From a virus (taxonomy: Duplodnaviria; Heunggongvirae; Uroviricota; Caudoviricetes), in IMG/VR virus record IMGVR_UViG_3300012943_000001, positions 103,743 through 167,742 of that record: DNA of 64,000 bases. The stretch is one strand, 5' to 3'. This document shows, piece after piece, positions 1 to 64,000 of this stretch. Below the pieces are notes generated by a model, which was given only the letters and a program-made list of their open reading frames with translations, did not search any database and had not been told where the DNA came from. A program made the position numbers and the translations under genes. Each line of letters begins with the position of its first letter. Position 1 is the stretch's first letter.

Positions 1-167
1 ATATGCGAGTTAAGCATGTGCAGGCGAAATGCGTCATAGAAGCTTACGAAAAATATTTAGCTCGTGGAGGATTTTATCTTACTAAATCAGACTGTGAAAA
101 ATTAAATCGTTTAGTCAAAAGAATCAAAAAGTCAAATCAAAGAGGTATTACATGTATCGTTTAGCAA
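1..167 (+). CDS. 3' end of an upstream gene (hypothetical, partial)
   Basis: Open frame 3 from the window edge to TAG at ~165-167; overlaps the next start. Confidence 0.3.
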
Positions 168-1024
168 TTATAGGGTCTCGAAAATTTTCAGATTATTCCT
201 TACTATGTGGTGAGATGGGCAAATTGCCCAAACCCGCACTCATCGTAAGTGGTGGAGCTAAAGGGGCAGATACTTTAGGCAAGAGGTATGCGGACGAGCA
301 TGGAGTACCTACGAAGATTTTCCCGGCTATCTGGCGTCCAGAAGGCGAGGGTGGCCCTATGGACAAAGGTGCGGGCATGAAGAGGAACGTCGATATCGTA
401 GACGAGTCCACCGCCGTTCTTGCGTTCTGGGACGGAGACTCTACAGGAACAATGCACAGTATCAACCTTTGTATTCTGAAGAAGAAGTTTGTCAAGATTG
501 TCTACACGGGTCTTCCAAAGAAGTTGGACGAGAAAGACATTTTCGGATTCTCTGGCAAGCACCGCTGGCTTAGTAACATGTGGCCTGTCGAGATTGAGGT
601 CAATGGTATCAAGTTCGACTCCGTAGAGAACGCGTATCAGGCTTGTAAGTTCGCTGGACAACTTGACCTTATCAAGAAGCTGTCTACAATGCCAGCTCTG
701 AAGACGAAGAGCGAAGCAAAAAAGCACATCGTCACAACGGTAGACTTCCACGGCAAGAAGGTCAAGTTCATGAAGATGCTTCTTAAGAAGAAGTTTGAGA
801 ACCCATGTCTACGTCAGAAGCTCTTGAATACTGGTACAATCCATATTGAAGAGACGAATACTTGGGGCGACGATTTCTGGGGATGCTGCCCGCAGGGTGT
901 GGGCGAAAATAATTTAGGCAAACTTCTTATGGAAATTAGGCAGGAGCTTGCTGATAATGCTACGTACAAATTCGAGCGTGCAGAGGAACGCCAACAAGCA
1001 TTAAAAGACGCACAGCAACCATGA
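152..1024 (+). CDS. SLOG (DUF2493-like) / NADAR (YbiA-like) fusion protein
   Basis: N-term IIGSRKF...IVSGGAKGADTLG (SLOG/DprA-like Rossmann); C-term KHRWLSNMWP...FDSVENAYQACKF (YbiA/NADAR motif). Confidence 0.7.
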   Translation: MYRLAIIGSRKFSDYSLLCGEMGKLPKPALIVSGGAKGADTLGKRYADEHGVPTKIFPAIWRPEGEGGPMDKGAGMKRNVDIVDESTAVLAFWDGDSTGTMHSINLCILKKKFVKIVYTGLPKKLDEKDIFGFSGKHRWLSNMWPVEIEVNGIKFDSVENAYQACKFAGQLDLIKKLSTMPALKTKSEAKKHIVTTVDFHGKKVKFMKMLLKKKFENPCLRQKLLNTGTIHIEETNTWGDDFWGCCPQGVGENNLGKLLMEIRQELADNATYKFERAEERQQALKDAQQP

Positions 1025-1836
1025 AGAAAATTCTAGTCATCGGAGATAGTTGTTTAGATGTATTCATTAAGGGAACGGTAAATCGCCTATGTCCAGAGGC
1101 TCCCGTTCCGGTCTTGAATCCTACGAGCAAGACCATCAATCAAGGGATGGCGGGAAACCTAGAGGCGAATCTCCGCACTCTTGGACCAGACAATGAAATC
1201 GTCTTCATTACGAATACGTGTTCAATCACAAAGACTCGTTATGTAGATACCGCATCCGGCTACATACTTTTGAGAGTAGACGAGAACGACAAAATCAAAG
1301 ACCCATTGACCCTTGAGAGTCTTTACAAGACACTTCTAGCAATTGACATGTCCTTGAAGGATTTTCACTCTATTGTGATTTCAGATTATGATAAAGGGTA
1401 TCTTCCGATAGATAATTTGGAGAGCATCATCTCTTGTATAAAGCAGCATACAGACGCCATTATCTTCATGGACACAAAGAAGATTTTGGGCAATTGGTCC
1501 AAACAAGTTGATATCGTCAAAATCAACTCGAAAGAGTATCAAGAGCAACTGAAGTATCATTACCATCCAGAAGACTACTGTAAGACCCTAATTGTTACAT
1601 TAGGGGCAAAAGGTTCACAAATTGTAAAAGGGGACCACGTTGTCCATGTCGAAGGTAAACGCGTAGAAGTCATGGATGTGAGCGGAGCCGGAGACACTTA
1701 TCTCGCAGCTTTGGTCACCATATATGTAAACAACGACCTCATACAAGGGGCGATGCGTTACGCTAATTTTGCGGCTGCGGTCGCAGTGTCTAAGCATGGA
1801 GTCGTAACAGTCAAAAATACAGAGGTGGAGGTTTAA
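1021..1836 (+). CDS. PfkB-family carbohydrate kinase (HldE/RfaE domain-I-like)
   Basis: ILVIGDSCLDVFI...RLCPEAPVPV N-term as in heptose-7-P kinase; GAGD motif (VSGAGDTYLAAL); ATGA overlap with the upstream gene. Confidence 0.65.
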   Translation: MKKILVIGDSCLDVFIKGTVNRLCPEAPVPVLNPTSKTINQGMAGNLEANLRTLGPDNEIVFITNTCSITKTRYVDTASGYILLRVDENDKIKDPLTLESLYKTLLAIDMSLKDFHSIVISDYDKGYLPIDNLESIISCIKQHTDAIIFMDTKKILGNWSKQVDIVKINSKEYQEQLKYHYHPEDYCKTLIVTLGAKGSQIVKGDHVVHVEGKRVEVMDVSGAGDTYLAALVTIYVNNDLIQGAMRYANFAAAVAVSKHGVVTVKNTEVEV

Positions 1837-2291
1837 TGGGAGTACAAAAGGAGGTCTTTACCTTCAAAAAACAAATCGGCGTAGGTAACGTGGGAGAGAA
1901 TTTATTCTTGAAGACCTATGCGGGTTCAACAAAGAGTACAGACCTCAAGTACGATTTCACTTATAAAGGTAAGAAGGTCGAACTAAAGACCGACACTTAC
2001 CCAATGGAAAAGACCTCGAATTTCTTTATGGAACAATACGGAAGTATTGAAGACAAGAAACTCGGCGGACCTTGGAGGGCGTCACAAGACGAAGTTGATT
2101 ATTTCGTATATCTATATCTGGCGGACAAGAAGTTTTTCTGGTTTGAAACCAAAAGTCTTGTGAAGTTCTTAGACGAATGCGTCAAAGATTTACGTGGCAA
2201 ATCTGTGTGGAACAGAGGCTATACAACATTTGGATTTGCGGTTCCAAGAGCTTTAGTAGACGATTTGATTATCAAGAGAGACCAAGCATGA
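1836..2291 (+). CDS. hypothetical protein
   Basis: 151-aa ORF, TAATG overlap with the upstream gene, no recognised motif. Confidence 0.5.
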   Translation: MGVQKEVFTFKKQIGVGNVGENLFLKTYAGSTKSTDLKYDFTYKGKKVELKTDTYPMEKTSNFFMEQYGSIEDKKLGGPWRASQDEVDYFVYLYLADKKFFWFETKSLVKFLDECVKDLRGKSVWNRGYTTFGFAVPRALVDDLIIKRDQA

Positions 2292-3058
2292 AAGAAATGT
2301 TATTCTCATACATAGGAGGTTCGTCGATGTACGGACTTCCTAAAGTAGAGAGTTCCGACAAGGACTACTACGCTATTGGCACCTACAAAGATTTAGGTGG
2401 CGAGGCTCGCCTGTACCCACGCAAGAGGTGGAATCAGAAGAAGCGTACTAAGGCATGGGACGTAGAATATATTGAGCTGTGTGCGTTCTTTACCTACCTA
2501 ATGAACGGGCATATCTTCTACGTAGAGTCTTTATTCGTTCCGAAGAACGCCGTGCATATCAAGAATGATAAGTTTGAGCGTTTGGTTCTAGACAACGTTC
2601 CCAAGCTAATAGACCGCAATCAAGTCCTCGACAATATCTTTGAGAACGCGGAGCATATACAGGCCAGAAACTTGGAATGGGTAGAACTTCTTCGAAGCAA
2701 GATTCTTCCTACCAACCCCGAGAAGAAAATTATAGCGGGCATAGAGAGGATGCATCAGGAATTTATTCGTAAGGGGTTCTTCCATAGAGATTATCTCCAT
2801 GCTATCAGAGTCGCATCATCATCCATATCATTGATGAAAGATGGCGTCTATGGTACGCAGCTCGCAGACTTCGACCCAGAGGCTTTTGAGTTTTGCAGTA
2901 GGTTGAAGCAAAGACCAGAAGATTTTGAGAAGAAGGACGTAGACCAATTCTTGGAATCTCGCCTAGACATACTAAAGAAATTCGACTTCATATTAGATGA
3001 CCAATTCGAATTCAACACGTCTTACGTGCAGTCAGTGATTAAGGAATTCTACCCTTGA
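2288..3058 (+). CDS. MNT-type (Pol-beta superfamily) nucleotidyltransferase
   Basis: GGSSMYGLPKVESSDKDYY matches the GS-x9-13-DhDh NTase motif; start moved to the ATG at 2288 (ATGA overlap) instead of 2177. Confidence 0.5.
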   Translation: MKEMLFSYIGGSSMYGLPKVESSDKDYYAIGTYKDLGGEARLYPRKRWNQKKRTKAWDVEYIELCAFFTYLMNGHIFYVESLFVPKNAVHIKNDKFERLVLDNVPKLIDRNQVLDNIFENAEHIQARNLEWVELLRSKILPTNPEKKIIAGIERMHQEFIRKGFFHRDYLHAIRVASSSISLMKDGVYGTQLADFDPEAFEFCSRLKQRPEDFEKKDVDQFLESRLDILKKFDFILDDQFEFNTSYVQSVIKEFYP

Positions 3059-3085
3059 CTCTTTTGACACTTCTGAGTAAGATAG
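3055..3085 (+). promoter_or_regulatory. sigma70-like promoter (CTTGACT...-10 TAAGAT) upstream of dnaE
   Basis: cccTTGACTcttttgacacttctgagTAAGATagg. Confidence 0.5.
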
Positions 3086-3088
3086 GGT

Positions 3089-5734
3089 ATGCCCTTTGCT
3101 GACAGCTTTAAGCCTTACGGAAACCTTGGATTACACGGCGTACGCCTTCCACAATTTCAAATTGAAAAGAAGTATTACGACCGCCTGAGCATTTCCGACA
3201 AGGCAGACAACGCAACCTTTCTTAAAGAGCTTTGCAGAAAAGCCTTCGTCGAGAAAGGTCTTGGGCAAGCAACTAACAAGGCGGAATACGAGGATAGAGC
3301 GAAGATGGAGCTGGAGGTTTTTAGAGACCTTGGCTTCACTGACTACGTACTTCTTATTTGGGACATTCTTAATTTCTGCCATGAGAATGATATTCCAGTA
3401 GGTCCGGGTCGTGGCTCTGCCGCAGGCTCTTTAGTCCTTTATTTAATTGGCATTACGAATATCGACCCAATTAAAAACGGATTATACTTCGAACGTTTCG
3501 TATCGAAGAGCCGTGCAAAGAAAACGGTCGTTGACGGCATTACGTACTTGGACGGCTCCCTCCTTCCCGACGTTGACTCTGACATTTGTTACTACAAGCG
3601 TTACAAGGTCATCGACTATATTCAGAACAAGTTCCCGGGCAGAACTTGCAAAATTCTCACGGTAAATACTCTGTCTGGCAAGCTCGTATTAAAGGAGGCG
3701 GTCAAGACCGTCCTTGAGTATGCGGAAGATGACGTTAAAGTATTAGCAGGCTACATTGAAAAGGTTTTCGGCGTAGTTGAGAGTCTACATAAAGCTGAAA
3801 CCAAAGAAGGTGAAATCAAGAAGTGGGTTAGTCTCCCTAAGAAGAAATATGAGTTTACAACCAATAAGCAGACATATGAGATTGCCCGCAAGCTAGAAGA
3901 CCTTCCAAAAAACTTTGGCGTCCACCCTTCCGCTCTCGTAGTCAGCTACGATAAGTTGGAGAACTTCTGCCCTGTCCAATTGGCGAAGGTTAAGAAGGAA
4001 GAAGAGGGTTCTGAAATCCATACCGTATCGGGATTCGATATGAACTGGGTGGCAGAGTTTGCAGTTAAGGTTGACGTACTTGGTCTCCGTTCCGTCTCCA
4101 TTGTGGATGACGTATGCAAAATGTTGAAGTTGGATATCAATAGCGTTGACCTAAGCGACCCGAAGATTTATCAACCACTTCAGGACTTGAGGACGCCGCA
4201 TGGTATTTTCCAAATCGAAGCGAATACCCAGTACAAGGCTTGCAAAGATGTAAAACCAAATAGTTTGGCGGAGGTGTCTGACCTTATGGCTCTCGCACGT
4301 CCGGGAGCCTTGGACTATATTAAGAACTATGTCGAAAACAAAGGTGGCAAAGAGGTGGTTAAAGTTCACCCTGAGCTAGACAAGATTCTCGGCGAGACTA
4401 AGAATGTGGCTTTGTATCAAGAGCAAATGATGCAGATTGCCCATAAAGTTTTTGGCTTCACACTTGATGAAGCTGAAATTTTGCGTCGTATCGTTGGTAA
4501 GAAGAAGGTAGACCAAATGCCTGAATGGAAGGAGAAAGTTTACAAGAAGGCTGAAGAAAACGGACTATCCAAAGAGATTGGCGATATGTATTGGAAGATT
4601 CTGGACGACTCTTCTAATTACTCATTCAACAAATCTCACTCTGTCAGCTATGCAACGCTGGCAACGTGGACTCTTTATCTGAAGTTTAATCATCCTCAAT
4701 ACTTCTTCCTCGCTCTTTTGAAGATGGCGAAACATGAGCCAAAGCCTCTTGAAGAAATTTCCAAGATTTCCAAGGAACTTCACTACTTCAATATAAAACT
4801 CCTGCCTCCTGATTTGCTGTTGAGCGATATGGAATTCCGCATCGAGGGTCGCGATATCCGTTACGGACTTGGCTCTATGAAGAGCGTGTCCGAAAAGACT
4901 ATGGCGGCATTGACGACATTTAGGAGTGAAGACGTTTCCAGCAAAGTGACTAACAAGTTTCAATTGTTCCAAGCAGCCAAACAGGCGAAGCTTAACATTG
5001 GCGTTCTGTCCGTTCTAATTCAAGCCGGTGCATTGGCGTCCCTAAAGGGAAGCCGTAGCTACAACGTCATGGAAGCTCAGGTCTTTAATAAACTCTCAGA
5101 CACAGAGAAGAGATTCTTATTAGATATGGGCGAAGAGTTTAACTATGATGTATTCGTGGCCCTAAAGACCATTGTCAAAGAGAAGAGGATGAGAGAGAAT
5201 GGCAAGACGCCAATCATCAAGGACACTCGTTACGCAACCATTCAAAAGCACTGCGAAAAATATCTGAAGATTTATCAGATGAACGCTAAGAACGAGCCGC
5301 TTGCAAACTGGTTCTTTGAAAATAAGCTGTTAGGTTATTCTTACAGCAGCACGCTTTATGATATCTTGAAAGGGGAAATTAAAGGGCTCTCCCCATTGGA
5401 AGACTTCGACACTTACGAACAGAATGATAAGGTTGTGTTTGCGGGCGTAGTCAAGGAAGCTAAAGCAAGCAAGAGCAAGAAGGGAAAGAATATGTTCCGT
5501 CTAGTTGTAGAAGACGGCAACAAATCTCTTGGGACAATCATGTTCGACCATACCTTTGACGAGTGGAAGATGGACCATAGGGATGAAGCGGGCAAACCAA
5601 TCTTTCCTGAAGAAGAGGATATTGTTGTCATCGTAGGCAAGAAATCTAATGACATTGTGTTTCTAGATAATATGACGGTACTAGACGGCAAAGTATACCT
5701 CAAGCTTTCTGAACTCAAAGACAAGGACGAATAA
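3089..5734 (+). CDS. dnaE: DNA polymerase III alpha (DnaE) catalytic core lacking an N-terminal PHP domain
   Basis: GPGRGSAAGSLVLYLIGITNIDP palm/fingers signature; 881 aa; the sigma70-like promoter and -10 TAAGAT lie just upstream. Confidence 0.8.
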   Translation: MPFADSFKPYGNLGLHGVRLPQFQIEKKYYDRLSISDKADNATFLKELCRKAFVEKGLGQATNKAEYEDRAKMELEVFRDLGFTDYVLLIWDILNFCHENDIPVGPGRGSAAGSLVLYLIGITNIDPIKNGLYFERFVSKSRAKKTVVDGITYLDGSLLPDVDSDICYYKRYKVIDYIQNKFPGRTCKILTVNTLSGKLVLKEAVKTVLEYAEDDVKVLAGYIEKVFGVVESLHKAETKEGEIKKWVSLPKKKYEFTTNKQTYEIARKLEDLPKNFGVHPSALVVSYDKLENFCPVQLAKVKKEEEGSEIHTVSGFDMNWVAEFAVKVDVLGLRSVSIVDDVCKMLKLDINSVDLSDPKIYQPLQDLRTPHGIFQIEANTQYKACKDVKPNSLAEVSDLMALARPGALDYIKNYVENKGGKEVVKVHPELDKILGETKNVALYQEQMMQIAHKVFGFTLDEAEILRRIVGKKKVDQMPEWKEKVYKKAEENGLSKEIGDMYWKILDDSSNYSFNKSHSVSYATLATWTLYLKFNHPQYFFLALLKMAKHEPKPLEEISKISKELHYFNIKLLPPDLLLSDMEFRIEGRDIRYGLGSMKSVSEKTMAALTTFRSEDVSSKVTNKFQLFQAAKQAKLNIGVLSVLIQAGALASLKGSRSYNVMEAQVFNKLSDTEKRFLLDMGEEFNYDVFVALKTIVKEKRMRENGKTPIIKDTRYATIQKHCEKYLKIYQMNAKNEPLANWFFENKLLGYSYSSTLYDILKGEIKGLSPLEDFDTYEQNDKVVFAGVVKEAKASKSKKGKNMFRLVVEDGNKSLGTIMFDHTFDEWKMDHRDEAGKPIFPEEEDIVVIVGKKSNDIVFLDNMTVLDGKVYLKLSELKDKDE

Positions 5735-6096
5735 TGTCACAAGAATTCTTGATGAACAGAAAGATTCTGGCTAGACATAAGCTTGTAGACTTCTATGGCT
5801 GCAACCCAAACATACTAAGCTTTTCAAAGTTCCTAGAACCTATCATGATGGAAGCGAGCCAGAAGGCTGGCTGCTTTATGGTTGGAGTGAAGGCTCACCA
5901 GTTTAATCCAGTAGGGGCGACCGTGGTTGTATTGGTTGCCGAATCGCACCTATCCATTCACACTTGGCCCGAACATCATAAGGCTCTCGTAGATATCTTC
6001 GCCTCTGGAGACCTAGACTTTGAGGCGGCAATCAATCATATTCACAACGCACTTCAAGCAACTTCACGTAAAGTGATAGACGTAGAAAGAGGATAA
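5734..6096 (+). CDS. speD: S-adenosylmethionine decarboxylase proenzyme (class 1b)
   Basis: ESHLSIHTWPE self-cleavage/pyruvoyl motif; ~120 aa. Confidence 0.8.
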   Translation: MSQEFLMNRKILARHKLVDFYGCNPNILSFSKFLEPIMMEASQKAGCFMVGVKAHQFNPVGATVVVLVAESHLSIHTWPEHHKALVDIFASGDLDFEAAINHIHNALQATSRKVIDVERG

Positions 6097-7583
6097 TGGA
6101 CGACTTCATATTTGAGGAGATTACTATTAACTCCCAAGGCAGAAATTTTGCCGCAGCAATCAAGGCGAAGGAACAGCTTTATAAATCGAAGAACATCGAG
6201 GTTTACGATACAGAAGCGTTTGGCCGCTGCCTGTATTTGGATGGCTCATTGCAGCTCTGCGAGAAATACGAGCACATGTACCATGAGGCTATCGTACATC
6301 CCGGACTGTACAACGTCCCTAGTCTTCAAAAGGTTTTGATTATTGGTGGTGGCGACGGAGGCACGCTCAGAGAGGTCTTGAAATATAAAGGTCTCAAGAA
6401 GGTCGTGTTCTGTGAAATCCTTCCTGAGATTGTAGATGTCTCTAGGCAACATCTGCCATTTACAAAGCTAGAAGATAGCTTGCAGAATCCTATCGTCGAA
6501 TTGGTTTATCAAGACGGTGCAAAATACGTACAGTCTACTAAAGAATACTTTGACGCAGTAATCGTAGACTGCTCAGACCCGCAAGGTAATTCTGAAGTCT
6601 TATACTCTAGAGAATTTTTGACAAATTGCAGAGAGAGAATTTCTCAGGATGGAAGCTTTGCCATACAAGCAACCAACGCATTTGTAAGAGACGCGTTCGT
6701 AAGAAAATTAGAGTACGAACTTCGTCGTATATTCGGTATGGTAAAGTATATGTTCGTGCCCATTCCTAGTTATGTTACAGGTGGCATAGGCTTCTTTTTC
6801 GCTGGGGATAGAAACAGCCCCAAAAGCGGCCTACCCGCAGACCTCAAGTTTATTAACGAGAGAACTATTGCGGCTGGGTTTGCAATGTGTCATGACGTAC
6901 TCTATAAAAACAAACTAGAAGAGTTGTTCGATAAATACTGCGAAACATTCCTTAACTGGAAAGAAAAGCTTAGTCCCGCAGAACTTGAATACGTGCTCAG
7001 TTCATTTCAGTTTGAAAGCGAGCCCGTGTCTGAAGAAGGGCAGGTCAAACATTTAGAGTTTGGACATTCTGTAATGAAGGGTGGCGTTAGCTGCGAATAC
7101 TTGACGGTCATGACTGAAGAGAACGACGAAGAGATGCAGCCTCTAACCAAAGAGCTTATCAAGAAAAGAAAAGCCGTTATTCCAAAAGGGCTGAAGGTGA
7201 AGGGAGTTCGATTCTGCACAATGTTTAAGACGTGTGAGTACATAATGGTTTTGACGTTGGACGAACTCCGTGTCCACTATCCAGAGCTTTATGCCAAGAA
7301 GCCAGACCGTTGTTACGATAAAGTTCGGGTGCATTTGGCGTATTCTAACACTAGGTTTTGCATGGCCTCTGCCGTATTTTCAGACCTCAGTCGCAGATAC
7401 TATGTCGGTATCATGGATTGGGAGGCGGAGCTTATTCGCCCCGGAACAGACATAAAGCTTACCAGAGACAAGTTGAATAGCTACGGAAAAGTTCTAATTG
7501 ACGCATTCGGAAGAGAAGGAGTCCGCCCTTACGAGGTAATCTGGAAAAACAAGGACTGCTACGACATCTCGTTCGCGGCATAA
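6096..7583 (+). CDS. speE: spermidine synthase-like aminopropyltransferase with a ~200-aa C-terminal extension
   Basis: VLIIGGGDGGTLREVLKY signature; DGAKY and VDCSDP motifs; C-terminal 200 aa unassigned. Confidence 0.75.
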   Translation: MDDFIFEEITINSQGRNFAAAIKAKEQLYKSKNIEVYDTEAFGRCLYLDGSLQLCEKYEHMYHEAIVHPGLYNVPSLQKVLIIGGGDGGTLREVLKYKGLKKVVFCEILPEIVDVSRQHLPFTKLEDSLQNPIVELVYQDGAKYVQSTKEYFDAVIVDCSDPQGNSEVLYSREFLTNCRERISQDGSFAIQATNAFVRDAFVRKLEYELRRIFGMVKYMFVPIPSYVTGGIGFFFAGDRNSPKSGLPADLKFINERTIAAGFAMCHDVLYKNKLEELFDKYCETFLNWKEKLSPAELEYVLSSFQFESEPVSEEGQVKHLEFGHSVMKGGVSCEYLTVMTEENDEEMQPLTKELIKKRKAVIPKGLKVKGVRFCTMFKTCEYIMVLTLDELRVHYPELYAKKPDRCYDKVRVHLAYSNTRFCMASAVFSDLSRRYYVGIMDWEAELIRPGTDIKLTRDKLNSYGKVLIDAFGREGVRPYEVIWKNKDCYDISFAA

Positions 7584-7589
7584 TTTTCC

Positions 7590-7620
7590 TTGACTTTCAG
7601 TTAAATGTCTGCATTACTCC
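7590..7620 (+). promoter_or_regulatory. conserved CTTGACTTT-type promoter
   Basis: ccTTGACTttcag...; upstream of the HNH gene. Confidence 0.4.
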
Positions 7621-7630
7621 TCGTACAACC

Positions 7631-8323
7631 ATGAAAATCGTAGCACCTCAAGACCGTACTACCCTTCTTCTTAACTCAGCGTACATGCCCATCAACATCA
7701 CGACGGCAAGGGCTGCGTTCAACCACGTCATTACGGGTAGAGTTAAGCCAATCGACCGCTTCGGTATGCCCCACGGCTTCCCAGAGGACGATAAAGGACA
7801 TCTTATCACGGACATCACCCAGCATTACTGGTTCTTGTTCAAGGACGTACTTGACGGTACGCAAGAGAAGGATGGCACCGTAACCCCTTATGACGAGCGG
7901 GATGGCATCTACTTTGCCAACCAACCCATTCTTCGAAGTGCCCAAGGCTCATGGCCTATTCCTACTATCGCTCTCACTACGAGTAAGTTTTTCCGCAACA
8001 AAACGAGCGGAAAGATTACAATTCAAAGGCTTGCGAAGCACTACAAGAACGTTTGCCAAATTTGTAACCAAAAGTTTCCAACGGCTCAACTTACCATTGA
8101 GCACGTCTTTGCCCGCTCGAAGGGTGGAGCTAACGACGAAACCAACTGCATTCCTACGTGCCAGCCATGTAATTCGCAGAAGGCGGACATCGTTCCATAC
8201 TTCGACAGCAATGGCGTGAACCTTGAAGACAAGATTCAACCTCTTCCTTCTTTCTTGGTTGCGAACCAATCAGACGCTCGTCCCGAGTGGAGTCAGTACA
8301 TCGTACCTACGTACAAGCACTAA
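7631..8323 (+). CDS. HNH endonuclease
   Basis: CQICNQKF...HVFARSKGGANDETNCIPTCQPCNSQK (HNH with Cys pairs). Confidence 0.7.
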   Translation: MKIVAPQDRTTLLLNSAYMPINITTARAAFNHVITGRVKPIDRFGMPHGFPEDDKGHLITDITQHYWFLFKDVLDGTQEKDGTVTPYDERDGIYFANQPILRSAQGSWPIPTIALTTSKFFRNKTSGKITIQRLAKHYKNVCQICNQKFPTAQLTIEHVFARSKGGANDETNCIPTCQPCNSQKADIVPYFDSNGVNLEDKIQPLPSFLVANQSDARPEWSQYIVPTYKH

Positions 8324-8330
8324 GCATCAA

Positions 8331-8370
8331 GCAAAGAATCTTTAACCGGGTTCTTTGCTTGACTTTTTGT
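8331..8370 (+). terminator. intrinsic terminator candidate (overlaps the next promoter)
   Basis: GCAAAGAA-(loop)-TTCTTTGC then TTGACTTTTTG. Confidence 0.4.
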
Positions 8371-8390
8371 AAACGATGGGTATCATGACT
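8359..8390 (+). promoter_or_regulatory. conserved CTTGACTTT-type promoter upstream of clpB
   Basis: gcTTGACTttttgtaaacgatgggTATCATgac. Confidence 0.45.
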
Positions 8391-8392
8391 AC

Positions 8393-10879
8393 ATGAACGA
8401 AAATCTGACGCCACGTCTTAAGGAACTTCTTAAAAGGGCTCGTAAGCGGGCCGTGGAACTTAAAAACGACTACATCGGAGTAGAGCACGTTTTCCTAGCT
8501 TGGCTAGAAGGAACTAGCTCAGGACAGTCTACGGACGTTCTTAAGAAAACGGGTGTTGCGTTTGATAAGATTAAAGAGCTTATCTACAGGGCAATCTTAC
8601 CAGAGGTAGGTAAGGAAGCAGATATTACGAAAGCTATTGACCTGAACGCAGAGCTTGTAGCCAATATAAAAGAAGCGAAGACTATTGCAGATAACATCGG
8701 CAATGAGTATGTAGGCATTGAACATTTTATCATAGCTCTCTTCAATAATGAAGACGGCTTGATTTTCAAAACGTTGGACAGCTTGTCTGTCAACGTCGTA
8801 GATGTTAAGAAAGCTATCTCAGACAGTCTTTCGACTAAAGAGGTTGAACGTACAAAAATTCCTTCTGGCGGTCCAGTTAAAGACGAGTCTGAAGGCAAGA
8901 CGGGTGGAGACTCCATGCTTCGAAAGTTCTCTATTGAACTTGTGGAGCGAGCGTCTAAAGGGGAGCTTGACCCGGTTATCGGTCGTGAGGACGAAGTTAA
9001 GCGTGTCATCAGAATTCTTGCTCGCAAGAAAAAGAACAATCCTGTCTTAGTTGGTTCTGCGGGTGTGGGTAAGACTTCTGTTGTCGAAGGCTTGGCCCTT
9101 CGTATCTACGAAAAGAACGTCCCTCTTGCTCTACAGGACAAACGCATCTTTGCGTTAGACCTTGGCCGCATGATTGCGGGTACGGTTTATAGAGGTCAGT
9201 TTGAAGAGCGTCTAAAGAAAATCATGGAGGAAGTGAAGGCGAATAAGAATTTTATCGTCTTCATCGACGAGCTTCACACGGTCATCGGAGCAGGTGGAGC
9301 AGAAGGCTCTATGGATGCCTCCAACATGATTAAGCCCGCTCTTGCACGTGGAGACTTCAATTGCATAGGTGCAACCACACTCGACGAATATAGGAAGTAC
9401 ATTGAAAAAGACCCAGCTTTGGAACGCAGATTCCAAGGCGTACATGTGGGAGAGCCTAACCCAAAAGATACCGTTCTTATCCTTAAGGGTGCGGCAAAGT
9501 CATATGAGAAGTTTCACGGCGTCAAGTATCCTCTAGAAGTCATCGAAGCAATTGTAGATTTGTCTACTCGCTTCATCAGAGATAGATTCCAACCCGACAA
9601 GAGCTTTGACGTTCTTGACGAAATTGGTGCGGCTGTAAAGCTTGCGAATGGTAAAGTCTCTGGTGATAGACTTGAGACGGAAACAAAGCTCACAGAAATC
9701 AAAAAACTTAAGGCTCAGGTTATCAAAGAAGAGAGATATGAAGAAGCGGGCAAACTCAAAGAAGAAGAGGCTCGTCTTGAATTCGAACTCGCAAAGTACA
9801 AAGATACGGAGAAGACGAAAAAGAGTGTAGTTAAACTTGCGGATGTCCACGAGGTTATTAGCAAGTGGACGGGAGTTCCCGTGGGTGAATTGAGCAAGTC
9901 TGATAAAGAGAAGCTTCTGAATATCGGGGCGACTCTCAAAGCGGTCGTAGTTGGTCAGGACGAAGCAGCAGACGCGGTTGCGAAGAGACTTAAGAAATAC
10001 AACACTCCACTCAAAGACGAGAAGCGTCCAATTGGTGGATTCCTGTTTGTAGGTCCAACGGGCAGCGGCAAGACACTACTTGCCCAAACCGTCGCAGTGA
10101 AACACTTTGGTACTGAAGCGGAGAAATGCTTCCTAGAACTCGACATGAGCGAGTACGTAGATTCTGTATCCGCGAACAGACTGATTGGTCCTCCTCCCGG
10201 ATATGTAGGTTATGATGAAGGCGGCACACTTACCAAGTTCGTAAGAGAGAATCCGTATTCAGTTATCTTGTTTGACGAAATTGAGAAGGCTCACTACCAA
10301 GTAAGACTCCTCCTTCTTCAAATCTTAGATAAGGGATGCTTGACAGACAACAAAGGCATTGTGGTCGATTTCAAGAACACAATCATCATCGCCACCACGA
10401 ACGAGGCTATGGACGTTGCAAAAAGCATGGGCTTTGGAACTGCGGAAAGTATCAAAGAAAGTGTGCGTTCAAATATGATTACAAAGCTCAAGCAAACTTT
10501 TTCGCCTGAGCTTATCAACAGATTTGAAATTGCTTTCTTCAATAAATTGACAAAAGACACCGCTCGCCAAGTGGCAGAACTTGAAATTGCAAAGCTGAAT
10601 GGACGCCTTATAAAAGCCAAAGCCAAAGTTAAATGCCAGCCTGACGCTCTCGACCTCATATTGAAGAAGGGTTTTGATGACACGCTAGGTGCAAGGAATA
10701 TGCGAAGCGAAGTGGAGCGTCTGATAGAAGATGCTTTGACAGATGATTTCCTTAAGGAGAATATACCAGAAAACAGTGTAATTGTATTCAGAGCGGAGAA
10801 TGATTCTCTCGCTTATGAAATAACAAAAGAAACATATGAACACACTACTTCTCGTATATCTAGTCTGGCTACCTCTTAG
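8393..10879 (+). CDS. clpB: ClpB/ClpA-family AAA+ chaperone (two nucleotide-binding domains)
   Basis: Clp_N repeat N-term; Walker A GSAGVGKT and GPTGSGKT; coiled-coil M-domain between the NBDs. Confidence 0.85.
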
Positions 10880-11057
10880 CACAGTCTTCTATGAAACAGT
10901 TAAGAAAGACCAAATCGTAAATAAGAAGAAGAAAGCCCTTTTCTTGGCTCTCACGCTTCCTTCTTCATGGTTCTTCGTTCTTAATGAAAGCGTAGCAAAG
11001 CTTGCAACAAAACTACCATTCGTCGCGAAAGTTGCGAAATGGTTTGTTAAGAAGTAA
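10836..11057 (+). CDS. small membrane protein (hypothetical)
   Basis: 73 aa, hydrophobic N-term [11 protein letters not shown]; overlaps the clpB 3' end. Confidence 0.3.
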   Translation: MNTLLLVYLVWLPLSTVFYETVKKDQIVNKKKKALFLALTLPSSWFFVLNESVAKLATKLPFVAKVAKWFVKK

Positions 11058-11064
11058 TCTTCTG

Positions 11065-11090
11065 GGCCGGTAGAAATACCGGCCTTTTTA
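11065..11090 (+). terminator. rho-independent terminator
   Basis: GGGCCGGTAgaaaTACCGGCC + TTTTTATT. Confidence 0.7.
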
Positions 11091-11093
11091 TTG

Positions 11094-11125
11094 TTGACTT
11101 TTTTGACATTGTGGATATTATAGAT
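11094..11125 (+). promoter_or_regulatory. conserved TTGACTTTT-type promoter
   Basis: tgTTGACTtttttgacattgtggatATTATAgat. Confidence 0.5.
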
Positions 11126-11179
11126 GATGAAATCCGCAGTAAGTGCGGCTTGTCTTAACAATCAAAAGAGGAAATACAT

Positions 11180-12082
11180 ATGGATATCCACGGATATTCC
11201 GCACACATTCTTGTGAATGGTCGGAAGGTAAAAGAGTATCGCCACAAGGGACTTACGTTCATTGAGGCCAAAGACGGAACAGAGTTTACCGTCGAAGTAA
11301 AGAATCATACAGGCCAGAGAATTTTGGCAATTGTATCGGTCGATGGACTAGATATCATCGACGGAAAATCGGCAACGAGCAAGTCTCGCGGTTATATCAT
11401 TAACCCGCATTCAGCAGATACATTCTCTGGATGGCGTCGAAGCAAAGAGCAGGTTGCTTCTTTCAAGTTCACAACTAAAGAGAAGAGCTATGCAACAGAG
11501 AAGGGCGAAGGTCAGAACAACGGTGTCATCGCAATCAGATTGATTGCGGAGAAACTTAAGCCGTTCATTCCACAGTTTGTCGCTCCCGCACCTGAACCGT
11601 ATCAATGGCCGTCTCAACCACGTACCCCATTCCTTCCTCCATCCTTTGGAGACCATGTGATTTCAGGTACATCAGCACCTACATTAGGTGGAGGAACAAC
11701 AACCAGCAACAGACCGCGTACTCGTGTAACGTATAGTGCTAACGGACTATTTGCAGGTCCAGCCACCAGAGGAGTACAACCAGCTCAGGCGGAAACGTTC
11801 AACTACTCTGTACAATCAACTAGTCTTAATGAAGAGTCTGTGGCAGTTGCGGGTGCATCATTTGATATGGGCACGGGTTGGGGCACAGCCAAAGAAGAGA
11901 AGGTTGTCGAAACTGAATTCGAATACGGCGTAGAGCTTGGCACATTAGAGTTCTTCTATGCAAGCCGCGACGCACTTAAAGCAATGGGTATTCCATTGGT
12001 AACGCAAAGAGAAGTCCCAGCCCTTCCACGAGGATTTAAGGACGCACCATACGCACAACCACCAAAAGACTGGAGAGGGTAA
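11180..12082 (+). CDS. hypothetical protein
   Basis: 300-aa ORF after a terminator plus promoter. Confidence 0.55.
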   Translation: MDIHGYSAHILVNGRKVKEYRHKGLTFIEAKDGTEFTVEVKNHTGQRILAIVSVDGLDIIDGKSATSKSRGYIINPHSADTFSGWRRSKEQVASFKFTTKEKSYATEKGEGQNNGVIAIRLIAEKLKPFIPQFVAPAPEPYQWPSQPRTPFLPPSFGDHVISGTSAPTLGGGTTTSNRPRTRVTYSANGLFAGPATRGVQPAQAETFNYSVQSTSLNEESVAVAGASFDMGTGWGTAKEEKVVETEFEYGVELGTLEFFYASRDALKAMGIPLVTQREVPALPRGFKDAPYAQPPKDWRG

Positions 12083-12083
12083 T

Positions 12084-12740
12084 ATGCAAAACAACATTTC
12101 AAAAACAGCAAAGAAAATCGCGAACCTTATCGTTGTAGATAGAAGTAGCTCCATGTCTACTATTAGAGACAAGGTTATCCTTGGCTTTAACGAGCAACTT
12201 CAAAGTATCAAAACGCTGGACGAAACAAATGGAACGAAAAGTTCTGTCAGCATCGTCTACTTTGATTCAGGCGTAGAAGTTCCAGTCACGAAAGCGGACC
12301 CATTAAGTTTGGAACCTCTTACATCGACAAGTTACGTGCCGAATGGTATGACTGCGTTCTACGATGGTCTTGCAATGGGTATTAAGAACTTGGAAGACGC
12401 CCTAGGTTCAGAGCTAGGTGAGACTGAAGTGCTTGTCACGACAATCACGGACGGTCAAGAGAACAGCTCTAGGAAATATACGGGCTCACAGGTCGCGGAC
12501 CTAATCAAACAGTTCCAAACGGACTACGGTTGGACCTTTAATTTCATTGGGGCAAACATTGATACCGAACAATTGGCACAGACTCTAAACGTCTCTGCAT
12601 CAAACGCTATCAACTTTGCAGCCACAGACGAAGGAACAAAAGTTGCATTCGACACTTTAAGAATGGCAAGAACTTCGTACTATACTAAGAAGCTTTCGGG
12701 AGAAGATACCACTCAGGACTTCTACTCGGGATTAAAATAA
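12084..12740 (+). CDS. von Willebrand factor A (vWA) domain protein
   Basis: MIDAS DxSxS motif (VVDRSSSMS). Confidence 0.7.
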   Translation: MQNNISKTAKKIANLIVVDRSSSMSTIRDKVILGFNEQLQSIKTLDETNGTKSSVSIVYFDSGVEVPVTKADPLSLEPLTSTSYVPNGMTAFYDGLAMGIKNLEDALGSELGETEVLVTTITDGQENSSRKYTGSQVADLIKQFQTDYGWTFNFIGANIDTEQLAQTLNVSASNAINFAATDEGTKVAFDTLRMARTSYYTKKLSGEDTTQDFYSGLK

Positions 12741-12754
12741 ATAACGTTACATAT

Positions 12755-13162
12755 ATGGAACTACAAGGTAAAATCATCCTTATCAAGGAAACAGAAACAG
12801 TCGGTGCGAATGGCTTTCAAAAGAGAGAGTTCGTAATCGAGACAGCGGACCAATACCCACAAAAGATTAAACTTGAATTCACAAAAGACAAGTGCGGCTT
12901 GCTCGACAACTATGCTGTCGGTGCAAACGTGAAGGTTGACTTCAATCTTAGGGGTTCAGAGTACAACGGTAAATACTACGTCACGGTTCAAGCGTGGAAG
13001 ATTGGTGCAGCAACGGCAGCAGCAGGTGGCTCCGCTCCACGTGCAGGTGGTCCAACGACCGCTCGCCGTCCAGCAGCAGGTCCACGTGCGGGAGGCTCAC
13101 CAGCCCCTCGTCAACCACAACCGCCTGTAAATGATGCAGGTGGCGAAGACGCACCGTGGTAA
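12755..13162 (+). CDS. DUF3127-like small OB-fold protein with a Pro/Ala/Gly-rich tail
   Basis: N-terminal 85 aa conserved-looking; C-term AAGGSAPRAGGPTTARRPAAG low complexity. Confidence 0.5.
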   Translation: MELQGKIILIKETETVGANGFQKREFVIETADQYPQKIKLEFTKDKCGLLDNYAVGANVKVDFNLRGSEYNGKYYVTVQAWKIGAATAAAGGSAPRAGGPTTARRPAAGPRAGGSPAPRQPQPPVNDAGGEDAPW

Positions 13163-13187
13163 TCGACTTGATTAGTGTATGATTTAT

Positions 13188-13216
13188 GGGGAGTCCAGAA
13201 ATGGACTCCCTTTTTG
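13188..13216 (+). terminator. rho-independent terminator
   Basis: GGGGAGTCCagaaaTGGACTCCC + TTTTT. Confidence 0.7.
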
Positions 13217-13217
13217 T

Positions 13218-13247
13218 TTGACAAATTCGAAAGCTTTGAGTAAGATG
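13218..13247 (+). promoter_or_regulatory. sigma70-like promoter (TTGACA ... TAAGAT)
   Basis: tTTGACAaattcgaaagctttgagTAAGATgcg. Confidence 0.5.
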
Positions 13248-13252
13248 CGTGG

Positions 13253-13825
13253 ATGCGTATAGCACTAGACTTAGACGGGGTACTCGTCAACTTCACCAAA
13301 GCGGCCTGTAAGAAGATGGGCGAACCGTATCCAAGCAAGCTAGTATTCCCTAGTTACTCGTGGATATTCGACAAGTACGGCAAGCAGTCTTGTTACAAGA
13401 GGCTTCGCGGCCACCACTTCTGGGTAGAGATGGAGAAGTATCCGTGGGCAGACAAGCTCGTGAGTCTTGTAGATGAATTGTCTGATGGCAATTGGATGTT
13501 TCTTACAAAGCCGATGAGAGACCCGTATTGTTTCTCTGGTAAAGCTGAATGGTTGATGAAACACTATCCACAATACATGGATAGACTGACTATCATCAGC
13601 GGACCTAAAGAAGAGTTCGTCAGGAATATGTATGATATTCTCATTGATGATAAACCTGAGAATATTCAGGAGTGGAGTAAGAGTGGAGGCAGTCCCTTTT
13701 ATTGGCACGAAGTATCCGATGACATAGACGACGAAGTTATTGAGGAAAGACTCGAAAAGCTTAAGAAGCATATTCTCGGTCTAGTAGAATACAAAGAACG
13801 CATGAGCGGCCACAAAGACTTTTAA
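13253..13825 (+). CDS. HAD-superfamily 5'(3')-deoxyribonucleotidase
   Basis: MRIALDLDGVLVNF (HAD motif I DxDGV). Confidence 0.7.
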   Translation: MRIALDLDGVLVNFTKAACKKMGEPYPSKLVFPSYSWIFDKYGKQSCYKRLRGHHFWVEMEKYPWADKLVSLVDELSDGNWMFLTKPMRDPYCFSGKAEWLMKHYPQYMDRLTIISGPKEEFVRNMYDILIDDKPENIQEWSKSGGSPFYWHEVSDDIDDEVIEERLEKLKKHILGLVEYKERMSGHKDF

Positions 13826-13840
13826 CTCAACCCATATCAT

Positions 13841-14287
13841 ATGAAAATCAGTATCGACGCAGACGACCTAGAACTCATTCTCCGCAAGCATAAAATCGAC
13901 CAGAAGGTCGCGGAGTTTATTGTCAAAGATGCAGAGCAAGTTGCAGAGGACAACAAGCCAGACCCAACGGGCAAGGCACCAAAAGCCAAGTATAAGTATT
14001 TGGTTGTAGCCTCAGACCCAGACGGCTTGATTCCAAACCTTGAGAACGTTCCAATGTGGGTGTTCAAAGTACCAGAGGAAGAAAAGCACACGGAAGTGAT
14101 GGCTCGCTTCTTCAAAGGTGTCTACGACTTCAATGCCAAGTCCAGAAAGGGTAGGAAGAATCCTATTAAGTCTGTGGGTGACGGTATCCAAGCGGTGGGT
14201 TCAAAGCACTTCAAACCAGCGAAGAGCCCAATCGTAACAAAGGAGCCAGTCATTGTTCTCGTCACTGATAACAAGATTCCTAACTGA
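13841..14287 (+). CDS. hypothetical protein
   Basis: 148-aa ORF. Confidence 0.5.
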   Translation: MKISIDADDLELILRKHKIDQKVAEFIVKDAEQVAEDNKPDPTGKAPKAKYKYLVVASDPDGLIPNLENVPMWVFKVPEEEKHTEVMARFFKGVYDFNAKSRKGRKNPIKSVGDGIQAVGSKHFKPAKSPIVTKEPVIVLVTDNKIPN

Positions 14288-14460
14288 CGCAATATAATTG
14301 CAATTGTAATATAGAGAAAGGAGATGACCGCACTCAGAAACTAAATTTCAAAATGTAGGAAACGAGAAGGCCGCAAGAATATATTTTCGTGTAACCTTCG
14401 ACGAGCGAGTATCACTCAAGAAGAGTGCGACCGCTTTAACGTTTTTATCAAATCTACACT

Positions 14461-15399
14461 ATGAAAATTAGTTCTATGAGAACCGACACACTGCATGTTG
14501 TCACGGTCATCTCCAATCCAATCAGATTCAAATCTCGTTATGCACTATACGAGAATTTCAAGAGACAAGTAGCTTGTGCGGGAGCGAAACTCTGGACGGT
14601 AGAAATCGCATTTGGCGATAGACCGTTTGAAGTTACTGAGGCGGGAAACCCATATCATCTTCAGCTACGAACCTTTGAGGAGTTGTGGCACAAAGAGAAT
14701 ATGATTAACCTCATGATTCAAAGACTACCTTTGGATTGGGAGTATGTAGCTTGGGTTGACGCAGACATTCTTTTCCACAGACCAGATTGGGTTGAAGAGA
14801 CCGTCCACCAACTTCAACATTATATGGTCATCCAAATGTTTAGTCATGCAATCGACTTGTGTCCAAACTACAAGTGCATGAAGCAGCACAACGGATTTGT
14901 ATGGTCCTATTTTCAAAATGGATTTGAGTCTCCAAAGGGCTACGGTTACAAGAAGTATGGCCTATGGCACCCGGGCTTTGCGTGGGCAGCGAGACGCGAA
15001 GCGATTGACACTCTTGGAGGTTTGATTGATTTTGGTATTTTGGGTGCAGGTGACAGACATATGGCAACGGCCCTTATCGGTTGCGTCGAAGACTCCGTTC
15101 CTCCAAACATTGGTAAGGCTTACTTGAATGAGCTTAAGATTTGGGAGAAGAGAGCGGCCAAGTTGGACAAAGATATTGGCTACATGGAAGGAACCATCAG
15201 TCACTATTGGCACGGTAAGAAGAAAGACAGAAGATATACAGAGCGTTGGAAGATTCTTATCGACAATCAATACGACCCTGACACAGACATCAAGAGAGAT
15301 TGGCAAGGTTTGTGGCAGCTTGCGGGCAATAAGCCAAGGCTTAGAGACCAAATCCGCTCTTACTTCAGAGCGAGAAACGAAGATTCAATCGACGTTTAA
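14461..15399 (+). CDS. putative GT-A fold glycosyltransferase
   Basis: DxD-like WVDADI after a beta-strand-rich N-term; weak. Confidence 0.45.
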   Translation: MKISSMRTDTLHVVTVISNPIRFKSRYALYENFKRQVACAGAKLWTVEIAFGDRPFEVTEAGNPYHLQLRTFEELWHKENMINLMIQRLPLDWEYVAWVDADILFHRPDWVEETVHQLQHYMVIQMFSHAIDLCPNYKCMKQHNGFVWSYFQNGFESPKGYGYKKYGLWHPGFAWAARREAIDTLGGLIDFGILGAGDRHMATALIGCVEDSVPPNIGKAYLNELKIWEKRAAKLDKDIGYMEGTISHYWHGKKKDRRYTERWKILIDNQYDPDTDIKRDWQGLWQLAGNKPRLRDQIRSYFRARNEDSIDV

Positions 15400-15407
15400 C
15401 AGTTTAA

Positions 15408-15436
15408 GACGCATCGTAAATGGTGCGTCTTTTTTC
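15408..15436 (+). terminator. rho-independent terminator
   Basis: AGACGCAtcgtaaatggTGCGTCT + TTTTTT. Confidence 0.65.
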
Positions 15437-15462
15437 TTGACTTTCGCAACAGGATAGGCAGA
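15437..15462 (+). promoter_or_regulatory. conserved CTTGACTTT-type promoter upstream of the PARP gene
   Basis: tcTTGACTttcgcaacaggataggcagaatg. Confidence 0.45.
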
Positions 15463-16866
15463 ATGCACGCTATGCCTATCCCTAGCGAATCCTTCGGAAC
15501 AAGTCCGTTCGACTCTAAGTTCGACGTAGTTAAATCTGTCACGCTTCAAATGACGGACTTTGCCGAGGGAAACAACAAGTTCTATCAGATGGAGCTGCAC
15601 AAGGGCGATAGCGGCAAGTTCCGCATCTTCTCCGCGTACGGACGCACGGGCAAGACTCCAGTGAAGGAAGAGCGTATTCCTCGTGACGAAGCTCACGCTA
15701 TCTCTGAGATGGATAAGATTCAAAAGTCCAAAGAGAAAAAGGGCTATCGCAAAGTAGATATGGTTGCGACGAACCACGGTACGGACGTAGGCAACGCGAA
15801 GATTCTTTCTCAGGATTTCAAGAAGGATAAGGTAGTTGCCCCAAACAAGAATCAAAAGGCCGCGATTCAGCTAGAAGCCTCCATTGTGGGATTGGTAGAA
15901 CGCCTGTACTCTGAGGCTGGACAAAGCTGTAAGAGCCAGCTTAACGGCTCCCTGCAATCGACCGCATCCAATCCTCTAGGTACGCTTTCTCTTACTCAGC
16001 TTCAGGAAGGTAAAGACATCATTCTGAAAGTTAACGCTCTTCTGTCACAGAAGAAAAGCCTTATCGACTCTATTGAGCCAGAGGTCGTCGAACTTTCAAA
16101 CGCGTTCTATAGTGCAATCCCCCAAGAAATCCCATTGCGTCCAAAAGATGCAGACGGGCGTAAGGAATGGATTCGTAGATTTGCTTTGAACAACTCAAAG
16201 ATTCTTGACGAAAAGAATGACTTGCTAGACCTGCTTGGCGACGTTAAAGGCATGATGGCTGGTTTCGCCACAGACGATATCGCCGTCAAGTATAACGAGC
16301 TGAATTGCAAAGTCGAAGTCGCTCCTACCGACAAGTTCCGTTGGGCCAAGGACTATTTGGAGTCTTCCCAGTCCCGCCACCACAATTGGAAGCTTATCGT
16401 TAAGAAAGTTTGGCAGATTGAAAGCAAAGGACAGAGCGGCTATCGTAGTACGGTAGAGAAGATTGGAAATGTCCAGCAACTTTTCCACGGCTCCCGTGCA
16501 TCAAATATCATGGGTATCTGCAAAAAAGGCTTGCTATTACGTCCGCCCGGTGCATATGTTACCGGAAGCATGTTCGGCAACGGTCTTTACTTTGCCGACC
16601 AATCCACAAAATCTTCTCAGTACGCCACCGCACGTTTCGGAGGAAGCTCCTCAAGCTATGGTAACTCGTATTTCATGTTCATTGCGGATGTCGCATTGGG
16701 CAAGATTATGAAGTATCAAGACTCCCAAAGCTATCTACAGAAAGCTCCTCACGGCTACGACTCTGTACAGGGCGAAAAGGGCCGCAGTCTAGTACACAAC
16801 GAATTTATCGTCTACGATATCAAACAAAACGAACTCAAATACTTAATCGAATTCGAACAAAGGTAA
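15463..16866 (+). CDS. poly(ADP-ribose) polymerase-like protein (WGR + PARP catalytic domain)
   Basis: H-Y-E triad: FHGSRASN, GNGLYFADQS, NEFIVYD; WGR-like FYQMELH...FSAYGRTGKT at the N-term. Confidence 0.8.
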   Translation: MHAMPIPSESFGTSPFDSKFDVVKSVTLQMTDFAEGNNKFYQMELHKGDSGKFRIFSAYGRTGKTPVKEERIPRDEAHAISEMDKIQKSKEKKGYRKVDMVATNHGTDVGNAKILSQDFKKDKVVAPNKNQKAAIQLEASIVGLVERLYSEAGQSCKSQLNGSLQSTASNPLGTLSLTQLQEGKDIILKVNALLSQKKSLIDSIEPEVVELSNAFYSAIPQEIPLRPKDADGRKEWIRRFALNNSKILDEKNDLLDLLGDVKGMMAGFATDDIAVKYNELNCKVEVAPTDKFRWAKDYLESSQSRHHNWKLIVKKVWQIESKGQSGYRSTVEKIGNVQQLFHGSRASNIMGICKKGLLLRPPGAYVTGSMFGNGLYFADQSTKSSQYATARFGGSSSSYGNSYFMFIADVALGKIMKYQDSQSYLQKAPHGYDSVQGEKGRSLVHNEFIVYDIKQNELKYLIEFEQR

Positions 16867-16869
16867 TAT

Positions 16870-17775
16870 ATGAAAATCGCACAACTCAAAGTCGGAGATA
16901 GAGTCTTTCTTGACGCGTCTCTTGGTAGGAAATGGGACGAAGGTCAGGACAATCCATACTCTGACGGCCAATACGGAAATCTGGATGGCGAAGTTACCGC
17001 TATCAAATCTACTTGGGTAGATGTCAAATGGGATAACGGTCAAATCAATAGCTATGGAGATAATGACCTTAACTTGGCAGCGAACAGGCCGCAGGCTCAC
17101 GCCCCAGCTTCCGCCGCTCCAAGCGTCACGGTCACTCCTACTGGAACGACCACTGCACCTGTAGCTTCCAAGCCAGCAGAGGCAAAGATTATCATTACGG
17201 CAGCGGCTTTGGCCCTCCCTGATTTGGAGACCGCTGTAGCAAGAGTCGTTTCCAAGTTCACGAACGATTCGTTGACATTCTCCGCCTATGATGTCACGTC
17301 TCGCCTTCGTCAGGAAATCAATTCGAAGCAAATCGAAATCTCCAGCATTCCAGTGTCCGATGTAGACGGCGTACAAACCCGTCGCATTGTTCACGCTGAC
17401 GTTCGCCCAATCGTCACTCGCCTTGTCGCGGGTATCCCAGCATACACAAAGCGTCTTAGTGCGAATGGTGACTACATTGAGTACGCAACAATCGTTCCTA
17501 CTCCAATCCGTACTGCGAAAGCTCCTACTGTTACGGTGACGCCAACCGCAACGACGACCTCTGGCGTCTTGGGCTCCAAGACATCCGCGTCTCCTCGTGC
17601 TCACAAAATCACGCAGGAATACGTTACGGCAAAGCGTACCACCACGCTTAAGGCAATCCAGAGCCGTATCAAAAACGACGCTCCAACGGTTCGAGAAATC
17701 GAAACGATTGCAGTGGGGCTCGGGTTCAAGGTCACACCAAAGACCCCGTACTACGCAACGGAAGTTTCAGTCTAA
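16870..17775 (+). CDS. hypothetical protein with Thr/Pro-rich internal repeats
   Basis: Two PxVTVTPTxTTT repeats ~140 aa apart. Confidence 0.5.
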   Translation: MKIAQLKVGDRVFLDASLGRKWDEGQDNPYSDGQYGNLDGEVTAIKSTWVDVKWDNGQINSYGDNDLNLAANRPQAHAPASAAPSVTVTPTGTTTAPVASKPAEAKIIITAAALALPDLETAVARVVSKFTNDSLTFSAYDVTSRLRQEINSKQIEISSIPVSDVDGVQTRRIVHADVRPIVTRLVAGIPAYTKRLSANGDYIEYATIVPTPIRTAKAPTVTVTPTATTTSGVLGSKTSASPRAHKITQEYVTAKRTTTLKAIQSRIKNDAPTVREIETIAVGLGFKVTPKTPYYATEVSV

Positions 17776-17783
17776 TCTACGAA

Positions 17784-17810
17784 CCCTCGAAGAAATTCGG
17801 GGGTTTTTTC
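17784..17810 (+). terminator. rho-independent terminator
   Basis: CCCTCGAAgaaaTTCGGGGG + TTTTTT. Confidence 0.65.
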
Positions 17811-17842
17811 TTGACTTCTAACCCAAAGTCTGGACACTGTAC
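17811..17842 (+). promoter_or_regulatory. conserved CTTGACTT-type promoter upstream of the macro gene
   Basis: tcTTGACTtctaacccaaagtctggacactgTACGTC. Confidence 0.4.
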
Positions 17843-17845
17843 GTC

Positions 17846-18337
17846 ATGATTACAGAACGAATCGGTAACCTTCTGACGGACCCGCAAGTGAACGTCATCG
17901 CTCACCAGTGTAATTGTTTCCATACAATGGGAGGAGGTATCGCTCGCATCATCGCTCAGATGTATCCTGAAGCCGTCCGTGCAGATAATGAAACCCCTCA
18001 CGGTGACGAAAGTAAGATGGGTACGTTCTCCGTAGCGACTGTACAGAGAGGCGATAAAAAAATCCGCATCGTCAATATGTATGGTCAATACAAGACGAGC
18101 AATACGGAGCGTATGACCCGATACGACGCTCTACACGACGCTCTTTTCGAGCTTGAGGCAACGATTCGTGCCAGCGTTAACGTAGACCAATACATTGTAG
18201 GAGTTCCCTACGGATTGGGCTCGGCTCTTGGCGGAGGTTCGTGGACCATTGTGCGGGCAATCCTCGAACGCATCTTTGGTAAATCGCCCGTCCAACTTCA
18301 TATTATTCGACTTCCTGATGTTCCAGACCTCGAATAA
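17846..18337 (+). CDS. macro domain protein (ADP-ribose binding / hydrolase)
   Basis: NVIAHQCNCFHTMGGGIARII matches the macro VNAAN...GGGV core. Confidence 0.75.
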   Translation: MITERIGNLLTDPQVNVIAHQCNCFHTMGGGIARIIAQMYPEAVRADNETPHGDESKMGTFSVATVQRGDKKIRIVNMYGQYKTSNTERMTRYDALHDALFELEATIRASVNVDQYIVGVPYGLGSALGGGSWTIVRAILERIFGKSPVQLHIIRLPDVPDLE

Positions 18338-18339
18338 GC

Positions 18340-18372
18340 TTGACTTTCCTAACACGTTAAAATACCGTCCAC
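18340..18372 (+). promoter_or_regulatory. conserved CTTGACTTTCC-type promoter upstream of pncA
   Basis: gcTTGACTttcctaacacgttaaaataccg. Confidence 0.45.
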
Positions 18373-18379
18373 TCGCAAC

Positions 18380-19180
18380 ATGAATATCCAACTCCTCATT
18401 ATCGACCCGCAGATTGACTTCTGCGACCCCAAAGGTGCCTTATCTGTCAAAGGTGCCGACCAAGACATGGTTCGCCTCGCCGCGATGATTAAGAAGCATC
18501 ACGCTTCCATCGACGACATCCGCGTGACTCTCGACAGTCACCAGAAAATCCACATCGCCCACCCAATCTGTTGGGTTGACGCACAAGGTAAACATCCTGC
18601 CCCTTTCACCCTCATTACTGAGGCGGACGTTGCGGGTAGCAGCCCGAAGTGGAAGGCTTACAATCCAGCTTGGCAGAAACGTCAAGTTGATTACGTCAAG
18701 GCTCTCAGCACGGGTGGCCGCTACGTTCTCGTTATCTGGCCTGAGCATTGCCTTATCGGCACGCCCGGTCACGCGGTATACCCAACCCTCGGCGAAGCCC
18801 TTGCGGTATGGCAGGACGAAAACTTCGGCATGATTGACTTCGTGACCAAAGGTTCGAATCCATTCACCGAACACTATAGCGTCGTCAAAGCGGACGTTCC
18901 CGATATCGGAGACCCGACTACAAATATCAACACCAGCTTCATCAAGCGTCTTGAAGATGCGGACGTGATTTTGGTTGCGGGTGAAGCTCTCTCGCACTGT
19001 GTCGCTAATTCGGTTCGCGATATCGCACTCGAATTCGGCGACGAACATATCAAGAAATTCGTTCTTCTTGAAGACGCAACAAGTCCAGTCACCGGCTTTG
19101 AAAAGATGGCCGACGACTTCGTGACAGAGATGAAGGCGAAGGGTATGCAAATCGCCAAGACCACGACCTTCTTCAAGTAA
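18380..19180 (+). CDS. pncA: isochorismatase-family amidase, nicotinamidase (PncA)-like
   Basis: IIDPQIDFC (Asp), SHCVANS (Cys) triad elements; 266 aa. Confidence 0.65.
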   Translation: MNIQLLIIDPQIDFCDPKGALSVKGADQDMVRLAAMIKKHHASIDDIRVTLDSHQKIHIAHPICWVDAQGKHPAPFTLITEADVAGSSPKWKAYNPAWQKRQVDYVKALSTGGRYVLVIWPEHCLIGTPGHAVYPTLGEALAVWQDENFGMIDFVTKGSNPFTEHYSVVKADVPDIGDPTTNINTSFIKRLEDADVILVAGEALSHCVANSVRDIALEFGDEHIKKFVLLEDATSPVTGFEKMADDFVTEMKAKGMQIAKTTTFFK

Positions 19181-19213
19181 GAGGTCTCAACGCCAATATC
19201 AATCTCTATATTT

Positions 19214-19951
19214 ATGCCTAAACTAATGGGTAAGAATGATTCCGTGGTACTTAGCACGGTATCGAATTTCGGGTTTTCAGGTACACGTCCTGAAGCCCTC
19301 GGTGCAAGCGAGTACACAATTGTGTCCATCGCTGTAGACATTTCGGGCTCTGTAGCAAGTTACGAAGCAAGTCTCGTAGAAGCCTACAAGAACATTATCG
19401 GCTCTTGCCGCAAGAATCCTCGTGCCGAAAATCTTCTGGTGCGTGGAGTGACCTTCAACGAAAATCTGAGCGAGTTGCACGGCTTTGTAGGTCTCGACAC
19501 TATCAAAGAAGACCAACTCAGTCTTCACGCTCACGGCGGCACAGCCCTCTTCGACTCTGCCTTGGAAGGTGTTGAAGCTCTTGGCAAGTACGGCAAGACG
19601 CTCTTCGATATGGACTATTTGGTCAATGGAGTTCTCTTCATTGTGACCGATGGCGACGACACAAGCTCCCGCCTCGCGTCCCCAGACAAGATTAAGGCCG
19701 CTTTGGAGAAGGTTCGCAAGACGGAAGTCCTCGAATCTATCAAAGTGATTCTTATCGGTGTGGGCGACCAGAACTCGGTTCAGCAATACCTCGACACTCT
19801 CCATAAGAACGCAGGTTTCGACCAGTTCGCGTGGATTGGTGGTGCAGATGCCAAAGCCCTCGCCAAGATGGCTGCATTCGTCAGCAACAGCATTAGCTCC
19901 AGTTCGCAGGCGTTGGGTACAGGTGGCCCATCCCAGAATCTTACAGTCTAA
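19214..19951 (+). CDS. vWA domain protein
   Basis: AVDISGSVAS MIDAS motif. Confidence 0.6.
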   Translation: MPKLMGKNDSVVLSTVSNFGFSGTRPEALGASEYTIVSIAVDISGSVASYEASLVEAYKNIIGSCRKNPRAENLLVRGVTFNENLSELHGFVGLDTIKEDQLSLHAHGGTALFDSALEGVEALGKYGKTLFDMDYLVNGVLFIVTDGDDTSSRLASPDKIKAALEKVRKTEVLESIKVILIGVGDQNSVQQYLDTLHKNAGFDQFAWIGGADAKALAKMAAFVSNSISSSSQALGTGGPSQNLTV

Positions 19952-20298
19952 TGTCTGAGGTATCCAAAGAGCTGGCTCAAAAGATAGCCGACGAAATCAG
20001 GGAGAAGCTTATCGAAAAGTACATCACTGTACTTAACGAGGCTTACGATGCGGACCCTGCGGCTATCCACGCCTTGCTCCTCAACAGGATTCCCTGTAAC
20101 GAAAAGCTCGCAAATCATCCTACGATTCAGGTCACTGAAGAAACCGTTCCAAAGCAAACGTACTATTCGGTTGGCGTACTAGGTCTACTAAATGGACTTA
20201 TTGCGTCAGCTACAGGTACGTGTGTGGCGGCGAAGTTCTCCGAGCCTGATAAGGAAGGGCGAGCGACGCTCCTAGGGTTTCAAAAATACAACGGATAA
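19951..20298 (+). CDS. hypothetical protein
   Basis: ATGTCTGA overlap with the upstream gene; followed by an intrinsic terminator. Confidence 0.5.
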   Translation: MSEVSKELAQKIADEIREKLIEKYITVLNEAYDADPAAIHALLLNRIPCNEKLANHPTIQVTEETVPKQTYYSVGVLGLLNGLIASATGTCVAAKFSEPDKEGRATLLGFQKYNG

Positions 20299-20303
20299 CC
20301 AAC

Positions 20304-20326
20304 GGGGAGGGTAACCTCCCCTTTTT
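20304..20326 (+). terminator. rho-independent terminator
   Basis: GGGGAGGgtaaCCTCCCC + TTTTT. Confidence 0.7.
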
Positions 20327-20331
20327 AATTT

Positions 20332-20634
20332 ATGAGTTCGCTATTTATAACGAAATCAAGGTACGACCATATCACTAACTTGTTCACTTCGCTATCTATG
20401 GAGAAGTATAAAGCGGGCGTACCTATGGGTAAAGAATTCGTCTTTGAACTTAAGAAGGATAAGTTCATGAGCCTACAAGAACACTTTGGAGAAAACGCAA
20501 AATCCTTTTTTGATTCAGCGATACAATCTGATGGATTCTACCTCGTAGATGACATAGGTGTTCTGTCGGGTTGGGCAGGTCTCCGCCATATCAGAAAAGG
20601 TAAAGTGACGAACTACATAACTTATAGGTCATAA
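20332..20634 (+). CDS. hypothetical protein
   Basis: 100-aa ORF. Confidence 0.45.
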   Translation: MSSLFITKSRYDHITNLFTSLSMEKYKAGVPMGKEFVFELKKDKFMSLQEHFGENAKSFFDSAIQSDGFYLVDDIGVLSGWAGLRHIRKGKVTNYITYRS

Positions 20635-20635
20635 T

Positions 20636-21139
20636 ATGGAATGCTATAGAATCGAGAACGCCACCGCTATTGGCGGACAAAGATTGGTGGGTGTAGATAT
20701 GAGCAGTTACCCAATCAAAAAGGGAAACTGTTTTGACGTAAAGGTGGGTGAGGAGTACGTAGGTATAGTTAATTTTGGAGCGGAGAATTTAAGAGAGCTT
20801 GTTAAGAGAGGTCTGACGTGGCCTATCAAAATCAAACGTCTCGCTTCTAACGTAGGTTTGATTGTGGACGAGCGTATCCCAGACCACTGGTATCAAGATA
20901 GATACTGTGAGGTATGCACTCCTGAAGCGTTCCTCAATCACTTCCAACTTATGCGGCGTGAGCGTGCGGTGGCACGTGGAGACCGTGAAATTCTACCGGG
21001 CGGATACGTAAGGTCTAGAATAGGTCCGAATCCCGTTTTTGACTACGTTGGAGAGAAAAAGATTGACTTTAAGAACTGGCATTTCAAGATAGAAACCGAA
21101 GTCGTGCAACAGTTCGGCGACGACGGCAAACCACTATGA
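20636..21139 (+). CDS. hypothetical protein
   Basis: 167-aa ORF. Confidence 0.5.
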   Translation: MECYRIENATAIGGQRLVGVDMSSYPIKKGNCFDVKVGEEYVGIVNFGAENLRELVKRGLTWPIKIKRLASNVGLIVDERIPDHWYQDRYCEVCTPEAFLNHFQLMRRERAVARGDREILPGGYVRSRIGPNPVFDYVGEKKIDFKNWHFKIETEVVQQFGDDGKPL

Positions 21140-21327
21140 CGATAGGCAAATACAAAGTCTACCCATTCGAGAAGGTCGAAACGATTGACGGCGTTTGGGG
21201 AGACTGGAAATGCGAGATAGAAGACACTGCGGGCAACCTCAGCATCGGCTATATCGAAGGCGACGGTGGCCTGTTCGAAGAATCTACACTCAAAGACGAA
21301 AACGGAAATCTTATTCCTCATGATTAA
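21136..21327 (+). CDS. hypothetical small protein
   Basis: 63 aa, ATGA overlap with the upstream gene. Confidence 0.4.
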   Translation: MTIGKYKVYPFEKVETIDGVWGDWKCEIEDTAGNLSIGYIEGDGGLFEESTLKDENGNLIPHD

Positions 21328-22174
21328 CACAGACTCATACTATGAAATTGGGGCCGGGCATGTCTTCAATCAAGACTATGCTGATAGCGGTTTCTTTACT
21401 ACTCCCGAGAATGGGAAGAAGTATTACTATGCCGTGGTATCTGATGGATGCTCTGGGTCGAAGGATAGTGACATCGGGGCTCGCTGGATGGCGAAGAATT
21501 TCCCTATCGTTGCACGTGCGGCTCTTATGGGTGAGACAAGCGTCTCTCTACGTGAGAACATCGAGCATGTTCTTGTAGAGAAGATGAAGTCTGAAGAGCG
21601 GCTTTGGTCGATTGCTGGCGAAGCGTACGACGCAACGCTCGTGGCGGTCATCTATGACGAGACCCTAGACGTACTTCATTCCTTCGCTTGGGGCGACGGA
21701 CATATCTTACTCGTAGCCAAAGAGGGCGTATCATTTCTTACTTCAATCAAGTATCGCTCTAACGCTCCATACTATCTATCGTATAGAGTTAGTGTAGATA
21801 GAGAGATGCGGTATGAAGAGTTTTTTGGAAACAATTATGCCGACGTTACCTACAATCTTCTTACGGACGAAAATATTGTCCGTGTTGTAGAGAAGGATGA
21901 ATTCAAAAAGAAGTTTGTGTATGACGAAGTTCCGGGGGCGTCAAAGCTTATCAAGCACGCTCTAGTTATGACCGATGGCGTAGAGACGTATCATAGAAAG
22001 TTCGATGTAGATACCACTATGTCTATGCGTAACGTCTTCAGTCAATTTTCACAATACAAAAACACTCACGGCGAGTTCGTCAAACGTAGAATGCAAAAGG
22101 TCAAGTCCTTCGCAGAGAAGGAAGAGTGGCAGCACTTTGACGACATCAGCGTGGCAACAATTAGTCTGGTATGA
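21320..22174 (+). CDS. PP2C/SpoIIE-like Ser/Thr phosphatase
   Basis: YYAVVSDGCSGSKDSD and LVMTDGVETY resemble PP2C metal-binding motifs; start taken at the ATG overlapping the upstream stop (ATGATTAA). Confidence 0.55.
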   Translation: MINTDSYYEIGAGHVFNQDYADSGFFTTPENGKKYYYAVVSDGCSGSKDSDIGARWMAKNFPIVARAALMGETSVSLRENIEHVLVEKMKSEERLWSIAGEAYDATLVAVIYDETLDVLHSFAWGDGHILLVAKEGVSFLTSIKYRSNAPYYLSYRVSVDREMRYEEFFGNNYADVTYNLLTDENIVRVVEKDEFKKKFVYDEVPGASKLIKHALVMTDGVETYHRKFDVDTTMSMRNVFSQFSQYKNTHGEFVKRRMQKVKSFAEKEEWQHFDDISVATISLV

Positions 22175-23049
22175 GCGACCACAAACCAATTCATTTTCAC
22201 GTCTACGACCCATCTACCTCTTTCTTCAAGTCGAGCAAGAACGATGCGGCCAAAAGATTCGTAGTGCTCTGTAACAATTCAGAGAACTGTGAGCTTCATA
22301 AGAAAGGCACGTGCATACTCAGAAGCTTTTGGGGAGGCGGATGTCCGTATGGATATTGTTCTAATGAAGAAGGCTATACAAGAAGAGCCAGAGGGTTTGG
22401 GACATGGATTCGCAAGCAGGGAGAGATGTATAAAGGCGTCCCGTCTATTTCATCGCCTCCGAAGAAGCTTGCGGTGGTGGGAGACTACATCTATATCCCG
22501 TACGCTCATGCAAACATGAACAAGGAAGTTCCTTTCCTTGGTCATGGTGGGTTTATGTCCTCTGGTAGCAACTTCATTAAGAAAGAGGATTGGACCATAC
22601 ATAATATTGCGAAGATAGTCGCGTTCCATCCACAAGCTTTGATGGGAGGCTATATCGACTCATATTGGAAAGAGGAAGTCCCCCTTTTCCTTTCTCACCT
22701 TGAAGAGGTAATGCCTGACATGTATAAAGAGTTGCTGGCGACATATCCGCAATTCATAAAAAGCTTCAATCTCCTCGCTCCCAAAAACTACGTAGGCCGC
22801 AAAGCTAAAGTAAAAACTCTTTCGCCATGTACGTTCCGTACTAAAGGTTCTCAAGACGGGGACTATAAAGTTACGTGGATTTGGGACGGGAAAGTATTGA
22901 AGACGGCTTCGGATTCGGTCTACCAGTCCATATGGGGAAGTGTCAATAAATATGAGAGTTTGGAAATGACGCTCATACCTAATGACGACTCCGTTATCGA
23001 AATCACAGACAACGCTCAGGTAAATGCTGGCACCGTATTCGTTGACTGA
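22171..23049 (+). CDS. Cys-rich hypothetical protein
   Basis: CNNSENCELHKKGTCILRSFWGGGCPYGYC cluster. Confidence 0.5.
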   Translation: MSDHKPIHFHVYDPSTSFFKSSKNDAAKRFVVLCNNSENCELHKKGTCILRSFWGGGCPYGYCSNEEGYTRRARGFGTWIRKQGEMYKGVPSISSPPKKLAVVGDYIYIPYAHANMNKEVPFLGHGGFMSSGSNFIKKEDWTIHNIAKIVAFHPQALMGGYIDSYWKEEVPLFLSHLEEVMPDMYKELLATYPQFIKSFNLLAPKNYVGRKAKVKTLSPCTFRTKGSQDGDYKVTWIWDGKVLKTASDSVYQSIWGSVNKYESLEMTLIPNDDSVIEITDNAQVNAGTVFVD

Positions 23050-25166
23050 TGTCTTTATTCAATAAAATACTTTCCGCATACGGGATACGTAAAGGCGTAG
23101 GGAAATCTTATTTCAATTTCAATCCATATCTACCGCCCCCACCGATACCAATGCCGCCAGTGGCGACGCCAATGCCCACACCGCCTCCTCCTATTACGCC
23201 AATAGGCAAGCCGTACAATCCTTGGGCGAATGTTAACGTAACTTTTAATCCATACACTCTAAATAATAAAAAGAATCTCCCGGCGTTAGGCGTGTCCGGT
23301 GCGTTCCCTACCTGCATGGTTACGGGTCTGTCATCGCCAAGTAGTGGAAGTTTTTGGCACACCTACGGCAGAAGTAATCCCATTTATCCTGCACCAGTTA
23401 GCTCCGAACTAGAAGCCGAAGAGTTCCAAACCCATTTTAGTAGAAACACCTCAGCACGAATTCCAACCAATATGCTAAACAACTTAACAGTTAACGGAAA
23501 GAAGCTTTCCCTTAAGCAGTCTGACTATAAAGCGTCGGGTGGTGAAGGCGTCGTGTATGTAAAGCACGGAGAAGCTTTCAAGATTTATCATAATCCAAGT
23601 AAGATGATTCCTGTAGGTAAGATTCAGGAACTCAAAGAACTTGCACTTGGAAATGTCTTGGGACCAACCGATATTATCTACGAAGGTAATGCTCCAGTTG
23701 GATTCGTCATGAAGTACGTAAGCGATTCAGAGTTCCTGTGCAAGTTGTTCACGAAGGGATTCCGTGACAAGAATCAAATTACGCACGACAATATTAACGG
23801 GCTCGTACTGAATATGCAGAAGACTTTGGAGCATATTCATACTAAGAAAATTTTGGTGGTAGATTACAACGAGATGAATTTCTTGGTGAACAACGCCTAC
23901 GACACCGTATATCATATCGACGTAGACTCATGGCAGACTCCATCATACCCAGCCACGGCAATCATGGAGTCGATTCGTGACCGCTCTATCAAGAATAATA
24001 AGTGGACTGAAGGCAGTGATTGGTTTAGCTTCGCCGTCGTTGCATTTCAATTGTACTTGGGATGTCATCCGTATAAAGGTCGTCATCCAGACTTTGCTCC
24101 AAAGGATTGGCTGAAGATGATGGACCAGAACGTAAGCATCTTCAATAAGCAATGCAGGCTTCCGCCCGCATCACAGACGCTTGACGCTATCCCAAAAGGT
24201 CACCTCAAATGGTTTGAAGGCGTCTTTGAACGTGGAGAAAGAAATGCTCCGCCTCTTCCAGACCAAATGCCAGCCTTGGCGAGACTCAAGCCTACTATTG
24301 TTCAGTCGAACGCGAAGTTTGATATTTCGGGCGTACGCAAGTATAGTTCGAACCTTCAGATGATTCGCTTCATTGACGGAATTTGCTATGCTCTTACTGA
24401 GACGGGAGTTTATGGAGACTCTAAAGAGTTCGCCACATTCGCAAAAGAAACCGGCTACGTTTCTCGTAGGACGGTTAAAGACATCGTGCCCGTACAGGGA
24501 GACTCGCCACTTATTATTGAGTGGAATAAGATTGCGGCAAAGCTTACCTACAAGACTTTTGCTGGCGTAGAGGTCGGAGCGATTGAGTCGAATGGCTTTT
24601 TCGTTTCCAATCGTTGCGTCTATACCGTGCTTCGTGACAGTTTGATTGAGGTCTCGTTTATAAATAAAGGCGTCAAGATAAACGCTCCGCAGCAATCAGT
24701 GGCGAACATCTTCCATAATCATCAAGTCTTTGACGGATTCGTAGCACAGAACATGCTTAACACTTGCCGCTTTGCCATTCCAGTGAAGGCGGGTCTGTGT
24801 GTCAATCTCCATATGAAGGAGCTGGACAAGTACCGCATCATTGACGGCAAGTATGAATCGGGCGTTCTTATCGTCATCGTCGAAAAATCGGGTAAGTACG
24901 ATAGGTTCACTTTCATCCTCGACAAAACCTTCAGCAGCTATACATATCGGAAGGAAGAGGGCGTGATTGCTTACGACATCAACTTCGCAGTTAAAGACAA
25001 CGGAGTGTGCGTCGCAACCAATGACGACAAGATTGAAGCTTTTGTTACCTACGACAAGGTAAAGCTTTTGGAGTCGCCACTAGACGACAACGAACCTTTG
25101 GTGGCGTTTAAGAACGACATTTACTTCTACGCGGGGGACGGCTTATTCAAGCTGGCATCTAAATAA
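23049..25166 (+). CDS. eukaryote-like (Hanks-type) protein kinase with a Pro-rich N-terminus and a C-terminal domain
   Basis: G-loop ASGGEGVVYVK, Lys AFKIY, catalytic loop VVDYNEMNFLV, DVDS (DFG-like). Confidence 0.6.
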   Translation: MSLFNKILSAYGIRKGVGKSYFNFNPYLPPPPIPMPPVATPMPTPPPPITPIGKPYNPWANVNVTFNPYTLNNKKNLPALGVSGAFPTCMVTGLSSPSSGSFWHTYGRSNPIYPAPVSSELEAEEFQTHFSRNTSARIPTNMLNNLTVNGKKLSLKQSDYKASGGEGVVYVKHGEAFKIYHNPSKMIPVGKIQELKELALGNVLGPTDIIYEGNAPVGFVMKYVSDSEFLCKLFTKGFRDKNQITHDNINGLVLNMQKTLEHIHTKKILVVDYNEMNFLVNNAYDTVYHIDVDSWQTPSYPATAIMESIRDRSIKNNKWTEGSDWFSFAVVAFQLYLGCHPYKGRHPDFAPKDWLKMMDQNVSIFNKQCRLPPASQTLDAIPKGHLKWFEGVFERGERNAPPLPDQMPALARLKPTIVQSNAKFDISGVRKYSSNLQMIRFIDGICYALTETGVYGDSKEFATFAKETGYVSRRTVKDIVPVQGDSPLIIEWNKIAAKLTYKTFAGVEVGAIESNGFFVSNRCVYTVLRDSLIEVSFINKGVKINAPQQSVANIFHNHQVFDGFVAQNMLNTCRFAIPVKAGLCVNLHMKELDKYRIIDGKYESGVLIVIVEKSGKYDRFTFILDKTFSSYTYRKEEGVIAYDINFAVKDNGVCVATNDDKIEAFVTYDKVKLLESPLDDNEPLVAFKNDIYFYAGDGLFKLASK

Positions 25167-25167
25167 A

Positions 25168-25539
25168 GTGTACAGGCTGACAGGTACGATTAGGTATGGT
25201 AACTCATGGGCGTGGGTGGAATGTCCTTATGACGTAGGGGCATACTACCGGCATATCGTCAAGTGGTTGAGCGGGAAACAACTCAGTTCTCCACTTAACG
25301 GGGCTCATATCACTCTGGTTGCTGGAAAATACGAAGCCAACGCGAGCACGCATCCAATGTGGAGGGCTCACGAAGGCAAGCCCATAAACTTTACTTACGG
25401 AGTCCTTTCCGGCATTGAAAGCTATTACTGGCTCACAATCGAGGAAGATTCTGAGTTGAGAAATTTTCGTCGCGAATTAGATTTACCGCCAGAGCTAAAG
25501 TGGCCCTTTCACCTAACGATTGGGAAAGAAAATCCTTGA
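25168..25539 (+). CDS. 2H phosphoesterase superfamily protein (LigT/CPDase/Acb1-like)
   Basis: Two H-x-T-x motifs: GAHITLV and PFHLTIG; 123 aa. Confidence 0.6.
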   Translation: MYRLTGTIRYGNSWAWVECPYDVGAYYRHIVKWLSGKQLSSPLNGAHITLVAGKYEANASTHPMWRAHEGKPINFTYGVLSGIESYYWLTIEEDSELRNFRRELDLPPELKWPFHLTIGKENP

Positions 25540-25568
25540 CTTTTGAAAACGACCGTAAAAGCTCGTCC
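25536..25568 (+). promoter_or_regulatory. conserved CTTGACTTTTGAAAAC-type promoter upstream of pncB
   Basis: ccTTGACTtttgaaaacgaccgtaaaagctcg. Confidence 0.45.
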
Positions 25569-25570
25569 GC

Positions 25571-26794
25571 ATGATTATCACTAGTCTCCTCGACCTCGAC
25601 CTGTATAAGCTGACGGTAGGCCAAGTCATCTTCAAAAACTTCCGCTTCGTCCGGGCGAAGTACCGCATGACGGTTCGCAATGGCAAGCAGATTAACTTCT
25701 GGCATGGAGACATCGCTCGCCAGATGGAAGTTGAGATTAAAGCTCTTGAAAACTTGAGTCTACAACCTGACGAGGCAGACTATCTTCGCAAGTTGGGTTT
25801 GGGATTCGAAGAGTCGTATCTACGTTTTCTTTCGAACAAGCCTATGGAAGGTTGCTTCGTTAGATACGTTCATCAAGAAAGCATAAAGTTTACAGACAAC
25901 GACTACGTTCCTGAAGTACATGGAGAATGGTGCAGAGCTATGCTTTACGAAATCTTCTGTCTTAGTATCGCGAATGAAATTTTCGCTAGGCAGTATTGCA
26001 GGTTCAATAATGTCAAATACGATTGGCTTACAGAGGCGGGAGAGGTTCGCCTTGCAAAGAAGATTGCATATCTTCAAGAACATAAAGCGGGAAACTACTG
26101 TAAACATCCGATGTCGATTTCGGAGTTCGGTACGCGTCGCCGGTTGAGTCATGCTTGGCAAGCTCATGTCGTCAAGGAACTCTATAGCAGCGGAGTAATC
26201 AATGCCACGAGTAACGTTTACTTCGGAAAGCTATTCGACATTCCTGTTCGCGGCACTTTCGGCCACGAGTTCACAATGGGTATGCAAGCCTTAACCCGCG
26301 TGCAAGACAGTCAGAAAGAAGCGTTGTGGCTTTGGCATAGAGAGTGGAATGGAAAGCTTTCACTTGCTTTAGACGATACGCTTGGCGATGCGAAGTTCGT
26401 CCAAGATTTTGATAAGGACTTAGCTATGGCTTATTCGGGCCTTCGTCACGATTCGGGCGAGCCAGAGGCGTGGACGGAAGACCGCATCACTATGTATCAT
26501 AGGCTCGACGTGAATCCAGAACAGAAGACTCTTTTGTACTCAGACGGGCTGGACGTTCATAAAGCGGTAGCACTACGCAACCTTGTGGGCTTACGAGCCA
26601 TTCCGAAGTTCGGTATCGGTACGAATTTTACCAACGATACGTTCTCGCCTGTCCCGCAGGTTGTCATGAAGATTGTTCATTGCAACGGTCAACATGTTGC
26701 AAAGCTTTCGAACAATCCCGCCAAGGCTTGCTGCGATGACCCTGAATATCTCCGCTACATCAAGCACATTTCGGGAGTGAAAGATTCAGCTTGA
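25571..26794 (+). CDS. pncB: nicotinate phosphoribosyltransferase
   Basis: N-term SLLDLDLYKLTVGQV typical of NAPRTase; 407 aa. Confidence 0.8.
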   Translation: MIITSLLDLDLYKLTVGQVIFKNFRFVRAKYRMTVRNGKQINFWHGDIARQMEVEIKALENLSLQPDEADYLRKLGLGFEESYLRFLSNKPMEGCFVRYVHQESIKFTDNDYVPEVHGEWCRAMLYEIFCLSIANEIFARQYCRFNNVKYDWLTEAGEVRLAKKIAYLQEHKAGNYCKHPMSISEFGTRRRLSHAWQAHVVKELYSSGVINATSNVYFGKLFDIPVRGTFGHEFTMGMQALTRVQDSQKEALWLWHREWNGKLSLALDDTLGDAKFVQDFDKDLAMAYSGLRHDSGEPEAWTEDRITMYHRLDVNPEQKTLLYSDGLDVHKAVALRNLVGLRAIPKFGIGTNFTNDTFSPVPQVVMKIVHCNGQHVAKLSNNPAKACCDDPEYLRYIKHISGVKDSA

Positions 26795-26822
26795 CTTTCC
26801 TAGAACGATTTTCATCCTCCTA
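26791..26822 (+). promoter_or_regulatory. conserved CTTGACTTTCC-type promoter upstream of nadE
   Basis: gcTTGACTttcctagaacgattttcatcc. Confidence 0.45.
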
Positions 26823-26826
26823 ACCC

Positions 26827-28545
26827 ATGAAAGTTCTCCTCGCCCAGCTTAATCCCGTCGTAGGTGACCTCGAAGGCAACTTTGCCAAGGTCCGCGAAGT
26901 CATTCTGAAGCACGCGGGCAGTCATGATTTGATTGTCTTTCCCGAGTTGACCCTCACTGGCTACCCGCCAAACGACCTGCTTCTCCGTAAGGGATTCGTG
27001 GACGAACAACTCGTCTACGTAGACAAGGTTCGCAAGCTTTCCTACCGTACGCCCGAATGCACCATCCTCATTGGTGCCGTGACGAACAATGAAGAGGTGG
27101 GTAAGCCTCTTCGCAACTCCGCCCTTGGGTTTAACAACGGACATCGTATCGTCACCTATCACAAGCAACTCCTCCCTACCTATAATATCTTCGACGAGAA
27201 TCGTTATTTTGAACCGGGCAATGGAGATGGTTGCGTCTTCCATATCAATACGAAGAAACACGGCAAGGTTGTCTTGGGTCTTCTTATTTGCGAAGACTGT
27301 TGGAATGATGAAGCTGTGTGCGACGCACCACTCTATCCAACCAATCCTGTTCAGAAGGTATTCGAGAACGAGTTCGACCTTCCTAAAGTACAGGCCGTCA
27401 TCACTCTCAACGCTTCCCCTTCGGACGTAGGCAAGCATTCGTATCGCTACACTATGTATTCGACTTTATCGGAGAAGTGTGGCGTGCCGTTCGTCTATGT
27501 TAATTCGGTAGGTGGGCAAGATTCGCTCGTGTTCGATGGACACAGTTTTGTTGTGGATGGCAAGTCGATTTGGTACGCCAAAGGATTTGTTGAAGACCTA
27601 TGGAGTGCGGAGATTCTGGTGCCACAGCCAAACATGCCCGCCCTTCAAGTCCCGCAGTATCATCGCGAGATGCTTATCATTGAGCATTTGAAGCTCGGCC
27701 TCAAAGACTATGTTACCAAGAACGGTTTTCAGAAGGTTGTTGTAGGTAGCTCGGGCGGCATTGATAGTGCCGTCGTACTCATGATTGCGAAGGAAGCCCT
27801 TGGTGCAGAGAACGTCTTTGCGGTTACTATGCCGTCGAAGTTTTCGAGTGAAGGTAGTTGGAAAGACTCGGAAGTCCTCTGTGATAACCTTGGCGTCAAG
27901 CTATACAACCGTCCAATCATCGACGAAGTTCTGGCTTCGATTGAAGCATTTAAGAAGTCGTTTGGTGTAGAGCCAAGCCGCATGACCATCGAGAATATGC
28001 AGGCCCGCATCCGTGGCCGCATCCTCATGGAGTTCAGCAATCATTTTGGTGCCCTCGTTCTATCGACTGGTAACAAATCGGAAATGAGTGTGGGTTACTG
28101 CACTATCTATGGTGACATGTGCGGTGGACTCAGCCTCATTGCAGACCTCTATAAGATGGAAGTCTATGCGGTCGCCAAGTTCCATAACGAGAATCATAGC
28201 GAGCCAATCATTCCTAAAGACATCGTGGACAAAGCCCCTTCGGCTGAACTCTGGGAAGGTCAGAAAGACACTGACAGCCTGCCTCCATATCCAGTCCTCG
28301 ACGCAGTTCTAAAGCTTTATTTGGAGCGTGACCTCATGTCGTACGAAGAGATTCAAGAGGCGAAGCTCCTTATCGAGAACATGAGCCTGAAGGATATCAA
28401 ACGAATCCTCAAGATGACGGACAACGCAGAGTTCAAACGTCGTCAGGCCGCACCTGTCATCCGTATTCATAAGCGTGCGTTCGGATTCGGTCGTAATCTA
28501 CCAATCACCCAACGCTACAAGGTCAGCTACGAAAACGTACTGTGA
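26827..28545 (+). CDS. nadE: glutamine-dependent NAD+ synthetase (nitrilase + NadE domains)
   Basis: MKVLLAQLNP nitrilase start; SGGIDSAVV PP-loop; 572 aa. Confidence 0.85.
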   Translation: MKVLLAQLNPVVGDLEGNFAKVREVILKHAGSHDLIVFPELTLTGYPPNDLLLRKGFVDEQLVYVDKVRKLSYRTPECTILIGAVTNNEEVGKPLRNSALGFNNGHRIVTYHKQLLPTYNIFDENRYFEPGNGDGCVFHINTKKHGKVVLGLLICEDCWNDEAVCDAPLYPTNPVQKVFENEFDLPKVQAVITLNASPSDVGKHSYRYTMYSTLSEKCGVPFVYVNSVGGQDSLVFDGHSFVVDGKSIWYAKGFVEDLWSAEILVPQPNMPALQVPQYHREMLIIEHLKLGLKDYVTKNGFQKVVVGSSGGIDSAVVLMIAKEALGAENVFAVTMPSKFSSEGSWKDSEVLCDNLGVKLYNRPIIDEVLASIEAFKKSFGVEPSRMTIENMQARIRGRILMEFSNHFGALVLSTGNKSEMSVGYCTIYGDMCGGLSLIADLYKMEVYAVAKFHNENHSEPIIPKDIVDKAPSAELWEGQKDTDSLPPYPVLDAVLKLYLERDLMSYEEIQEAKLLIENMSLKDIKRILKMTDNAEFKRRQAAPVIRIHKRAFGFGRNLPITQRYKVSYENVL

Positions 28546-28910
28546 ATAAACTCAGGGAAGCTAAGAGGCTCGTCAGGTCCGCAAAGACCAAAGCGGATTT
28601 GAAAGCTTTAGGATTTAGACAGACCCGGGTCTTTAATAGTACGGTGGACTTTATCTACATTCACCATGAGCTTCAAGCCGTGGTGAAAGAGTCGTGGATT
28701 GTAGGGGAACGCCCTCCACGTCGCTTACGAATTCCGACTGAGAGATTTTTCTGTCCAGCATTCAACAGGTTGGTAATACTACAACCCTTTGCAGATACAA
28801 GGGAAGGTGGTAGAGCTTTAGACCTACTGAGAGTTTCCTATCTCAGTGCCGACCCAAAGTCTTCGAATGCAGCTTGGTTTGACGGCAAACCCGTTTACAT
28901 CGACTGGTAA
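28542..28910 (+). CDS. hypothetical protein
   Basis: 122 aa, 4-bp overlap with the upstream gene. Confidence 0.5.
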   Translation: MNKLREAKRLVRSAKTKADLKALGFRQTRVFNSTVDFIYIHHELQAVVKESWIVGERPPRRLRIPTERFFCPAFNRLVILQPFADTREGGRALDLLRVSYLSADPKSSNAAWFDGKPVYIDW

Positions 28911-28913
28911 AGC

Positions 28914-28946
28914 TTGACATTCTGAAAAATTCAGCTACTCTCTGCA
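28914..28946 (+). promoter_or_regulatory. sigma70-like promoter (TTGACA) upstream of nadD
   Basis: gcTTGACAttctgaaaaattcagctactctctg. Confidence 0.4.
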
Positions 28947-28948
28947 CC

Positions 28949-29554
28949 ATGAGACGCAAAGCCATTTTGGGTGGAGCCTTTGACCCAATTCATAACGACC
29001 ATATCCGCATGGGCTACGGCATCATGTACATGGGACTGGTTAATGAAGTTCACTACACTCCTTGTTACAAACACAAGTTTGGCAAGGATATGGCAACCGT
29101 AGACCATCGTCTAGCTATGGGGTTCGAAGGTCTTCAGGAAGCAAGAAAGAAGTACGCGATGGACTTCCGACTTTCGAGAGAAGAGTTCCGAATTCAGCAC
29201 GAAGGCAGCACGTACGAATATCTAACTCAACATATTTATCCAAAGTATAAAGAAGCTCAAGACGAATACTACTTCGTCATTGGCTCTGACAACGCGGTCC
29301 AAATCGAAAAGTTTCATTGTTGGCAGGAGTTGATTAAAATTATCAACTTCATCGTTGTACGTAGAGACGGCTTTATGGCGTCGGGCAACGAATGGTTTAT
29401 GCAGAAGCCTCACCGCTTTGTTGACCTTGGGCTTGCAGGTCTTTCCTCAACTTTGATTCGCGATACGATAAAGAGTCAGGGTCATATCGGCATCAAAGAT
29501 ATGGTGCCCGAATCTGTCTACGAGTATATTACCAAGCACAATCTATACAAATGA
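28949..29554 (+). CDS. nadD: nicotinate/nicotinamide mononucleotide adenylyltransferase
   Basis: GGAFDPIHNDH (H/TxGH) motif; SDNAVQI. Confidence 0.75.
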   Translation: MRRKAILGGAFDPIHNDHIRMGYGIMYMGLVNEVHYTPCYKHKFGKDMATVDHRLAMGFEGLQEARKKYAMDFRLSREEFRIQHEGSTYEYLTQHIYPKYKEAQDEYYFVIGSDNAVQIEKFHCWQELIKIINFIVVRRDGFMASGNEWFMQKPHRFVDLGLAGLSSTLIRDTIKSQGHIGIKDMVPESVYEYITKHNLYK

Positions 29555-30081
29555 GCAAGAAAAATTACCCAATGCCTTCTATCACTGGTGACGTTATTGT
29601 ATATGACGTGTTTTACCAGAAGATTCTTCTTATCAAACGTAAGAAAGACCCGTTCGCCAATACGTGGGCTATCGTAGGCGGATTCTTCAATGCAGAGACG
29701 CATGACGAAGGCGTACAGGACGCATCGGTTGAGGCGGCAGCTATTCGTGAGCTGAAGGAAGAGACCAATATCGACCTCGCACAAATCACGCCTTTAGGCG
29801 GATGCACGTTCCGCTTTCTCACGCTCCAAGACGCTCCCGGTCGTGACCCTCGTGGCCGCGTCGTAACTGCGGTCTATACACTCCGCATTACGAGTGGACA
29901 GGTCATGGACAAGATTCGCGTGGAAGCCAAGCCGCTTGACGACGCTGAAGATATGAAGTGGTTTTCCATCTTTGAGCTTGTTGAAGAAGACAAGATTCCT
30001 TTGGCGTTTGACCATAGGGATTCGATTCGCCAACTCTTCTATCAAGAATTCGGAGGCAGACCGTGGCTGACGAAAAAGTAA
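29551..30081 (+). CDS. Nudix hydrolase (probable ADP-ribose pyrophosphatase)
   Basis: Nudix box GGFFNAETHDEGVQDASVEAAAIRELKEETNI; 4-bp overlap with nadD. Confidence 0.75.
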   Translation: MSKKNYPMPSITGDVIVYDVFYQKILLIKRKKDPFANTWAIVGGFFNAETHDEGVQDASVEAAAIRELKEETNIDLAQITPLGGCTFRFLTLQDAPGRDPRGRVVTAVYTLRITSGQVMDKIRVEAKPLDDAEDMKWFSIFELVEEDKIPLAFDHRDSIRQLFYQEFGGRPWLTKK

Positions 30082-30434
30082 CATGGGAAGGAACGTCTTT
30101 TGGCAAGGCTATAGACTCGCACGTAGCTGAAATCAAAGACTGGCCTTATGTTATTGTTTTTTGGTGCGGATTAAAGGAGCAAGAGTACAACGAAGCCGTC
30201 TTAAACAATACTGGATTCCCTTACGCCTTCCTGTCTTTAATGAAGGCGGACGGTCCAGACAAGGTAGAGAACTATGAGTTCATTTACTTTGTTAAGATGA
30301 CCGAGGAAATGTATGAGTCATACTTTGGCTCAATGTTTGCGTCAGCTTTCAAAACAACTTACTTTAGAATTTACTACAATGGAGACTTCGTTGGAGGATA
30401 CATCAAAAAACCCGTCACGCCGACCGGCGATTGA
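30063..30434 (+). CDS. hypothetical protein
   Basis: 123-aa ORF. Confidence 0.45.
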   Translation: MADEKVTWEGTSFGKAIDSHVAEIKDWPYVIVFWCGLKEQEYNEAVLNNTGFPYAFLSLMKADGPDKVENYEFIYFVKMTEEMYESYFGSMFASAFKTTYFRIYYNGDFVGGYIKKPVTPTGD

Positions 30435-30459
30435 GGGCGAGTATTATTCGAATATCTTA

Positions 30460-31074
30460 ATGTTGTCGCGGGAGAATAAACCTCTTGCTTCAATAGGGGA
30501 GAAACGTGCGAATTGGTATGTCCAGCGAAAAGGTTTGGCAGAAGACGTGCAGGATGAAGAAACTAAGAAACTCTTCCCGTCTTTTCGCCGCATCATTCGT
30601 CTTAAGTTCAAAGCTAAGATGGAAGACCGGACGGACCCGTTCTATCTAGAAGTTAAAGAGACGCAGTGCGTTGTTTGTGGTGGTAGAGAAAATCTCTCAC
30701 TTCATCACGTTGTTCCTTCGTGCGTTCGCAAACATTTTCCTGAAGAACATAAGAAACACTCGCATAGCTGGTGTGTTCTATTATGCTCCCACCATCATCA
30801 CCTCGCGGATAAGCTTGCTCTAGAGCTTCATGAACAAGAACTGAAGGATTTGGAGGAAGGTATCCGCCTACACGCGGCACAGGCCCGCGAAGCGTGGGGT
30901 CGAAACTTCATTGCTCGCCAAGGTGGGCTCGAAAAGGTGAAAGAGCTTTACCGAGAAAAGTTTCTTCAAATCGAACCTCAGCATCTTCCGTCAGGATTTC
31001 TCGAAGACCATCTAACGCTTGAGAAATTTCTTGACTTTCCAGAAACATCGTGCGACAATCCGCCCATCAGTTAA
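30460..31074 (+). CDS. Cys/His-rich zinc-binding (HNH-like) protein
   Basis: CVVCGG...LHHVVPSC...CSHHHH; start moved to the internal ATG to avoid overlap with the upstream ORF. Confidence 0.45.
   Translation: MLSRENKPLASIGEKRANWYVQRKGLAEDVQDEETKKLFPSFRRIIRLKFKAKMEDRTDPFYLEVKETQCVVCGGRENLSLHHVVPSCVRKHFPEEHKKHSHSWCVLLCSHHHHLADKLALELHEQELKDLEEGIRLHAAQAREAWGRNFIARQGGLEKVKELYREKFLQIEPQHLPSGFLEDHLTLEKFLDFPETSCDNPPIS
31031..31062 (+). promoter_or_regulatory. conserved CTTGACTTTCCAGAAAC-type promoter (inside the 3' end of the upstream ORF)
   Basis: tcTTGACTttccagaaacatcgtgcgacaatcc. Confidence 0.45.
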
Positions 31075-31083
31075 ATTCATTCT

Positions 31084-31341
31084 ATGAGATTCCTACTTAT
31101 CCCTCTCGTCCTCATCCTTCTCGTCTGGGTACTTATCAAGTTCTACAAGTCCCGCCGCGTCGATAAATTTTTAGACAGCGTAGTCACGAAGCCAACTCCC
31201 AACAGTGCGGAAGCTCTTGCTCAAGAGGTAGACCGCATCAAAGAGGAGGAGGAACGCACAAAACGAGCAATCGAAACCCGCAAGGAAGAAATCGCTCGCG
31301 AACACGACTCTCTGTCTAAACTAACAAAAAACACAAAATAA
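31084..31341 (+). CDS. small single-pass membrane protein with a coiled-coil
   Basis: LLIPLVLILLVWVLI TM then EEEERTKRAIETRKEE. Confidence 0.5.
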   Translation: MRFLLIPLVLILLVWVLIKFYKSRRVDKFLDSVVTKPTPNSAEALAQEVDRIKEEEERTKRAIETRKEEIAREHDSLSKLTKNTK

Positions 31342-31342
31342 C

Positions 31343-32680
31343 ATGTCCCTCCGCAACTCAGATTCAGAAGGCTTCGGCTCTTCTATCAAAGACAAGTTCA
31401 AGATTGGTGCAGGCATCTTCGCGGTGCTCATCGTACTCAGTCTTTTCTTCGGTGCCATTGGTAAGAACGATGACCAAAACTGGCAAGTCCTCCAATACCC
31501 GAACGGCAACGTCCAAGTCATCAACACTCCCGGTTACTACTTGAAGTGGTTCGGCTCCGTTACGACCTATCCTCGTAACTGGCAGGTCGAATACAACGCT
31601 CATGACGGAGCGGACTGGTCCACCAAAGTGACGTTTAATGATGGTGGCTGGGCTCATATGGATTCTATCATCCGTTTTGCCTCCCCATCTGACACTGACA
31701 AGCAGCGTGCATTCCATCGTTTGTTTGCCGGTAGCGAAAAGAATGTAGAGTCTGCTGTTTGGGCTCACTTGTCTGACGCTATGAAGTCCTCTGGACCAGT
31801 AATGTCCACGTCCGAACACCAATCTGCCCGCCGCTCTGAATTCAACGCACTCGTACAAGAGCAGCTTGATAAAGGTCTCTTCGAAATGAAGAAAGTTGAG
31901 AAGCAGCTTCTTGACCAGACCGACGAAAAGGGTAAGCCAATCACGGTCTACGCCACCGAAGTCCTCGTTGACAAGGAAGGTAAGTCCCTCGTTTCTAAAA
32001 CTTCTCCTCTTACAGATTTCGGCATCAAAATTACGCAGTTCTCTATTACGGATGTCCGCTATGACGAGCAGACCGTCAAGCAGTTCGTAACAAAGAAAGA
32101 AGCGTTCCTCGCCGCAGAAAACTCCAAAGCTCAACGCGAGAAGGAAGTTCAGGAACGTCTCATGGTTACCGAAAAGGGTCTTCGTGAGAAGGCTGAAGCT
32201 GAAGCCGCAGCTAACAAGCAAAAGGCCACAGAAGTTATCAATGCCCAACGTGAGAAAGAAGTCGCCGAACTCAACGCTAACCGTGAGAAGGTCGTCGCTG
32301 AAACCAACGCCGCTCGTGAATACGCCGTCGCCAAGCTCACTAAAGAGCAGGCTGAGGTTAAGGCAAATCAAGAGCTTGAAGTTGCCCGCATCGGTCGTCA
32401 AGCCGCTGAGGAAGACGCCAAGAAGCAGATTGTCCTCGCTCAGGCCAAGAAGGAAAGCATCGCCCTCGGTGGTGCAATTACAGAGCGTGACCGCGTGCTT
32501 GCCGAAATTAGCCGCGACCGCGACGTTCAGGTTGCAGCTCAGTTGTCCAAGATTGCTACACCTTCGACCATTATCAGCGGTGGTGGAGCAAATGGTGGTG
32601 GCGATACACAGTCCACTCTCATGAACCTCGTGCTTATGAAGAGCATGGGAGTTCTCCCAGAGACGCCAGCCAAGAAGTAA
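31343..32680 (+). CDS. SPFH/band-7 (prohibitin/HflK-like) membrane protein
   Basis: N-terminal TM, SPFH core, C-terminal Ala/Glu/Lys coiled-coil repeats (AQREKEV...). Confidence 0.75.
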   Translation: MSLRNSDSEGFGSSIKDKFKIGAGIFAVLIVLSLFFGAIGKNDDQNWQVLQYPNGNVQVINTPGYYLKWFGSVTTYPRNWQVEYNAHDGADWSTKVTFNDGGWAHMDSIIRFASPSDTDKQRAFHRLFAGSEKNVESAVWAHLSDAMKSSGPVMSTSEHQSARRSEFNALVQEQLDKGLFEMKKVEKQLLDQTDEKGKPITVYATEVLVDKEGKSLVSKTSPLTDFGIKITQFSITDVRYDEQTVKQFVTKKEAFLAAENSKAQREKEVQERLMVTEKGLREKAEAEAAANKQKATEVINAQREKEVAELNANREKVVAETNAAREYAVAKLTKEQAEVKANQELEVARIGRQAAEEDAKKQIVLAQAKKESIALGGAITERDRVLAEISRDRDVQVAAQLSKIATPSTIISGGGANGGGDTQSTLMNLVLMKSMGVLPETPAKK

Positions 32681-32702
32681 GGAAAGTCTAGTTAAGTTTA
32701 CA

Positions 32703-32730
32703 AGCCGCTCAGAAATGGGCGGCTTTTTGC
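32703..32730 (+). terminator. rho-independent terminator after the SPFH gene
   Basis: AGCCGCtcagaaatggGCGGCT + TTTTG. Confidence 0.6.
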
Positions 32731-32760
32731 TTGACAAATGCCAGAGGTTACCCATAGTGA
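32731..32760 (+). promoter_or_regulatory. sigma70-like promoter (TTGACA) after a terminator
   Basis: gcTTGACAaatgccagaggttacccaTAGTGAaat. Confidence 0.4.
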
Positions 32761-32956
32761 AATCATGTTCGGAAAAGCGTCTCAAGAGATTTCCAAATAC
32801 CTCACGACAGGTATGCATCACTCGACTAACGAGGCTCAGGAACGTGTGACTCAAATCATAGAGAAATGCGTGGCTGAAGAAGCTCGAAACCATACGCCTT
32901 CAGAATTTGCTATTAAGCTTTTCCAAATTGCATCCTCACCAGACTATTCCATATGA
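32738..32956 (+). CDS. hypothetical small protein
   Basis: The first ATG lies inside the promoter -35; the true start is more likely the internal ATG ~32765. Confidence 0.35.
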   Translation: MPEVTHSEIMFGKASQEISKYLTTGMHHSTNEAQERVTQIIEKCVAEEARNHTPSEFAIKLFQIASSPDYSI

Positions 32957-33426
32957 ACTTGTTCAATATTGAAAACGCTTTCGAGCGTAATAAAGCTCGC
33001 GGTTGGCCTACAACCTATTTCGCTATCGACATCCACGATACCATCTTCAAGGGTGCGTACAAACTCGACAACCCCGGCAAGACGTTCTATCCTTGGGCCA
33101 AGGAAGTGCTCCTCAATCTAACCAACAACCCGGGCGTCTCTATCATCCTCTACACCGCCAGCCACCACGGACCTGCCAGAGATGTAGAACGGTGGCTCTA
33201 TGAGCACGGAATACGCATTCTAGACATCAACCACAACCCGGACCATCGTAGCAACGAGCTGTGCGATTTCTCCAAGAAGTTTCACTTCGACGTTCTTTTG
33301 GATGACAAGGGCGGCTTTGAAGGCTGGCATGATTGGTTCCTTATCATGCATGAGTTGAAACGCATCGGTCAATGGGTAGACGAACCTAAAGCTACTGAGT
33401 CAAAGAAGTCACTCACAAAGAATTGA
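32953..33426 (+). CDS. hypothetical protein (possible HAD-like)
   Basis: FAIDIHDTIF weakly resembles HAD motif I. Confidence 0.45.
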   Translation: MNLFNIENAFERNKARGWPTTYFAIDIHDTIFKGAYKLDNPGKTFYPWAKEVLLNLTNNPGVSIILYTASHHGPARDVERWLYEHGIRILDINHNPDHRSNELCDFSKKFHFDVLLDDKGGFEGWHDWFLIMHELKRIGQWVDEPKATESKKSLTKN

Positions 33427-33427
33427 A

Positions 33428-33460
33428 CTTGACTTTCCGAACAGCTTGTCAATACTCAAC
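33428..33460 (+). promoter_or_regulatory. conserved CTTGACTTTCCGAAC-type promoter upstream of lemA
   Basis: acTTGACTttccgaacagcttgtcaatactc. Confidence 0.5.
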
Positions 33461-33476
33461 CAGCAATCTCAAAACT

Positions 33477-34061
33477 ATGAAAGCACTCATTATCGTAGGC
33501 GTAATCGCCCTCCTCGCTGGCCTTTGGGCTATAGCTAGTTACAACGGTCTCGTCAACAAAGACGTAGAGGTTCAAGAGAAGTGGGCTCAGGTAGAAAACG
33601 TCTACCAGCGTCGCTTCGACCTCATTCCTAACTTGGTTGAAACCGTAAAAGGTGCAGCCAACTTCGAAAAGTCCACCTTCGTGGAGGTCACTGAGGCTCG
33701 TGCCAAGGTAGGCCAAATCAGCGTGGACATGAAGAATGCGGCCCCAACCGTCGAACAGTTGAAGCAATTCCAGCAAGCTCAACAAGGCTTAGGTGCGGCA
33801 ATGTCCCGCCTTATCGCAGTTGCGGAAAATTATCCACAACTCAAAGCGAACGAGAACTTCCTCGCCCTTCAGACTCAAATCGAAGGTACAGAGAATCGCA
33901 TTTCAGTTGAGCGTCGTAATTATAACACGGTCGTAGCATCATACAATAGTGCGGTCCGTCGTTTCCCCGGTAACATTTTTGCGGGCATCTTTGGCTTCCA
34001 AGTCAAGGCTCCGTTCGAGTCTGAAAAGGGTGCCGATAAAGCTCCTAAAGTTTCCTTCTAA
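33477..34061 (+). CDS. lemA: LemA family membrane protein
   Basis: TM then YNGLV...EKWAQVENVYQRRFDLIPNLVETVKG (LemA hallmark); start taken at the internal ATG after the promoter. Confidence 0.8.
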   Translation: MKALIIVGVIALLAGLWAIASYNGLVNKDVEVQEKWAQVENVYQRRFDLIPNLVETVKGAANFEKSTFVEVTEARAKVGQISVDMKNAAPTVEQLKQFQQAQQGLGAAMSRLIAVAENYPQLKANENFLALQTQIEGTENRISVERRNYNTVVASYNSAVRRFPGNIFAGIFGFQVKAPFESEKGADKAPKVSF

Positions 34062-34771
34062 TGAAGAAGTTCCTTCTAGTCCTCTCTCTGTTTTGTGCGA
34101 CGTTCGCGTTTGCAGAGACAGACCTCGCGGCCCCAACTCGCCTCTTCACTGATAAAGCCAATGTAGTGTCTTCGGACGTTGCATTGGATGTTGAAGTGAA
34201 GCTCAATCAGCTCAACGAGGCAACCACGACTGAGTTCGCGGTCTATATTGTTCCGACGCTCGACACAGAGTCCAGCTTGGAAGACTATACACAACGTACG
34301 GCTCAACGCTGGGGCACGGGCAAAGCCGACAAGAACAATGGTCTCGTACTTTTCCTGTTCGCCAAAGACAGCGAAGGTTATAAACGCATTCGTTTCGAGA
34401 CTGGATATGGACTAGAAGGTGCGTTCCCGGACGCCAAGGCAAAGCTTATCATCGAGCGTGCTATCGTTCCCCTTCTGAAGGAAGATAAGTGGAATGAGGC
34501 TGTACAGGCAGGCGTAGATGCTGCCATCGCAGAAATCAAAGGTGAGTACGAGGTTCCAAAGGCTCCAAGCAATGCCAAACTATACCTCAAGCTTGGGGCG
34601 TTCCTTTTCGGTATCTGGCTCGTTTGTATTTGCATTTGGCCTAAATATACTTGGGAGATTACTTGTATGTTCCTCGACGTACTTTTGACCTCTTCAAAGA
34701 GTAGTGGCAGCAAGGGATACTCGGGCGGAGGCGGAAGCTTCGGTGGCGGTGGAGCGTCAGGGAAAGCTTAA
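34061..34771 (+). CDS. TPM-domain (TLP18.3/YgcG-like) phosphatase-fold protein
   Basis: Signal peptide, TPM core, C-terminal TM and Gly-rich tail; TAATGA overlap with lemA. Confidence 0.75.
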   Translation: MKKFLLVLSLFCATFAFAETDLAAPTRLFTDKANVVSSDVALDVEVKLNQLNEATTTEFAVYIVPTLDTESSLEDYTQRTAQRWGTGKADKNNGLVLFLFAKDSEGYKRIRFETGYGLEGAFPDAKAKLIIERAIVPLLKEDKWNEAVQAGVDAAIAEIKGEYEVPKAPSNAKLYLKLGAFLFGIWLVCICIWPKYTWEITCMFLDVLLTSSKSSGSKGYSGGGGSFGGGGASGKA

Positions 34772-34772
34772 C

Positions 34773-35030
34773 ATGGACCCAACTCCCCTTCATCAACAAT
34801 CCGTCCTATCGGTATGCCTTAAGCTCGTGGTATCCATTGGGATAGTCGTAACGATAGCGAACCTCGTTCCTGATAAGGTAGCGACGCTTCTTATGACGTG
34901 GAGCATTCTTGGCTTCATAGCTTTTCCTATCCAAACCACAACTGCGTTGTGGAAACATTTCCTTCATAGCCCTATAATAGGTTTCTATGAAATCTTAGAC
35001 CGCATTCAACAAAGGTTCTCCCGTGGATAA
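34773..35030 (+). CDS. small membrane protein
   Basis: Two predicted TM helices; start at the internal ATG just after the TPM stop. Confidence 0.4.
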   Translation: MDPTPLHQQSVLSVCLKLVVSIGIVVTIANLVPDKVATLLMTWSILGFIAFPIQTTTALWKHFLHSPIIGFYEILDRIQQRFSRG

Positions 35031-35235
35031 ACCTATCCTGCCTCAAGAGTACGCCCATGAGTGGACGATTACTATCAAAGCTGACGACCCAAAGGGAGCA
35101 ATGGATGCAGTATGGGCATGTTGGGAAGCTTGGCAAAAGAAAGTGGAGCCGCTTGGAGGGGCGTGTCCTGCGTGCATGGGCAATCGTATGACCTATGACG
35201 TTCATAAGACTAAATCACCTCCTAAAACAGAATAA
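35023..35235 (+). CDS. hypothetical small protein
   Basis: 70 aa, CPAC motif. Confidence 0.4.
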   Translation: MDKPILPQEYAHEWTITIKADDPKGAMDAVWACWEAWQKKVEPLGGACPACMGNRMTYDVHKTKSPPKTE

Positions 35236-35237
35236 TT

Positions 35238-35420
35238 ATGCTTAGAAATCAATATCTCCGTGCCCGCCACAAAGCCTTCAAAGCTCAAAAGAACTTCGAA
35301 AAACATCGCATAGGCGATTGGAGATGGTGTTATTGGTACGCCGTCCATAAGAAGTGGGCTATCAAAGCTGACAAACTTTCCTGTATGTCTACGGCTGAGA
35401 AGGCCGCAATCCTTTACTAA
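35238..35420 (+). CDS. hypothetical small basic protein
   Basis: 60 aa, Trp/Lys-rich. Confidence 0.4.
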   Translation: MLRNQYLRARHKAFKAQKNFEKHRIGDWRWCYWYAVHKKWAIKADKLSCMSTAEKAAILY

Positions 35421-35421
35421 C

Positions 35422-35895
35422 ATGACTCCAGTCCTCTATATCCTAATGCGTACCGACCTTCCTAGCATGAATGCTGGCAAGGCAATGGCTCAGGCATCGC
35501 ACGCTTCAAACGCTTTTGTTAAAATGGCGGAGGGAGACCTACATGAAATTCGTGCTCAAATGACAGAGCAATGGAAGACTGAAACCAGTCAGGGCTTTGG
35601 TACGGTTCTTGTTCTCGCAGCCACACAAAAGGAAATCGAGGATGCTGTAGAAGCGGCCAGACTCAATATGCTTATTGCGGGTCAAGTCACAGACCCAACA
35701 TACCCTTATCGAGTAGACAATATCGAAATCGCAAACCTCATTCCTACGTCTGTTGATACAGCTCCTCGCTCTGTACCTTTAGATACAAAGACTCCCGTAA
35801 CTCTCTATAGAAGAGAAGTGACTTGCGGCTTTATATTTGGCGACAAAGACGACTATGCTGGTGAGGTAGTCAAACATCTAAAGCTCCATCCATAG
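35422..35895 (+). CDS. PTH2-family peptidyl-tRNA hydrolase
   Basis: RTDLPSMNAGKAMAQASHAS matches the PTH2 R.DL...GK..AQ..HA core. Confidence 0.65.
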   Translation: MTPVLYILMRTDLPSMNAGKAMAQASHASNAFVKMAEGDLHEIRAQMTEQWKTETSQGFGTVLVLAATQKEIEDAVEAARLNMLIAGQVTDPTYPYRVDNIEIANLIPTSVDTAPRSVPLDTKTPVTLYRREVTCGFIFGDKDDYAGEVVKHLKLHP

Positions 35896-35899
35896 TTCA

Positions 35900-36781
35900 A
35901 TGAACGTAAAGTGGCTGATAGAGGACTTCGACGCGGACAACAAAATCTGGGAGACGGTCGCGGAGGTAAGACGCCTCGGCCTACCCTGTGAGATTGCTGA
36001 CTACTACAATTTCTATCTCAACGGCAACGTTGTAGAAGATGGGAAGAAGGTCTTGTCGAAGTTTCAGGATGACGATTGCGTCATCTTCCAAGGCTCCATT
36101 CAGCTCGCCCTCTGGATTAAGAGGAACAAGCCGTGGGTGCCGGGAATGTGGTTTGAACCTGAGAAGTTCAAATGCACGTACTTCTACTCGTACTTGGGTG
36201 AATTCCTATTCAATCAAGACTATATCTTTTCGACCATTGGAGAGTACAAGCGTCGTCGCGACATGTTCTACCACCTTGTTGGCAAGGATGATTGCTTGTT
36301 CATGCGTCCTGACAACGGGACGAAATCATTCACTGGTCAAATCTTTAAGAAGGAAACCCACAATACAGATTGGGCTTTCTTCGACACGTACACAAAGGCT
36401 GAAGACATTGTAGTCATTGCTCCACCAAAGCGTATTCACGCTGAGTATAGATTTGTCATAGGAGGCGACGAGATTGTAGGAGCGAGTATGTATCGCTATG
36501 AAGACAAGGCCCGCCTAATGCCGGGAGCCCCAAAGCGTGCTCATAATGTCGTCAAGGAAATCGTCAAGGTCATCAACAAAGACATGAAGATTGGAGCTAT
36601 GTATGTCGTTGACATAGCGGAAGACTACGATGACAAATACAGCCTCATGGAAATCAATTGCTTCAACTGTGCAGGTCTATACGAGACAGACAGGAAGGCG
36701 GTCGTAGCCGCAGCGAATCAACTCGCTTGGAACGAGTATCAAGAGTATATGAAGGTAGAAGAAGAGTTTTCTCAGTCTTAA
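35900..36781 (+). CDS. ATP-grasp fold enzyme (paralog 1)
   Basis: EYRFVIGGDEIVGASMYRY and MEINCFN resemble ATP-grasp B-loop / Mg-binding E-x-N. Confidence 0.55.
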   Translation: MNVKWLIEDFDADNKIWETVAEVRRLGLPCEIADYYNFYLNGNVVEDGKKVLSKFQDDDCVIFQGSIQLALWIKRNKPWVPGMWFEPEKFKCTYFYSYLGEFLFNQDYIFSTIGEYKRRRDMFYHLVGKDDCLFMRPDNGTKSFTGQIFKKETHNTDWAFFDTYTKAEDIVVIAPPKRIHAEYRFVIGGDEIVGASMYRYEDKARLMPGAPKRAHNVVKEIVKVINKDMKIGAMYVVDIAEDYDDKYSLMEINCFNCAGLYETDRKAVVAAANQLAWNEYQEYMKVEEEFSQS

Positions 36782-36784
36782 GAG

Positions 36785-37525
36785 ATGAAAACCATAGCAT
36801 ACATTCAGAAGGTTGGTGGCGAGTTCCCCAACATCAACTTTCTTACAGCTTATATTGCTCTGAAGAGATTCTTTGGATACAGGATTGTATTCTTTGAGAA
36901 CGTCGAAGAGATACTGGACTACGTAACTAAAGAGACGATTGTCTTTGGCGGCATTCCTGTTATGGATAAGGTCTTTAAGAGGCTTGGCGTCAATCCCATT
37001 ATCCCGTATTATCCTTATAGGCTAATAGATTTTACTGGACGCAAGGTCTGGAAGATGAGCGTCAAGAACGTTCGTCACGACGTTGAGAACGGAGCCGCAT
37101 TCTTTGTGAAGCCCGTAGAGGAAATGAAGAAGAGCTTCAACGGAATGATTATGTCGAAGTTCCTGCATCTTCTACCCATGCATCATTTAGACGAGGATGT
37201 TATGGTATGGTGTTCGGAAATCATCAAGCTCGAATCAGAGTACCGATGCTATATTCATAGAGAGCAGGGAGTGTTGGGTTGTAAGCATTATGCGGGCGAT
37301 TGGAAGAAGATGATTGATACATCCCTTCCTGAAGTAATGCGGCATATCTATTACGACAAGTCTCCTATCGCCTATAGTATCGACCTAGGAGTAACAGACA
37401 AGGGAGAGACCGTTCTCGTGGAATGTAATGACGCATTGTCACTTGGATGCTATGGCTTAGACCCTTCTTTGTATGGATGTATGATTGTAGACAGATGGAA
37501 AGAAATAATGAATGAGCCAAGGTAA
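36785..37525 (+). CDS. ATP-grasp fold enzyme (paralog 2)
   Basis: EYRCYIHREQ..., VLVECNDA motif; tandem to paralog 1. Confidence 0.55.
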   Translation: MKTIAYIQKVGGEFPNINFLTAYIALKRFFGYRIVFFENVEEILDYVTKETIVFGGIPVMDKVFKRLGVNPIIPYYPYRLIDFTGRKVWKMSVKNVRHDVENGAAFFVKPVEEMKKSFNGMIMSKFLHLLPMHHLDEDVMVWCSEIIKLESEYRCYIHREQGVLGCKHYAGDWKKMIDTSLPEVMRHIYYDKSPIAYSIDLGVTDKGETVLVECNDALSLGCYGLDPSLYGCMIVDRWKEIMNEPR

Positions 37526-37823
37526 GAAACAGGTCCGAAACAATTTCCGCGAATCCGTCTTCAAGAGAGATGGTTACAGATGCCGCGTATGCAAGAAGGT
37601 AGACGCTTTAGACGCTCACCACATCACGGACCGTAACGAGATGCCAAATGGCGGCTACGTCAAAGAGAACGGTATCAGCTTGTGTCCTGAGTGTCACCTC
37701 AAGGCAGAGAAGTTTCATATCTACGGCGGCAGAATCTATGAGACGGGCTTCCACCCCGACGACCTTTACAGACGCATCAACTCTTCAAAAGAAAAGGCGA
37801 CCAAAGCAAGTGAGCTACTATAA
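37512..37823 (+). CDS. HNH endonuclease (small)
   Basis: CRVCKK...AHHITDRNE...SLCPECH. Confidence 0.6.
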   Translation: MSQGKKQVRNNFRESVFKRDGYRCRVCKKVDALDAHHITDRNEMPNGGYVKENGISLCPECHLKAEKFHIYGGRIYETGFHPDDLYRRINSSKEKATKASELL

Positions 37824-37863
37824 ACCATCCTCCATCAAGCTCGTCGAATACAATCTCTTGAAG

Positions 37864-38211
37864 ATGTCGGACGAGAAAGTTTGGGCAAGACTTCTCCCTC
37901 TTACGCTTCCAATGGGTTTGGCAAGAGGAGCGTTCGAAGATATACAGTCTCGTAGTCATTCTTATGAGAAAGCAAAGATTTGCGTAGCTAAAGTGAATGG
38001 CCGCATTGTAGCGTGGGCATTCGTCAATAAGTTGGCGGGTATGACCTATTCCAGTTTGTGGGCGTTCACGCATCCATCTTATCGTCAAAAGGGATTACAG
38101 AGTGAGTACCTGATGCCGTACTGGGCCAAACGGGAAAAGAAATGCGGGTATCAGAACGACAACCTGCGTCGCAAGAAAACCTTTGCCGCTTACGAGCGAG
38201 CCAAAGCTTGA
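37864..38211 (+). CDS. GNAT-family N-acetyltransferase
   Basis: Motif A-like YRQKGLQSE; start at the internal ATG after the HNH stop. Confidence 0.5.
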   Translation: MSDEKVWARLLPLTLPMGLARGAFEDIQSRSHSYEKAKICVAKVNGRIVAWAFVNKLAGMTYSSLWAFTHPSYRQKGLQSEYLMPYWAKREKKCGYQNDNLRRKKTFAAYERAKA

Positions 38212-38240
38212 CTTTTTCGAAACGTTAGGGTATCTTAAAG
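38208..38240 (+). promoter_or_regulatory. conserved CTTGACTTTTTCGAAACG-type promoter upstream of dCMP deaminase
   Basis: gcTTGACTttttcgaaacgttagggTATCTTaaa. Confidence 0.5.
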
Positions 38241-38242
38241 GG

Positions 38243-38761
38243 ATGTCTGAAACCCTGCCAATCCCTTCATGGGACGAACTCTTCATGCGTCACGCCTATC
38301 TGATTGCGTCCAAGTCGAAAGACCAACGTACAAAGATTGGTGCAATCCTAGTAAGAGACAAACACGTCATTAGTGAAGGGTTTAACGGTCTGCCAATGGG
38401 TGTATGCGACCATGACCCTCTCCGCCAACTCCGCCCCGAAAAATACTTCTGGTTCGAACATGCTGAACGCAATTCCGTTTATTGTTGTGCCCGTTACGGC
38501 ATCCGCTCCGAAGGAGCTGTTATGTTTACTCAGGGCATCCCCTGTGCGGATTGTGCCAGAGCAGTTATTCAAGCGGGCGTATCCGAAGTCGTGGTTCATA
38601 AACAATGGCAGGAGTTTGAGACCAAGTTCTATTGGGAGAAATGGTTGGACTCCAGCAAGCGGTCTTCGGCAATGCTTAAAGAGGCGGGAATTCAAGTCAG
38701 AGTATATGATGGAGTTTTGGGACTCAAAGGTATGTTAGATGGGAAAGTGATAGATGTATGA
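38243..38761 (+). CDS. dCMP deaminase
   Basis: HAERNS and PCADCA zinc-binding motifs; start at the internal ATG downstream of the promoter. Confidence 0.8.
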   Translation: MSETLPIPSWDELFMRHAYLIASKSKDQRTKIGAILVRDKHVISEGFNGLPMGVCDHDPLRQLRPEKYFWFEHAERNSVYCCARYGIRSEGAVMFTQGIPCADCARAVIQAGVSEVVVHKQWQEFETKFYWEKWLDSSKRSSAMLKEAGIQVRVYDGVLGLKGMLDGKVIDV

Positions 38762-39087
38762 GCACTGCATACCACTTTATTATAAAGGAAATCGACTTAG
38801 TAGATGATTGCAGGCATAAAAGATACTTCAGACTCTCTTTAACAGGAACAAGAGCAATCACCAGCCTCAACTATTTCTTTTGGGGCACAAAACGCAGAAA
38901 CTACAAACCTAGCTACGTCAAAGGCACTCACCTGTACTATTGTCAAAGAGAGCATGAGTTTAACGAAGACCAAGAACGCCATAAGAAACAAAACCTTCAT
39001 TGGAAGGGCGAACTAATAGAGGTAGACTCTATCTGGGCATTCTATAAGGCAATCGGCTACGACTATAAGAAACAAAAATGGGTATGA
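38758..39087 (+). CDS. hypothetical protein
   Basis: 109 aa. Confidence 0.45.
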   Translation: MSTAYHFIIKEIDLVDDCRHKRYFRLSLTGTRAITSLNYFFWGTKRRNYKPSYVKGTHLYYCQREHEFNEDQERHKKQNLHWKGELIEVDSIWAFYKAIGYDYKKQKWV

Positions 39088-39470
39088 AACTAAAATTTAG
39101 AGTTTGGGATAGAAAACAATTTCGCTACCTTGCGACCGTAGATGGTTCTTGGTACGAGCTATTCTCCACCCGTGAAGAGTCTCTTCGAGTCGAACGCTCT
39201 GGTCAACGCGGCTTCCTATCTCTTGGGTACGCCATCCAAAGAGACGACCTCTTTATCGTCGAACAATATACTGGCGTAAACGATAACTACGGTACAGAAA
39301 TCTATCTCAACGACATCGTTGAAGTGAACGGGCAGAGCAGACGCATCGTCTATAGATACAGCGGTTTTTATTGCGAAGGTTCAGACTATGGGTTAAATAC
39401 TGTTTGGTTTAGAGGGGGAGACCCCAAAGTCGTAGCCTGTATGGCAGACACAATTCTTACAACATCATGA
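39078..39470 (+). CDS. YopX-like phage protein
   Basis: N-term MKLKFRVWDRKQ typical of the YopX family. Confidence 0.5.
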   Translation: MGMKLKFRVWDRKQFRYLATVDGSWYELFSTREESLRVERSGQRGFLSLGYAIQRDDLFIVEQYTGVNDNYGTEIYLNDIVEVNGQSRRIVYRYSGFYCEGSDYGLNTVWFRGGDPKVVACMADTILTTS

Positions 39471-40807
39471 TTCCATTGAATAAACTTAAAGCGGTCCATA
39501 TCTTTGGTGGAGGCACGGTCGCCCATATCACGAACCACTTCGCGGTATCTGCCCCTGCGTACGGAGCCACGGCCAGACAGCTTGAACTTATTATTCGTAC
39601 GAACGAGCATGGATGGTTTGACAACTGTTACACAGAGACGCATTTTACAAAGATGGCAGACCCGCAAGGCGACTCTAGGTTTGTCCTAGAGACTAATGAA
39701 GACGTTGCCGCCCGCATTGAAGGGTTGAAGAAAAGCCCGAACACTAAAGTTATCTTCTTTAACTGTGCGTTGGTAGATTGGACACCTACAGAAGGAACGT
39801 TGTGGCCTCGCGACGGCTCAGACAGTTACGAGAGTTTGAAAGCCGAGAGTCTTGGGAAGTATGGTCCTCGTCTTAATTCCAGAGACCATAGAGACATCGA
39901 CATTAGATTCAAACCTGCTGAGAAAATCATCTCCAACATTCGTAAAGGCCGCAAAGACATCTTCCTTGTAGGTTTCAAGACAACTTGCGGAGCGTCCAAG
40001 CAAGAGATGTTTGAGAAGGGACTCAGGCTTTGTAAGGAGGGTTCTGTTAATCTTGTCCTCGTAAATGATACAAAGACGCGTTGGAATATGATTGTAACGC
40101 CCGAAGAGGTGACTTATCATGAGACGAGCGACCGCATTGACGCCCTCCGCAACCTTGTCGAAATGGCGTGGCTTCGTTCTCAGCTTACATTCACTCAGTC
40201 AACAGTGATTGCAGGCGACCCCGTACCGTGGACAGACCCGCGAGTTCCTAGCTCGCTCCGTAAGATTGTAGACCACTGTGTAAGCGGCTCTGCGTATAAA
40301 GTGTTTAACGGTGCGACCGTAGGTCACTTTGCTTGTAAGCTTTCTGATACGGAATTCCTGACTTCAATCCGTAAGTCTGACTTCAATAAACTTTACGAGA
40401 ACGGTCTTGTCTATGTAAAGACGGACGGACCCGATAGCGTCATTGCTTACGGAGCGAAACCTTCAGTAGGTGGACAGTCTCAACGCATCGTCTTCAACGA
40501 CCATAAGGGTTTTGACTGTATCGTTCATTTCCATTGCCCACTTCGCCCCGGAAATCCGGGCAACATTCCAATCCGCTCTCAGCGTGAGGTAGAATGCGGC
40601 TCGCATCAATGCGGTAAGAATACTTCTGACGGTCTCGGTCATTTTACAGTAGCAAACAGCACGGGTTCGTATGTTATTAAAGCGGTCATGCTTGACCAGC
40701 ATGGCCCAAATATCGTCTTCCATAAAGACACGCCTCCTCGGCTCGTCATCGACTTTATTGAGAGAAATTTCGACCTCACGAAGAAGACGGGAGGCTATCA
40801 CCTATGA
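39467..40807 (+). CDS. hypothetical protein (446 aa)
   Basis: Gly-rich N-term VHIFGGGTVAHI (Rossmann-like?); Cys cluster near the C-term. Confidence 0.55.
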   Translation: MIPLNKLKAVHIFGGGTVAHITNHFAVSAPAYGATARQLELIIRTNEHGWFDNCYTETHFTKMADPQGDSRFVLETNEDVAARIEGLKKSPNTKVIFFNCALVDWTPTEGTLWPRDGSDSYESLKAESLGKYGPRLNSRDHRDIDIRFKPAEKIISNIRKGRKDIFLVGFKTTCGASKQEMFEKGLRLCKEGSVNLVLVNDTKTRWNMIVTPEEVTYHETSDRIDALRNLVEMAWLRSQLTFTQSTVIAGDPVPWTDPRVPSSLRKIVDHCVSGSAYKVFNGATVGHFACKLSDTEFLTSIRKSDFNKLYENGLVYVKTDGPDSVIAYGAKPSVGGQSQRIVFNDHKGFDCIVHFHCPLRPGNPGNIPIRSQREVECGSHQCGKNTSDGLGHFTVANSTGSYVIKAVMLDQHGPNIVFHKDTPPRLVIDFIERNFDLTKKTGGYHL

Positions 40808-41169
40808 GTCCGATTAAACAAAAAATCGCAATCGCGGAAGCGTGTGGTTGGGCGTGGCTTATGTACAATGCACGTCCCGTTCTGTTTGACGCGGACTTTT
40901 GGGCCAAGCATCCAGAAACAAAGAAGCACCAAATCACCGCAGAAGAATTGGCGGACTCGTATCAATTAGAGATTGGGATGGGCGGTCTTCCCGACTATCT
41001 AAACGACTTAAACGCAATGCACGAGGCGGAGAAGTTTTTAACATCAACAGACCTAGGTTGGAAATATATTGAAGTTCTTAAGAAAGTGACTTTCGAATTG
41101 CCTTGGTGTGCGACGGCCCGTCAACGAGCAGAAGCATTCCTTAAAACACTCGACCTTTGGACATCGTGA
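40804..41169 (+). CDS. hypothetical protein
   Basis: 121 aa. Confidence 0.5.
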   Translation: MSPIKQKIAIAEACGWAWLMYNARPVLFDADFWAKHPETKKHQITAEELADSYQLEIGMGGLPDYLNDLNAMHEAEKFLTSTDLGWKYIEVLKKVTFELPWCATARQRAEAFLKTLDLWTS

Positions 41170-41843
41170 GATACGAAGACAAAACACTTGAATTTAGGCA
41201 CTTTCTAAAAACCAACCTTCCGGGTCATGAAGCACTCGTTGATTACGTACTTCTGAATCCGAAGTTTATGTTATGGAGCGGCTGTTCTCATAAAGACCGC
41301 CATCATTACGGTATTGGTGGACTTCAATATCATACGTGGGAAGTTGTTCACCTTTGTAATGTGAACGCCTACACTATGGACATAATATGTAAGGGTAAGA
41401 AGGAGATAAATAAAGTTGTACTTCTCCTCGCCGCTTTGTATCATGACGTAGGCAAGATGTGGGATTATGTACCCGTAAAACCTTCAAGGCCCTCGGAAGA
41501 CTCTCCTGTAAGAGAGGTTGATTTTCAAGGATTGCAAGACTACGCAAGAAATGGAGCGGCAGACTTTATTCAATGGAAAGGTGCCAGTCACAAACGTACT
41601 ATCCATCATATTTCCCGCTCTGGTGTCGAATGGACTAAAGCTGTAACTCAGACTGGCGTGGGCAAAGAGATTGAAGACGAGGTTCTTCATTGCATCCTTT
41701 CCCACCACGGCCAAAGAGAGTGGGGCTCACCAGTTGCACCAAAGAGTCGTGAAGCATGGATGCTATTCCTTTGTGACGGCATCAGTGCAAGAATGAACGA
41801 CGCGGATTCATTTGATATGAAGGGGCAGGTTAAAAACGTATAA
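41157..41843 (+). CDS. HD-domain phosphohydrolase
   Basis: H...LLAALYHDVGK HD motif. Confidence 0.65.
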   Translation: MDIVRYEDKTLEFRHFLKTNLPGHEALVDYVLLNPKFMLWSGCSHKDRHHYGIGGLQYHTWEVVHLCNVNAYTMDIICKGKKEINKVVLLLAALYHDVGKMWDYVPVKPSRPSEDSPVREVDFQGLQDYARNGAADFIQWKGASHKRTIHHISRSGVEWTKAVTQTGVGKEIEDEVLHCILSHHGQREWGSPVAPKSREAWMLFLCDGISARMNDADSFDMKGQVKNV

Positions 41844-42118
41844 TGGGCGTCCAATACGAAACCTTCATGGGTGGTTACACTCCGATATGTAACAACTGCG
41901 GGGTTTCTCTATGTTGGGATATCAGTCCAAATGATTACGAAGAAGATAAAGACTTCTGGGAACAGTGGACTTGCAAAGATTGTAATCCGAACTATCAAGG
42001 AGCCTTAAAACGTTGGAGAGTCGAAAATGTCAAACGAACTAGAAGCGGAAGCGGCAAGACTGAAGGTCATACAAGACAAGGACCAGAAATGGCGAAAAGG
42101 CCCAAAGATAACACGTAA
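41843..42118 (+). CDS. small zinc-ribbon protein
   Basis: CNNCG...CKDC; 3' end overlaps the next gene. Confidence 0.4.
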   Translation: MGVQYETFMGGYTPICNNCGVSLCWDISPNDYEEDKDFWEQWTCKDCNPNYQGALKRWRVENVKRTRSGSGKTEGHTRQGPEMAKRPKDNT

Positions 42119-42329
42119 AGATATAGACCTTGCAATTAAGAACGGAGGCGAATTAAGAATGCCTCCAGACGAATTCGAGCAAGTAGACAAGACAATTAAA
42201 TTTGGAAAGCACAAAGGCAAAACATATAGCTTCGTATACAAAAACGATTCAAGATGGTTCTATTGGGCTATGGACAACATCCAAGGGTTCAGAGCCAAAG
42301 CAGAGGCGGCAAAATATCAAAATGATTAA
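42027..42329 (+). CDS. small protein with an FGKHKGKTY motif
   Basis: Good RBS GGAGAG-8nt-ATG; shares a FG.[HY]KG.TY...W motif with 42806..42997. Confidence 0.45.
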   Translation: MSNELEAEAARLKVIQDKDQKWRKGPKITRKDIDLAIKNGGELRMPPDEFEQVDKTIKFGKHKGKTYSFVYKNDSRWFYWAMDNIQGFRAKAEAAKYQND

Positions 42330-42816
42330 GAAATTTAGAGTAAGAGACATGGCACGCAAGTGCTGGTTAGATACCACAGAAACGTCACTACACGCGTTTA
42401 CAGACTACTTCATAGACTTTAGTGGTCTTGTCAGGGCGACCGAAGGGGCTATAGGAGAGTCTTCTAAAATGGAGTATGCGAATTTAGACCATACAGATTA
42501 TGGAGTGCGTCCTATAGTCTTTACAAGAGAAGAGGAACGCTTCAAGGTCCAGCAATACATCGGAATGAAGGACAAGGACGGTAAGGAAATCTTCGAGGGT
42601 GATATTGTAGGAGGGTTTGGCCGCGAATTTGTAGTCGAATTTGGCATTGCCCGACGTACTATAGGTAGTGGTACGTCCGCTTACGAGATTGACATTCCCT
42701 GTTTCTATTTCCTAGATACATCTACAAGCGAGAAAGTCTTTCCTATATGCGAGACAGACTCCCGCCTTCACGACCTAGCCTCCTTAACTATTACTGGCAC
42801 TATATTTGATAAGTAA
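42322..42816 (+). CDS. YopX-like phage protein (second paralog)
   Basis: MIKKFRVRDMARK N-term; start at the internal ATG overlapping the upstream stop. Confidence 0.5.
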   Translation: MIKKFRVRDMARKCWLDTTETSLHAFTDYFIDFSGLVRATEGAIGESSKMEYANLDHTDYGVRPIVFTREEERFKVQQYIGMKDKDGKEIFEGDIVGGFGREFVVEFGIARRTIGSGTSAYEIDIPCFYFLDTSTSEKVFPICETDSRLHDLASLTITGTIFDK

Positions 42817-42997
42817 AATGGTACTTCTTATTGGCGACGAATCCAACGCGACGCCAGCTTCAGATAACAAACTAACATTCGGTTGCTATAAGGGACAAAC
42901 TTATCAGTGGCTTTACGAAAACGACGGGGAATATTGGACATGGTGTATGAAAAACGTGTCGTGGTTCAGAGATAAGGTAAACAAACTAGTGTGCTGA
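42806..42997 (+). CDS. small protein with an FGCYKGQTY motif
   Basis: Paralogous motif to 42027..42329. Confidence 0.4.
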   Translation: MISKMVLLIGDESNATPASDNKLTFGCYKGQTYQWLYENDGEYWTWCMKNVSWFRDKVNKLVC

Positions 42998-43005
42998 AAT
43001 TGGTC

Positions 43006-43038
43006 TTGACTTTCCCAAAACACCACCAACACTGACCG
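43006..43038 (+). promoter_or_regulatory. conserved CTTGACTTTCCCAAAAC-type promoter upstream of the RNA ligase gene
   Basis: tcTTGACTttcccaaaacaccaccaacactg. Confidence 0.45.
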
Positions 43039-43041
43039 CTT

Positions 43042-44154
43042 ATGAAAATCGTCCTCTCAGATATCGACCCAGAGTCTTTCATGGTTCATCCGCACGAGAT
43101 TGCGGGTGAGACCTGCTATCTGGTTCAGCCTATCCATATCGGTGCAAAGTGGACCAAATCCAACTTGCACCAACGGTCCTCCGTGTGGAACGCTCAGGGC
43201 GAACTCGTTTCCGCTTCCTTCAAGAAATTCTTCAATTGGGCAGAGCAGCCAGACCTTGCATACACTCCTTTCTCCCTGACGGCGAACGGTGGATGTGAGT
43301 TGATTGAGAAAATCGACGGTTCTACTCTTATCGTTTCGAGGTATAAGGGCCAGACTATCATCCGTACTCGTGGTACAACCGACGCCTCTAAACTCGACAA
43401 CGGTCATGAAATCGAGTGGTTGAAAGACAAGTATCCTCGTGCGTTCAAGTTCCCAGATAAAGATGGGAATGACTACGAGACCGCACCGTACTCATTGATT
43501 TATGAGTGGGTATCTCCAGAGAATAAAATCGTATTGAATTATGGTGAAGACCCAGACATTTATTTGACTGCGGTTATCAACCATGACACCTATACACTTT
43601 GGCCTCAAGACGAAGTAGATGTTCTCGCAACCCTTCTTCTAGTGAAACGTCCAGCTCGCTATAACTTCGCGTCCGTGGCAGAAATGCTTGCGGCTGTCGA
43701 AGACCTAAAGGGCAAGGAAGGTCTCTGCGTCTACTGTAACAAGGGTCAAGATATCCGTAAGGTTAAGTCCGCATGGTATCTCGCGTTGCACCGTATGAAG
43801 ACGGAGTTTGGTTCGTACGAGCGTGTAGTAGACTTCTACTTCACGATGAACAAGCCAACCTATCAGGAATACTACCAGTTCATTGTAGATAACTACGATT
43901 TCGAATTGGCAGAGCAGTGCCGTGGTCATATCTCAAAGGTATGCGACGGCATGAAAGAGGTTGCCGTTCTGATTGCGGCTATGACCGAAAAGGTTGAACC
44001 ACTCCGTACGAAGTCCCGCAAGGATGCAGCCGCAGTAATTCTTCAAGCTTATGGCTTGACAAATCGCTCAGGCATGGCATTCTCCATCCTCGACAACAAG
44101 CCACTCAAGGTAGACGACTACAAAAAACTCCTGTACCAAGTAACGAAGGACTAA
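43042..44154 (+). CDS. ATP-dependent RNA/DNA ligase-family nucleotidyltransferase (Rnl-like)
   Basis: Motif I EKIDGS, motif IV EGLCVY, motif V RKVKS. Confidence 0.6.
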   Translation: MKIVLSDIDPESFMVHPHEIAGETCYLVQPIHIGAKWTKSNLHQRSSVWNAQGELVSASFKKFFNWAEQPDLAYTPFSLTANGGCELIEKIDGSTLIVSRYKGQTIIRTRGTTDASKLDNGHEIEWLKDKYPRAFKFPDKDGNDYETAPYSLIYEWVSPENKIVLNYGEDPDIYLTAVINHDTYTLWPQDEVDVLATLLLVKRPARYNFASVAEMLAAVEDLKGKEGLCVYCNKGQDIRKVKSAWYLALHRMKTEFGSYERVVDFYFTMNKPTYQEYYQFIVDNYDFELAEQCRGHISKVCDGMKEVAVLIAAMTEKVEPLRTKSRKDAAAVILQAYGLTNRSGMAFSILDNKPLKVDDYKKLLYQVTKD

Positions 44155-44155
44155 A

Positions 44156-44479
44156 ATGATTCCCGACAAGCTCCTTAATCTCAGCTATACCAAGCACGCG
44201 ATTAGGGAAGCTTGTTGCGAACGTTTTGGTAGTATAGAGCATCGTCCCAAGAATTTTATAAAGGTGGGTTGCAAGGCGGTGACCGAAAGTGCAGAGAAGC
44301 CTAACGTTATCAAAGCTACCTATATCTATGACGACTGGCGAGATGTCATTTTAGTCATAGACACCATAACTAAAACCGTAATTACAAACTACCTCAAACC
44401 CGCCCAAAACAAAGGCGTATTCAAAGGTCGATTTCGAATTCAGCCAAAGCATGAGCTACAAACTTTTTCTCGACGATGA
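44156..44479 (+). CDS. hypothetical protein
   Basis: 107 aa. Confidence 0.45.
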   Translation: MIPDKLLNLSYTKHAIREACCERFGSIEHRPKNFIKVGCKAVTESAEKPNVIKATYIYDDWRDVILVIDTITKTVITNYLKPAQNKGVFKGRFRIQPKHELQTFSRR

Positions 44480-44813
44480 ACGCATTCCTCAAAAAGTTTT
44501 TTGGGTTCCGCTTCCACTAGGCCCTTGGGTAATTGTCCGTTCTTACAACGAGTTCGTAGAGCACATCACAAAGAACGGTCTACCTGAGTTCATCTCTTTT
44601 GACCACGATTTATCCTTCGAAGACCAGAACGTTGGGGGAAAATCCCCAGACGAATACAAGGAAAAGACCGGGATGCACTGTGCTCACTGGCTGGTTAACT
44701 TTTGCCTTGACAATAACCTCAAGTGTCCTAACTTCACGGTCCACAGTATGAATCCAGTTGGTGCCAGAAACATCCGCTGCCTCCTCCAAGACTTTATCAT
44801 CTCACAAGAATGA
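44451..44813 (+). CDS. hypothetical protein
   Basis: 120 aa. Confidence 0.45.
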   Translation: MSYKLFLDDERIPQKVFWVPLPLGPWVIVRSYNEFVEHITKNGLPEFISFDHDLSFEDQNVGGKSPDEYKEKTGMHCAHWLVNFCLDNNLKCPNFTVHSMNPVGARNIRCLLQDFIISQE

Positions 44814-45262
44814 CGCTTTCAAATCTAGCTTTCAAACTCGCCGTGTTCTACCACGAGGGACAGACGCGTGAAAACGGTGTACCGTATATCACTCACCCTA
44901 TCGCCGTGGCAGAGATTGCCGTCGAATCAGTTGGCAACCTCTATTCTGAGGAAGTCATCGACATCATCAAAGCAATCGCTGACCTCCACGACGTTTTAGA
45001 AGACTGCGAAAAGAAGGGTGCGAGTGTCCAGTCTCTCAAGGAAAGCTTTAAGGGCTTCGCCAGAGCTGACGACGTAATCGACGCCGTAGTTTGCCTCACG
45101 AAAGTTGCGGGCGAATCATATTTCGTATATCTACAACGTGTCAAAGCTAACGAGTTTGCCAGAATCGTCAAGCTCGCAGACCTCCAACATAACCTCGGCG
45201 ACCTGCCTCCGGGCAAACGCCGAGACAAGTATCTCCTCGCTCAGTATTTCCTCCTCAACTAA
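44810..45262 (+). CDS. small alarmone hydrolase (RelA/SpoT HD domain, Mesh1-like)
   Basis: FYHEGQTRENGVPYITHP and LHDVLEDC match (p)ppGpp hydrolase HD motifs; 150 aa. Confidence 0.7.
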   Translation: MTLSNLAFKLAVFYHEGQTRENGVPYITHPIAVAEIAVESVGNLYSEEVIDIIKAIADLHDVLEDCEKKGASVQSLKESFKGFARADDVIDAVVCLTKVAGESYFVYLQRVKANEFARIVKLADLQHNLGDLPPGKRRDKYLLAQYFLLN

Positions 45263-45263
45263 A

Positions 45264-45938
45264 ATGAAGATTCCAAAGTTCGATACAGTTAAGACGAAGA
45301 TTTTCTTCGGAAGCGACTTCCACTTGTCGCACAAGCAGCCATTCATTTGGCAGGCACGTGGCTTCAATTCGATTGAGGAGCACGCTAATTTCATCATTGA
45401 CGAGACGAACAAGGTTGTTGGTGAAGACGACATCCTGTTTTACTTGGGCGATTTCTCGCTCAACTCGACGCCTGACGAGACGCGTGCATACTTCCGTCGA
45501 TTCAAGACGAAGCACATCTATTACATTTGGGGCAACCACGAGTCCAACACTTGGGCTATCTATCAGGACGCAATCCGGGAGAAGTTCAAGGGTCTTCCAT
45601 TCGTGCCTCCAGAGGTTTATCATTTCACATGGGAGAACGTGACGTTCTTTGGTAAGAGCCTTATGGTTAATATCAATGGACAAATCGTAATCCTATCGCA
45701 CTTCGCCCATTACATTTGGGATACGATGCAGCACGGTGCGTGGAATATTTGCGGCCATAGTCATGGCAACTGTGCGGAGCTTGTACCAGAGGCGGCATTT
45801 GGTAAGGTTCTAGACGTTGGCGTGGATGTCGCCGTAAAGCTCAACGCAAGTCCTGTCGTATCGTTTGAAGAGGTGGAGGAAATCCTCTACAAGAAGGCGA
45901 TTCAAGTTCGAGACCATCACAATAAGCAGACAACATGA
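45264..45938 (+). CDS. calcineurin-like metallophosphoesterase (polynucleotide 3'-phosphatase candidate)
   Basis: GDFHL, GDF, GNHE motifs; start at the internal ATG immediately after the upstream stop. Confidence 0.7.
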   Translation: MKIPKFDTVKTKIFFGSDFHLSHKQPFIWQARGFNSIEEHANFIIDETNKVVGEDDILFYLGDFSLNSTPDETRAYFRRFKTKHIYYIWGNHESNTWAIYQDAIREKFKGLPFVPPEVYHFTWENVTFFGKSLMVNINGQIVILSHFAHYIWDTMQHGAWNICGHSHGNCAELVPEAAFGKVLDVGVDVAVKLNASPVVSFEEVEEILYKKAIQVRDHHNKQTT

Positions 45939-46414
45939 TTTCAGAGTTCCATATGTTAGTTGGTATCGTTGGCTCTGGCAAGAGCACGTTATGCAAGAAG
46001 TTACTTGTAGATAAGCAAGCGACTCTTGTCAGCTCTGACGATATACGCCTAGAGGTTTGTGGCAACATGACAGACCAATCCAAGAATGGCTTAATCTTTA
46101 CAAAGATTATTCCTGAGAGGATTAAGGCTGGACTGAAGGCGGGCAACGTTGTGTACGACGCAACGAACTATAACCGCAAGTCTCGCCGTGAGTGGTTGAC
46201 TCTAGCCAAGTCTCTAGGTGCGAGGACGGTAGTTCATCAAATGCTAACCCCATTCGATGAGTGCCGTCGTCGTAATGCCGCACGCCTAGAGCGTGTTGTG
46301 CCTGACTTCGTAATCGACAAGATGGTTGCGGGTTGGGAAGCTCCAGACATGAACATCGAGAAAATCGACGAAATCATCCTAGTATCTGAGAGTGGCGTTG
46401 CGAAAGTTGCTTGA
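45935..46414 (+). CDS. pnk: polynucleotide 5'-kinase domain protein (T4 Pnk kinase-like)
   Basis: P-loop GIVGSGKST; VVYDATNYNRKSRREW resembles the T4 Pnk DxTN...R segment. Confidence 0.7.
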   Translation: MISEFHMLVGIVGSGKSTLCKKLLVDKQATLVSSDDIRLEVCGNMTDQSKNGLIFTKIIPERIKAGLKAGNVVYDATNYNRKSRREWLTLAKSLGARTVVHQMLTPFDECRRRNAARLERVVPDFVIDKMVAGWEAPDMNIEKIDEIILVSESGVAKVA

Positions 46415-46442
46415 CTTTCCCGCCATTCTCGGTACTCTTAAC
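46411..46442 (+). promoter_or_regulatory. conserved CTTGACTTTCC-type promoter
   Basis: gcTTGACTttcccgccattctcggTACTCTtaa. Confidence 0.45.
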
Positions 46443-46465
46443 GTTTTACCTAATCAAATCTTACT

Positions 46466-46933
46466 ATGTCCAAAATCAATCTCGCCAAAGCCCTCAAAGT
46501 CAAAAATTCCCTTATCAGCGAAATCAATCGCTCCAAGGCTGTCTTTGCTCGTGAAAACTCCCGTAAGGAAGGCTCCACGTCCAAGGTTGACCGCGAACAG
46601 CTCTGGGACCAAATCTCCGTCAAAACCCAGCAGTTGGTCAAGCTGAAGGGGCAAATCGCCGCCGCGAACATTGCCATCTATCCAACGCTTGCCCTTATGG
46701 AGGAGGCTAAGTCTGCAATCACGTTCCTACAGCAGCTCAATACTACAGACGGAAAGGTCGTTGAGCATAGCCGCTATGGTACGGGTCCAAACCTTGAGAC
46801 GAACTTCTCCGCCTTCATCACGCAAGATGGGGTGGATAAGAGGGTCAACGAGTTTCAGAAGATTATCGAAGACGCACAAGATGCGGTGGACGCCTATAAC
46901 GCAACCACATTCATCGAAGTCTCATTCGTCTAA
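46466..46933 (+). CDS. hypothetical protein
   Basis: 155 aa after the promoter at 46411. Confidence 0.5.
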   Translation: MSKINLAKALKVKNSLISEINRSKAVFARENSRKEGSTSKVDREQLWDQISVKTQQLVKLKGQIAAANIAIYPTLALMEEAKSAITFLQQLNTTDGKVVEHSRYGTGPNLETNFSAFITQDGVDKRVNEFQKIIEDAQDAVDAYNATTFIEVSFV

Positions 46934-47151
46934 CACTTTGGGCCGCTGGTTCGGCGTCTAACAGGCACGGGAGTATTTTAATGACGAAAGTCATTGGAAA
47001 TCTATCTATAACGATAATGATAAGGAGTAAAGGCTTCGGCCCTAATAAGGTTCAACGCTCATGAACTCAAAAGTTATCAATTAAAGATTAAGAATCAAAA
47101 CTCTGTTTCCCTCACGTTTGTTATTCGCCGGATTAGCGGTTCATTTATTTT

Positions 47152-47304
47152 ATGATAAGATTCGCCATCGCGTTCTTATTGGGAGCGGCAGTCGCACTTT
47201 GGTTCCCCTTGTTTATCAAGGCGGTCCTCTGCCTCATTGGGTACGTAATCGTTGCGTCCTTAGCTACTCTCCTCTTCTTGGCTATCGTGGGTAGCAAGGC
47301 TTGA
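47152..47304 (+). CDS. small hydrophobic peptide (~50 aa, two TM)
   Basis: Manual ORF MIRFAIAFLLGAAVALWFPLF...; not in the ORF track (<60 aa). Confidence 0.35.
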   Translation: MIRFAIAFLLGAAVALWFPLFIKAVLCLIGYVIVASLATLLFLAIVGSKA

Positions 47305-47332
47305 CTTTACTGAAACGGCTACTAGAATGAAT
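47301..47332 (+). promoter_or_regulatory. conserved CTTGACTTTACTGAAACG-type promoter (-10 TAGAAT)
   Basis: gcTTGACTttactgaaacggctacTAGAATgaa. Confidence 0.55.
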
Positions 47333-47355
47333 TTCATGATTAACTCCCAACCCTA

Positions 47356-47649
47356 ATGGCTATTGTCAAAACAACCCGCTATTACCTGAATGTTTTTGGA
47401 AGCATTCAGAGAGACTTCAAGACTACAGCGTCCGAAGGCTCCAACAATAGAGACGACGTATTCGAATATACATTCCCAAACGACGAACTATTCTTTCAGC
47501 ATTTTTATCGACTCAATATCAAAACCGCTCAGGGCAAACTTCTAAAGGGTAAAACCTTGGTGGGGGTCTATACAAGAAGGGGTCTGGAAAAGAAAGACCG
47601 CCCTCGCCCCCGAATGAACAGCCAAAAATTCAGAGAACGCGACGAATGA
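47356..47649 (+). CDS. hypothetical protein
   Basis: 97 aa after the promoter at 47301. Confidence 0.45.
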   Translation: MAIVKTTRYYLNVFGSIQRDFKTTASEGSNNRDDVFEYTFPNDELFFQHFYRLNIKTAQGKLLKGKTLVGVYTRRGLEKKDRPRPRMNSQKFRERDE

Positions 47650-47858
47650 AAAAAGCATTTACATTAGTGGAAATCATGGTCGTCGTTTGTATCATAGGGG
47701 TTGTAGCCGCTATGGCAATTCCCGCCTTTCAAAAGCTCAAAGAGAGTAAAGCGAATGCAGATAAACGCAGGTCTCCACACAGAGTCGAACAAGTACAATC
47801 CTATACTCCTCCCGAGGAAATCATAATCAACGGTTATAAATATCGCCTAGTAAGGTAA
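47646..47858 (+). CDS. type IV pilin-like (prepilin N-terminal methylation motif) small protein
   Basis: KKAFTLVEIMVVVCIIGVVAAMAIP is a canonical class III signal / pilin N-terminus. Confidence 0.5.
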   Translation: MKKAFTLVEIMVVVCIIGVVAAMAIPAFQKLKESKANADKRRSPHRVEQVQSYTPPEEIIINGYKYRLVR

Positions 47859-47860
47859 CA

Positions 47861-48889
47861 ATGGCAGTGGCAAGAAAATTAGCGTCCATCCAAAAAATTC
47901 TAGACATACTTCCCCATGCAAACGCGGACACGTTAGAGATTGCCCGCGTCTTGGGTTGGAAGGTTTGCGTCAAGAAGGGCGAGTTCAAAGTAGGAGACTA
48001 CTGTGTCTACATGGAGATTGACTCTATGTTGCCGCAGAAACCTGAGTTTGAATTCCTTCGTTCCAAAGGATTCAGGATTAAAACCGTCAGGCTCCGTGGA
48101 GAAGTGTCTCAGGGCATCGCATTCCCACTATCTATCCTTGATGGATATAAGGTTCACGACCAGCATCAGGAGATACCTTACTTAGAAGATTTGGATGTCA
48201 CTGAGCTTATTGGCGTCGTCAAGTACGAGCCCGCAATCCACTTCGCTATTGGCGGAGAGATTAAGGGTCATTTCCCAGAGTTTTTGAAGAAGACGGACGA
48301 GACCCGCATCCAAGCCTTTCCTCGTCTCCTAGACCGCTACAAGGGCGAACGCTTCTACGTTACAGAGAAGTTGGACGGCTCTTCCATGACCGTATATTTC
48401 AAAGACGGTATGTTTGGTATTTGCAGTCGTAACTACGAACTTAGAGAGACTGAAGGTAACGCTCTATGGGCAACCGCAAAGAGGCTCCACCTACCCGAGA
48501 AACTTACGGCTTTTGGTCGCAATATTGCGATTCAGGGTGAGCTTATCGGTCCGGGCATCCAAGGTAACAAATACAAGGTCAAAGAACATCAGTTCCGTCC
48601 GTTCAACGCTATCAACATCAATGAGGCGAAACGTATTGGAGCTGTCGAACTGTTCTCTTTGTGCTCTGCACTAGACCTAGAGCCCGTTCCTGTAATCGAC
48701 TTCTGGTTCGTTCTTAACCATACTGTAGACGATATAGTGTCGTACGCAGAGGGTAAGAGTGCTTTGAATTCAAACACGGAAAGAGAGGGTGTCGTCATTC
48801 GTTACATCGAAGAGAAGTACGACGAAGACATTGGAGACTTGAGCTTCAAAGTCATCAGCCCTAACTTCCTGCTTAAATCAGACGAGTAA
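47861..48889 (+). CDS. RNA ligase, DRB0094/Rnl5 family
   Basis: N-terminal OB LASIQKI...ADTLEIARVLGWKVCVKKGEFKVGDYCVYMEIDS; motif I EKLDGSS. Confidence 0.75.
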   Translation: MAVARKLASIQKILDILPHANADTLEIARVLGWKVCVKKGEFKVGDYCVYMEIDSMLPQKPEFEFLRSKGFRIKTVRLRGEVSQGIAFPLSILDGYKVHDQHQEIPYLEDLDVTELIGVVKYEPAIHFAIGGEIKGHFPEFLKKTDETRIQAFPRLLDRYKGERFYVTEKLDGSSMTVYFKDGMFGICSRNYELRETEGNALWATAKRLHLPEKLTAFGRNIAIQGELIGPGIQGNKYKVKEHQFRPFNAININEAKRIGAVELFSLCSALDLEPVPVIDFWFVLNHTVDDIVSYAEGKSALNSNTEREGVVIRYIEEKYDEDIGDLSFKVISPNFLLKSDE

Positions 48890-48890
48890 T

Positions 48891-49412
48891 ATGCTGGCAC
48901 CGGCCTATGACCATAAAGACAATCTCTCAGAGGTCTGGGTTCAGTATTCGACGCATCCAGACTTCAAATTCTGGAATGCGGAGCCAACATATCATTTCAC
49001 TCCAGACATTTACCCTACTCAAAAGAAAGAAGAGTGGGTAAGCGTAGATGATAGCGGCAAGATTCATGGCTACTTCTGTGCGTGGGTAGACAAGAACACG
49101 TTCTGCCTCAATGATATTGGCATAGTAAGGTTTGTGGAAGGTAAGCGGTTTTCGCTTGACTTTTGCAGGTACATTGCTAGTATCAGGAAACGGTACAGGC
49201 TAGCACGTTGGGCTTGTATCGAAGGCAATCCCGCCTCAGCGTCTTATGACCATATGGTCAAGTTGCTAGGCGGCAAAAAGGTCGGAACGTTCACCAATAA
49301 GGTGCGGCTATCTGATGGCCAATTCTACAACGAAACTTGGTACGAAGCTCCGGGCGTTGTGCCGCTAAAAAATTACTTCAATGCTAAGAAACAAGCAGAC
49401 CGACAAGGATAA
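48891..49412 (+). CDS. hypothetical protein
   Basis: 173 aa. Confidence 0.5.
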   Translation: MLAPAYDHKDNLSEVWVQYSTHPDFKFWNAEPTYHFTPDIYPTQKKEEWVSVDDSGKIHGYFCAWVDKNTFCLNDIGIVRFVEGKRFSLDFCRYIASIRKRYRLARWACIEGNPASASYDHMVKLLGGKKVGTFTNKVRLSDGQFYNETWYEAPGVVPLKNYFNAKKQADRQG

Positions 49413-50049
49413 AAGCATTCTCAAGCTTCAAAGAGAGTTGAGCCGTCTATGGCAAGCTAAGTGGAACTATCCGCTAATTGAAGTGGACGTTCCATATCAA
49501 AACGGTTGGACGAAATCATTCGAACTTCGTGACGACATTTCCCGTCGTACAGACGCGGCGGTATTCAAGAAGATTCTGAAAAGGATTAACTCTAAAGTAT
49601 TTTGCCGAACCAAGAACTTCCTAAAACGAGATGGTACAGCAATCCCTCATGACCTAGACGTAATTGGAGTAAATGAGTGGGAGGGTTTGGGTTGGCCTGA
49701 GCATTACAAGAAGTATTTCTATTTTGGCTACATCATTCGCCACCGCCGCATTATTAAATGCTATAGCTTCATTAACTCCTACTATTTCGTAGATAAGATT
49801 GAGCCTCATATCATAACTCATCAACGCGTCGTTATTCCTCAAGTAGAATCTCGCATTGCAGAGATTCGTGCAAAGATGAGTCGTGGTCTATGGAATAGAC
49901 TGAATAATCTCAAGGGATGTCGTCGTATGTCTGACGACTGGCGTCTTTCTAAACAGCGAGCTTTTGAAGCTTTGAACACTAAAGAAATCGAAGATATCCG
50001 CTACGAGTCTATCCGTTTCAACCCTTACAAAGACCAAACCAATGATTGA
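49381..50049 (+). CDS. hypothetical protein
   Basis: 222 aa. Confidence 0.5.
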   Translation: MLRNKQTDKDKSILKLQRELSRLWQAKWNYPLIEVDVPYQNGWTKSFELRDDISRRTDAAVFKKILKRINSKVFCRTKNFLKRDGTAIPHDLDVIGVNEWEGLGWPEHYKKYFYFGYIIRHRRIIKCYSFINSYYFVDKIEPHIITHQRVVIPQVESRIAEIRAKMSRGLWNRLNNLKGCRRMSDDWRLSKQRAFEALNTKEIEDIRYESIRFNPYKDQTND

Positions 50050-50446
50050 CCCTATCGTAATCAAAGAGACCCAAGTCCATCATAAAGGCTGGGGTAAAGA
50101 AGTATGGATTGCCAACAACGCAAAATATTGCGGCAAAATACTCTATTTCAACAAGGGTGCAGAATTTTCCATGCACTACCATATGCTGAAGCATGAGACT
50201 TTTTACATTCTTAGTGGCAAGATTGTTTTACGAGGATTCGACCTGAGCGACGCCACCCCGCACGAAGAGACCTACGGACCGGGCACGGTCATCGTAATCC
50301 CCGCAGGAAACCCACACAAGATTTTCGCCATCGAAGAGACCGTCGTCATCGAAGTAAGTACGCAACACTTTGAGGATGACTCGTATAGGATTCAGAGGGG
50401 CGACTCTCAGAAGACCGTCTTCGCCGAGGCGGTAAGAACCGCTTGA
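50042..50446 (+). CDS. cupin-fold protein
   Basis: MHYHMLKHETFYILSG ... NPHKI (cupin metal-site pattern). Confidence 0.6.
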   Translation: MIDPIVIKETQVHHKGWGKEVWIANNAKYCGKILYFNKGAEFSMHYHMLKHETFYILSGKIVLRGFDLSDATPHEETYGPGTVIVIPAGNPHKIFAIEETVVIEVSTQHFEDDSYRIQRGDSQKTVFAEAVRTA

Positions 50447-50475
50447 CTTTCTGGAAACGCTAGGGAGAATGTAAA
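50443..50475 (+). promoter_or_regulatory. conserved CTTGACTTTCTGGAAACG-type promoter
   Basis: gcTTGACTttctggaaacgctagggaGAATGTaaa. Confidence 0.5.
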
Positions 50476-50477
50476 AC

Positions 50478-50933
50478 ATGCAGTTAACCGAATTCGTAAA
50501 ACAAACAGTCCGCAACTTCGACTCGACCGTAAAAAAAGCCGAGGAAAAAGCGGAAGAGATAGAAGCCGCCAAAAGCTGTGCAAAAGATGAATTATCTAAA
50601 TATCTAGAATGCTATATTGAAGAGTTCGTTCTTGAAGGTCGTGTAGTGACCTACCCTCGTCCTCGCAACCTTAAAATCTCATTCGACAATCATGAGGTCG
50701 TCTCAATTTCAATTACGAATCATGAACTGGGGTGCCGCGTAGTAATAAACTGCCCTCTATCCGATAAACACAGCGACACGTTTGCATTTCGAGTTAGCTC
50801 CAAAGAAGATGTAGACACGCTATTTACCAAGAAAGATAATCTCGACCTATTAACTTTAATCAAACAATCTATCTTAAATCATTTCAACTCTGGCGTAAAA
50901 ATCGTTCTTGACTCAGTTCTAAGTAGGTTATAA
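50478..50933 (+). CDS. hypothetical protein
   Basis: 151 aa after the promoter at 50443. Confidence 0.5.
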   Translation: MQLTEFVKQTVRNFDSTVKKAEEKAEEIEAAKSCAKDELSKYLECYIEEFVLEGRVVTYPRPRNLKISFDNHEVVSISITNHELGCRVVINCPLSDKHSDTFAFRVSSKEDVDTLFTKKDNLDLLTLIKQSILNHFNSGVKIVLDSVLSRL

Positions 50934-50934
50934 T

Positions 50935-51330
50935 ATGTCTCCAGCAGAAGTCATCAAGCTTTGGAAATCAATCGAACAAGAAAAACAATTTAAGGACGCA
51001 CTCAAAGAAAGCGGGTTTCGTTACATAGGAAGCGGGCTAGAGTCCGTGGTGTATGCAAAGCCTCGGTCAGAGTTTGTAGTTAAAGTTTGTGATGGTAGGA
51101 TAGCGACCCATAAATTAAAAGACCCACAATTAGAAAAATATCGACTAGGCTACATTTTTACAAACAGACGAAAAAGCGTCGGTATTCAAATGCGAGTAAA
51201 TAGGTCCAACCGTTATAGAGCTTGGGCTCAGATTAGAGACTCGGTAAATACAGACCTTTCTGAATTTGACATACATCAACAAAATGTAGGCTGGTATAAA
51301 GGTAAGCCCGTAATCATTGACTACGTATGA
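50935..51330 (+). CDS. hypothetical protein
   Basis: 131 aa. Confidence 0.5.
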   Translation: MSPAEVIKLWKSIEQEKQFKDALKESGFRYIGSGLESVVYAKPRSEFVVKVCDGRIATHKLKDPQLEKYRLGYIFTNRRKSVGIQMRVNRSNRYRAWAQIRDSVNTDLSEFDIHQQNVGWYKGKPVIIDYV

Positions 51331-51776
51331 AAACTAGGTATAAGGTAGCTATTAGCATCATCGCTCTCGCATTAACCGCACACTTCTTTAAGATTTGTAC
51401 GTACTCAGCGTATTACGCAGGCAAATTAGATGGAGCAAAAGAAAATGGCGACTATGTTATTCAGGTCAATAAGCAGGCGGCAAAGGAAAGGCAAGAAGGC
51501 ATCAAGAGTGACTGGATAAAGATTCTCACCCCAGACGGCAGAGCTTATTATAAGACAGATTTGGCCGCTCCTACGCTCTTTGTGGAGCAGATGGACTACG
51601 TTTCATTCGACAAGGGAACCTACGCCTTCAAACCGCAAGACTTCGATATCTTTGAAATCTTCTACATCGTCCACAATCATCCTGATGACGGCATCAAGTT
51701 TGAAGTACCGGCTCAGGAAGACCCAGAGGATTCAATCCCTGAAGGTAAGTATGGCGGCAAGTTTCGTCTTCTTTGA
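51327..51776 (+). CDS. hypothetical membrane-anchored protein
   Basis: N-terminal TM VAISIIALALTAHF. Confidence 0.5.
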   Translation: MKTRYKVAISIIALALTAHFFKICTYSAYYAGKLDGAKENGDYVIQVNKQAAKERQEGIKSDWIKILTPDGRAYYKTDLAAPTLFVEQMDYVSFDKGTYAFKPQDFDIFEIFYIVHNHPDDGIKFEVPAQEDPEDSIPEGKYGGKFRLL

Positions 51777-51784
51777 AAAGTCTC

Positions 51785-51815
51785 TTGACAAATCGACCAA
51801 ACCAGATATACTCTA
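51785..51815 (+). promoter_or_regulatory. sigma70-like promoter (TTGACA ... TATACT)
   Basis: tcTTGACAaatcgaccaaaccagaTATACTcta. Confidence 0.5.
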
Positions 51816-51833
51816 GCACATCAAGTTTAACAT

Positions 51834-52058
51834 ATGGCGTTCACACTCAAATCCAAAAAATCTCTCTCGACGATTCTCTCGTCTTTTCAAAAAACACTTG
51901 CAGAGCTTCAAGTTCTAACCGAAGCAAACCAAGCTGAGGTAGCAACCAATCAGACGAGGATAGCGTCTCTTCAGGAGACCAACGCAAATCTCGACGCAGA
52001 GACGAAACAGGCGGCAGTGGTGGCGACAAACCTCAAGTCAATCTTGGGTCAACAGTAA
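51834..52058 (+). CDS. small coiled-coil protein
   Basis: 74 aa; promoter at 51785. Confidence 0.4.
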   Translation: MAFTLKSKKSLSTILSSFQKTLAELQVLTEANQAEVATNQTRIASLQETNANLDAETKQAAVVATNLKSILGQQ

Positions 52059-52145
52059 GTTCTTTCAAATAAACAATTTAAGCGAATTTTGTGGAGTGTG
52101 CAAACCGTGCTTCACAGGGGAAAAGATTAGTGTTCTAAGTTTTGA

Positions 52146-52176
52146 GTTGACAAACGGTTCGAAAATTTCCTCAGAT
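52146..52176 (+). promoter_or_regulatory. sigma70-like promoter (TTGACAAACGG)
   Basis: gagTTGACAaacggttcgaaaatttcctcag. Confidence 0.4.
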
Positions 52177-52192
52177 TTCTAAAAATAAAGCT

Positions 52193-52225
52193 TGATTTTC
52201 GAAACATTCAGTGTAATATAGGTTG
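52193..52225 (+). promoter_or_regulatory. conserved CTTGATTTTCGAAAC-type promoter (-10 TAATAT) upstream of the tRNA-array leader
   Basis: gcTTGATTttcgaaacattcagtgTAATATagg. Confidence 0.5.
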
Positions 52226-52429
52226 TAGAAAATTAAGAAAGCAGCAGATGTATAAAACAATTTCCAGTTCATTTAGTAACCCGGCCTCTTCAAGAGCTGC
52301 CCTACCGTTGTCCCATCTCTGGGTCCGCGTAGGAAATCAAGAAGATAAGGGTAATCAGGGTCTCTCTAAGAAAGAGATATAAGGAATAACAAAACACTTT
52401 TGTAATCCGAATATCGTAAAACTTAAAGA

Positions 52430-52460
52430 GGCCCAAGAAGAAATTCTTGGGTCTTTTTTA
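52430..52460 (+). terminator. rho-independent terminator
   Basis: GGCCCAAGAAgaaaTTCTTGGGTC + TTTTTTATT. Confidence 0.7.
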
Positions 52461-52657
52461 TTAACAATTCTCAGGTTGTCGGTAACCACAAAACCGACAC
52501 TAACGTCCGAAGTCACAGTAGGGCGTCCAAACCAGAAGTGCGTCTAGTTTAACTAGGGCCGCTGAGAGGGACGAAACAAATGCCAAGTTTTACGGTATTG
52601 GATTATGTAATAGGTGGCGTCGCGGCCTTGCTCTATATGAGCAGAACGGCGACAAAT

Positions 52658-52733
52658 GGGGATGTAGCTCAGTTGGTAGAGCACCTGCTTTGCAAGCAGA
52701 TTGTCGCAGGTTCGACCCCTGTCATCTCCACCA
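52658..52733 (+). tRNA. tRNA-Ala(TGC)
   Basis: GGGGATGTAGCTCAG...TTCGACC...CTCCACCA; loop TTTGCAA; G3:U70. Confidence 0.8.
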
Positions 52734-52782
52734 TTTCATTGACGCGGTTGTTACTACACGGGTTAGTCAGGAAGTAACATTT

Positions 52783-52858
52783 GGGGGCAAAGCATTGCTG
52801 GCAATGCGTCTGTCTTGCACACAGAAAACTGCGGGTTCGACTCCCGCTGTCTCCACCA
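52783..52858 (+). tRNA. tRNA-Ala(TGC)-like, atypical D-arm
   Basis: GGGGGCA...loop CTTGCAC...TTCGACT...TGTCTCCACCA; G3:U70 present. Confidence 0.5.
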
Positions 52859-52992
52859 ATTTCGTATCAGTGAGTTCAATAGCAAAAGCCGCAAGGTGAA
52901 GTAACTATTATTCATAAGCTCTGTCTGAGCAAGTCGGGTTAAAATCCGAAAGCTGATACAAGCCCGCATATAGGTTGCGGGTGTTAATTTAT

Positions 52993-53067
52993 GGCCCGGT
53001 AGTTTAGAAGTTAGAATACCTGTCTTTCACACAGGAGATGAGGGAGCGTTACCCTCTCGGGCTACCA
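52993..53067 (+). tRNA. tRNA-Glu(TTC)-like, unusual T-loop
   Basis: Loop CTTTCAC; D-loop TAGAAGTTAG as in Glu; T-loop AGCGTTA non-canonical. Confidence 0.45.
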
Positions 53068-53150
53068 TTTATATGACGGCGTAGAGGTTCGGTATTACTA
53101 CGACTCGTAGATACCGTCATTAGCTTGAGATTAGATACCTCAAGCGTTAA

Positions 53151-53240
53151 GGAGAGGTGTCAGAGCGGTTTATTGAGTCTGTCTTGAAAACAGAAGGGTT
53201 GTAAAAGGCCCCGTGGGTTCAAATCCCACCCTCTCCTCCA
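53151..53240 (+). tRNA. tRNA-Ser(TGA), type II
   Basis: GGAGAGG...loop CTTGAAA...long variable arm...TTCAAAT...CCTCTCCTCCA. Confidence 0.75.
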
Positions 53241-53297
53241 TTTTTCTGTTGTGAATGTTCAGCGGGCCTAGCGACCCGCCTATAGAGTGAGCAATGG

Positions 53298-53323
53298 GAA
53301 GCAACTAGCGGGTTGCTTTTTGT
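53298..53323 (+). terminator. rho-independent terminator candidate inside the tRNA array
   Basis: GAAGCAACtagcggGTTGCTT + TTTTG. Confidence 0.5.
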
Positions 53324-53397
53324 GTCAGAAAGGGCACGATATAAAAGACGAATACGATGGAACGCGGTCGTCTCTAAATAATACGGAGTTCCACCAC

Positions 53398-53487
53398 GGA
53401 GAGTTGGGCGAGTGGTTTATGCCGAGACTTTGCTAAAGTCTTGCTGCCGAAAGGTGGCCGGGGGTTCGAATCCCTCATTCTCCGCCA
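53398..53487 (+). tRNA. tRNA-Ser(GCT), type II
   Basis: Loop TTGCTAA, long variable arm, TTCGAAT T-loop, CCA. Confidence 0.7.
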
Positions 53488-53491
53488 ATTT

Positions 53492-53567
53492 GGTTGTATA
53501 GTGTAAAGGTCGCATTGGTAGATTGTCAATCTACAGGTCGGGGTTCAACTTCCCCGTACAACCGCCA
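53492..53567 (+). tRNA. tRNA-Asp(GTC)
   Basis: Loop TTGTCAA; TTCAACT T-loop; ...CAACCGCCA. Confidence 0.7.
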
Positions 53568-53573
53568 ATTTAT

Positions 53574-53647
53574 GGTTCCATCGTTCAACGGATAGGACAG
53601 CATCCTTCTAAGTTGCATATGGGGGTTCGATTCCCTCTGGAACTACC
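53574..53647 (+). tRNA. tRNA-Arg(TCT)
   Basis: Loop CTTCTAA, stem GCATC/GTTGC (one U.U); TTCGATT. Confidence 0.65.
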
Positions 53648-53652
53648 ATTTA

Positions 53653-53728
53653 TAGAGTCATCGTTCAACGGATAGGACTTAAGTTTCCTAAACTTAGTAT
53701 CAGGGTTCGATTCCCTGTGACTCTACCA
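53653..53728 (+). tRNA. tRNA-Arg(CCT)
   Basis: Stem TAAGT/ACTTA, loop TTCCTAA; TTCGATT; ACCA. Confidence 0.7.
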
Positions 53729-53738
53729 TTCAGTTTAT

Positions 53739-53814
53739 GGACGATTAGCACAGCGGCTAATGCACCTGCTTTACACGCAGGCTACCGGGGGTTCGAGTCC
53801 GTCATCGTCTACCA
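53739..53814 (+). tRNA. tRNA-Val(TAC)
   Basis: Loop TTTACAC; TTCGAGT; ...CGTCTACCA. Confidence 0.7.
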
Positions 53815-53926
53815 TTTAGGTTTGCTCACCAGCCTTTGTAATAGTGAGTCTTTTGATGATTAAGGTGAAAATCATCCAGTATACATAGTGGATTATGTCA
53901 TCGTCTTCTTTACGATAAAAGAAAAT

Positions 53927-54001
53927 GGGTTGTAAGCATAGGTGGCGATGCTCTAGGCTCTTAACCTTGAGAACGGGGTTCGATTCCCCGACAACCCACC
54001 A
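53927..54001 (+). tRNA. tRNA-Lys(CTT)
   Basis: GGGTTGT...loop CTCTTAA...TTCGATT...ACAACCCACCA. Confidence 0.65.
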
Positions 54002-54005
54002 TTTT

Positions 54006-54078
54006 GACGCGTTAGCCAAGCGGCAAGGCGGCTCTCTGCAAAAGGGTCTAGACTGGTTCGACTCCAGTACGTGTCTCC
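54006..54078 (+). tRNA. tRNA-Cys(GCA)
   Basis: Loop CTGCAAA; GGTTCGACTCC; discriminator U + CCA as in Cys. Confidence 0.7.
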
Positions 54079-54125
54079 AATTATGAATTATAAGGAAAGA
54101 GAAAATAGAAACGCAGAATAGTTAT

Positions 54126-54199
54126 TGGCCTATGATGTAATGGTAGCGTCTTCGCTTGATAGGCGAATGGTTAGGGTTCGATTCCCTGTAGGCCAACCA
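54126..54199 (+). tRNA. tRNA-Ile(GAT)
   Basis: Stem TTCGC/GCGAA, loop TTGATAG; TTCGATT; ...GGCCAACCA. Confidence 0.65.
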
Positions 54200-54274
54200 G
54201 TTTATGACTCGACACCGTTGTGGCGAAAACCTTTTTGAAGGTTAATAACTCGCTCTTCGCTTTAGAGTCTCTTT

Positions 54275-54351
54275 GGAAATATAGCTCAACTGGTTAGAGC
54301 AGCATCCTTTTAAGTTGTTGGTTGTGGGTTCGAGTCCCGCTATTTCCACCA
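54275..54351 (+). tRNA. tRNA-Lys(TTT)
   Basis: GGAAATATAGCTCAACTGG...loop CTTTTAA...TTCGAGT...TATTTCCACCA. Confidence 0.7.
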
Positions 54352-54484
54352 ATTTCCGTTAGTAGTAACACCCCTATAATTAGACGAACCTTAAGTCATC
54401 GCTCTTTTTGAAGCTGGGACTACGTGTTTACTCGTAGTAAATAGTCTCGTGTGGAAACGAGTAGCTACGACGGAATTAGTTTAT

Positions 54485-54558
54485 GGACCTTTAGTGTAAT
54501 GTAGCACGAGAACCTTTGAAGTTCTCCAGTGTAGGTTCAAGTCCTACGGGGTCTGCCA
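54485..54558 (+). tRNA. tRNA-Gln(TTG)
   Basis: Stem AGAAC/GTTCT, loop CTTTGAA; discriminator G; TTCAAGT. Confidence 0.6.
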
Positions 54559-54563
54559 ATTTT

Positions 54564-54637
54564 GGGTTTATGGTGTAATGGCTGCACAGCGTCCTTTTAA
54601 GTCGTATGTCACGGTTCGAGTCCGTGTAGACCCACCA
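54564..54637 (+). tRNA. tRNA-Lys(TTT), second divergent copy
   Basis: Stem GCGTC/GTCGT (U.U), loop CTTTTAA; TTCGAGT; ACCA. Confidence 0.55.
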
Positions 54638-54643
54638 ATTTAT

Positions 54644-54718
54644 TGTTCTATTGTGTAATGGTTAGCACGGCATCCTTTGAAGTTGCTTGTCCTCGTTCGA
54701 ATCGAGGTAGAACAGCCA
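54644..54718 (+). tRNA. tRNA-Gln(TTG), second copy (U1:A72, G73)
   Basis: TGTTCTA...loop CTTTGAA...TTCGAAT...TAGAACAGCCA. Confidence 0.65.
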
Positions 54719-54813
54719 GTCTCCAACGGCGGGTAGGCCCGTCAAACAATATAGGAAGTCCTAACAAAACATATATCAGAAGGAGTAGGTGAAATCTTCT
54801 GAGCTTCCACTAT

Positions 54814-54888
54814 GCAAGTGTCGTCCAATGGATAGGACATCAGATTACGAATCTGAGAACGGGGGTTCGACTCCCTCCACTTGTACCA
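54814..54888 (+). tRNA. tRNA-Arg(ACG)
   Basis: Stem TCAGA/TCTGA, loop TTACGAA; TTCGACT; ACCA. Confidence 0.65.
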
Positions 54889-54894
54889 ATTTAT

Positions 54895-54970
54895 GGATAC
54901 GTGAGATAATGGAAGTCTGCTTGTCTTCGAAACAAGTTCTATGTAGGTTCGAGTCCTACCGTGTCCACCA
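54895..54970 (+). tRNA. tRNA-Arg(TCG)
   Basis: Stem CTTGT/ACAAG, loop CTTCGAA; TTCGAGT. Confidence 0.6.
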
Positions 54971-55114
54971 ATTTGCGGTCATACCGCAGCGTTTAGTAGT
55001 AATAGTTGCGAAGCAAAGTTCAATGCCGCATGTTAAAGTCAAAGTCTTCTTTGTAAAGATGATGAGCCCAGTACGGGTAATGTGCGAAACGTTTAAGCTA
55101 GACGTAGAATTTAT

Positions 55115-55209
55115 AGAGGGGTCGCATAGTTGGCCTAGTGCGTTCGCTTGGAAAGCGAATGGTCGGTTAAAAACCCGGCCCGCGAGTTCGAATCTCGCTC
55201 CCTCTGCCA
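55115..55209 (+). tRNA. tRNA-Ser(GGA), type II
   Basis: Loop TTGGAAA; long variable arm; TTCGAAT; ...CCCTCTGCCA. Confidence 0.65.
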
Positions 55210-55219
55210 AGTTTCTTAT

Positions 55220-55306
55220 GGAGATGACGCCGCAATTGGTAGCGGTATTCGGCTGTAAACCGAACGCCTTCGGGCACTGTGGGTTCGAATCCCTCCAGCT
55301 CCACCA
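55220..55306 (+). tRNA. tRNA-Tyr(GTA), type II
   Basis: Loop CTGTAAA; variable hairpin GCC-TTCG-GGC; one acceptor mismatch. Confidence 0.6.
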
Positions 55307-55311
55307 TTTAT

Positions 55312-55397
55312 GGGAGTCATGACAATCGGCTAGTCGCTTCGCTGTAAACGAAGTAACCCGCGAAGGGTGGCAGGTTCAATTCCTGCGGCTCCCACCA
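55312..55397 (+). tRNA. tRNA-Tyr(GTA), second divergent copy
   Basis: Stem CTTCG/CGAAG, loop CTGTAAA; variable ACCC-GCGA-AGGGT; TTCAATT. Confidence 0.6.
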
Positions 55398-55404
55398 AGT
55401 TTAT

Positions 55405-55479
55405 AGGGTGTTCGTCCAATTGGTAGGACAACTGTCTCCAAAATAGTGAATCTCGGTTCAAGTCCGAGGCACCCTGCCA
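55405..55479 (+). tRNA. tRNA-Trp(CCA)
   Basis: Loop CTCCAAA; discriminator G; TTCAAGT. Confidence 0.65.
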
Positions 55480-55558
55480 CCTTCCGACGCCCGTCTATAG
55501 ACTCGTCTATAGCTTGCGAAGAAGTTTGTGCGTTTGGGTTCGCCTTAAAAAGCCCTAT

Positions 55559-55633
55559 GGGATGGTAGCTCCAATGTAGAGCAGATGCCTGAAGAGCATC
55601 GTGTTGTCGGTTCAAGTCCGACCCTTCCCACCA
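55559..55633 (+). tRNA. tRNA-Phe(GAA)
   Basis: Stem GATGC/GCATC, loop CTGAAGA; TTCAAGT; ACCA. Confidence 0.65.
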
Positions 55634-55639
55634 ATTTAT

Positions 55640-55716
55640 TATGTCGAACGAACCATCGGTTGGACGACCTGACTGTTAATCAGGTGAAGCAAGTTCGAAC
55701 CTTGCCGACATAGCCA
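55640..55716 (+). tRNA. tRNA-Asn(GTT)-like, atypical D-arm
   Basis: Stem CCTGA/TCAGG, loop CTGTTAA; TTCGAAC; GCCA end; D-stem poorly paired. Confidence 0.4.
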
Positions 55717-55722
55717 TTTTAT

Positions 55723-55799
55723 TCCGCGTTAGCTCAGTTGGCAGTAGCGAGTGTCTGTTAAACACTAGGTCGTACGTTCGAACCGTACACGCGGAGCCA
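55723..55799 (+). tRNA. tRNA-Asn(GTT)
   Basis: TCCGCGTTAGCTCAGTTGG...loop CTGTTAA...TTCGAAC...ACGCGGAGCCA. Confidence 0.75.
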
Positions 55800-55839
55800 A
55801 ATTTCAGTTGAAAAATTAACGAGTCCTGTTAATATCAGG

Positions 55840-56391
55840 ATGTCGGTTCAATCAGATAGGGTCAAACTTTGGAGAAAACAAACCAAGCTACGTATCGTTC
55901 AGGCGATGGGTGGAAAGTGTCAGTGTTGCGGATACAACAAATGTGTAGACGCCTTAGAGATTCATCACCTAGACCCAGAGGAGAAGTCCTTTACGGTCTC
56001 TGCATTAAGAGCGAATCACGGAAGCTGGGACTCCATAGTGAAAGAACTTAGAAAGTGTGTAATGCTTTGCGGCATCTGTCACGCAGAGTACCACGCGGGC
56101 ATGAGAGAAATTCCCGCAGACGCCCAAAGATTCAACGAAGAATACGTTGACTACAAAGCGTTGGGCAAAGAAAAGAGTTTCTGCCCAATTTGTAAAGAAG
56201 AGAAAGAGGAGTTCAACAAAACATGCTCGTACAAGTGTGCGGCTGTATACAAGGCTCCAATAGATTGGTCTAAGTACGACTTGAAGAAAATGTACGTGGA
56301 CGAAAAGAAAACTCAAACAGAGATTGGCACAATAGTTGGCCTGTCTGATGTTGCGGTTAGTAAGCGACTTAAAAAGTTGGGTCTCAAATAA
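55840..56391 (+). CDS. HNH homing-type endonuclease
   Basis: CQCCGYNKCVDALEIHHLDP...CGICHAEYH; inserted between tRNA genes. Confidence 0.7.
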   Translation: MSVQSDRVKLWRKQTKLRIVQAMGGKCQCCGYNKCVDALEIHHLDPEEKSFTVSALRANHGSWDSIVKELRKCVMLCGICHAEYHAGMREIPADAQRFNEEYVDYKALGKEKSFCPICKEEKEEFNKTCSYKCAAVYKAPIDWSKYDLKKMYVDEKKTQTEIGTIVGLSDVAVSKRLKKLGLK

Positions 56392-56398
56392 TTTTTAT

Positions 56399-56477
56399 AC
56401 GAACGTAGTGCTAGTCTGGTTAAGCGACTCGATTTGGAATCGAGATTTCGCGGGTTCAAATCCCGCCGTTCGTACCA
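56399..56477 (+). tRNA. tRNA-Pro(TGG)
   Basis: Stem CTCGA/TCGAG, loop TTTGGAA; TTCAAAT; ...CGTTCGTACCA. Confidence 0.55.
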
Positions 56478-56496
56478 TTTGTTAGTGTTAGTATAT

Positions 56497-56574
56497 CCGT
56501 CATTAGCGTAATCTGGCTATCGCGTTTCGTTTGGGGCGAAGAGACTGCTGGTTCGAATCCAGCATGGCGGACCA
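56497..56574 (+). tRNA. tRNA-Pro(TGG), second copy
   Basis: Loop TTTGGGG; TTCGAAT; ...ATGGCGGACCA; long D-loop. Confidence 0.5.
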
Positions 56575-56579
56575 TTTAT

Positions 56580-56652
56580 TCACTCGTAGTTTAGTATAAA
56601 ATTCCCTCGCTTTAGAGGGTGACACGCGGCTTATAACCCGTCGAGTGAGCCA
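56580..56652 (+). tRNA. tRNA-like gene with a 6-nt anticodon loop (GCTTTA)
   Basis: Perfect acceptor TCACTCG/CGAGTGA + GCCA; stem CCCTC/GAGGG closes a 6-nt loop; no GG in the D-loop. Confidence 0.35.
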
Positions 56653-56717
56653 TTCTTGCAAGACCGTGAAGCTTGAGGTTGCAACCTTGAGTGAGTGACG
56701 GAAAGCGAAACGTACGT

Positions 56718-56790
56718 GGTGAAGTAACCCAGTGGAAGAGGTAGGCCCGTTAAAGGGCCTCAAGCGTTGGTTCGAATCCAACCTTTGCCG
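56718..56790 (+). tRNA. tRNA-like gene with a 6-nt anticodon loop (GTTAAA), no encoded CCA
   Basis: Acceptor GGTGAAG/CTTTGCC (2 G.U); stem GGCCC/GGGCC; T-arm GTTGG-TTCGAAT-CCAAC. Confidence 0.35.
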
Positions 56791-56875
56791 TATGCGTACT
56801 GAGTAGCATAACTTTATCTAGTGGTTCGCCACTTAGAACCTTCAGGTCTCCATGAAGCAAAACCGGAGACATTAT

Positions 56876-56952
56876 GGGCGTGTGGCGTAATTGGTAAACG
56901 CGTTTGACTCAAAATCAAAATTCTGTCGGTTCGAGTCCGACCTCGCCTACCA
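56876..56952 (+). tRNA. tRNA with anticodon CAA (Leu-like decoding) but a class I body
   Basis: Stem TTTGA/TCAAA, loop CTCAAAA; TTCGAGT; ...CTCGCCTACCA; one acceptor mismatch. Confidence 0.45.
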
Positions 56953-56956
56953 CTTT

Positions 56957-57087
56957 GGGGAGTTAGTTAAAAACTAATCATCCACTTCGACATTTCTCTG
57001 GCAACAGTAGCTATGAAGAGGATTACATCGGAAAAACAAATGCCTGTAAAGCGTTAATAGGAGGTTCGAATCCTCCACTCCCCACCA
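56957..57087 (+). tRNA. elongated tRNA-like gene (~131 nt) with an internal insertion
   Basis: GGGGAGT...(approx 70-nt insert)...GGAGGTTCGAATCCTCC ACTCCCC A CCA; perfect 7-bp acceptor. Confidence 0.35.
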
Positions 57088-57150
57088 ATTTACTTTTCAA
57101 CGCTCGAAGTCCTACGGGACAAGGGCCGAAAAGAAACAGAAAGGATAACA

Positions 57151-57237
57151 ATGGAATTCGTAACTATTGCTATCGCTGCTTATGCGGTTATCGGTTTGCT
57201 ATATCAAATGGCAAAAGCGTACCCGGCAGTTAAATAA
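57151..57237 (+). CDS. small hydrophobic peptide (28 aa)
   Basis: RBS AGGATAACA-ATG; MEFVTIAIAAYAVIGLLYQMAKAYPAVK; followed by an intrinsic terminator. Confidence 0.3.
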   Translation: MEFVTIAIAAYAVIGLLYQMAKAYPAVK

Positions 57238-57246
57238 GAAAACAAA

Positions 57247-57278
57247 TGGGGGCGGCTCTGTAATGGGGTCGCCCCTTT
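57247..57278 (+). terminator. rho-independent terminator after the small peptide ORF
   Basis: GGGGGCGGCtctgtaatggggtCGCCCC + TTTCTATT. Confidence 0.5.
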
Positions 57279-57282
57279 CTAT

Positions 57283-57358
57283 TGATGAATGGTGTAACTG
57301 GCAACACGCTTGATTCTGACTCAAGAGACTCTAGGTTCAACTCCTAGTTCATCAGCCA
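57283..57358 (+). tRNA. tRNA-Gln(CTG) (U1:A72, G73)
   Basis: TGATGAA...stem CTTGA/TCAAG, loop TTCTGAC...TTCAACT...TTCATCAGCCA. Confidence 0.7.
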
Positions 57359-57364
57359 ATTTAT

Positions 57365-57442
57365 GGACGCGTAGCTCAGTTATGTAAGAGCATCGGCTTG
57401 AAACACCGAGGGTCGGCGACTCAGCATCGCCCACGTCCACCA
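57365..57442 (+). tRNA. tRNA-Phe(GAA)-like, non-canonical T-loop
   Basis: GGACGCGTAGCTCAG...loop TTGAAAC; T-loop CTCAGCA; ACCA. Confidence 0.4.
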
Positions 57443-57448
57443 GTTTAT

Positions 57449-57563
57449 GGGCGTCTAGTGTTGAATCCGTAACTCGTACGGAAGTTGAAATACAAGGAAG
57501 CACATCGCGTAGTTGAAGAACGATGACCGCGAAGGTACGGGTTCAAATCCCGAACGTCCACCA
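57449..57563 (+). tRNA. elongated tRNA-like gene (~115 nt)
   Basis: GGGCGTC...CGTAC[~55 nt]GTACG...GGGTTCAAATCCCG AACGTCC A CCA. Confidence 0.3.
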
Positions 57564-57709
57564 CTTTTAGCGACCGCACCAGCTTACGTGAAGATTCGTA
57601 CATTTCGAAGCGTGGACGCACGTGTAGGACCGCAGGCCCCTATATCTTTCGGTATAGAGATTTCCCTGAGACGGGCCGCTAAACAATTTCCAGTAGTCAC
57701 AGTCAGACA

Positions 57710-57781
57710 TTCATCGTAGCTTAATGGTTAAGCAATTGTCTCAAACACAGTATATTGTAGGTTCAAATCCTACCGATACCG
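57710..57781 (+). tRNA. tRNA-like (loop CTCAAAC), weak acceptor, no CCA
   Basis: D-arm GCTT-AATGGTTA-AAGC; T-arm GTAGG-TTCAAAT-CCTAC; acceptor only 4 bp. Confidence 0.3.
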
Positions 57782-57823
57782 CAAGGTATTACCTGTCTGG
57801 CAAATTTTCTCTGGAAAATCTTT

Positions 57824-57898
57824 GGTTGTATAGCTCAATGGTTGAGCAATCTCTTGATAAGGGATAGGTTGTCGGTTCGAACCCGGCTGCAACCACCA
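57824..57898 (+). tRNA. tRNA-Ile(GAT), second copy
   Basis: GGTTGTATAGCTCAATGG...loop TTGATAA...TTCGAAC...TGCAACCACCA. Confidence 0.7.
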
Positions 57899-57943
57899 AT
57901 TCTCTGTTGGCTTGACGGAGCTAAAAATATTGAGCCTTCTTAT

Positions 57944-58021
57944 GGTGTCGTAGGTGTAATTGGCTTTGCATACTAGACTGTGAATCTGGGGGAACGAATT
58001 CGAATTTCGTACGACACACCA
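57944..58021 (+). tRNA. tRNA-His(GTG) with encoded G-1
   Basis: G-GTGTCGT...loop CTGTGAA...TTCGAAT...ACGACACACCA. Confidence 0.7.
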
Positions 58022-58026
58022 TTTAT

Positions 58027-58103
58027 GGCCGTTTAGCCCAATTGGCAGAGGCGTCTGCCTTAGAAGCAGAATGTTGAGGGTTCGAGTCCCTTGGCGGCTA
58101 CCA
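58027..58103 (+). tRNA. tRNA with anticodon TAG (Leu-like decoding), short variable arm
   Basis: Stem TCTGC/GCAGA, loop CTTAGAA; TTCGAGT; ...GGCGGCTACCA. Confidence 0.5.
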
Positions 58104-58267
58104 CTTTAAGGTACTAAAATGTTTTTACTACCTACAGATACTAAAACTATGGAGGATGCTATGACAATGCTAAACGCGAAAGAGAGCAAGCACATCACGG
58201 GCTTGACAATCGGAAGTTAAAGAGAGTTAGGGTTAGAGAACACCATCATAGAGATTACGATTTCTAT

Positions 58268-58624
58268 TTGAGTTATGGAGATATGCTTAAACGCTTTCCC
58301 GTAACTAAGCAAGGCGACCCAGAAGGCTACGACCCAATTCAATGCTACGTCCTAATCGACTCGCATGGAGAACGGAGCGGGCCTCACCCTTGCAATGACC
58401 CTGACACTTTAGACAAAGTTTTAAGAGGCAAAGAGAACGTAAACCTGCAAATCAAAATGTGGGTTGAGTCAGTAATGGACAGCACTCTTTGGCCTGAAGA
58501 AGTGAAAGAGTATACGAAAGATTATCCTGAGTGGGTATTCAAATCGTTCCTCAATCAATTGCATAGAGAGATAGTTAAGAAGATAGGATTCGTTCCTACC
58601 TTTATGAAAGTTTCGCCGCAGTGA
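58268..58624 (+). CDS. hypothetical protein
   Basis: 118-aa ORF (TTG start) between tRNA genes. Confidence 0.45.
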   Translation: MSYGDMLKRFPVTKQGDPEGYDPIQCYVLIDSHGERSGPHPCNDPDTLDKVLRGKENVNLQIKMWVESVMDSTLWPEEVKEYTKDYPEWVFKSFLNQLHREIVKKIGFVPTFMKVSPQ

Positions 58625-58635
58625 TGCGGCTTTGT

Positions 58636-58712
58636 GGCCGGATGACGGAATTGGCATACGTATTGGTCTAAGAAGCCAAGTTTTGTGGGTTCGACTCCCA
58701 CTTCGGCTACCA
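58636..58712 (+). tRNA. tRNA, anticodon read as AAG (uncertain)
   Basis: Stem TTGGT/GCCAA, loop CTAAGAA; TTCGACT; ...TTCGGCTACCA. Confidence 0.4.
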
Positions 58713-58717
58713 CTTTT

Positions 58718-58809
58718 GGGAGTGTAATGTAATGTAGCATCGCACGTTTTATAAACGTGGTGCAGTAGATAACTGCCGAGTATGGGTTCAAGTCCCTTCG
58801 CTCCTACCA
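58718..58809 (+). tRNA. type II tRNA with anticodon read as TAT (unusual)
   Basis: Stem CACGT/ACGTG, loop TTTATAA; variable hairpin GCAGT-AGATA-ACTGC; TTCAAGT; ACCA. Confidence 0.4.
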
Positions 58810-58810
58810 T

Positions 58811-58953
58811 GAGAGTGAGGTGTAATGGTTGCACGTTGACGATAGCAGGCGAAAATATGAGTGAAGCTGGCTAATAACCAACCGCTCCTCAAAGCATAGC
58901 TGTAAGTCTTGAAACATGTCAAAGGAATGGGTCCGAATCCCACGCTCTCTCCA
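58811..58953 (+). tRNA. elongated tRNA-like gene (~143 nt)
   Basis: GAGAGTG...(approx 80-nt insert)...TGGGTCCGAATCCCA CGCTCTC T CCA. Confidence 0.3.
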
Positions 58954-59047
58954 ATTTTGTGAGGGTAGGATAGGTTGTTGCAAATGATAATGTCTTTAGG
59001 TAACTTGCCGCGTAAAGAGTCCTATCTCGAATCACAATCAATTTTAT

Positions 59048-59122
59048 GGCGATATCTTCTAATGGCTAGGAAGGCTGGTTCTCAACCAGATAATCGGGGT
59101 TCGATTCCCCGTATCGCTACCA
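59048..59122 (+). tRNA. tRNA-Glu(CTC)-like
   Basis: GGCGATA...loop TTCTCAA (4-bp stem)...TTCGATT...TATCGCTACCA. Confidence 0.45.
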
Positions 59123-59337
59123 ATTTATGGCGAAGTGCGAGAAAGCTTTAAGTCGCGGTTAAAGTGCAGTGCTTAATAAGCCACTTACGTCACCAATTTA
59201 TAAATACACTCTAGTATCAAATTTCCAGACAGCATAACGAGCGGTTCGACTCCGCCCGAGCATCCCTAAGAAGATGCCGAGGGAACGCTGGAGAACATTT
59301 CTAACTTGAAAAATAGTTAGAGACGGATATAATTCGG

Positions 59338-59721
59338 ATGAAACAAAAGATTTTGAAACTCCTATCCGAAGGAAAGAGTCAGAAGGAAGTGGTAAGACTG
59401 TTGGGTTGCTCATCGGCGACGGTCTGGTATCATTCCTCAGATAAAGCGAAAGCAATAGTTCTACGGAACAACGCAAAGAACAAAACCGACTCTAAGAGAA
59501 GATTGAAAGAAGAGTTCGGAGGAAAGTGTATGTGTTGTGGATACAACAAAAGCTTCAGAGCGTTACACTTTCATCATAAAGACCCGTCTAAAAAGGACGA
59601 CGATATCAATAGCCTTGTAAGTAGAGGTCAGATTACACAAGCACGAGAAGAAGCAAAGAAATGCGTTCTTGTCTGTGCAAACTGCCACGCGGAAATCCAC
59701 GAAGGTATCCGCACCATATAA
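59338..59721 (+). CDS. HNH homing-type endonuclease (paralog of 55840..56391)
   Basis: CMCCGYNKSFRALHFHHKDP...CANCHAEIH. Confidence 0.7.
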   Translation: MKQKILKLLSEGKSQKEVVRLLGCSSATVWYHSSDKAKAIVLRNNAKNKTDSKRRLKEEFGGKCMCCGYNKSFRALHFHHKDPSKKDDDINSLVSRGQITQAREEAKKCVLVCANCHAEIHEGIRTI

Positions 59722-59864
59722 TTTCAGTAGTTACGTAGAGACTTTCATCGTCTATTAAACGAGTGTTTGTGAGGTTCGAATCCCACTCGCCCCACCATTT
59801 ATGGGGCGATACGCAAATGGTAAAGCGGCTAAAATCGTCTCTGCAATTTTTCTCTGAAAACTAA

Positions 59865-59940
59865 GCTGTAGAAGTTCAAAAGGTTGAACGACTCATTGGT
59901 AATGAGTAGGCAGCGGGTTCGATTCCCGCCTATAGCTCCA
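59865..59940 (+). tRNA. tRNA-Thr(GGT)
   Basis: GCTGTAG...GTTC/GAAC D-stem...stem ACTCA/TGAGT, loop TTGGTAA...TTCGATT...CTATAGCTCCA. Confidence 0.7.
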
Positions 59941-59988
59941 CTTTCAACTTGAAGATTACGCCCCTTTGGCGTATAATCTTTAAGACAT

Positions 59989-60064
59989 GCACCAGTATCA
60001 TAGCGGCTAATGAGCTACTTTGCCAAAGTAGATATCGCGGGTTCGAATCCCGCCTGATGCACCA
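59989..60064 (+). tRNA. tRNA-Gly(GCC)
   Basis: Stem CTACT/AGTAG, loop TTGCCAA; TTCGAAT; ...CTGATGCACCA. Confidence 0.65.
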
Positions 60065-60068
60065 ATTT

Positions 60069-60332
60069 ATGATTAAAAGACTAATAGGCCGATTTCAAAT
60101 CTGGCGTTTCAAACGTCAAAACCCAAAGAAAGCGATTGACGTAGAGATGCCCAATTCCGCTCCAGTTGTTGGCCGCTTTGAACTTAAGCCTTCAGGTCTA
60201 GATATTAATTGGCTATCAGAACCTACGCAAAGATTTCCTTACAAAGAGTCTTCACTTAACGAGTGGAAATTTCAGTGGGAAAAAGAGCGTATGAGATTGA
60301 TTAAGGTTGACCAACCTGAAAAAACTTCGTAA
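60069..60332 (+). CDS. hypothetical protein (88 aa)
   Basis: Start moved to the ATG (MIKRLIGRF) immediately after tRNA-Gly; the track ORF start lies inside the tRNA. Confidence 0.45.
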   Translation: MIKRLIGRFQIWRFKRQNPKKAIDVEMPNSAPVVGRFELKPSGLDINWLSEPTQRFPYKESSLNEWKFQWEKERMRLIKVDQPEKTS

Positions 60333-60522
60333 CATGGCCGAGCGTGAATATACAGAAGTTGGAGACGGAGTTTACTTAGGTAAGACCGGCCCTATAGAAG
60401 AAGGAGACATCGCTCCGCCAAATTCTAAAAGTCGTCGATGGGTTACGCAAAAGGGTCTAGAAGACGCGGGTGGACAATTCAAAGACGGTAAGAAAGTTCC
60501 TCCTACAGAGACAGACATATAA
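60307..60522 (+). CDS. hypothetical small protein
   Basis: 71 aa, TTG start, overlaps the upstream ORF end. Confidence 0.35.
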   Translation: MTNLKKLRNMAEREYTEVGDGVYLGKTGPIEEGDIAPPNSKSRRWVTQKGLEDAGGQFKDGKKVPPTETDI

Positions 60523-60530
60523 CATTTTTC

Positions 60531-60605
60531 GCGGGATTCATATATCGGCTATTATGTGAGTTTTCCAAACTTGACAGGTGGGTTCGACTCCCTCATCCCG
60601 CACCA
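60531..60605 (+). tRNA. tRNA-Gly(TCC)
   Basis: GCGGGAT...stem TGAGT/ACTTG, loop TTTCCAA...TTCGACT...ATCCCGCACCA. Confidence 0.55.
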
Positions 60606-60609
60606 TTTC

Positions 60610-60685
60610 GCATCGGTAACTCAATAGGTAGAGTGTCTGTGCTCCACACAGAAGGCTGCGGGTTCAATTCCTGTCCGGTGCTCCA
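60610..60685 (+). tRNA. tRNA with an ambiguous anticodon loop (GCTCCAC; TCC or 5-nt loop CTCCA)
   Basis: GCATCGG...ACTC/GAGT D-stem...TTCAATT...CCGGTGCTCCA. Confidence 0.4.
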
Positions 60686-60692
60686 ATTTCAA

Positions 60693-60768
60693 GCTGACAT
60701 AGCACAACTGGCGGTGCGTTTCTTTCGTAAAGAAAAGGTTGAGGGTTCAAATCCCTCTGTTAGCTCCA
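60693..60768 (+). tRNA. tRNA-Thr(CGT)
   Basis: Stem TTTCT/AGAAA, loop TTCGTAA; TTCAAAT; ...TGTTAGCTCCA. Confidence 0.65.
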
Positions 60769-60774
60769 TTTTAT

Positions 60775-60851
60775 GCAGGTTCTAGGGATGCTGGCTTCCC
60801 GTTTAGGCTCATAACCTTTATGTCGTGGTTCAATTCCATATCCTGCTTCCA
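60775..60851 (+). tRNA. tRNA-Met/Ile2(CAT)
   Basis: Loop CTCATAA; TTCAATT; ...TCCTGCTTCCA. Confidence 0.55.
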
Positions 60852-60854
60852 TTT

Positions 60855-61001
60855 ATGATAGAGTTATCTAGGACAGAAATCATTCGTTTCATTTGCGATA
60901 GAAGAGCTGTACATGAAGGAAGAATGACAAAAGAAGTCTTTTACGCAAAGTACAAAGAGTACGTTGACGAAAGGCCGCACCTTAAGAAACGATATAAATA
61001 A
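60855..61001 (+). CDS. small ORF (~48 aa) between tRNA genes
   Basis: MIELSRTEIIRFICDRRAVHEGRMTKEVFYAKYKEYVDERPHLKKRYK; manual. Confidence 0.25.
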   Translation: MIELSRTEIIRFICDRRAVHEGRMTKEVFYAKYKEYVDERPHLKKRYK

Positions 61002-61004
61002 TTT

Positions 61005-61080
61005 GCCGCTGAAGTTCATATGGGTGAACGCCTCACTTGTAATGAGGATGTAGTCAGTTCAAATCTGACCTGTGGCTCCA
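61005..61080 (+). tRNA. tRNA-Thr(TGT)
   Basis: GCCGCTG...stem CCTCA/TGAGG, loop CTTGTAA...TTCAAAT...CTGTGGCTCCA. Confidence 0.65.
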
Positions 61081-61083
61081 TTT

Positions 61084-61170
61084 GCCGAATTGGCTCAGTG
61101 GCAACAGCACCGCTTTTGTAAAGCGGCGAGGGAAACCTCTACGTCGGTTCGAGTCCGACATTCGGCTCCA
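61084..61170 (+). tRNA. type II Leu-like tRNA, anticodon loop TTTGTAA (assignment uncertain)
   Basis: GCCGAATTGGCTCAGTGG (Leu-like 5' end); variable hairpin GAGG-GAAA-CCTC; TTCGAGT; ...ATTCGGCTCCA. Confidence 0.5.
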
Positions 61171-61539
61171 CTATCTCACTCTCTTTGAGTCTGAGTTCAA
61201 ATTGCGAAAGTTAGGAGTAAGAGAATGACAGTTTGGACACAGTAGTTCTAAATTCTCTTCCCAACTATTTTCTGCGTTACCGTCGATATGATTAACTTCT
61301 AAAGGTACAAGTTGAGTAACGGGATGTTTGGCTGACCAGCCGCACTTGCAGCATTTAGAATTGTATTTCTGAAATAGATACTTACGAACGAATGGTTTTA
61401 TTTTCTTGGTTATTCCTGTCCAACCGATAAGCTCACGAGCTTGCCAAGTCCTGACGCTATTTTCGTAAGTCGTTTTTCCCTGACATTTTAGGGAGCAATA
61501 TTTCTTTTTAGCAGGAGCGTTACAACAGATACAAACCAT
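61171..61539 (-). CDS. HNH endonuclease
   Basis: CPNCH, NHIDGN, multiple Cys pairs; the only clear minus-strand gene, flanking the tRNA array. Confidence 0.65.
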   Translation of the reverse strand: MVCICCNAPAKKKYCSLKCQGKTTYENSVRTWQARELIGWTGITKKIKPFVRKYLFQKYNSKCCKCGWSAKHPVTQLVPLEVNHIDGNAENSWEENLELLCPNCHSLTPNFRNLNSDSKRVR

Positions 61540-61768
61540 GCTGATTATAACTTTAACCTCGCAACTTTCAACAATTTCTGTGATGTGGTTAGCTTAGAAG
61601 CAGCGAGCCTTAATGAGTGTCGATGTTCCCCGCAGGTGTAAAGATTGCGGACCAAAACATCTTAAACAATTGACCCGTGTGTGATAACAATTCGATAGGG
61701 GATGTTTATCGGTGGTCTGTCGAATGGTCACCAGACTTTGGCGTAACAGCACGCGTCCAGAATTCCTC

Positions 61769-61800
61769 TTGACTCTTTTGACAAGGATTACTAGGATAAA
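61769..61800 (+). promoter_or_regulatory. sigma70-like promoter with tandem TTGACT/TTGACA
   Basis: tcTTGACTcttttgacaaggattacTAGGATaaa. Confidence 0.45.
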
Positions 61801-61803
61801 GAG

Positions 61804-62442
61804 GTGAAGTACCTCTTAGTTCTACTGGCTCTTTTGGTCGCGGTTCCTGCGGCTCTTATCCTCACCGATGACCGTAAAGAAGTTAAGGTAGGTTACGAGT
61901 CAGCCCGCGAAGAAATGATTCGCAAGCTCCGTAAGCACGAACAACATATTAGAGAATTGGATGGAGATTACGAGTTCCAAAAGTACCGCGTAAACTACAT
62001 TAGGCGTTCAAAGCAACTTTGTGACTACATAAGGACTCAAGACGTAAAGTTCTACGAAGGCAATGAAGACCATGCCGTAGCTTATGTTAAAGGATTTGCG
62101 AGCTGGTTGCCCCGCAGTGGCATCTACATCAATCCAGCGTTTCTCAGCCAACTCCAAAGTGGAGATGTGATGACGCAACAAGTAATTTTGAATGAGTTAA
62201 GTCATATGGCGTTTTGGGCTGAAGACGCTCCCGTAGGTAATTGGGAGGATTTGCCCCGAGCTAAACTAGCCGACTATTCGGACTGGTACGACGCTTTGAT
62301 TATGTTTGGAGATAGGCAAGAGTATCTAGATAAAATCATTTTAGGGAAAAGTCTTGACTTTACTAACAGAATCCGTATGATTAAGTCATCATGGCAAGAA
62401 CTCATAAATCCATTCTTTCGGGCTCCAAAGGTCGCTTTGTAG
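61804..62442 (+). CDS. secreted/periplasmic hypothetical protein
   Basis: GTG start; signal/TM LLVLLALLVAVPAALIL; promoter at 61769. Confidence 0.55.
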   Translation: MKYLLVLLALLVAVPAALILTDDRKEVKVGYESAREEMIRKLRKHEQHIRELDGDYEFQKYRVNYIRRSKQLCDYIRTQDVKFYEGNEDHAVAYVKGFASWLPRSGIYINPAFLSQLQSGDVMTQQVILNELSHMAFWAEDAPVGNWEDLPRAKLADYSDWYDALIMFGDRQEYLDKIILGKSLDFTNRIRMIKSSWQELINPFFRAPKVAL

Positions 62443-62621
62443 CCATCAACGTACATAACACCAGAATCGACGACACTACGTTCGTCGGCAAGGTACTCAG
62501 GGTCTCCCCTCAGTATGTTACGATTCAATCTTTCGCCAACGCAGGCTTTAAGGGCGGCTTTGAAACCGTTCGCAGAGTCCGCAAGTTTCACAGAGACTCT
62601 ATCGTCTCCGTAACGGGCTAA
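62391..62621 (+). CDS. hypothetical small protein
   Basis: 76 aa, overlaps the upstream gene by ~50 nt. Confidence 0.3.
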   Translation: MARTHKSILSGSKGRFVAINVHNTRIDDTTFVGKVLRVSPQYVTIQSFANAGFKGGFETVRRVRKFHRDSIVSVTG

Positions 62622-62712
62622 CCAATTTGTCAGTAGCTAGGGCCAGACATTCATCGTTATTATCAAAACAACCAAAAACTGTCTACCCATTTTTCTCTGA
62701 CGAAAATTTTTC

Positions 62713-62913
62713 ATGGAAGTAAAAGAACTAGAAGGCAAGGTCGATAAGCTCAGAGCTGACATCATGCATCTCATAAGAGAATTCAAGCGTGAAACGAACT
62801 ACTCTGTAAGCGAAATCGAAGATATGACCGTTCAAACAATAAGCGGCCCGCCTGAAGTTGTTCACCTCCATATAACGGTCTCTTATGATGGACAATCAAC
62901 CTTCAGAAAGTAA
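62713..62913 (+). CDS. hypothetical small protein
   Basis: 66 aa. Confidence 0.35.
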   Translation: MEVKELEGKVDKLRADIMHLIREFKRETNYSVSEIEDMTVQTISGPPEVVHLHITVSYDGQSTFRK

Positions 62914-63100
62914 ACCAAACCTCACAAGATTAGAGGAGTGGTGTAAGCAGGAACAAGAGAAGGGTCTAATCCACGCTCACGTTTCGCATCTCACCAATGA
63001 AGACGTAGAGAGCTGGAATAAGCTGACTGAAGAAGAGCGGGCGAAGCAAGTCATGGACCTTATCGAGGCTCCCACCGTCCCTGACCCAGATTTCTTTTAA
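62885..63100 (+). CDS. hypothetical small protein
   Basis: 71 aa acidic; followed by a double-hairpin terminator. Confidence 0.35.
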   Translation: MMDNQPSESKPNLTRLEEWCKQEQEKGLIHAHVSHLTNEDVESWNKLTEEERAKQVMDLIEAPTVPDPDFF

Positions 63101-63120
63101 CTTTGGTTCGCAAGAATCGA

Positions 63121-63190
63121 ATGGTGGAGGGTGCCAAATCTGGCACCCCTAGCCCCTCCCTAAAAAAGAGGGGTTTAATTTTTTAAGAAA
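63121..63190 (+). terminator. tandem hairpins + T-tract terminator
   Basis: GGTGCCAaatcTGGCACC, CCCCTCcctaaaaaaGAGGGG then TTTAATTTTTT. Confidence 0.55.
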
Positions 63191-63207
63191 GTTCGTATAA
63201 CAAGAAT

Positions 63208-63444
63208 ATGAGCGAGAGCGAACAGATGCGGGCCGAACTTCAAGAGACCTTGAATAAACTTCGTAGCAGATGCGAAGAGAAAAGGGGAATCTGGATAGAG
63301 ACGGACTACGAAGACCTTTGTGTTTACATGGACTCTGCTTTATTCTATTTAGAATTGAATGAGTTCGCGAACTGCGTCAAAGAGATTCAGTACGCTATTG
63401 ACCTCGTAAAGAAATGCGAAGAGGACGTGGGTCCACAAATTTAA
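63208..63444 (+). CDS. hypothetical small protein
   Basis: 78 aa. Confidence 0.4.
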   Translation: MSESEQMRAELQETLNKLRSRCEEKRGIWIETDYEDLCVYMDSALFYLELNEFANCVKEIQYAIDLVKKCEEDVGPQI

Positions 63445-63445
63445 T

Positions 63446-63775
63446 ATGGATAAAGTAAAACAAGAAGTTGCAAGTTACATAGAGAATATTCTCAGAGTAT
63501 GCTATCACGATTGCTCCGATTCGGCTGAGGAGGCCGAGAAGTACGAAGCCCGTTTCAACGCCCGCAACGACGATACGATGACTATAGCAGCTTATATTGA
63601 AGAATTCGCTTTAGACATATACGCAGAGAAGTTCCAAGCTATCTACGACGCGGATTTGAAAGATTGTTCTTACTACGATACGAAGAAAGAGTTGGAAAAT
63701 CCTGTGTTTAGTTTACCAGTACCTCTTGAGAAGATTTGGGACAAACTCAAATTAGACGAGAGACATAAGAAATAA
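63446..63775 (+). CDS. hypothetical protein
   Basis: 109 aa. Confidence 0.45.
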   Translation: MDKVKQEVASYIENILRVCYHDCSDSAEEAEKYEARFNARNDDTMTIAAYIEEFALDIYAEKFQAIYDADLKDCSYYDTKKELENPVFSLPVPLEKIWDKLKLDERHKK

Positions 63776-63779
63776 TTTT

Positions 63780-63857
63780 AGGGTGTTAGCTCAGTTGGTT
63801 TAGAGCGTTTGCCTGTCACGCAAAAGGTCGCGGGTTCGAGTCCCGTACATCCTGCCA
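63780..63857 (+). tRNA. tRNA-Asp(GTC)
   Basis: AGGGTGTTAGCTCAGTTGG...loop CTGTCAC...GGTCGCGGGTTCGAGTCCCGT...ACATCCTGCCA. Confidence 0.75.
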
Positions 63858-63861
63858 GTTT

Positions 63862-64000
63862 ATGAATACATATAGTTATATTTTACTCACATACATCGAC
63901 GGCAAAACCCACAAGTTCGTCTATAACGACGTGAACAAATGTAGAAAGATATTCGGAGAATATAGAAAACGTATTCAAGATGACAAGGAAAAGGGGATTT
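63862..64000 (+). CDS. hypothetical protein, 5' partial (runs off the window)
   Basis: ATG 5 nt after the tRNA; open to the window end. Confidence 0.3.
   Translation, partial: MNTYSYILLTYIDGKTHKFVYNDVNKCRKIFGEYRKRIQDDKEKGI

What the first reader, a model, noticed from the sequence alone, without database searches (positions are those of the whole stretch)
59722..59812. Orphan tRNA 3' half abutting a complementary 5' start (possible HNH-disrupted or permuted tRNA)
Directly after the HNH gene stop there is a T-arm plus acceptor 3' strand plus CCA (gaGGTTCGAATCCcacTCGCCCCACCA) with no 5' partner upstream. Five nucleotides later a new tRNA-like 5' end begins with GGGGCGA, the exact complement of TCGCCCC. 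It continues with a D-arm (CGC-AAATGGTAAA-GCG) but has no 3' half before tRNA-Thr. The geometry fits either a tRNA gene split by homing-endonuclease insertion or a circularly permuted arrangement (3' half upstream of the 5' half). Another orphan T-arm-like fragment (GAGCGGTTCGACTCCGCCC) lies just upstream of the same HNH gene at about 59240.
Basis: seen in the sequence. Interest (0 to 1): 0.65.

Follow-up and report, generated by a model that had tools for sequence, protein, structure and literature searches.

The report
Circularly permuted tRNA-like RNA gene
The two "orphan" tRNA halves next to the HNH gene appear to form one compact gene for a tRNA-shaped RNA whose parts are in rotated order, an architecture known from bacterial Y RNAs (YrlA), here inside a phage tRNA array without the usual Ro60 protein-binding signature.

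Summary
At 59769-59797 there is a T arm, an acceptor 3' strand and ACCA. Five bases later (59803) come the exactly complementary acceptor 5' strand and a canonical D arm. Neither half has a partner in normal tRNA order.

The halves are not loose fragments. Window 59722-59859 folds as one unit. A two-part stem made of the sequence after the HNH stop and the sequence before tRNA-Thr encloses an anticodon-like hairpin, the T arm, a closed 7-bp acceptor hairpin and the D arm. This order matches the tRNA-like domain of YrlA-type Y RNAs.

The internal junction (ACCA-TTTAT-G) is the array's standard tRNA-tRNA junction. I therefore infer RNase P cutting that leaves a nicked, two-piece tRNA mimic.

The HNH gene abuts the element and does not split it. 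No 5' exon, group I intron, tmRNA tag or splicing motif was found.

About twenty elements of the same geometry occur in other phage tRNA arrays, some beside Ro-like genes. The window element fails the YrlA membership tests: no Ro60 motif, no Ro-like gene in the window, no covariance-model hit. No close relatives exist to prove selection.

Verdict: a new variant of a known kind. A rearrangement relic remains a serious rival.

The parts
59722..59730 (+). Outer stem, 5' strand: TTTCAG, bulged T, then AG. It starts directly after the HNH stop codon.
   Evidence: In the MFE and centroid fold it pairs with 59852-59859. Coordinates checked.
59735..59742 (+). Inner closing helix, 5' strand: GTAGAGAC.
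   Evidence: Forms 8 contiguous pairs (7 Watson-Crick and 1 G-U) with 59837-59844. The duplex of both stems is -17.6 kcal/mol, reached by 46 of 3000 shuffles.
59748..59762 (+). V, or anticodon-like, hairpin: TCGT-CTATTAA-ACGA. The 7-nt loop has U33-like and A37-like bases and starts with CUAU (the YUAY motif).
   Evidence: It is in canonical register, with a 5-6 nt variable loop before the T arm. ARAGORN reads the assembled 1-26 plus 27-76 sequence as tRNA(att). YUAY at the start of the V loop is a YrlA feature (PMC4201824).
59769..59786 (+). T arm: GTG[A]GG-TTCGAAT-CCCAC. G53, T54, T55, C56, A58 and C61 are all present. The 5' strand has one bulged base.
   Evidence: The same bulged T arm occurs in dozens of ordinary phage tRNA genes.
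59787..59797 (+). Acceptor 3' strand TCGCCCC, discriminator A and encoded CCA.
   Evidence: The 25-mer spanning the T arm and acceptor is identical in L001/L095 and in the 85-nt tRNAs of L002-L005.
59798..59802 (+). Loop or spacer TTTAT that closes the acceptor hairpin. It is identical to the standard 5' leader of tRNAs in this array. The inferred RNase P site lies between 59802 and 59803.
   Evidence: TTTAT precedes 14 of 42 tRNA genes in the window. The cleavage itself is inferred, not shown.
59803..59828 (+). Acceptor 5' strand GGGGCGA, U8, A9, D arm CGC-AAATGGTAAA-GCG (A14, G18, G19 and A21 present) and G26.
   Evidence: A15 can pair with U48 (T59768) as a Levitt pair, read directly from the sequence.
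59837..59844 (+). Inner closing helix, 3' strand: GTCTCTGC.
59852..59859 (+). Outer stem, 3' strand: CT plus CTGAAA. Five bases later tRNA-Thr begins, at 59865.
59338..59721 (+). Free-standing HTH-HNH endonuclease-like ORF (127 aa). It is adjacent to the RNA element and not inside it.
   Evidence: Pfam HTH_23 plus a weak HNH hit. tblastn hits to annotated phage HNH endonucleases. A promoter-like site matching 11 of 12 positions lies at 59306-59333.
59222..59294 (+). Second, degenerate element: a 7-bp helix TTTCCAG/CTGGAGA encloses a CAGCA tract, a 4-bp T arm (59241-59255) and a 5-bp hairpin GCATC...GATGC. It has no D arm.
   Evidence: Centroid fold and coordinates. Model R2 gives only 8.7 bits, so the evidence is weak.

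Best explanation
Window 59722-59859 is one gene for a tRNA-derived, circularly permuted tRNA mimic. It probably arose from a tandem tRNA duplicate.

The transcript comes from the array or from the promoter-like site before the HNH gene. It folds into a normal tRNA core. The T arm and D arm can dock, and all conserved elbow bases are present. The order of parts is 27-76 followed by 1-26.

The acceptor stem is closed by the array's ordinary inter-tRNA spacer. The free ends lie at the D-arm/anticodon-arm hinge, where an 8-bp helix plus an 8-bp helix hold them together.

Shown: the sequence, the fold, the complementarity, and the recurrence of this geometry in other phages.

Inferred:
- RNase P cuts before G59803, as at every other junction of the array.
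- Exonucleases trim back to CCA59797.
- The two pieces stay paired as a nicked tRNA-like particle. M. smegmatis YrlA and two-piece tmRNA behave this way.
- The particle acts as a tRNA mimic, for example as a platform or decoy for tRNA-binding or RNA-repair proteins, possibly a Ro-like protein encoded outside the window. It is probably not a decoding tRNA.
For: - The MFE and centroid folds give exactly this structure, with z = -3.1.
- It is the only 7-of-7 acceptor complement in the window.
- Leader-trailer duplex p is about 0.015.
- U8, A14, A15:U48, G18G19, A21, G53, T54, T55, C56, A58 and C61 are all intact.
- The two segments add up to exactly one tRNA, and ARAGORN calls the assembled sequence a tRNA.
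- The spacer TTTAT is the array's standard RNase P leader, with U at -1, G+1:C72 and A73-CCA.
- The same T-arm, closed-acceptor, D-arm geometry inside a closing helix occurs about 20 times in 93 IMG/VR phage loci, uncalled by ARAGORN.
- One of these (L001/L095) has an identical T arm and acceptor 3' strand, a C-to-U wobble change in the 5' strand, and a different closing helix.
- In a subfamily, 19 of 23 pairs covary.
- That subfamily lies beside phage Ro-like genes.
- L081 carries three copies with a Ro60-type helix.
- Rfam YrlA gives sub-threshold hits to several of these elements.
- Acceptor loops start with NCC(A) in 11 of 21 elements.
- Precedent: YrlA has the order V, T, AS, D. M. smegmatis YrlA, with a 7-bp acceptor stem, is cut by RNase P and receives CCA (PMC4201824).
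- RNA-repair genes lie just upstream of the array. This fits the jumbo-phage repair context, in which a TROVE protein works with a tRNA-like partner (PMC7824862).
Against: - No close relative of this phage or of this element was found, so selection on this copy is not shown.
- Neither Rfam YrlA nor my own model of the Ro-like-associated subfamily places it above tandem-tRNA-junction noise (18 bits).
- There is no GNCGAA/CGAA Ro60 motif and no TROVE or DUF2828 gene in the 64 kb.
- The neighbourhood holds other defective tRNA-like pieces (59129-59195 and 59222-59294), so local wreckage is plausible.
- The closing-stem statistics are moderate, and the features were chosen after looking at the sequence.
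- A 7-nt repeat ATCGTCT (59747 and 59834) points to a duplication origin. That origin is equally compatible with a relic.
Confidence: 0.55

Rival explanations
1. Non-functional relic. Two tandem copies of one tRNA gene were damaged by rearrangements around the mobile HNH cassette. Copy 1 lost positions 1-26 and copy 2 lost positions 27-76. The complementarity of the acceptor strands is simply inherited.
For: - Tandem paralogues are common in this array.
- The junction is an ordinary tRNA-tRNA spacer.
- The repeat ATCGTCT (59747 and 59834) looks like a remnant of copy 2's anticodon stem.
- Other defective tRNA-like pieces lie next door.
- HNH genes sit in tRNA arrays of T5, and a GIY-YIG homing endonuclease gene (segB) sits in that of T4.
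- No relatives demonstrate conservation.
Against: - Two independent losses would have to leave exactly complementary parts.
- The flanks would have to form an 8-bp plus 8-bp stem by chance (p about 0.015).
- Every conserved core base is intact.
- The same architecture, with the break at the D/anticodon hinge, recurs in unrelated phages with covariation.
- Orphan T arms in the other loci almost always belong to structured elements rather than debris.
Confidence: 0.27
2. A working permuted or split tRNA. After RNase P cutting, the two pieces form a decoding tRNA that uses the CUAUUAA loop (anticodon AUU) or the alternative AGAC-UUUCAUC-GUCU arm (anticodon UCA). The phage RNA ligases might seal the pieces.
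For: - The anticodon-like arm is in canonical register, with U33 and A37.
- The encoded CCA and a full 7-bp acceptor stem are present.
- Two RNA ligases, a kinase and a phosphoesterase are encoded at 43-49 kb.
- L082 7293-7389 is a permuted element with a perfect CAU anticodon arm and its ends at the variable-arm position.
Against: - Anticodon AUU with A34 would be a very unusual decoder (my own knowledge).
- The array already has tRNA-Asn(GUU).
- The ORFs read well with standard stop codons, so a suppressor is not needed.
- The extra stem would project from the 26/27 hinge. To my knowledge no mature tRNA has an arm there.
- The assembly test with ARAGORN is not discriminating.
- No splicing motif is present.
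Confidence: 0.08
3. A tRNA gene interrupted by the HNH gene, either as an intron ORF or as a direct insertion. The 5' exon would lie upstream of the HNH gene.
For: The HNH ORF lies immediately upstream of the 3' part. A T-arm-like piece lies upstream of it.
Against: - No complementary 5' strand lies within 260 nt upstream or anywhere suitable in the array.
- There is no group I or II intron hit at E<=1.
- The upstream piece is a T arm, not a 5' half.
- The matching 5' half lies downstream.
Confidence: 0.02
4. A two-piece (permuted) tmRNA.
For: The T-arm, acceptor, CCA, loop, acceptor geometry gives weak Rfam hits to cyano_tmRNA (9.6 bits) and tmRNA_permuted (8.6 bits).
Against: - Those scores are far below the gathering thresholds of 70 and 47 bits.
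- ARAGORN finds no tmRNA.
- Only 55 nt follow the acceptor 5' strand, and most of them are paired.
- There is no tag reading frame and no pseudoknot.
Confidence: 0.01

Closest known systems
YrlA-type bacterial and phage Y RNAs (Rfam RF02553; Chen et al. 2014, PMC4201824)
   Same: - The module order is the same: a 5'/3' closing stem, then a V hairpin, T arm, closed acceptor-like stem-loop and D arm.
- tRNA tertiary-contact bases are kept.
- YUAY begins the V loop.
- M. smegmatis YrlA has a 7-bp acceptor stem, is cut by RNase P and receives CCA.
- Phage examples are known.
   Different: - There is no GNCGAAN0-1G/CGAA Ro60 motif.
- No Ro60, TROVE or Ro-like gene lies within 4 kb, or anywhere in the 64 kb.
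- There is no Rfam hit.
- The element sits in a tRNA array, with an encoded CCA and the array's own RNase P leader as its loop.
Framed tRNA-like RNAs beside phage Ro-like (DUF2828-vWA) genes in IMG/VR loci
   Same: Both have a closed acceptor hairpin between a T arm and a D arm inside a closing helix. The loop is often NCC(A). The window's nearest sequence relative, L001, carries the CAGCAA motif of this family.
   Different: The window lacks the frame TTTTAGG...TTCAGCAAA...CCTGTTG. It scores only 18 bits with model R2, which is junction-noise level.
Two-piece (circularly permuted) tmRNA of alpha- and beta-proteobacteria and cyanobacteria
   Same: The gene order is permuted: T arm, acceptor 3' strand and CCA lie upstream of the acceptor 5' strand. 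The pieces are matured by cutting the linker and stay paired.
   Different: The window element has no tag ORF and no pseudoknots. It has a real D arm and an anticodon-like hairpin, and it is about 138 nt in total.
Circularly permuted tRNA genes of Cyanidioschyzon merolae, some green algae and archaea, and split tRNAs of Nanoarchaeum (from my own knowledge)
   Same: The 3' part lies upstream of the 5' part with a short linker. Leader and trailer pair with each other.
   Different: Those genes need a bulge-helix-bulge motif, a splicing endonuclease and a ligase, and they yield ordinary tRNAs. No such motif is present here, and the break lies at 26/27.
Stable tRNA-like RNAs of T4 (species 1, rnaC) and T5 (RNA1, RNA2)
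   Same: They are non-tRNA stable RNAs encoded inside phage tRNA clusters beside homing-endonuclease genes, and their function is unknown.
   Different: They have the normal topology, with the 5' and 3' ends in the acceptor stem. The window has three of that kind elsewhere, but the finding is the permuted kind.

Membership tests
YrlA / Y RNA-like (RF02553) | tRNA-like domain in the order V, T arm, closed acceptor stem-loop, D arm, enclosed by a stem formed from the 5' and 3' ends | tested here: met
   MFE and centroid structure. The order of parts follows PMC4201824.
YrlA / Y RNA-like (RF02553) | Conserved tRNA tertiary-contact bases, and YUAY at the start of the V loop | tested here: met
   U8, A14, A15:U48, G18G19, A21, G53, T54, T55, C56, A58 and C61 are present, and the V loop is CUAUUAA.
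YrlA / Y RNA-like (RF02553) | GNCGAAN0-1G (CGAA) Ro60-binding motif near the 5' end or in the stem bulge | tested here: not met
   The stem strands are TTTCAGTAGTTACGTAGAGAC and GTCTCTGCAATTTTTCTCTGAAA. The only CGAA is in the T loop.
YrlA / Y RNA-like (RF02553) | Encoded within about 4 kb of a Ro60, TROVE or Ro-like gene on the same strand | tested here: not met
   Pfam scans of the 10 largest ORFs and 20 further ORFs show no TROVE or DUF2828 domain. tblastn with two phage Ro-like proteins finds nothing in the window. The rest of the genome was not available.
YrlA / Y RNA-like (RF02553) | Covariance-model score at or above the gathering score (69 bits) | tested here: not met
   No YrlA hit even at E<=10 on 59700-59870. 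Related IMG/VR elements reach 24-34 bits.
   The motif is absent from the array. The R2 score is 18.0 bits, within the range of tandem-tRNA junctions at 18-32 bits.
Circularly permuted tRNA gene (algal/archaeal type) | The 3' part lies upstream of the 5' part, with a short linker, and together they form a full cloverleaf | tested here: met
   Segments 27-76 and 1-26 lie in that order. ARAGORN calls the assembled sequence a tRNA, although that test is permissive.
Circularly permuted tRNA gene (algal/archaeal type) | Bulge-helix-bulge motif at the leader-trailer junction | tested here: not met
   The junction is an 8-bp helix flanked by 5-nt and 9-nt single strands. There is no pair of 3-nt bulges 4 bp apart.
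Circularly permuted tRNA gene (algal/archaeal type) | Circular intermediate and a ligated mature tRNA | not testable with these tools
   This needs RNA data. The phage does encode RNA ligases.
Two-piece tmRNA | Tag reading frame with a resume codon, pseudoknots, and a family model hit | tested here: not met
   Rfam gives 8.6 and 9.6 bits against gathering scores of 47 and 70. ARAGORN finds no tmRNA. There is no room for an ORF.
tRNA gene interrupted by an HNH-carrying intron or insertion | A matching 5' exon upstream of the ORF, and an intron core | tested here: not met
   There is no complementary acceptor strand upstream and no intron family hit.
Canonical tRNA gene | Contiguous cloverleaf recognised by tRNA finders | tested here: not met
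   It is not called by ARAGORN or by the Rfam tRNA model.

The most novel reading that the evidence does not exclude
The element is a genuinely functional circularly permuted, two-piece tRNA of a bacteriophage. RNase P opens the acceptor loop. The leader-trailer stem holds the pieces together, or the phage's own kinase, phosphatase and RNA ligases seal them. The product is aminoacylated and used in translation or in a tRNA-dependent reaction. This would be the first permuted tRNA gene outside eukaryotes and archaea. It would belong to a wider set in phage arrays, such as L082 7293-7389 with its CAU anticodon arm.
Probability: 0.08. Interest if true: 0.9.

Novelty: new variant of a known kind. 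Interest (0 to 1): 0.55.

Why it matters
tRNA finders are blind to rotated tRNA-like genes, so these elements go unannotated in phage tRNA arrays. If this element is expressed, phages would be making YrlA-style tRNA mimics without the recognisable Ro60 module. They would make them directly from their tRNA gene arrays, using the host's RNase P.

The element lies next to homing endonucleases and downstream of an RNA-repair gene set. That would widen the known repertoire of tRNA mimicry in the phage-host conflict over the translation apparatus. It would also give a tractable natural example of a two-piece tRNA-shaped RNA.

The survey further suggests that such elements, and Ro-like-associated framed RNAs, are common in uncultured phages. 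That could be tested with a dedicated covariance-model search.

Tried and rejected
- ARAGORN with introns and lowered thresholds on 58700-60000 gave only implausible calls.
- I looked for close relatives and found none beyond L001. The searches were: DNA against INPHARED; neighbouring proteins in IMG/VR; an exact look-up of the HNH protein; a junction pattern in JGI metagenomes, which returned only the L001 contig again as L095; and a D-arm pattern in IMG/VR, which hit only ordinary or odd tRNAs.
- Assembling the permuted halves at all possible breakpoints and asking ARAGORN proved non-discriminating. Almost every closed-acceptor element yields some 'tRNA'.
- Using normal tRNA-tRNA junctions as a control for leader-trailer pairing failed, because GC-rich tRNA stems pair well with anything. 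Window-position controls failed for the same reason.
- MAFFT alignments of the heterogeneous elements were poor. I therefore seeded a model with two near-identical members and re-aligned the rest with Infernal.
- T4 and T5 stable RNAs were checked as possible homologues. They have the normal topology, not the permuted one.
- The flanking 7-mers TAGAGAC (59318 and 59736) were considered as an HNH target duplication and rejected. The word occurs 12 times in the window.
- A PDB sequence search and NCBIfam gave nothing for the DUF2828 protein.

Full report
**Setting**

The window is part of a novel, probably large, phage. It has no close DNA relative among 50,697 deposited phage records. It encodes DnaE, ClpB, spermidine synthase, a PARP-like protein and NAD-salvage enzymes. 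From 52.6 to 63.9 kb it carries a + strand array of 42 ARAGORN tRNA genes. Rfam's tRNA model adds six regions that ARAGORN missed, four above its threshold and two weak. Three HNH-type ORFs are interspersed.

**Checking the observation**

- The HNH ORF is 59338-59721.
- T arm GTG[A]GG-TTCGAAT-CCCAC lies at 59769-59786.
- Acceptor 3' strand TCGCCCC lies at 59787-59793, followed by ACCA (59794-59797) and TTTAT (59798-59802).
- GGGGCGA lies at 59803-59809, followed by U8 and A9.
- D arm CGC-AAATGGTAAA-GCG lies at 59812-59827, followed by G26 (59828).
- tRNA-Thr starts at 59865.

No tRNA is called at the finding by ARAGORN or Rfam. No complementary 5' strand exists within 260 nt upstream. The only other GGGGCGA on this strand in the array lies inside tRNA-Pro. 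The second T-arm-like fragment is at 59239-59257.

Among the roughly 50 T arms of the window, this is the only one followed within 3-15 nt by a 7-of-7 complement of its own acceptor strand.

**Anatomy**

Folding 59716-59864 gives, as both MFE and centroid, a single multi-branched structure (-39.3 kcal/mol, z = -3.1, 2 of 200 shuffles as good). From the outside in, it has these parts.
- An outer stem: TTTCAG(T)AG at 59722-59730 pairs with CT-CTGAAA at 59852-59859.
- An inner 8-bp helix: GTAGAGAC at 59735-59742 pairs with GTCTCTGC at 59837-59844.
- Inside the helix, in order: a hairpin TCGT-CTATTAA-ACGA (59748-59762), the T arm, the acceptor hairpin closed by ACCATTTAT, and the D arm.

In tRNA numbering, the upstream part is exactly 27-76. 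It has an anticodon-like arm with U33 and A37, a 5-nt variable loop, the T arm, the acceptor 3' strand, A73 and CCA. The downstream part is exactly 1-26. U8, A14, G18G19, A21, G53, T54, T55, C56, A58, C61 and an A15:U48 Levitt pair are all present.

Joined in silico, ARAGORN calls the two parts a 77-78-nt tRNA(att). That test later proved permissive.

The duplex formed by the two flanks (-17.6 kcal/mol) is matched by 46 of 3000 shuffles. This is supportive but not overwhelming.

**What it is not**

- It is not a tRNA split by the HNH gene. There is no 5' half upstream and no 3' half downstream. There is no group I or II intron signal. The HNH ORF stops one base before the outer stem and has its own promoter-like site at 59306-59333.
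- It is not a tmRNA. ARAGORN finds none. Rfam's permuted tmRNA models match only the T-arm-plus-hairpin part, at 8.6 and 9.6 bits. There is no room for a tag.
- There is no bulge-helix-bulge motif of the kind that defines spliced permuted tRNAs.

**The internal junction**

TTTAT immediately precedes the first base of 14 of the 42 tRNA genes in this array. The loop closing the acceptor hairpin, ACCA-TTTAT-G, is therefore an ordinary tRNA-tRNA junction: U at -1, G1:C72 and A73-CCA. If the region is transcribed, RNase P cleavage at 59802/59803 and 3' trimming to CCA are the default expectation. This step is inferred, not shown. The two products would stay together through the 7-bp acceptor stem, the D-T loop contacts and the 8-bp plus 8-bp stem.

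**Related sequences**

The exact 25-mer (T arm plus acceptor 3' strand plus CCA) occurs in five IMG/VR contigs.
- Four of them carry it in an ordinary 85-nt tRNA.
- The fifth (L001) comes from a 332-kb contig. The same sequence was recovered as L095 from a 391-kb metagenome contig. It has the same rotated geometry: GTG[T]GG-TTCGAAT-CCCAC-TCGCCCC-ACCA-TCTTAT-GGGGTGA, then a D arm. There is a C-to-U change that keeps pairing as G-U. A different closing helix, AGGGTGT/GCACCCT, sits at the equivalent place (on its own p = 0.09).

A scan of 93 phage loci fetched through a T-arm pattern found 45 T arms followed by a complementary 5' strand. About 20 of these lie outside any ARAGORN tRNA. Most of those fold as closing helix, optional hairpin, T arm, closed acceptor, D arm. 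The break at the D/anticodon hinge and the 7-nt anticodon-like loop of the V hairpin recur in these elements. The acceptor loops begin with NCC(A) in 11 of 21 elements, against about 6% expected. This suggests that the CCA end matters.

**Link to Y RNAs**

The order V, T, closed acceptor stem, D is that of YrlA-type Y RNAs. At least one member, from M. smegmatis with a 7-bp acceptor stem, is cut by RNase P and receives CCA in vivo (PMC4201824).

- One IMG/VR locus (L081) has three such elements whose closing stems carry a Ro60-type helix, GGGCCGA/CTTGCCC. One of them exceeds the Rfam threshold of a nematode sRNA family. From my own knowledge, that family consists of Y RNA homologues.
- Rfam YrlA gives sub-threshold hits of 24-34 bits to several elements.
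- A large subfamily shares a frame: TTTTAGG...TTCAGCAAA...CCTGTTG. A model seeded from two members retrieved many more. On nine members, 96.5% of cells pair and 19 of 23 pairs show double changes (0 of 500 shuffles), against about 43% paired in slid controls. The caveat is that the alignment was fitted to the model.
- These framed elements lie next to ORFs of about 490 aa carrying DUF2828 and DUF7788, with weak vWA_Ro60 similarity. Homologues occur in 702 phage records and are annotated 'Ro-like RNA binding protein' in mycobacteriophages.
- Phage Ro60-Y RNA pairs are documented in the literature (PMC12135203). So are TROVE proteins with tRNA-like partners in jumbo-phage RNA repair (PMC7824862).

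**Membership**

The window element works like, and looks like, the tRNA-like module of YrlA. It does not pass the family's defining tests.
- It has no GNCGAA/CGAA motif.
- No TROVE or DUF2828 gene occurs in 64 kb.
- Rfam YrlA gives no hit.
- Model R2 gives only 18 bits, the same range as plain tandem-tRNA junctions.
- The frame motif is absent.

I therefore file it as a new variant of a known kind, not as a YrlA member.

**Mechanism and rivals**

My best reading (0.55) is a tRNA-derived, circularly permuted tRNA mimic. It probably arose from a tandem duplicate and is matured by RNase P into a nicked, two-piece, tRNA-shaped particle with a CCA end. It would act as a mimic or platform rather than a decoder.

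The main rival (0.27) is a recent relic of rearrangement around the HNH cassette. Two observations make this plausible.
- The immediate neighbourhood contains other defective pieces: a 67-nt T-arm-less tRNA-like gene at 59129-59195, and a degenerate T-arm element at 59222-59294.
- No relatives are available to show selection.

Three observations count against the relic: the exact partition into 27-76 plus 1-26, the flank complementarity, and the intact core.

A truly decoding two-piece tRNA (0.08) is not excluded. The anticodon-like arm is in register. Two RNA ligases, a kinase and a phosphoesterase are encoded at 43-49 kb. However, an AUU anticodon and an extra stem at the 26/27 hinge are hard to reconcile with decoding.

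**Limits**

- There are no expression data and no orthologues.
- The structural features were selected after looking at the sequence.
- E-values from the quickly calibrated models are rough.
- Only 64 kb of the genome was visible.

Noticed in passing
window 56957-57087, 57448-57563, 58811-58953: Three tRNA-like genes of about 115-143 nt with normal topology: acceptor stem, D-like arm, T arm and CCA, with a 60-85 nt insert in place of the anticodon arm. tRNA finders miss them. They resemble T4 species 1 RNA and T5 RNA1/RNA2, which are stable RNAs of unknown function. The element at 58811-58953 contains GCAGGCGAAAATATGAGTGAAGCTGGCTAATAA, which looks superficially like a tmRNA tag.
   Followed up: partly
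window 60775-60851: A 77-nt tRNA-Met-like gene with anticodon loop CTCATAA. It has one mismatch in the acceptor stem and an odd D arm. Both ARAGORN and Rfam missed it. No other tRNA-Met was called in the array.
   Followed up: no
window 59129-59195: A 67-nt tRNA-like gene framed by the standard TTTAT leader and a CCA end. It has an acceptor stem (6 of 7 pairs), a D arm and an anticodon-like hairpin, but no T arm.
   Followed up: partly
window 59222-59294: A degenerate element upstream of the HNH gene. A 7-bp helix TTTCCAG/CTGGAGA encloses a CAGCA tract, a 4-bp T arm and a 5-bp hairpin, with no D arm.
   Followed up: partly
window 41157-48889: An RNA-repair gene set just upstream of the tRNA array: HD-domain proteins (41157-41843 and 44810-45262), an Rnl1-type RNA ligase (43042-44154), a metallophosphoesterase (45105-45938), a P-loop AAA_33 kinase (45935-46414), and a second RNA ligase with an OB fold (47861-48889).
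   Followed up: partly
window 6096-7583, 15463-16866, 25571-28545, 31343-32680: Auxiliary metabolism and conflict genes: spermidine synthase, a WGR-PARP protein, NAPRTase with a glutamine-dependent NAD synthase, and an SPFH/Band-7 protein.
   Followed up: no
L012, L015, L023, L028, L029/L055, L040, L042, L058, L063, L065, L067 (for example L028 5670-5767, L065 982-1081): A widespread RNA family, often in tandem, with the frame TTTTAGGNNNN-N-TTCAGCAAA...NNNNCCTGTTG. The cargo varies: a permuted tRNA-like core, a tRNA body without an acceptor stem (L015 2771-2879), or only small hairpins (L063). In L012, L028 and L065 it lies beside DUF2828-DUF7788 'Ro-like RNA binding protein' genes. No Rfam family reaches its threshold on these elements. 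It may be the Y RNA partner of the phage Ro-like proteins.
   Followed up: partly
L082 7293-7389: A permuted tRNA-like element with a complete, canonical anticodon arm (TCAAA-TTCATAA-TTTGA, anticodon CAU) directly after the D arm. Its ends are clamped by an 8-bp helix, AGGTTACT/AGTAACCT, exactly where a long variable arm would sit. It is the best candidate seen for a genuinely functional permuted tRNA in a phage.
   Followed up: partly
L081 4518-4651, about 7266-7400, about 7730-7860: Three Y RNA-like elements with a Ro60-type helix (GGGCCGA/CTTGCCC) in one phage tRNA array, near a class II aminoacyl-tRNA synthetase gene. One exceeds the Rfam threshold for nematode sRNA family RF01656.
   Followed up: partly
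L095 1-4732: The 391-kb contig that carries the window element's nearest relative encodes an EF-Tu homologue and a class I aminoacyl-tRNA synthetase within a few kb of it.
   Followed up: no
L002 4627-4711, L003, L004, L005: An 85-nt tRNA with a long variable arm and anticodon loop CTTTTAA. It shares its T arm and acceptor 3' strand (25 of 25 bases) with the window element, so it may represent the ancestral type.
   Followed up: no
many loci (for example L008, L013, L024): The T arm GTGNGG-TTCGAAT-CCCAC pairs only if one base of the 5' strand bulges out. It occurs in dozens of otherwise normal phage tRNA-Met(CAU) genes.
   Followed up: no
window 58954-59047: A hairpin of about 90 nt (GTGAGGGTAGGATAGG...CCTATCTCGAATCAC) between a tRNA-like gene and tRNA-Glu. 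Nothing in Rfam matches it.
   Followed up: no
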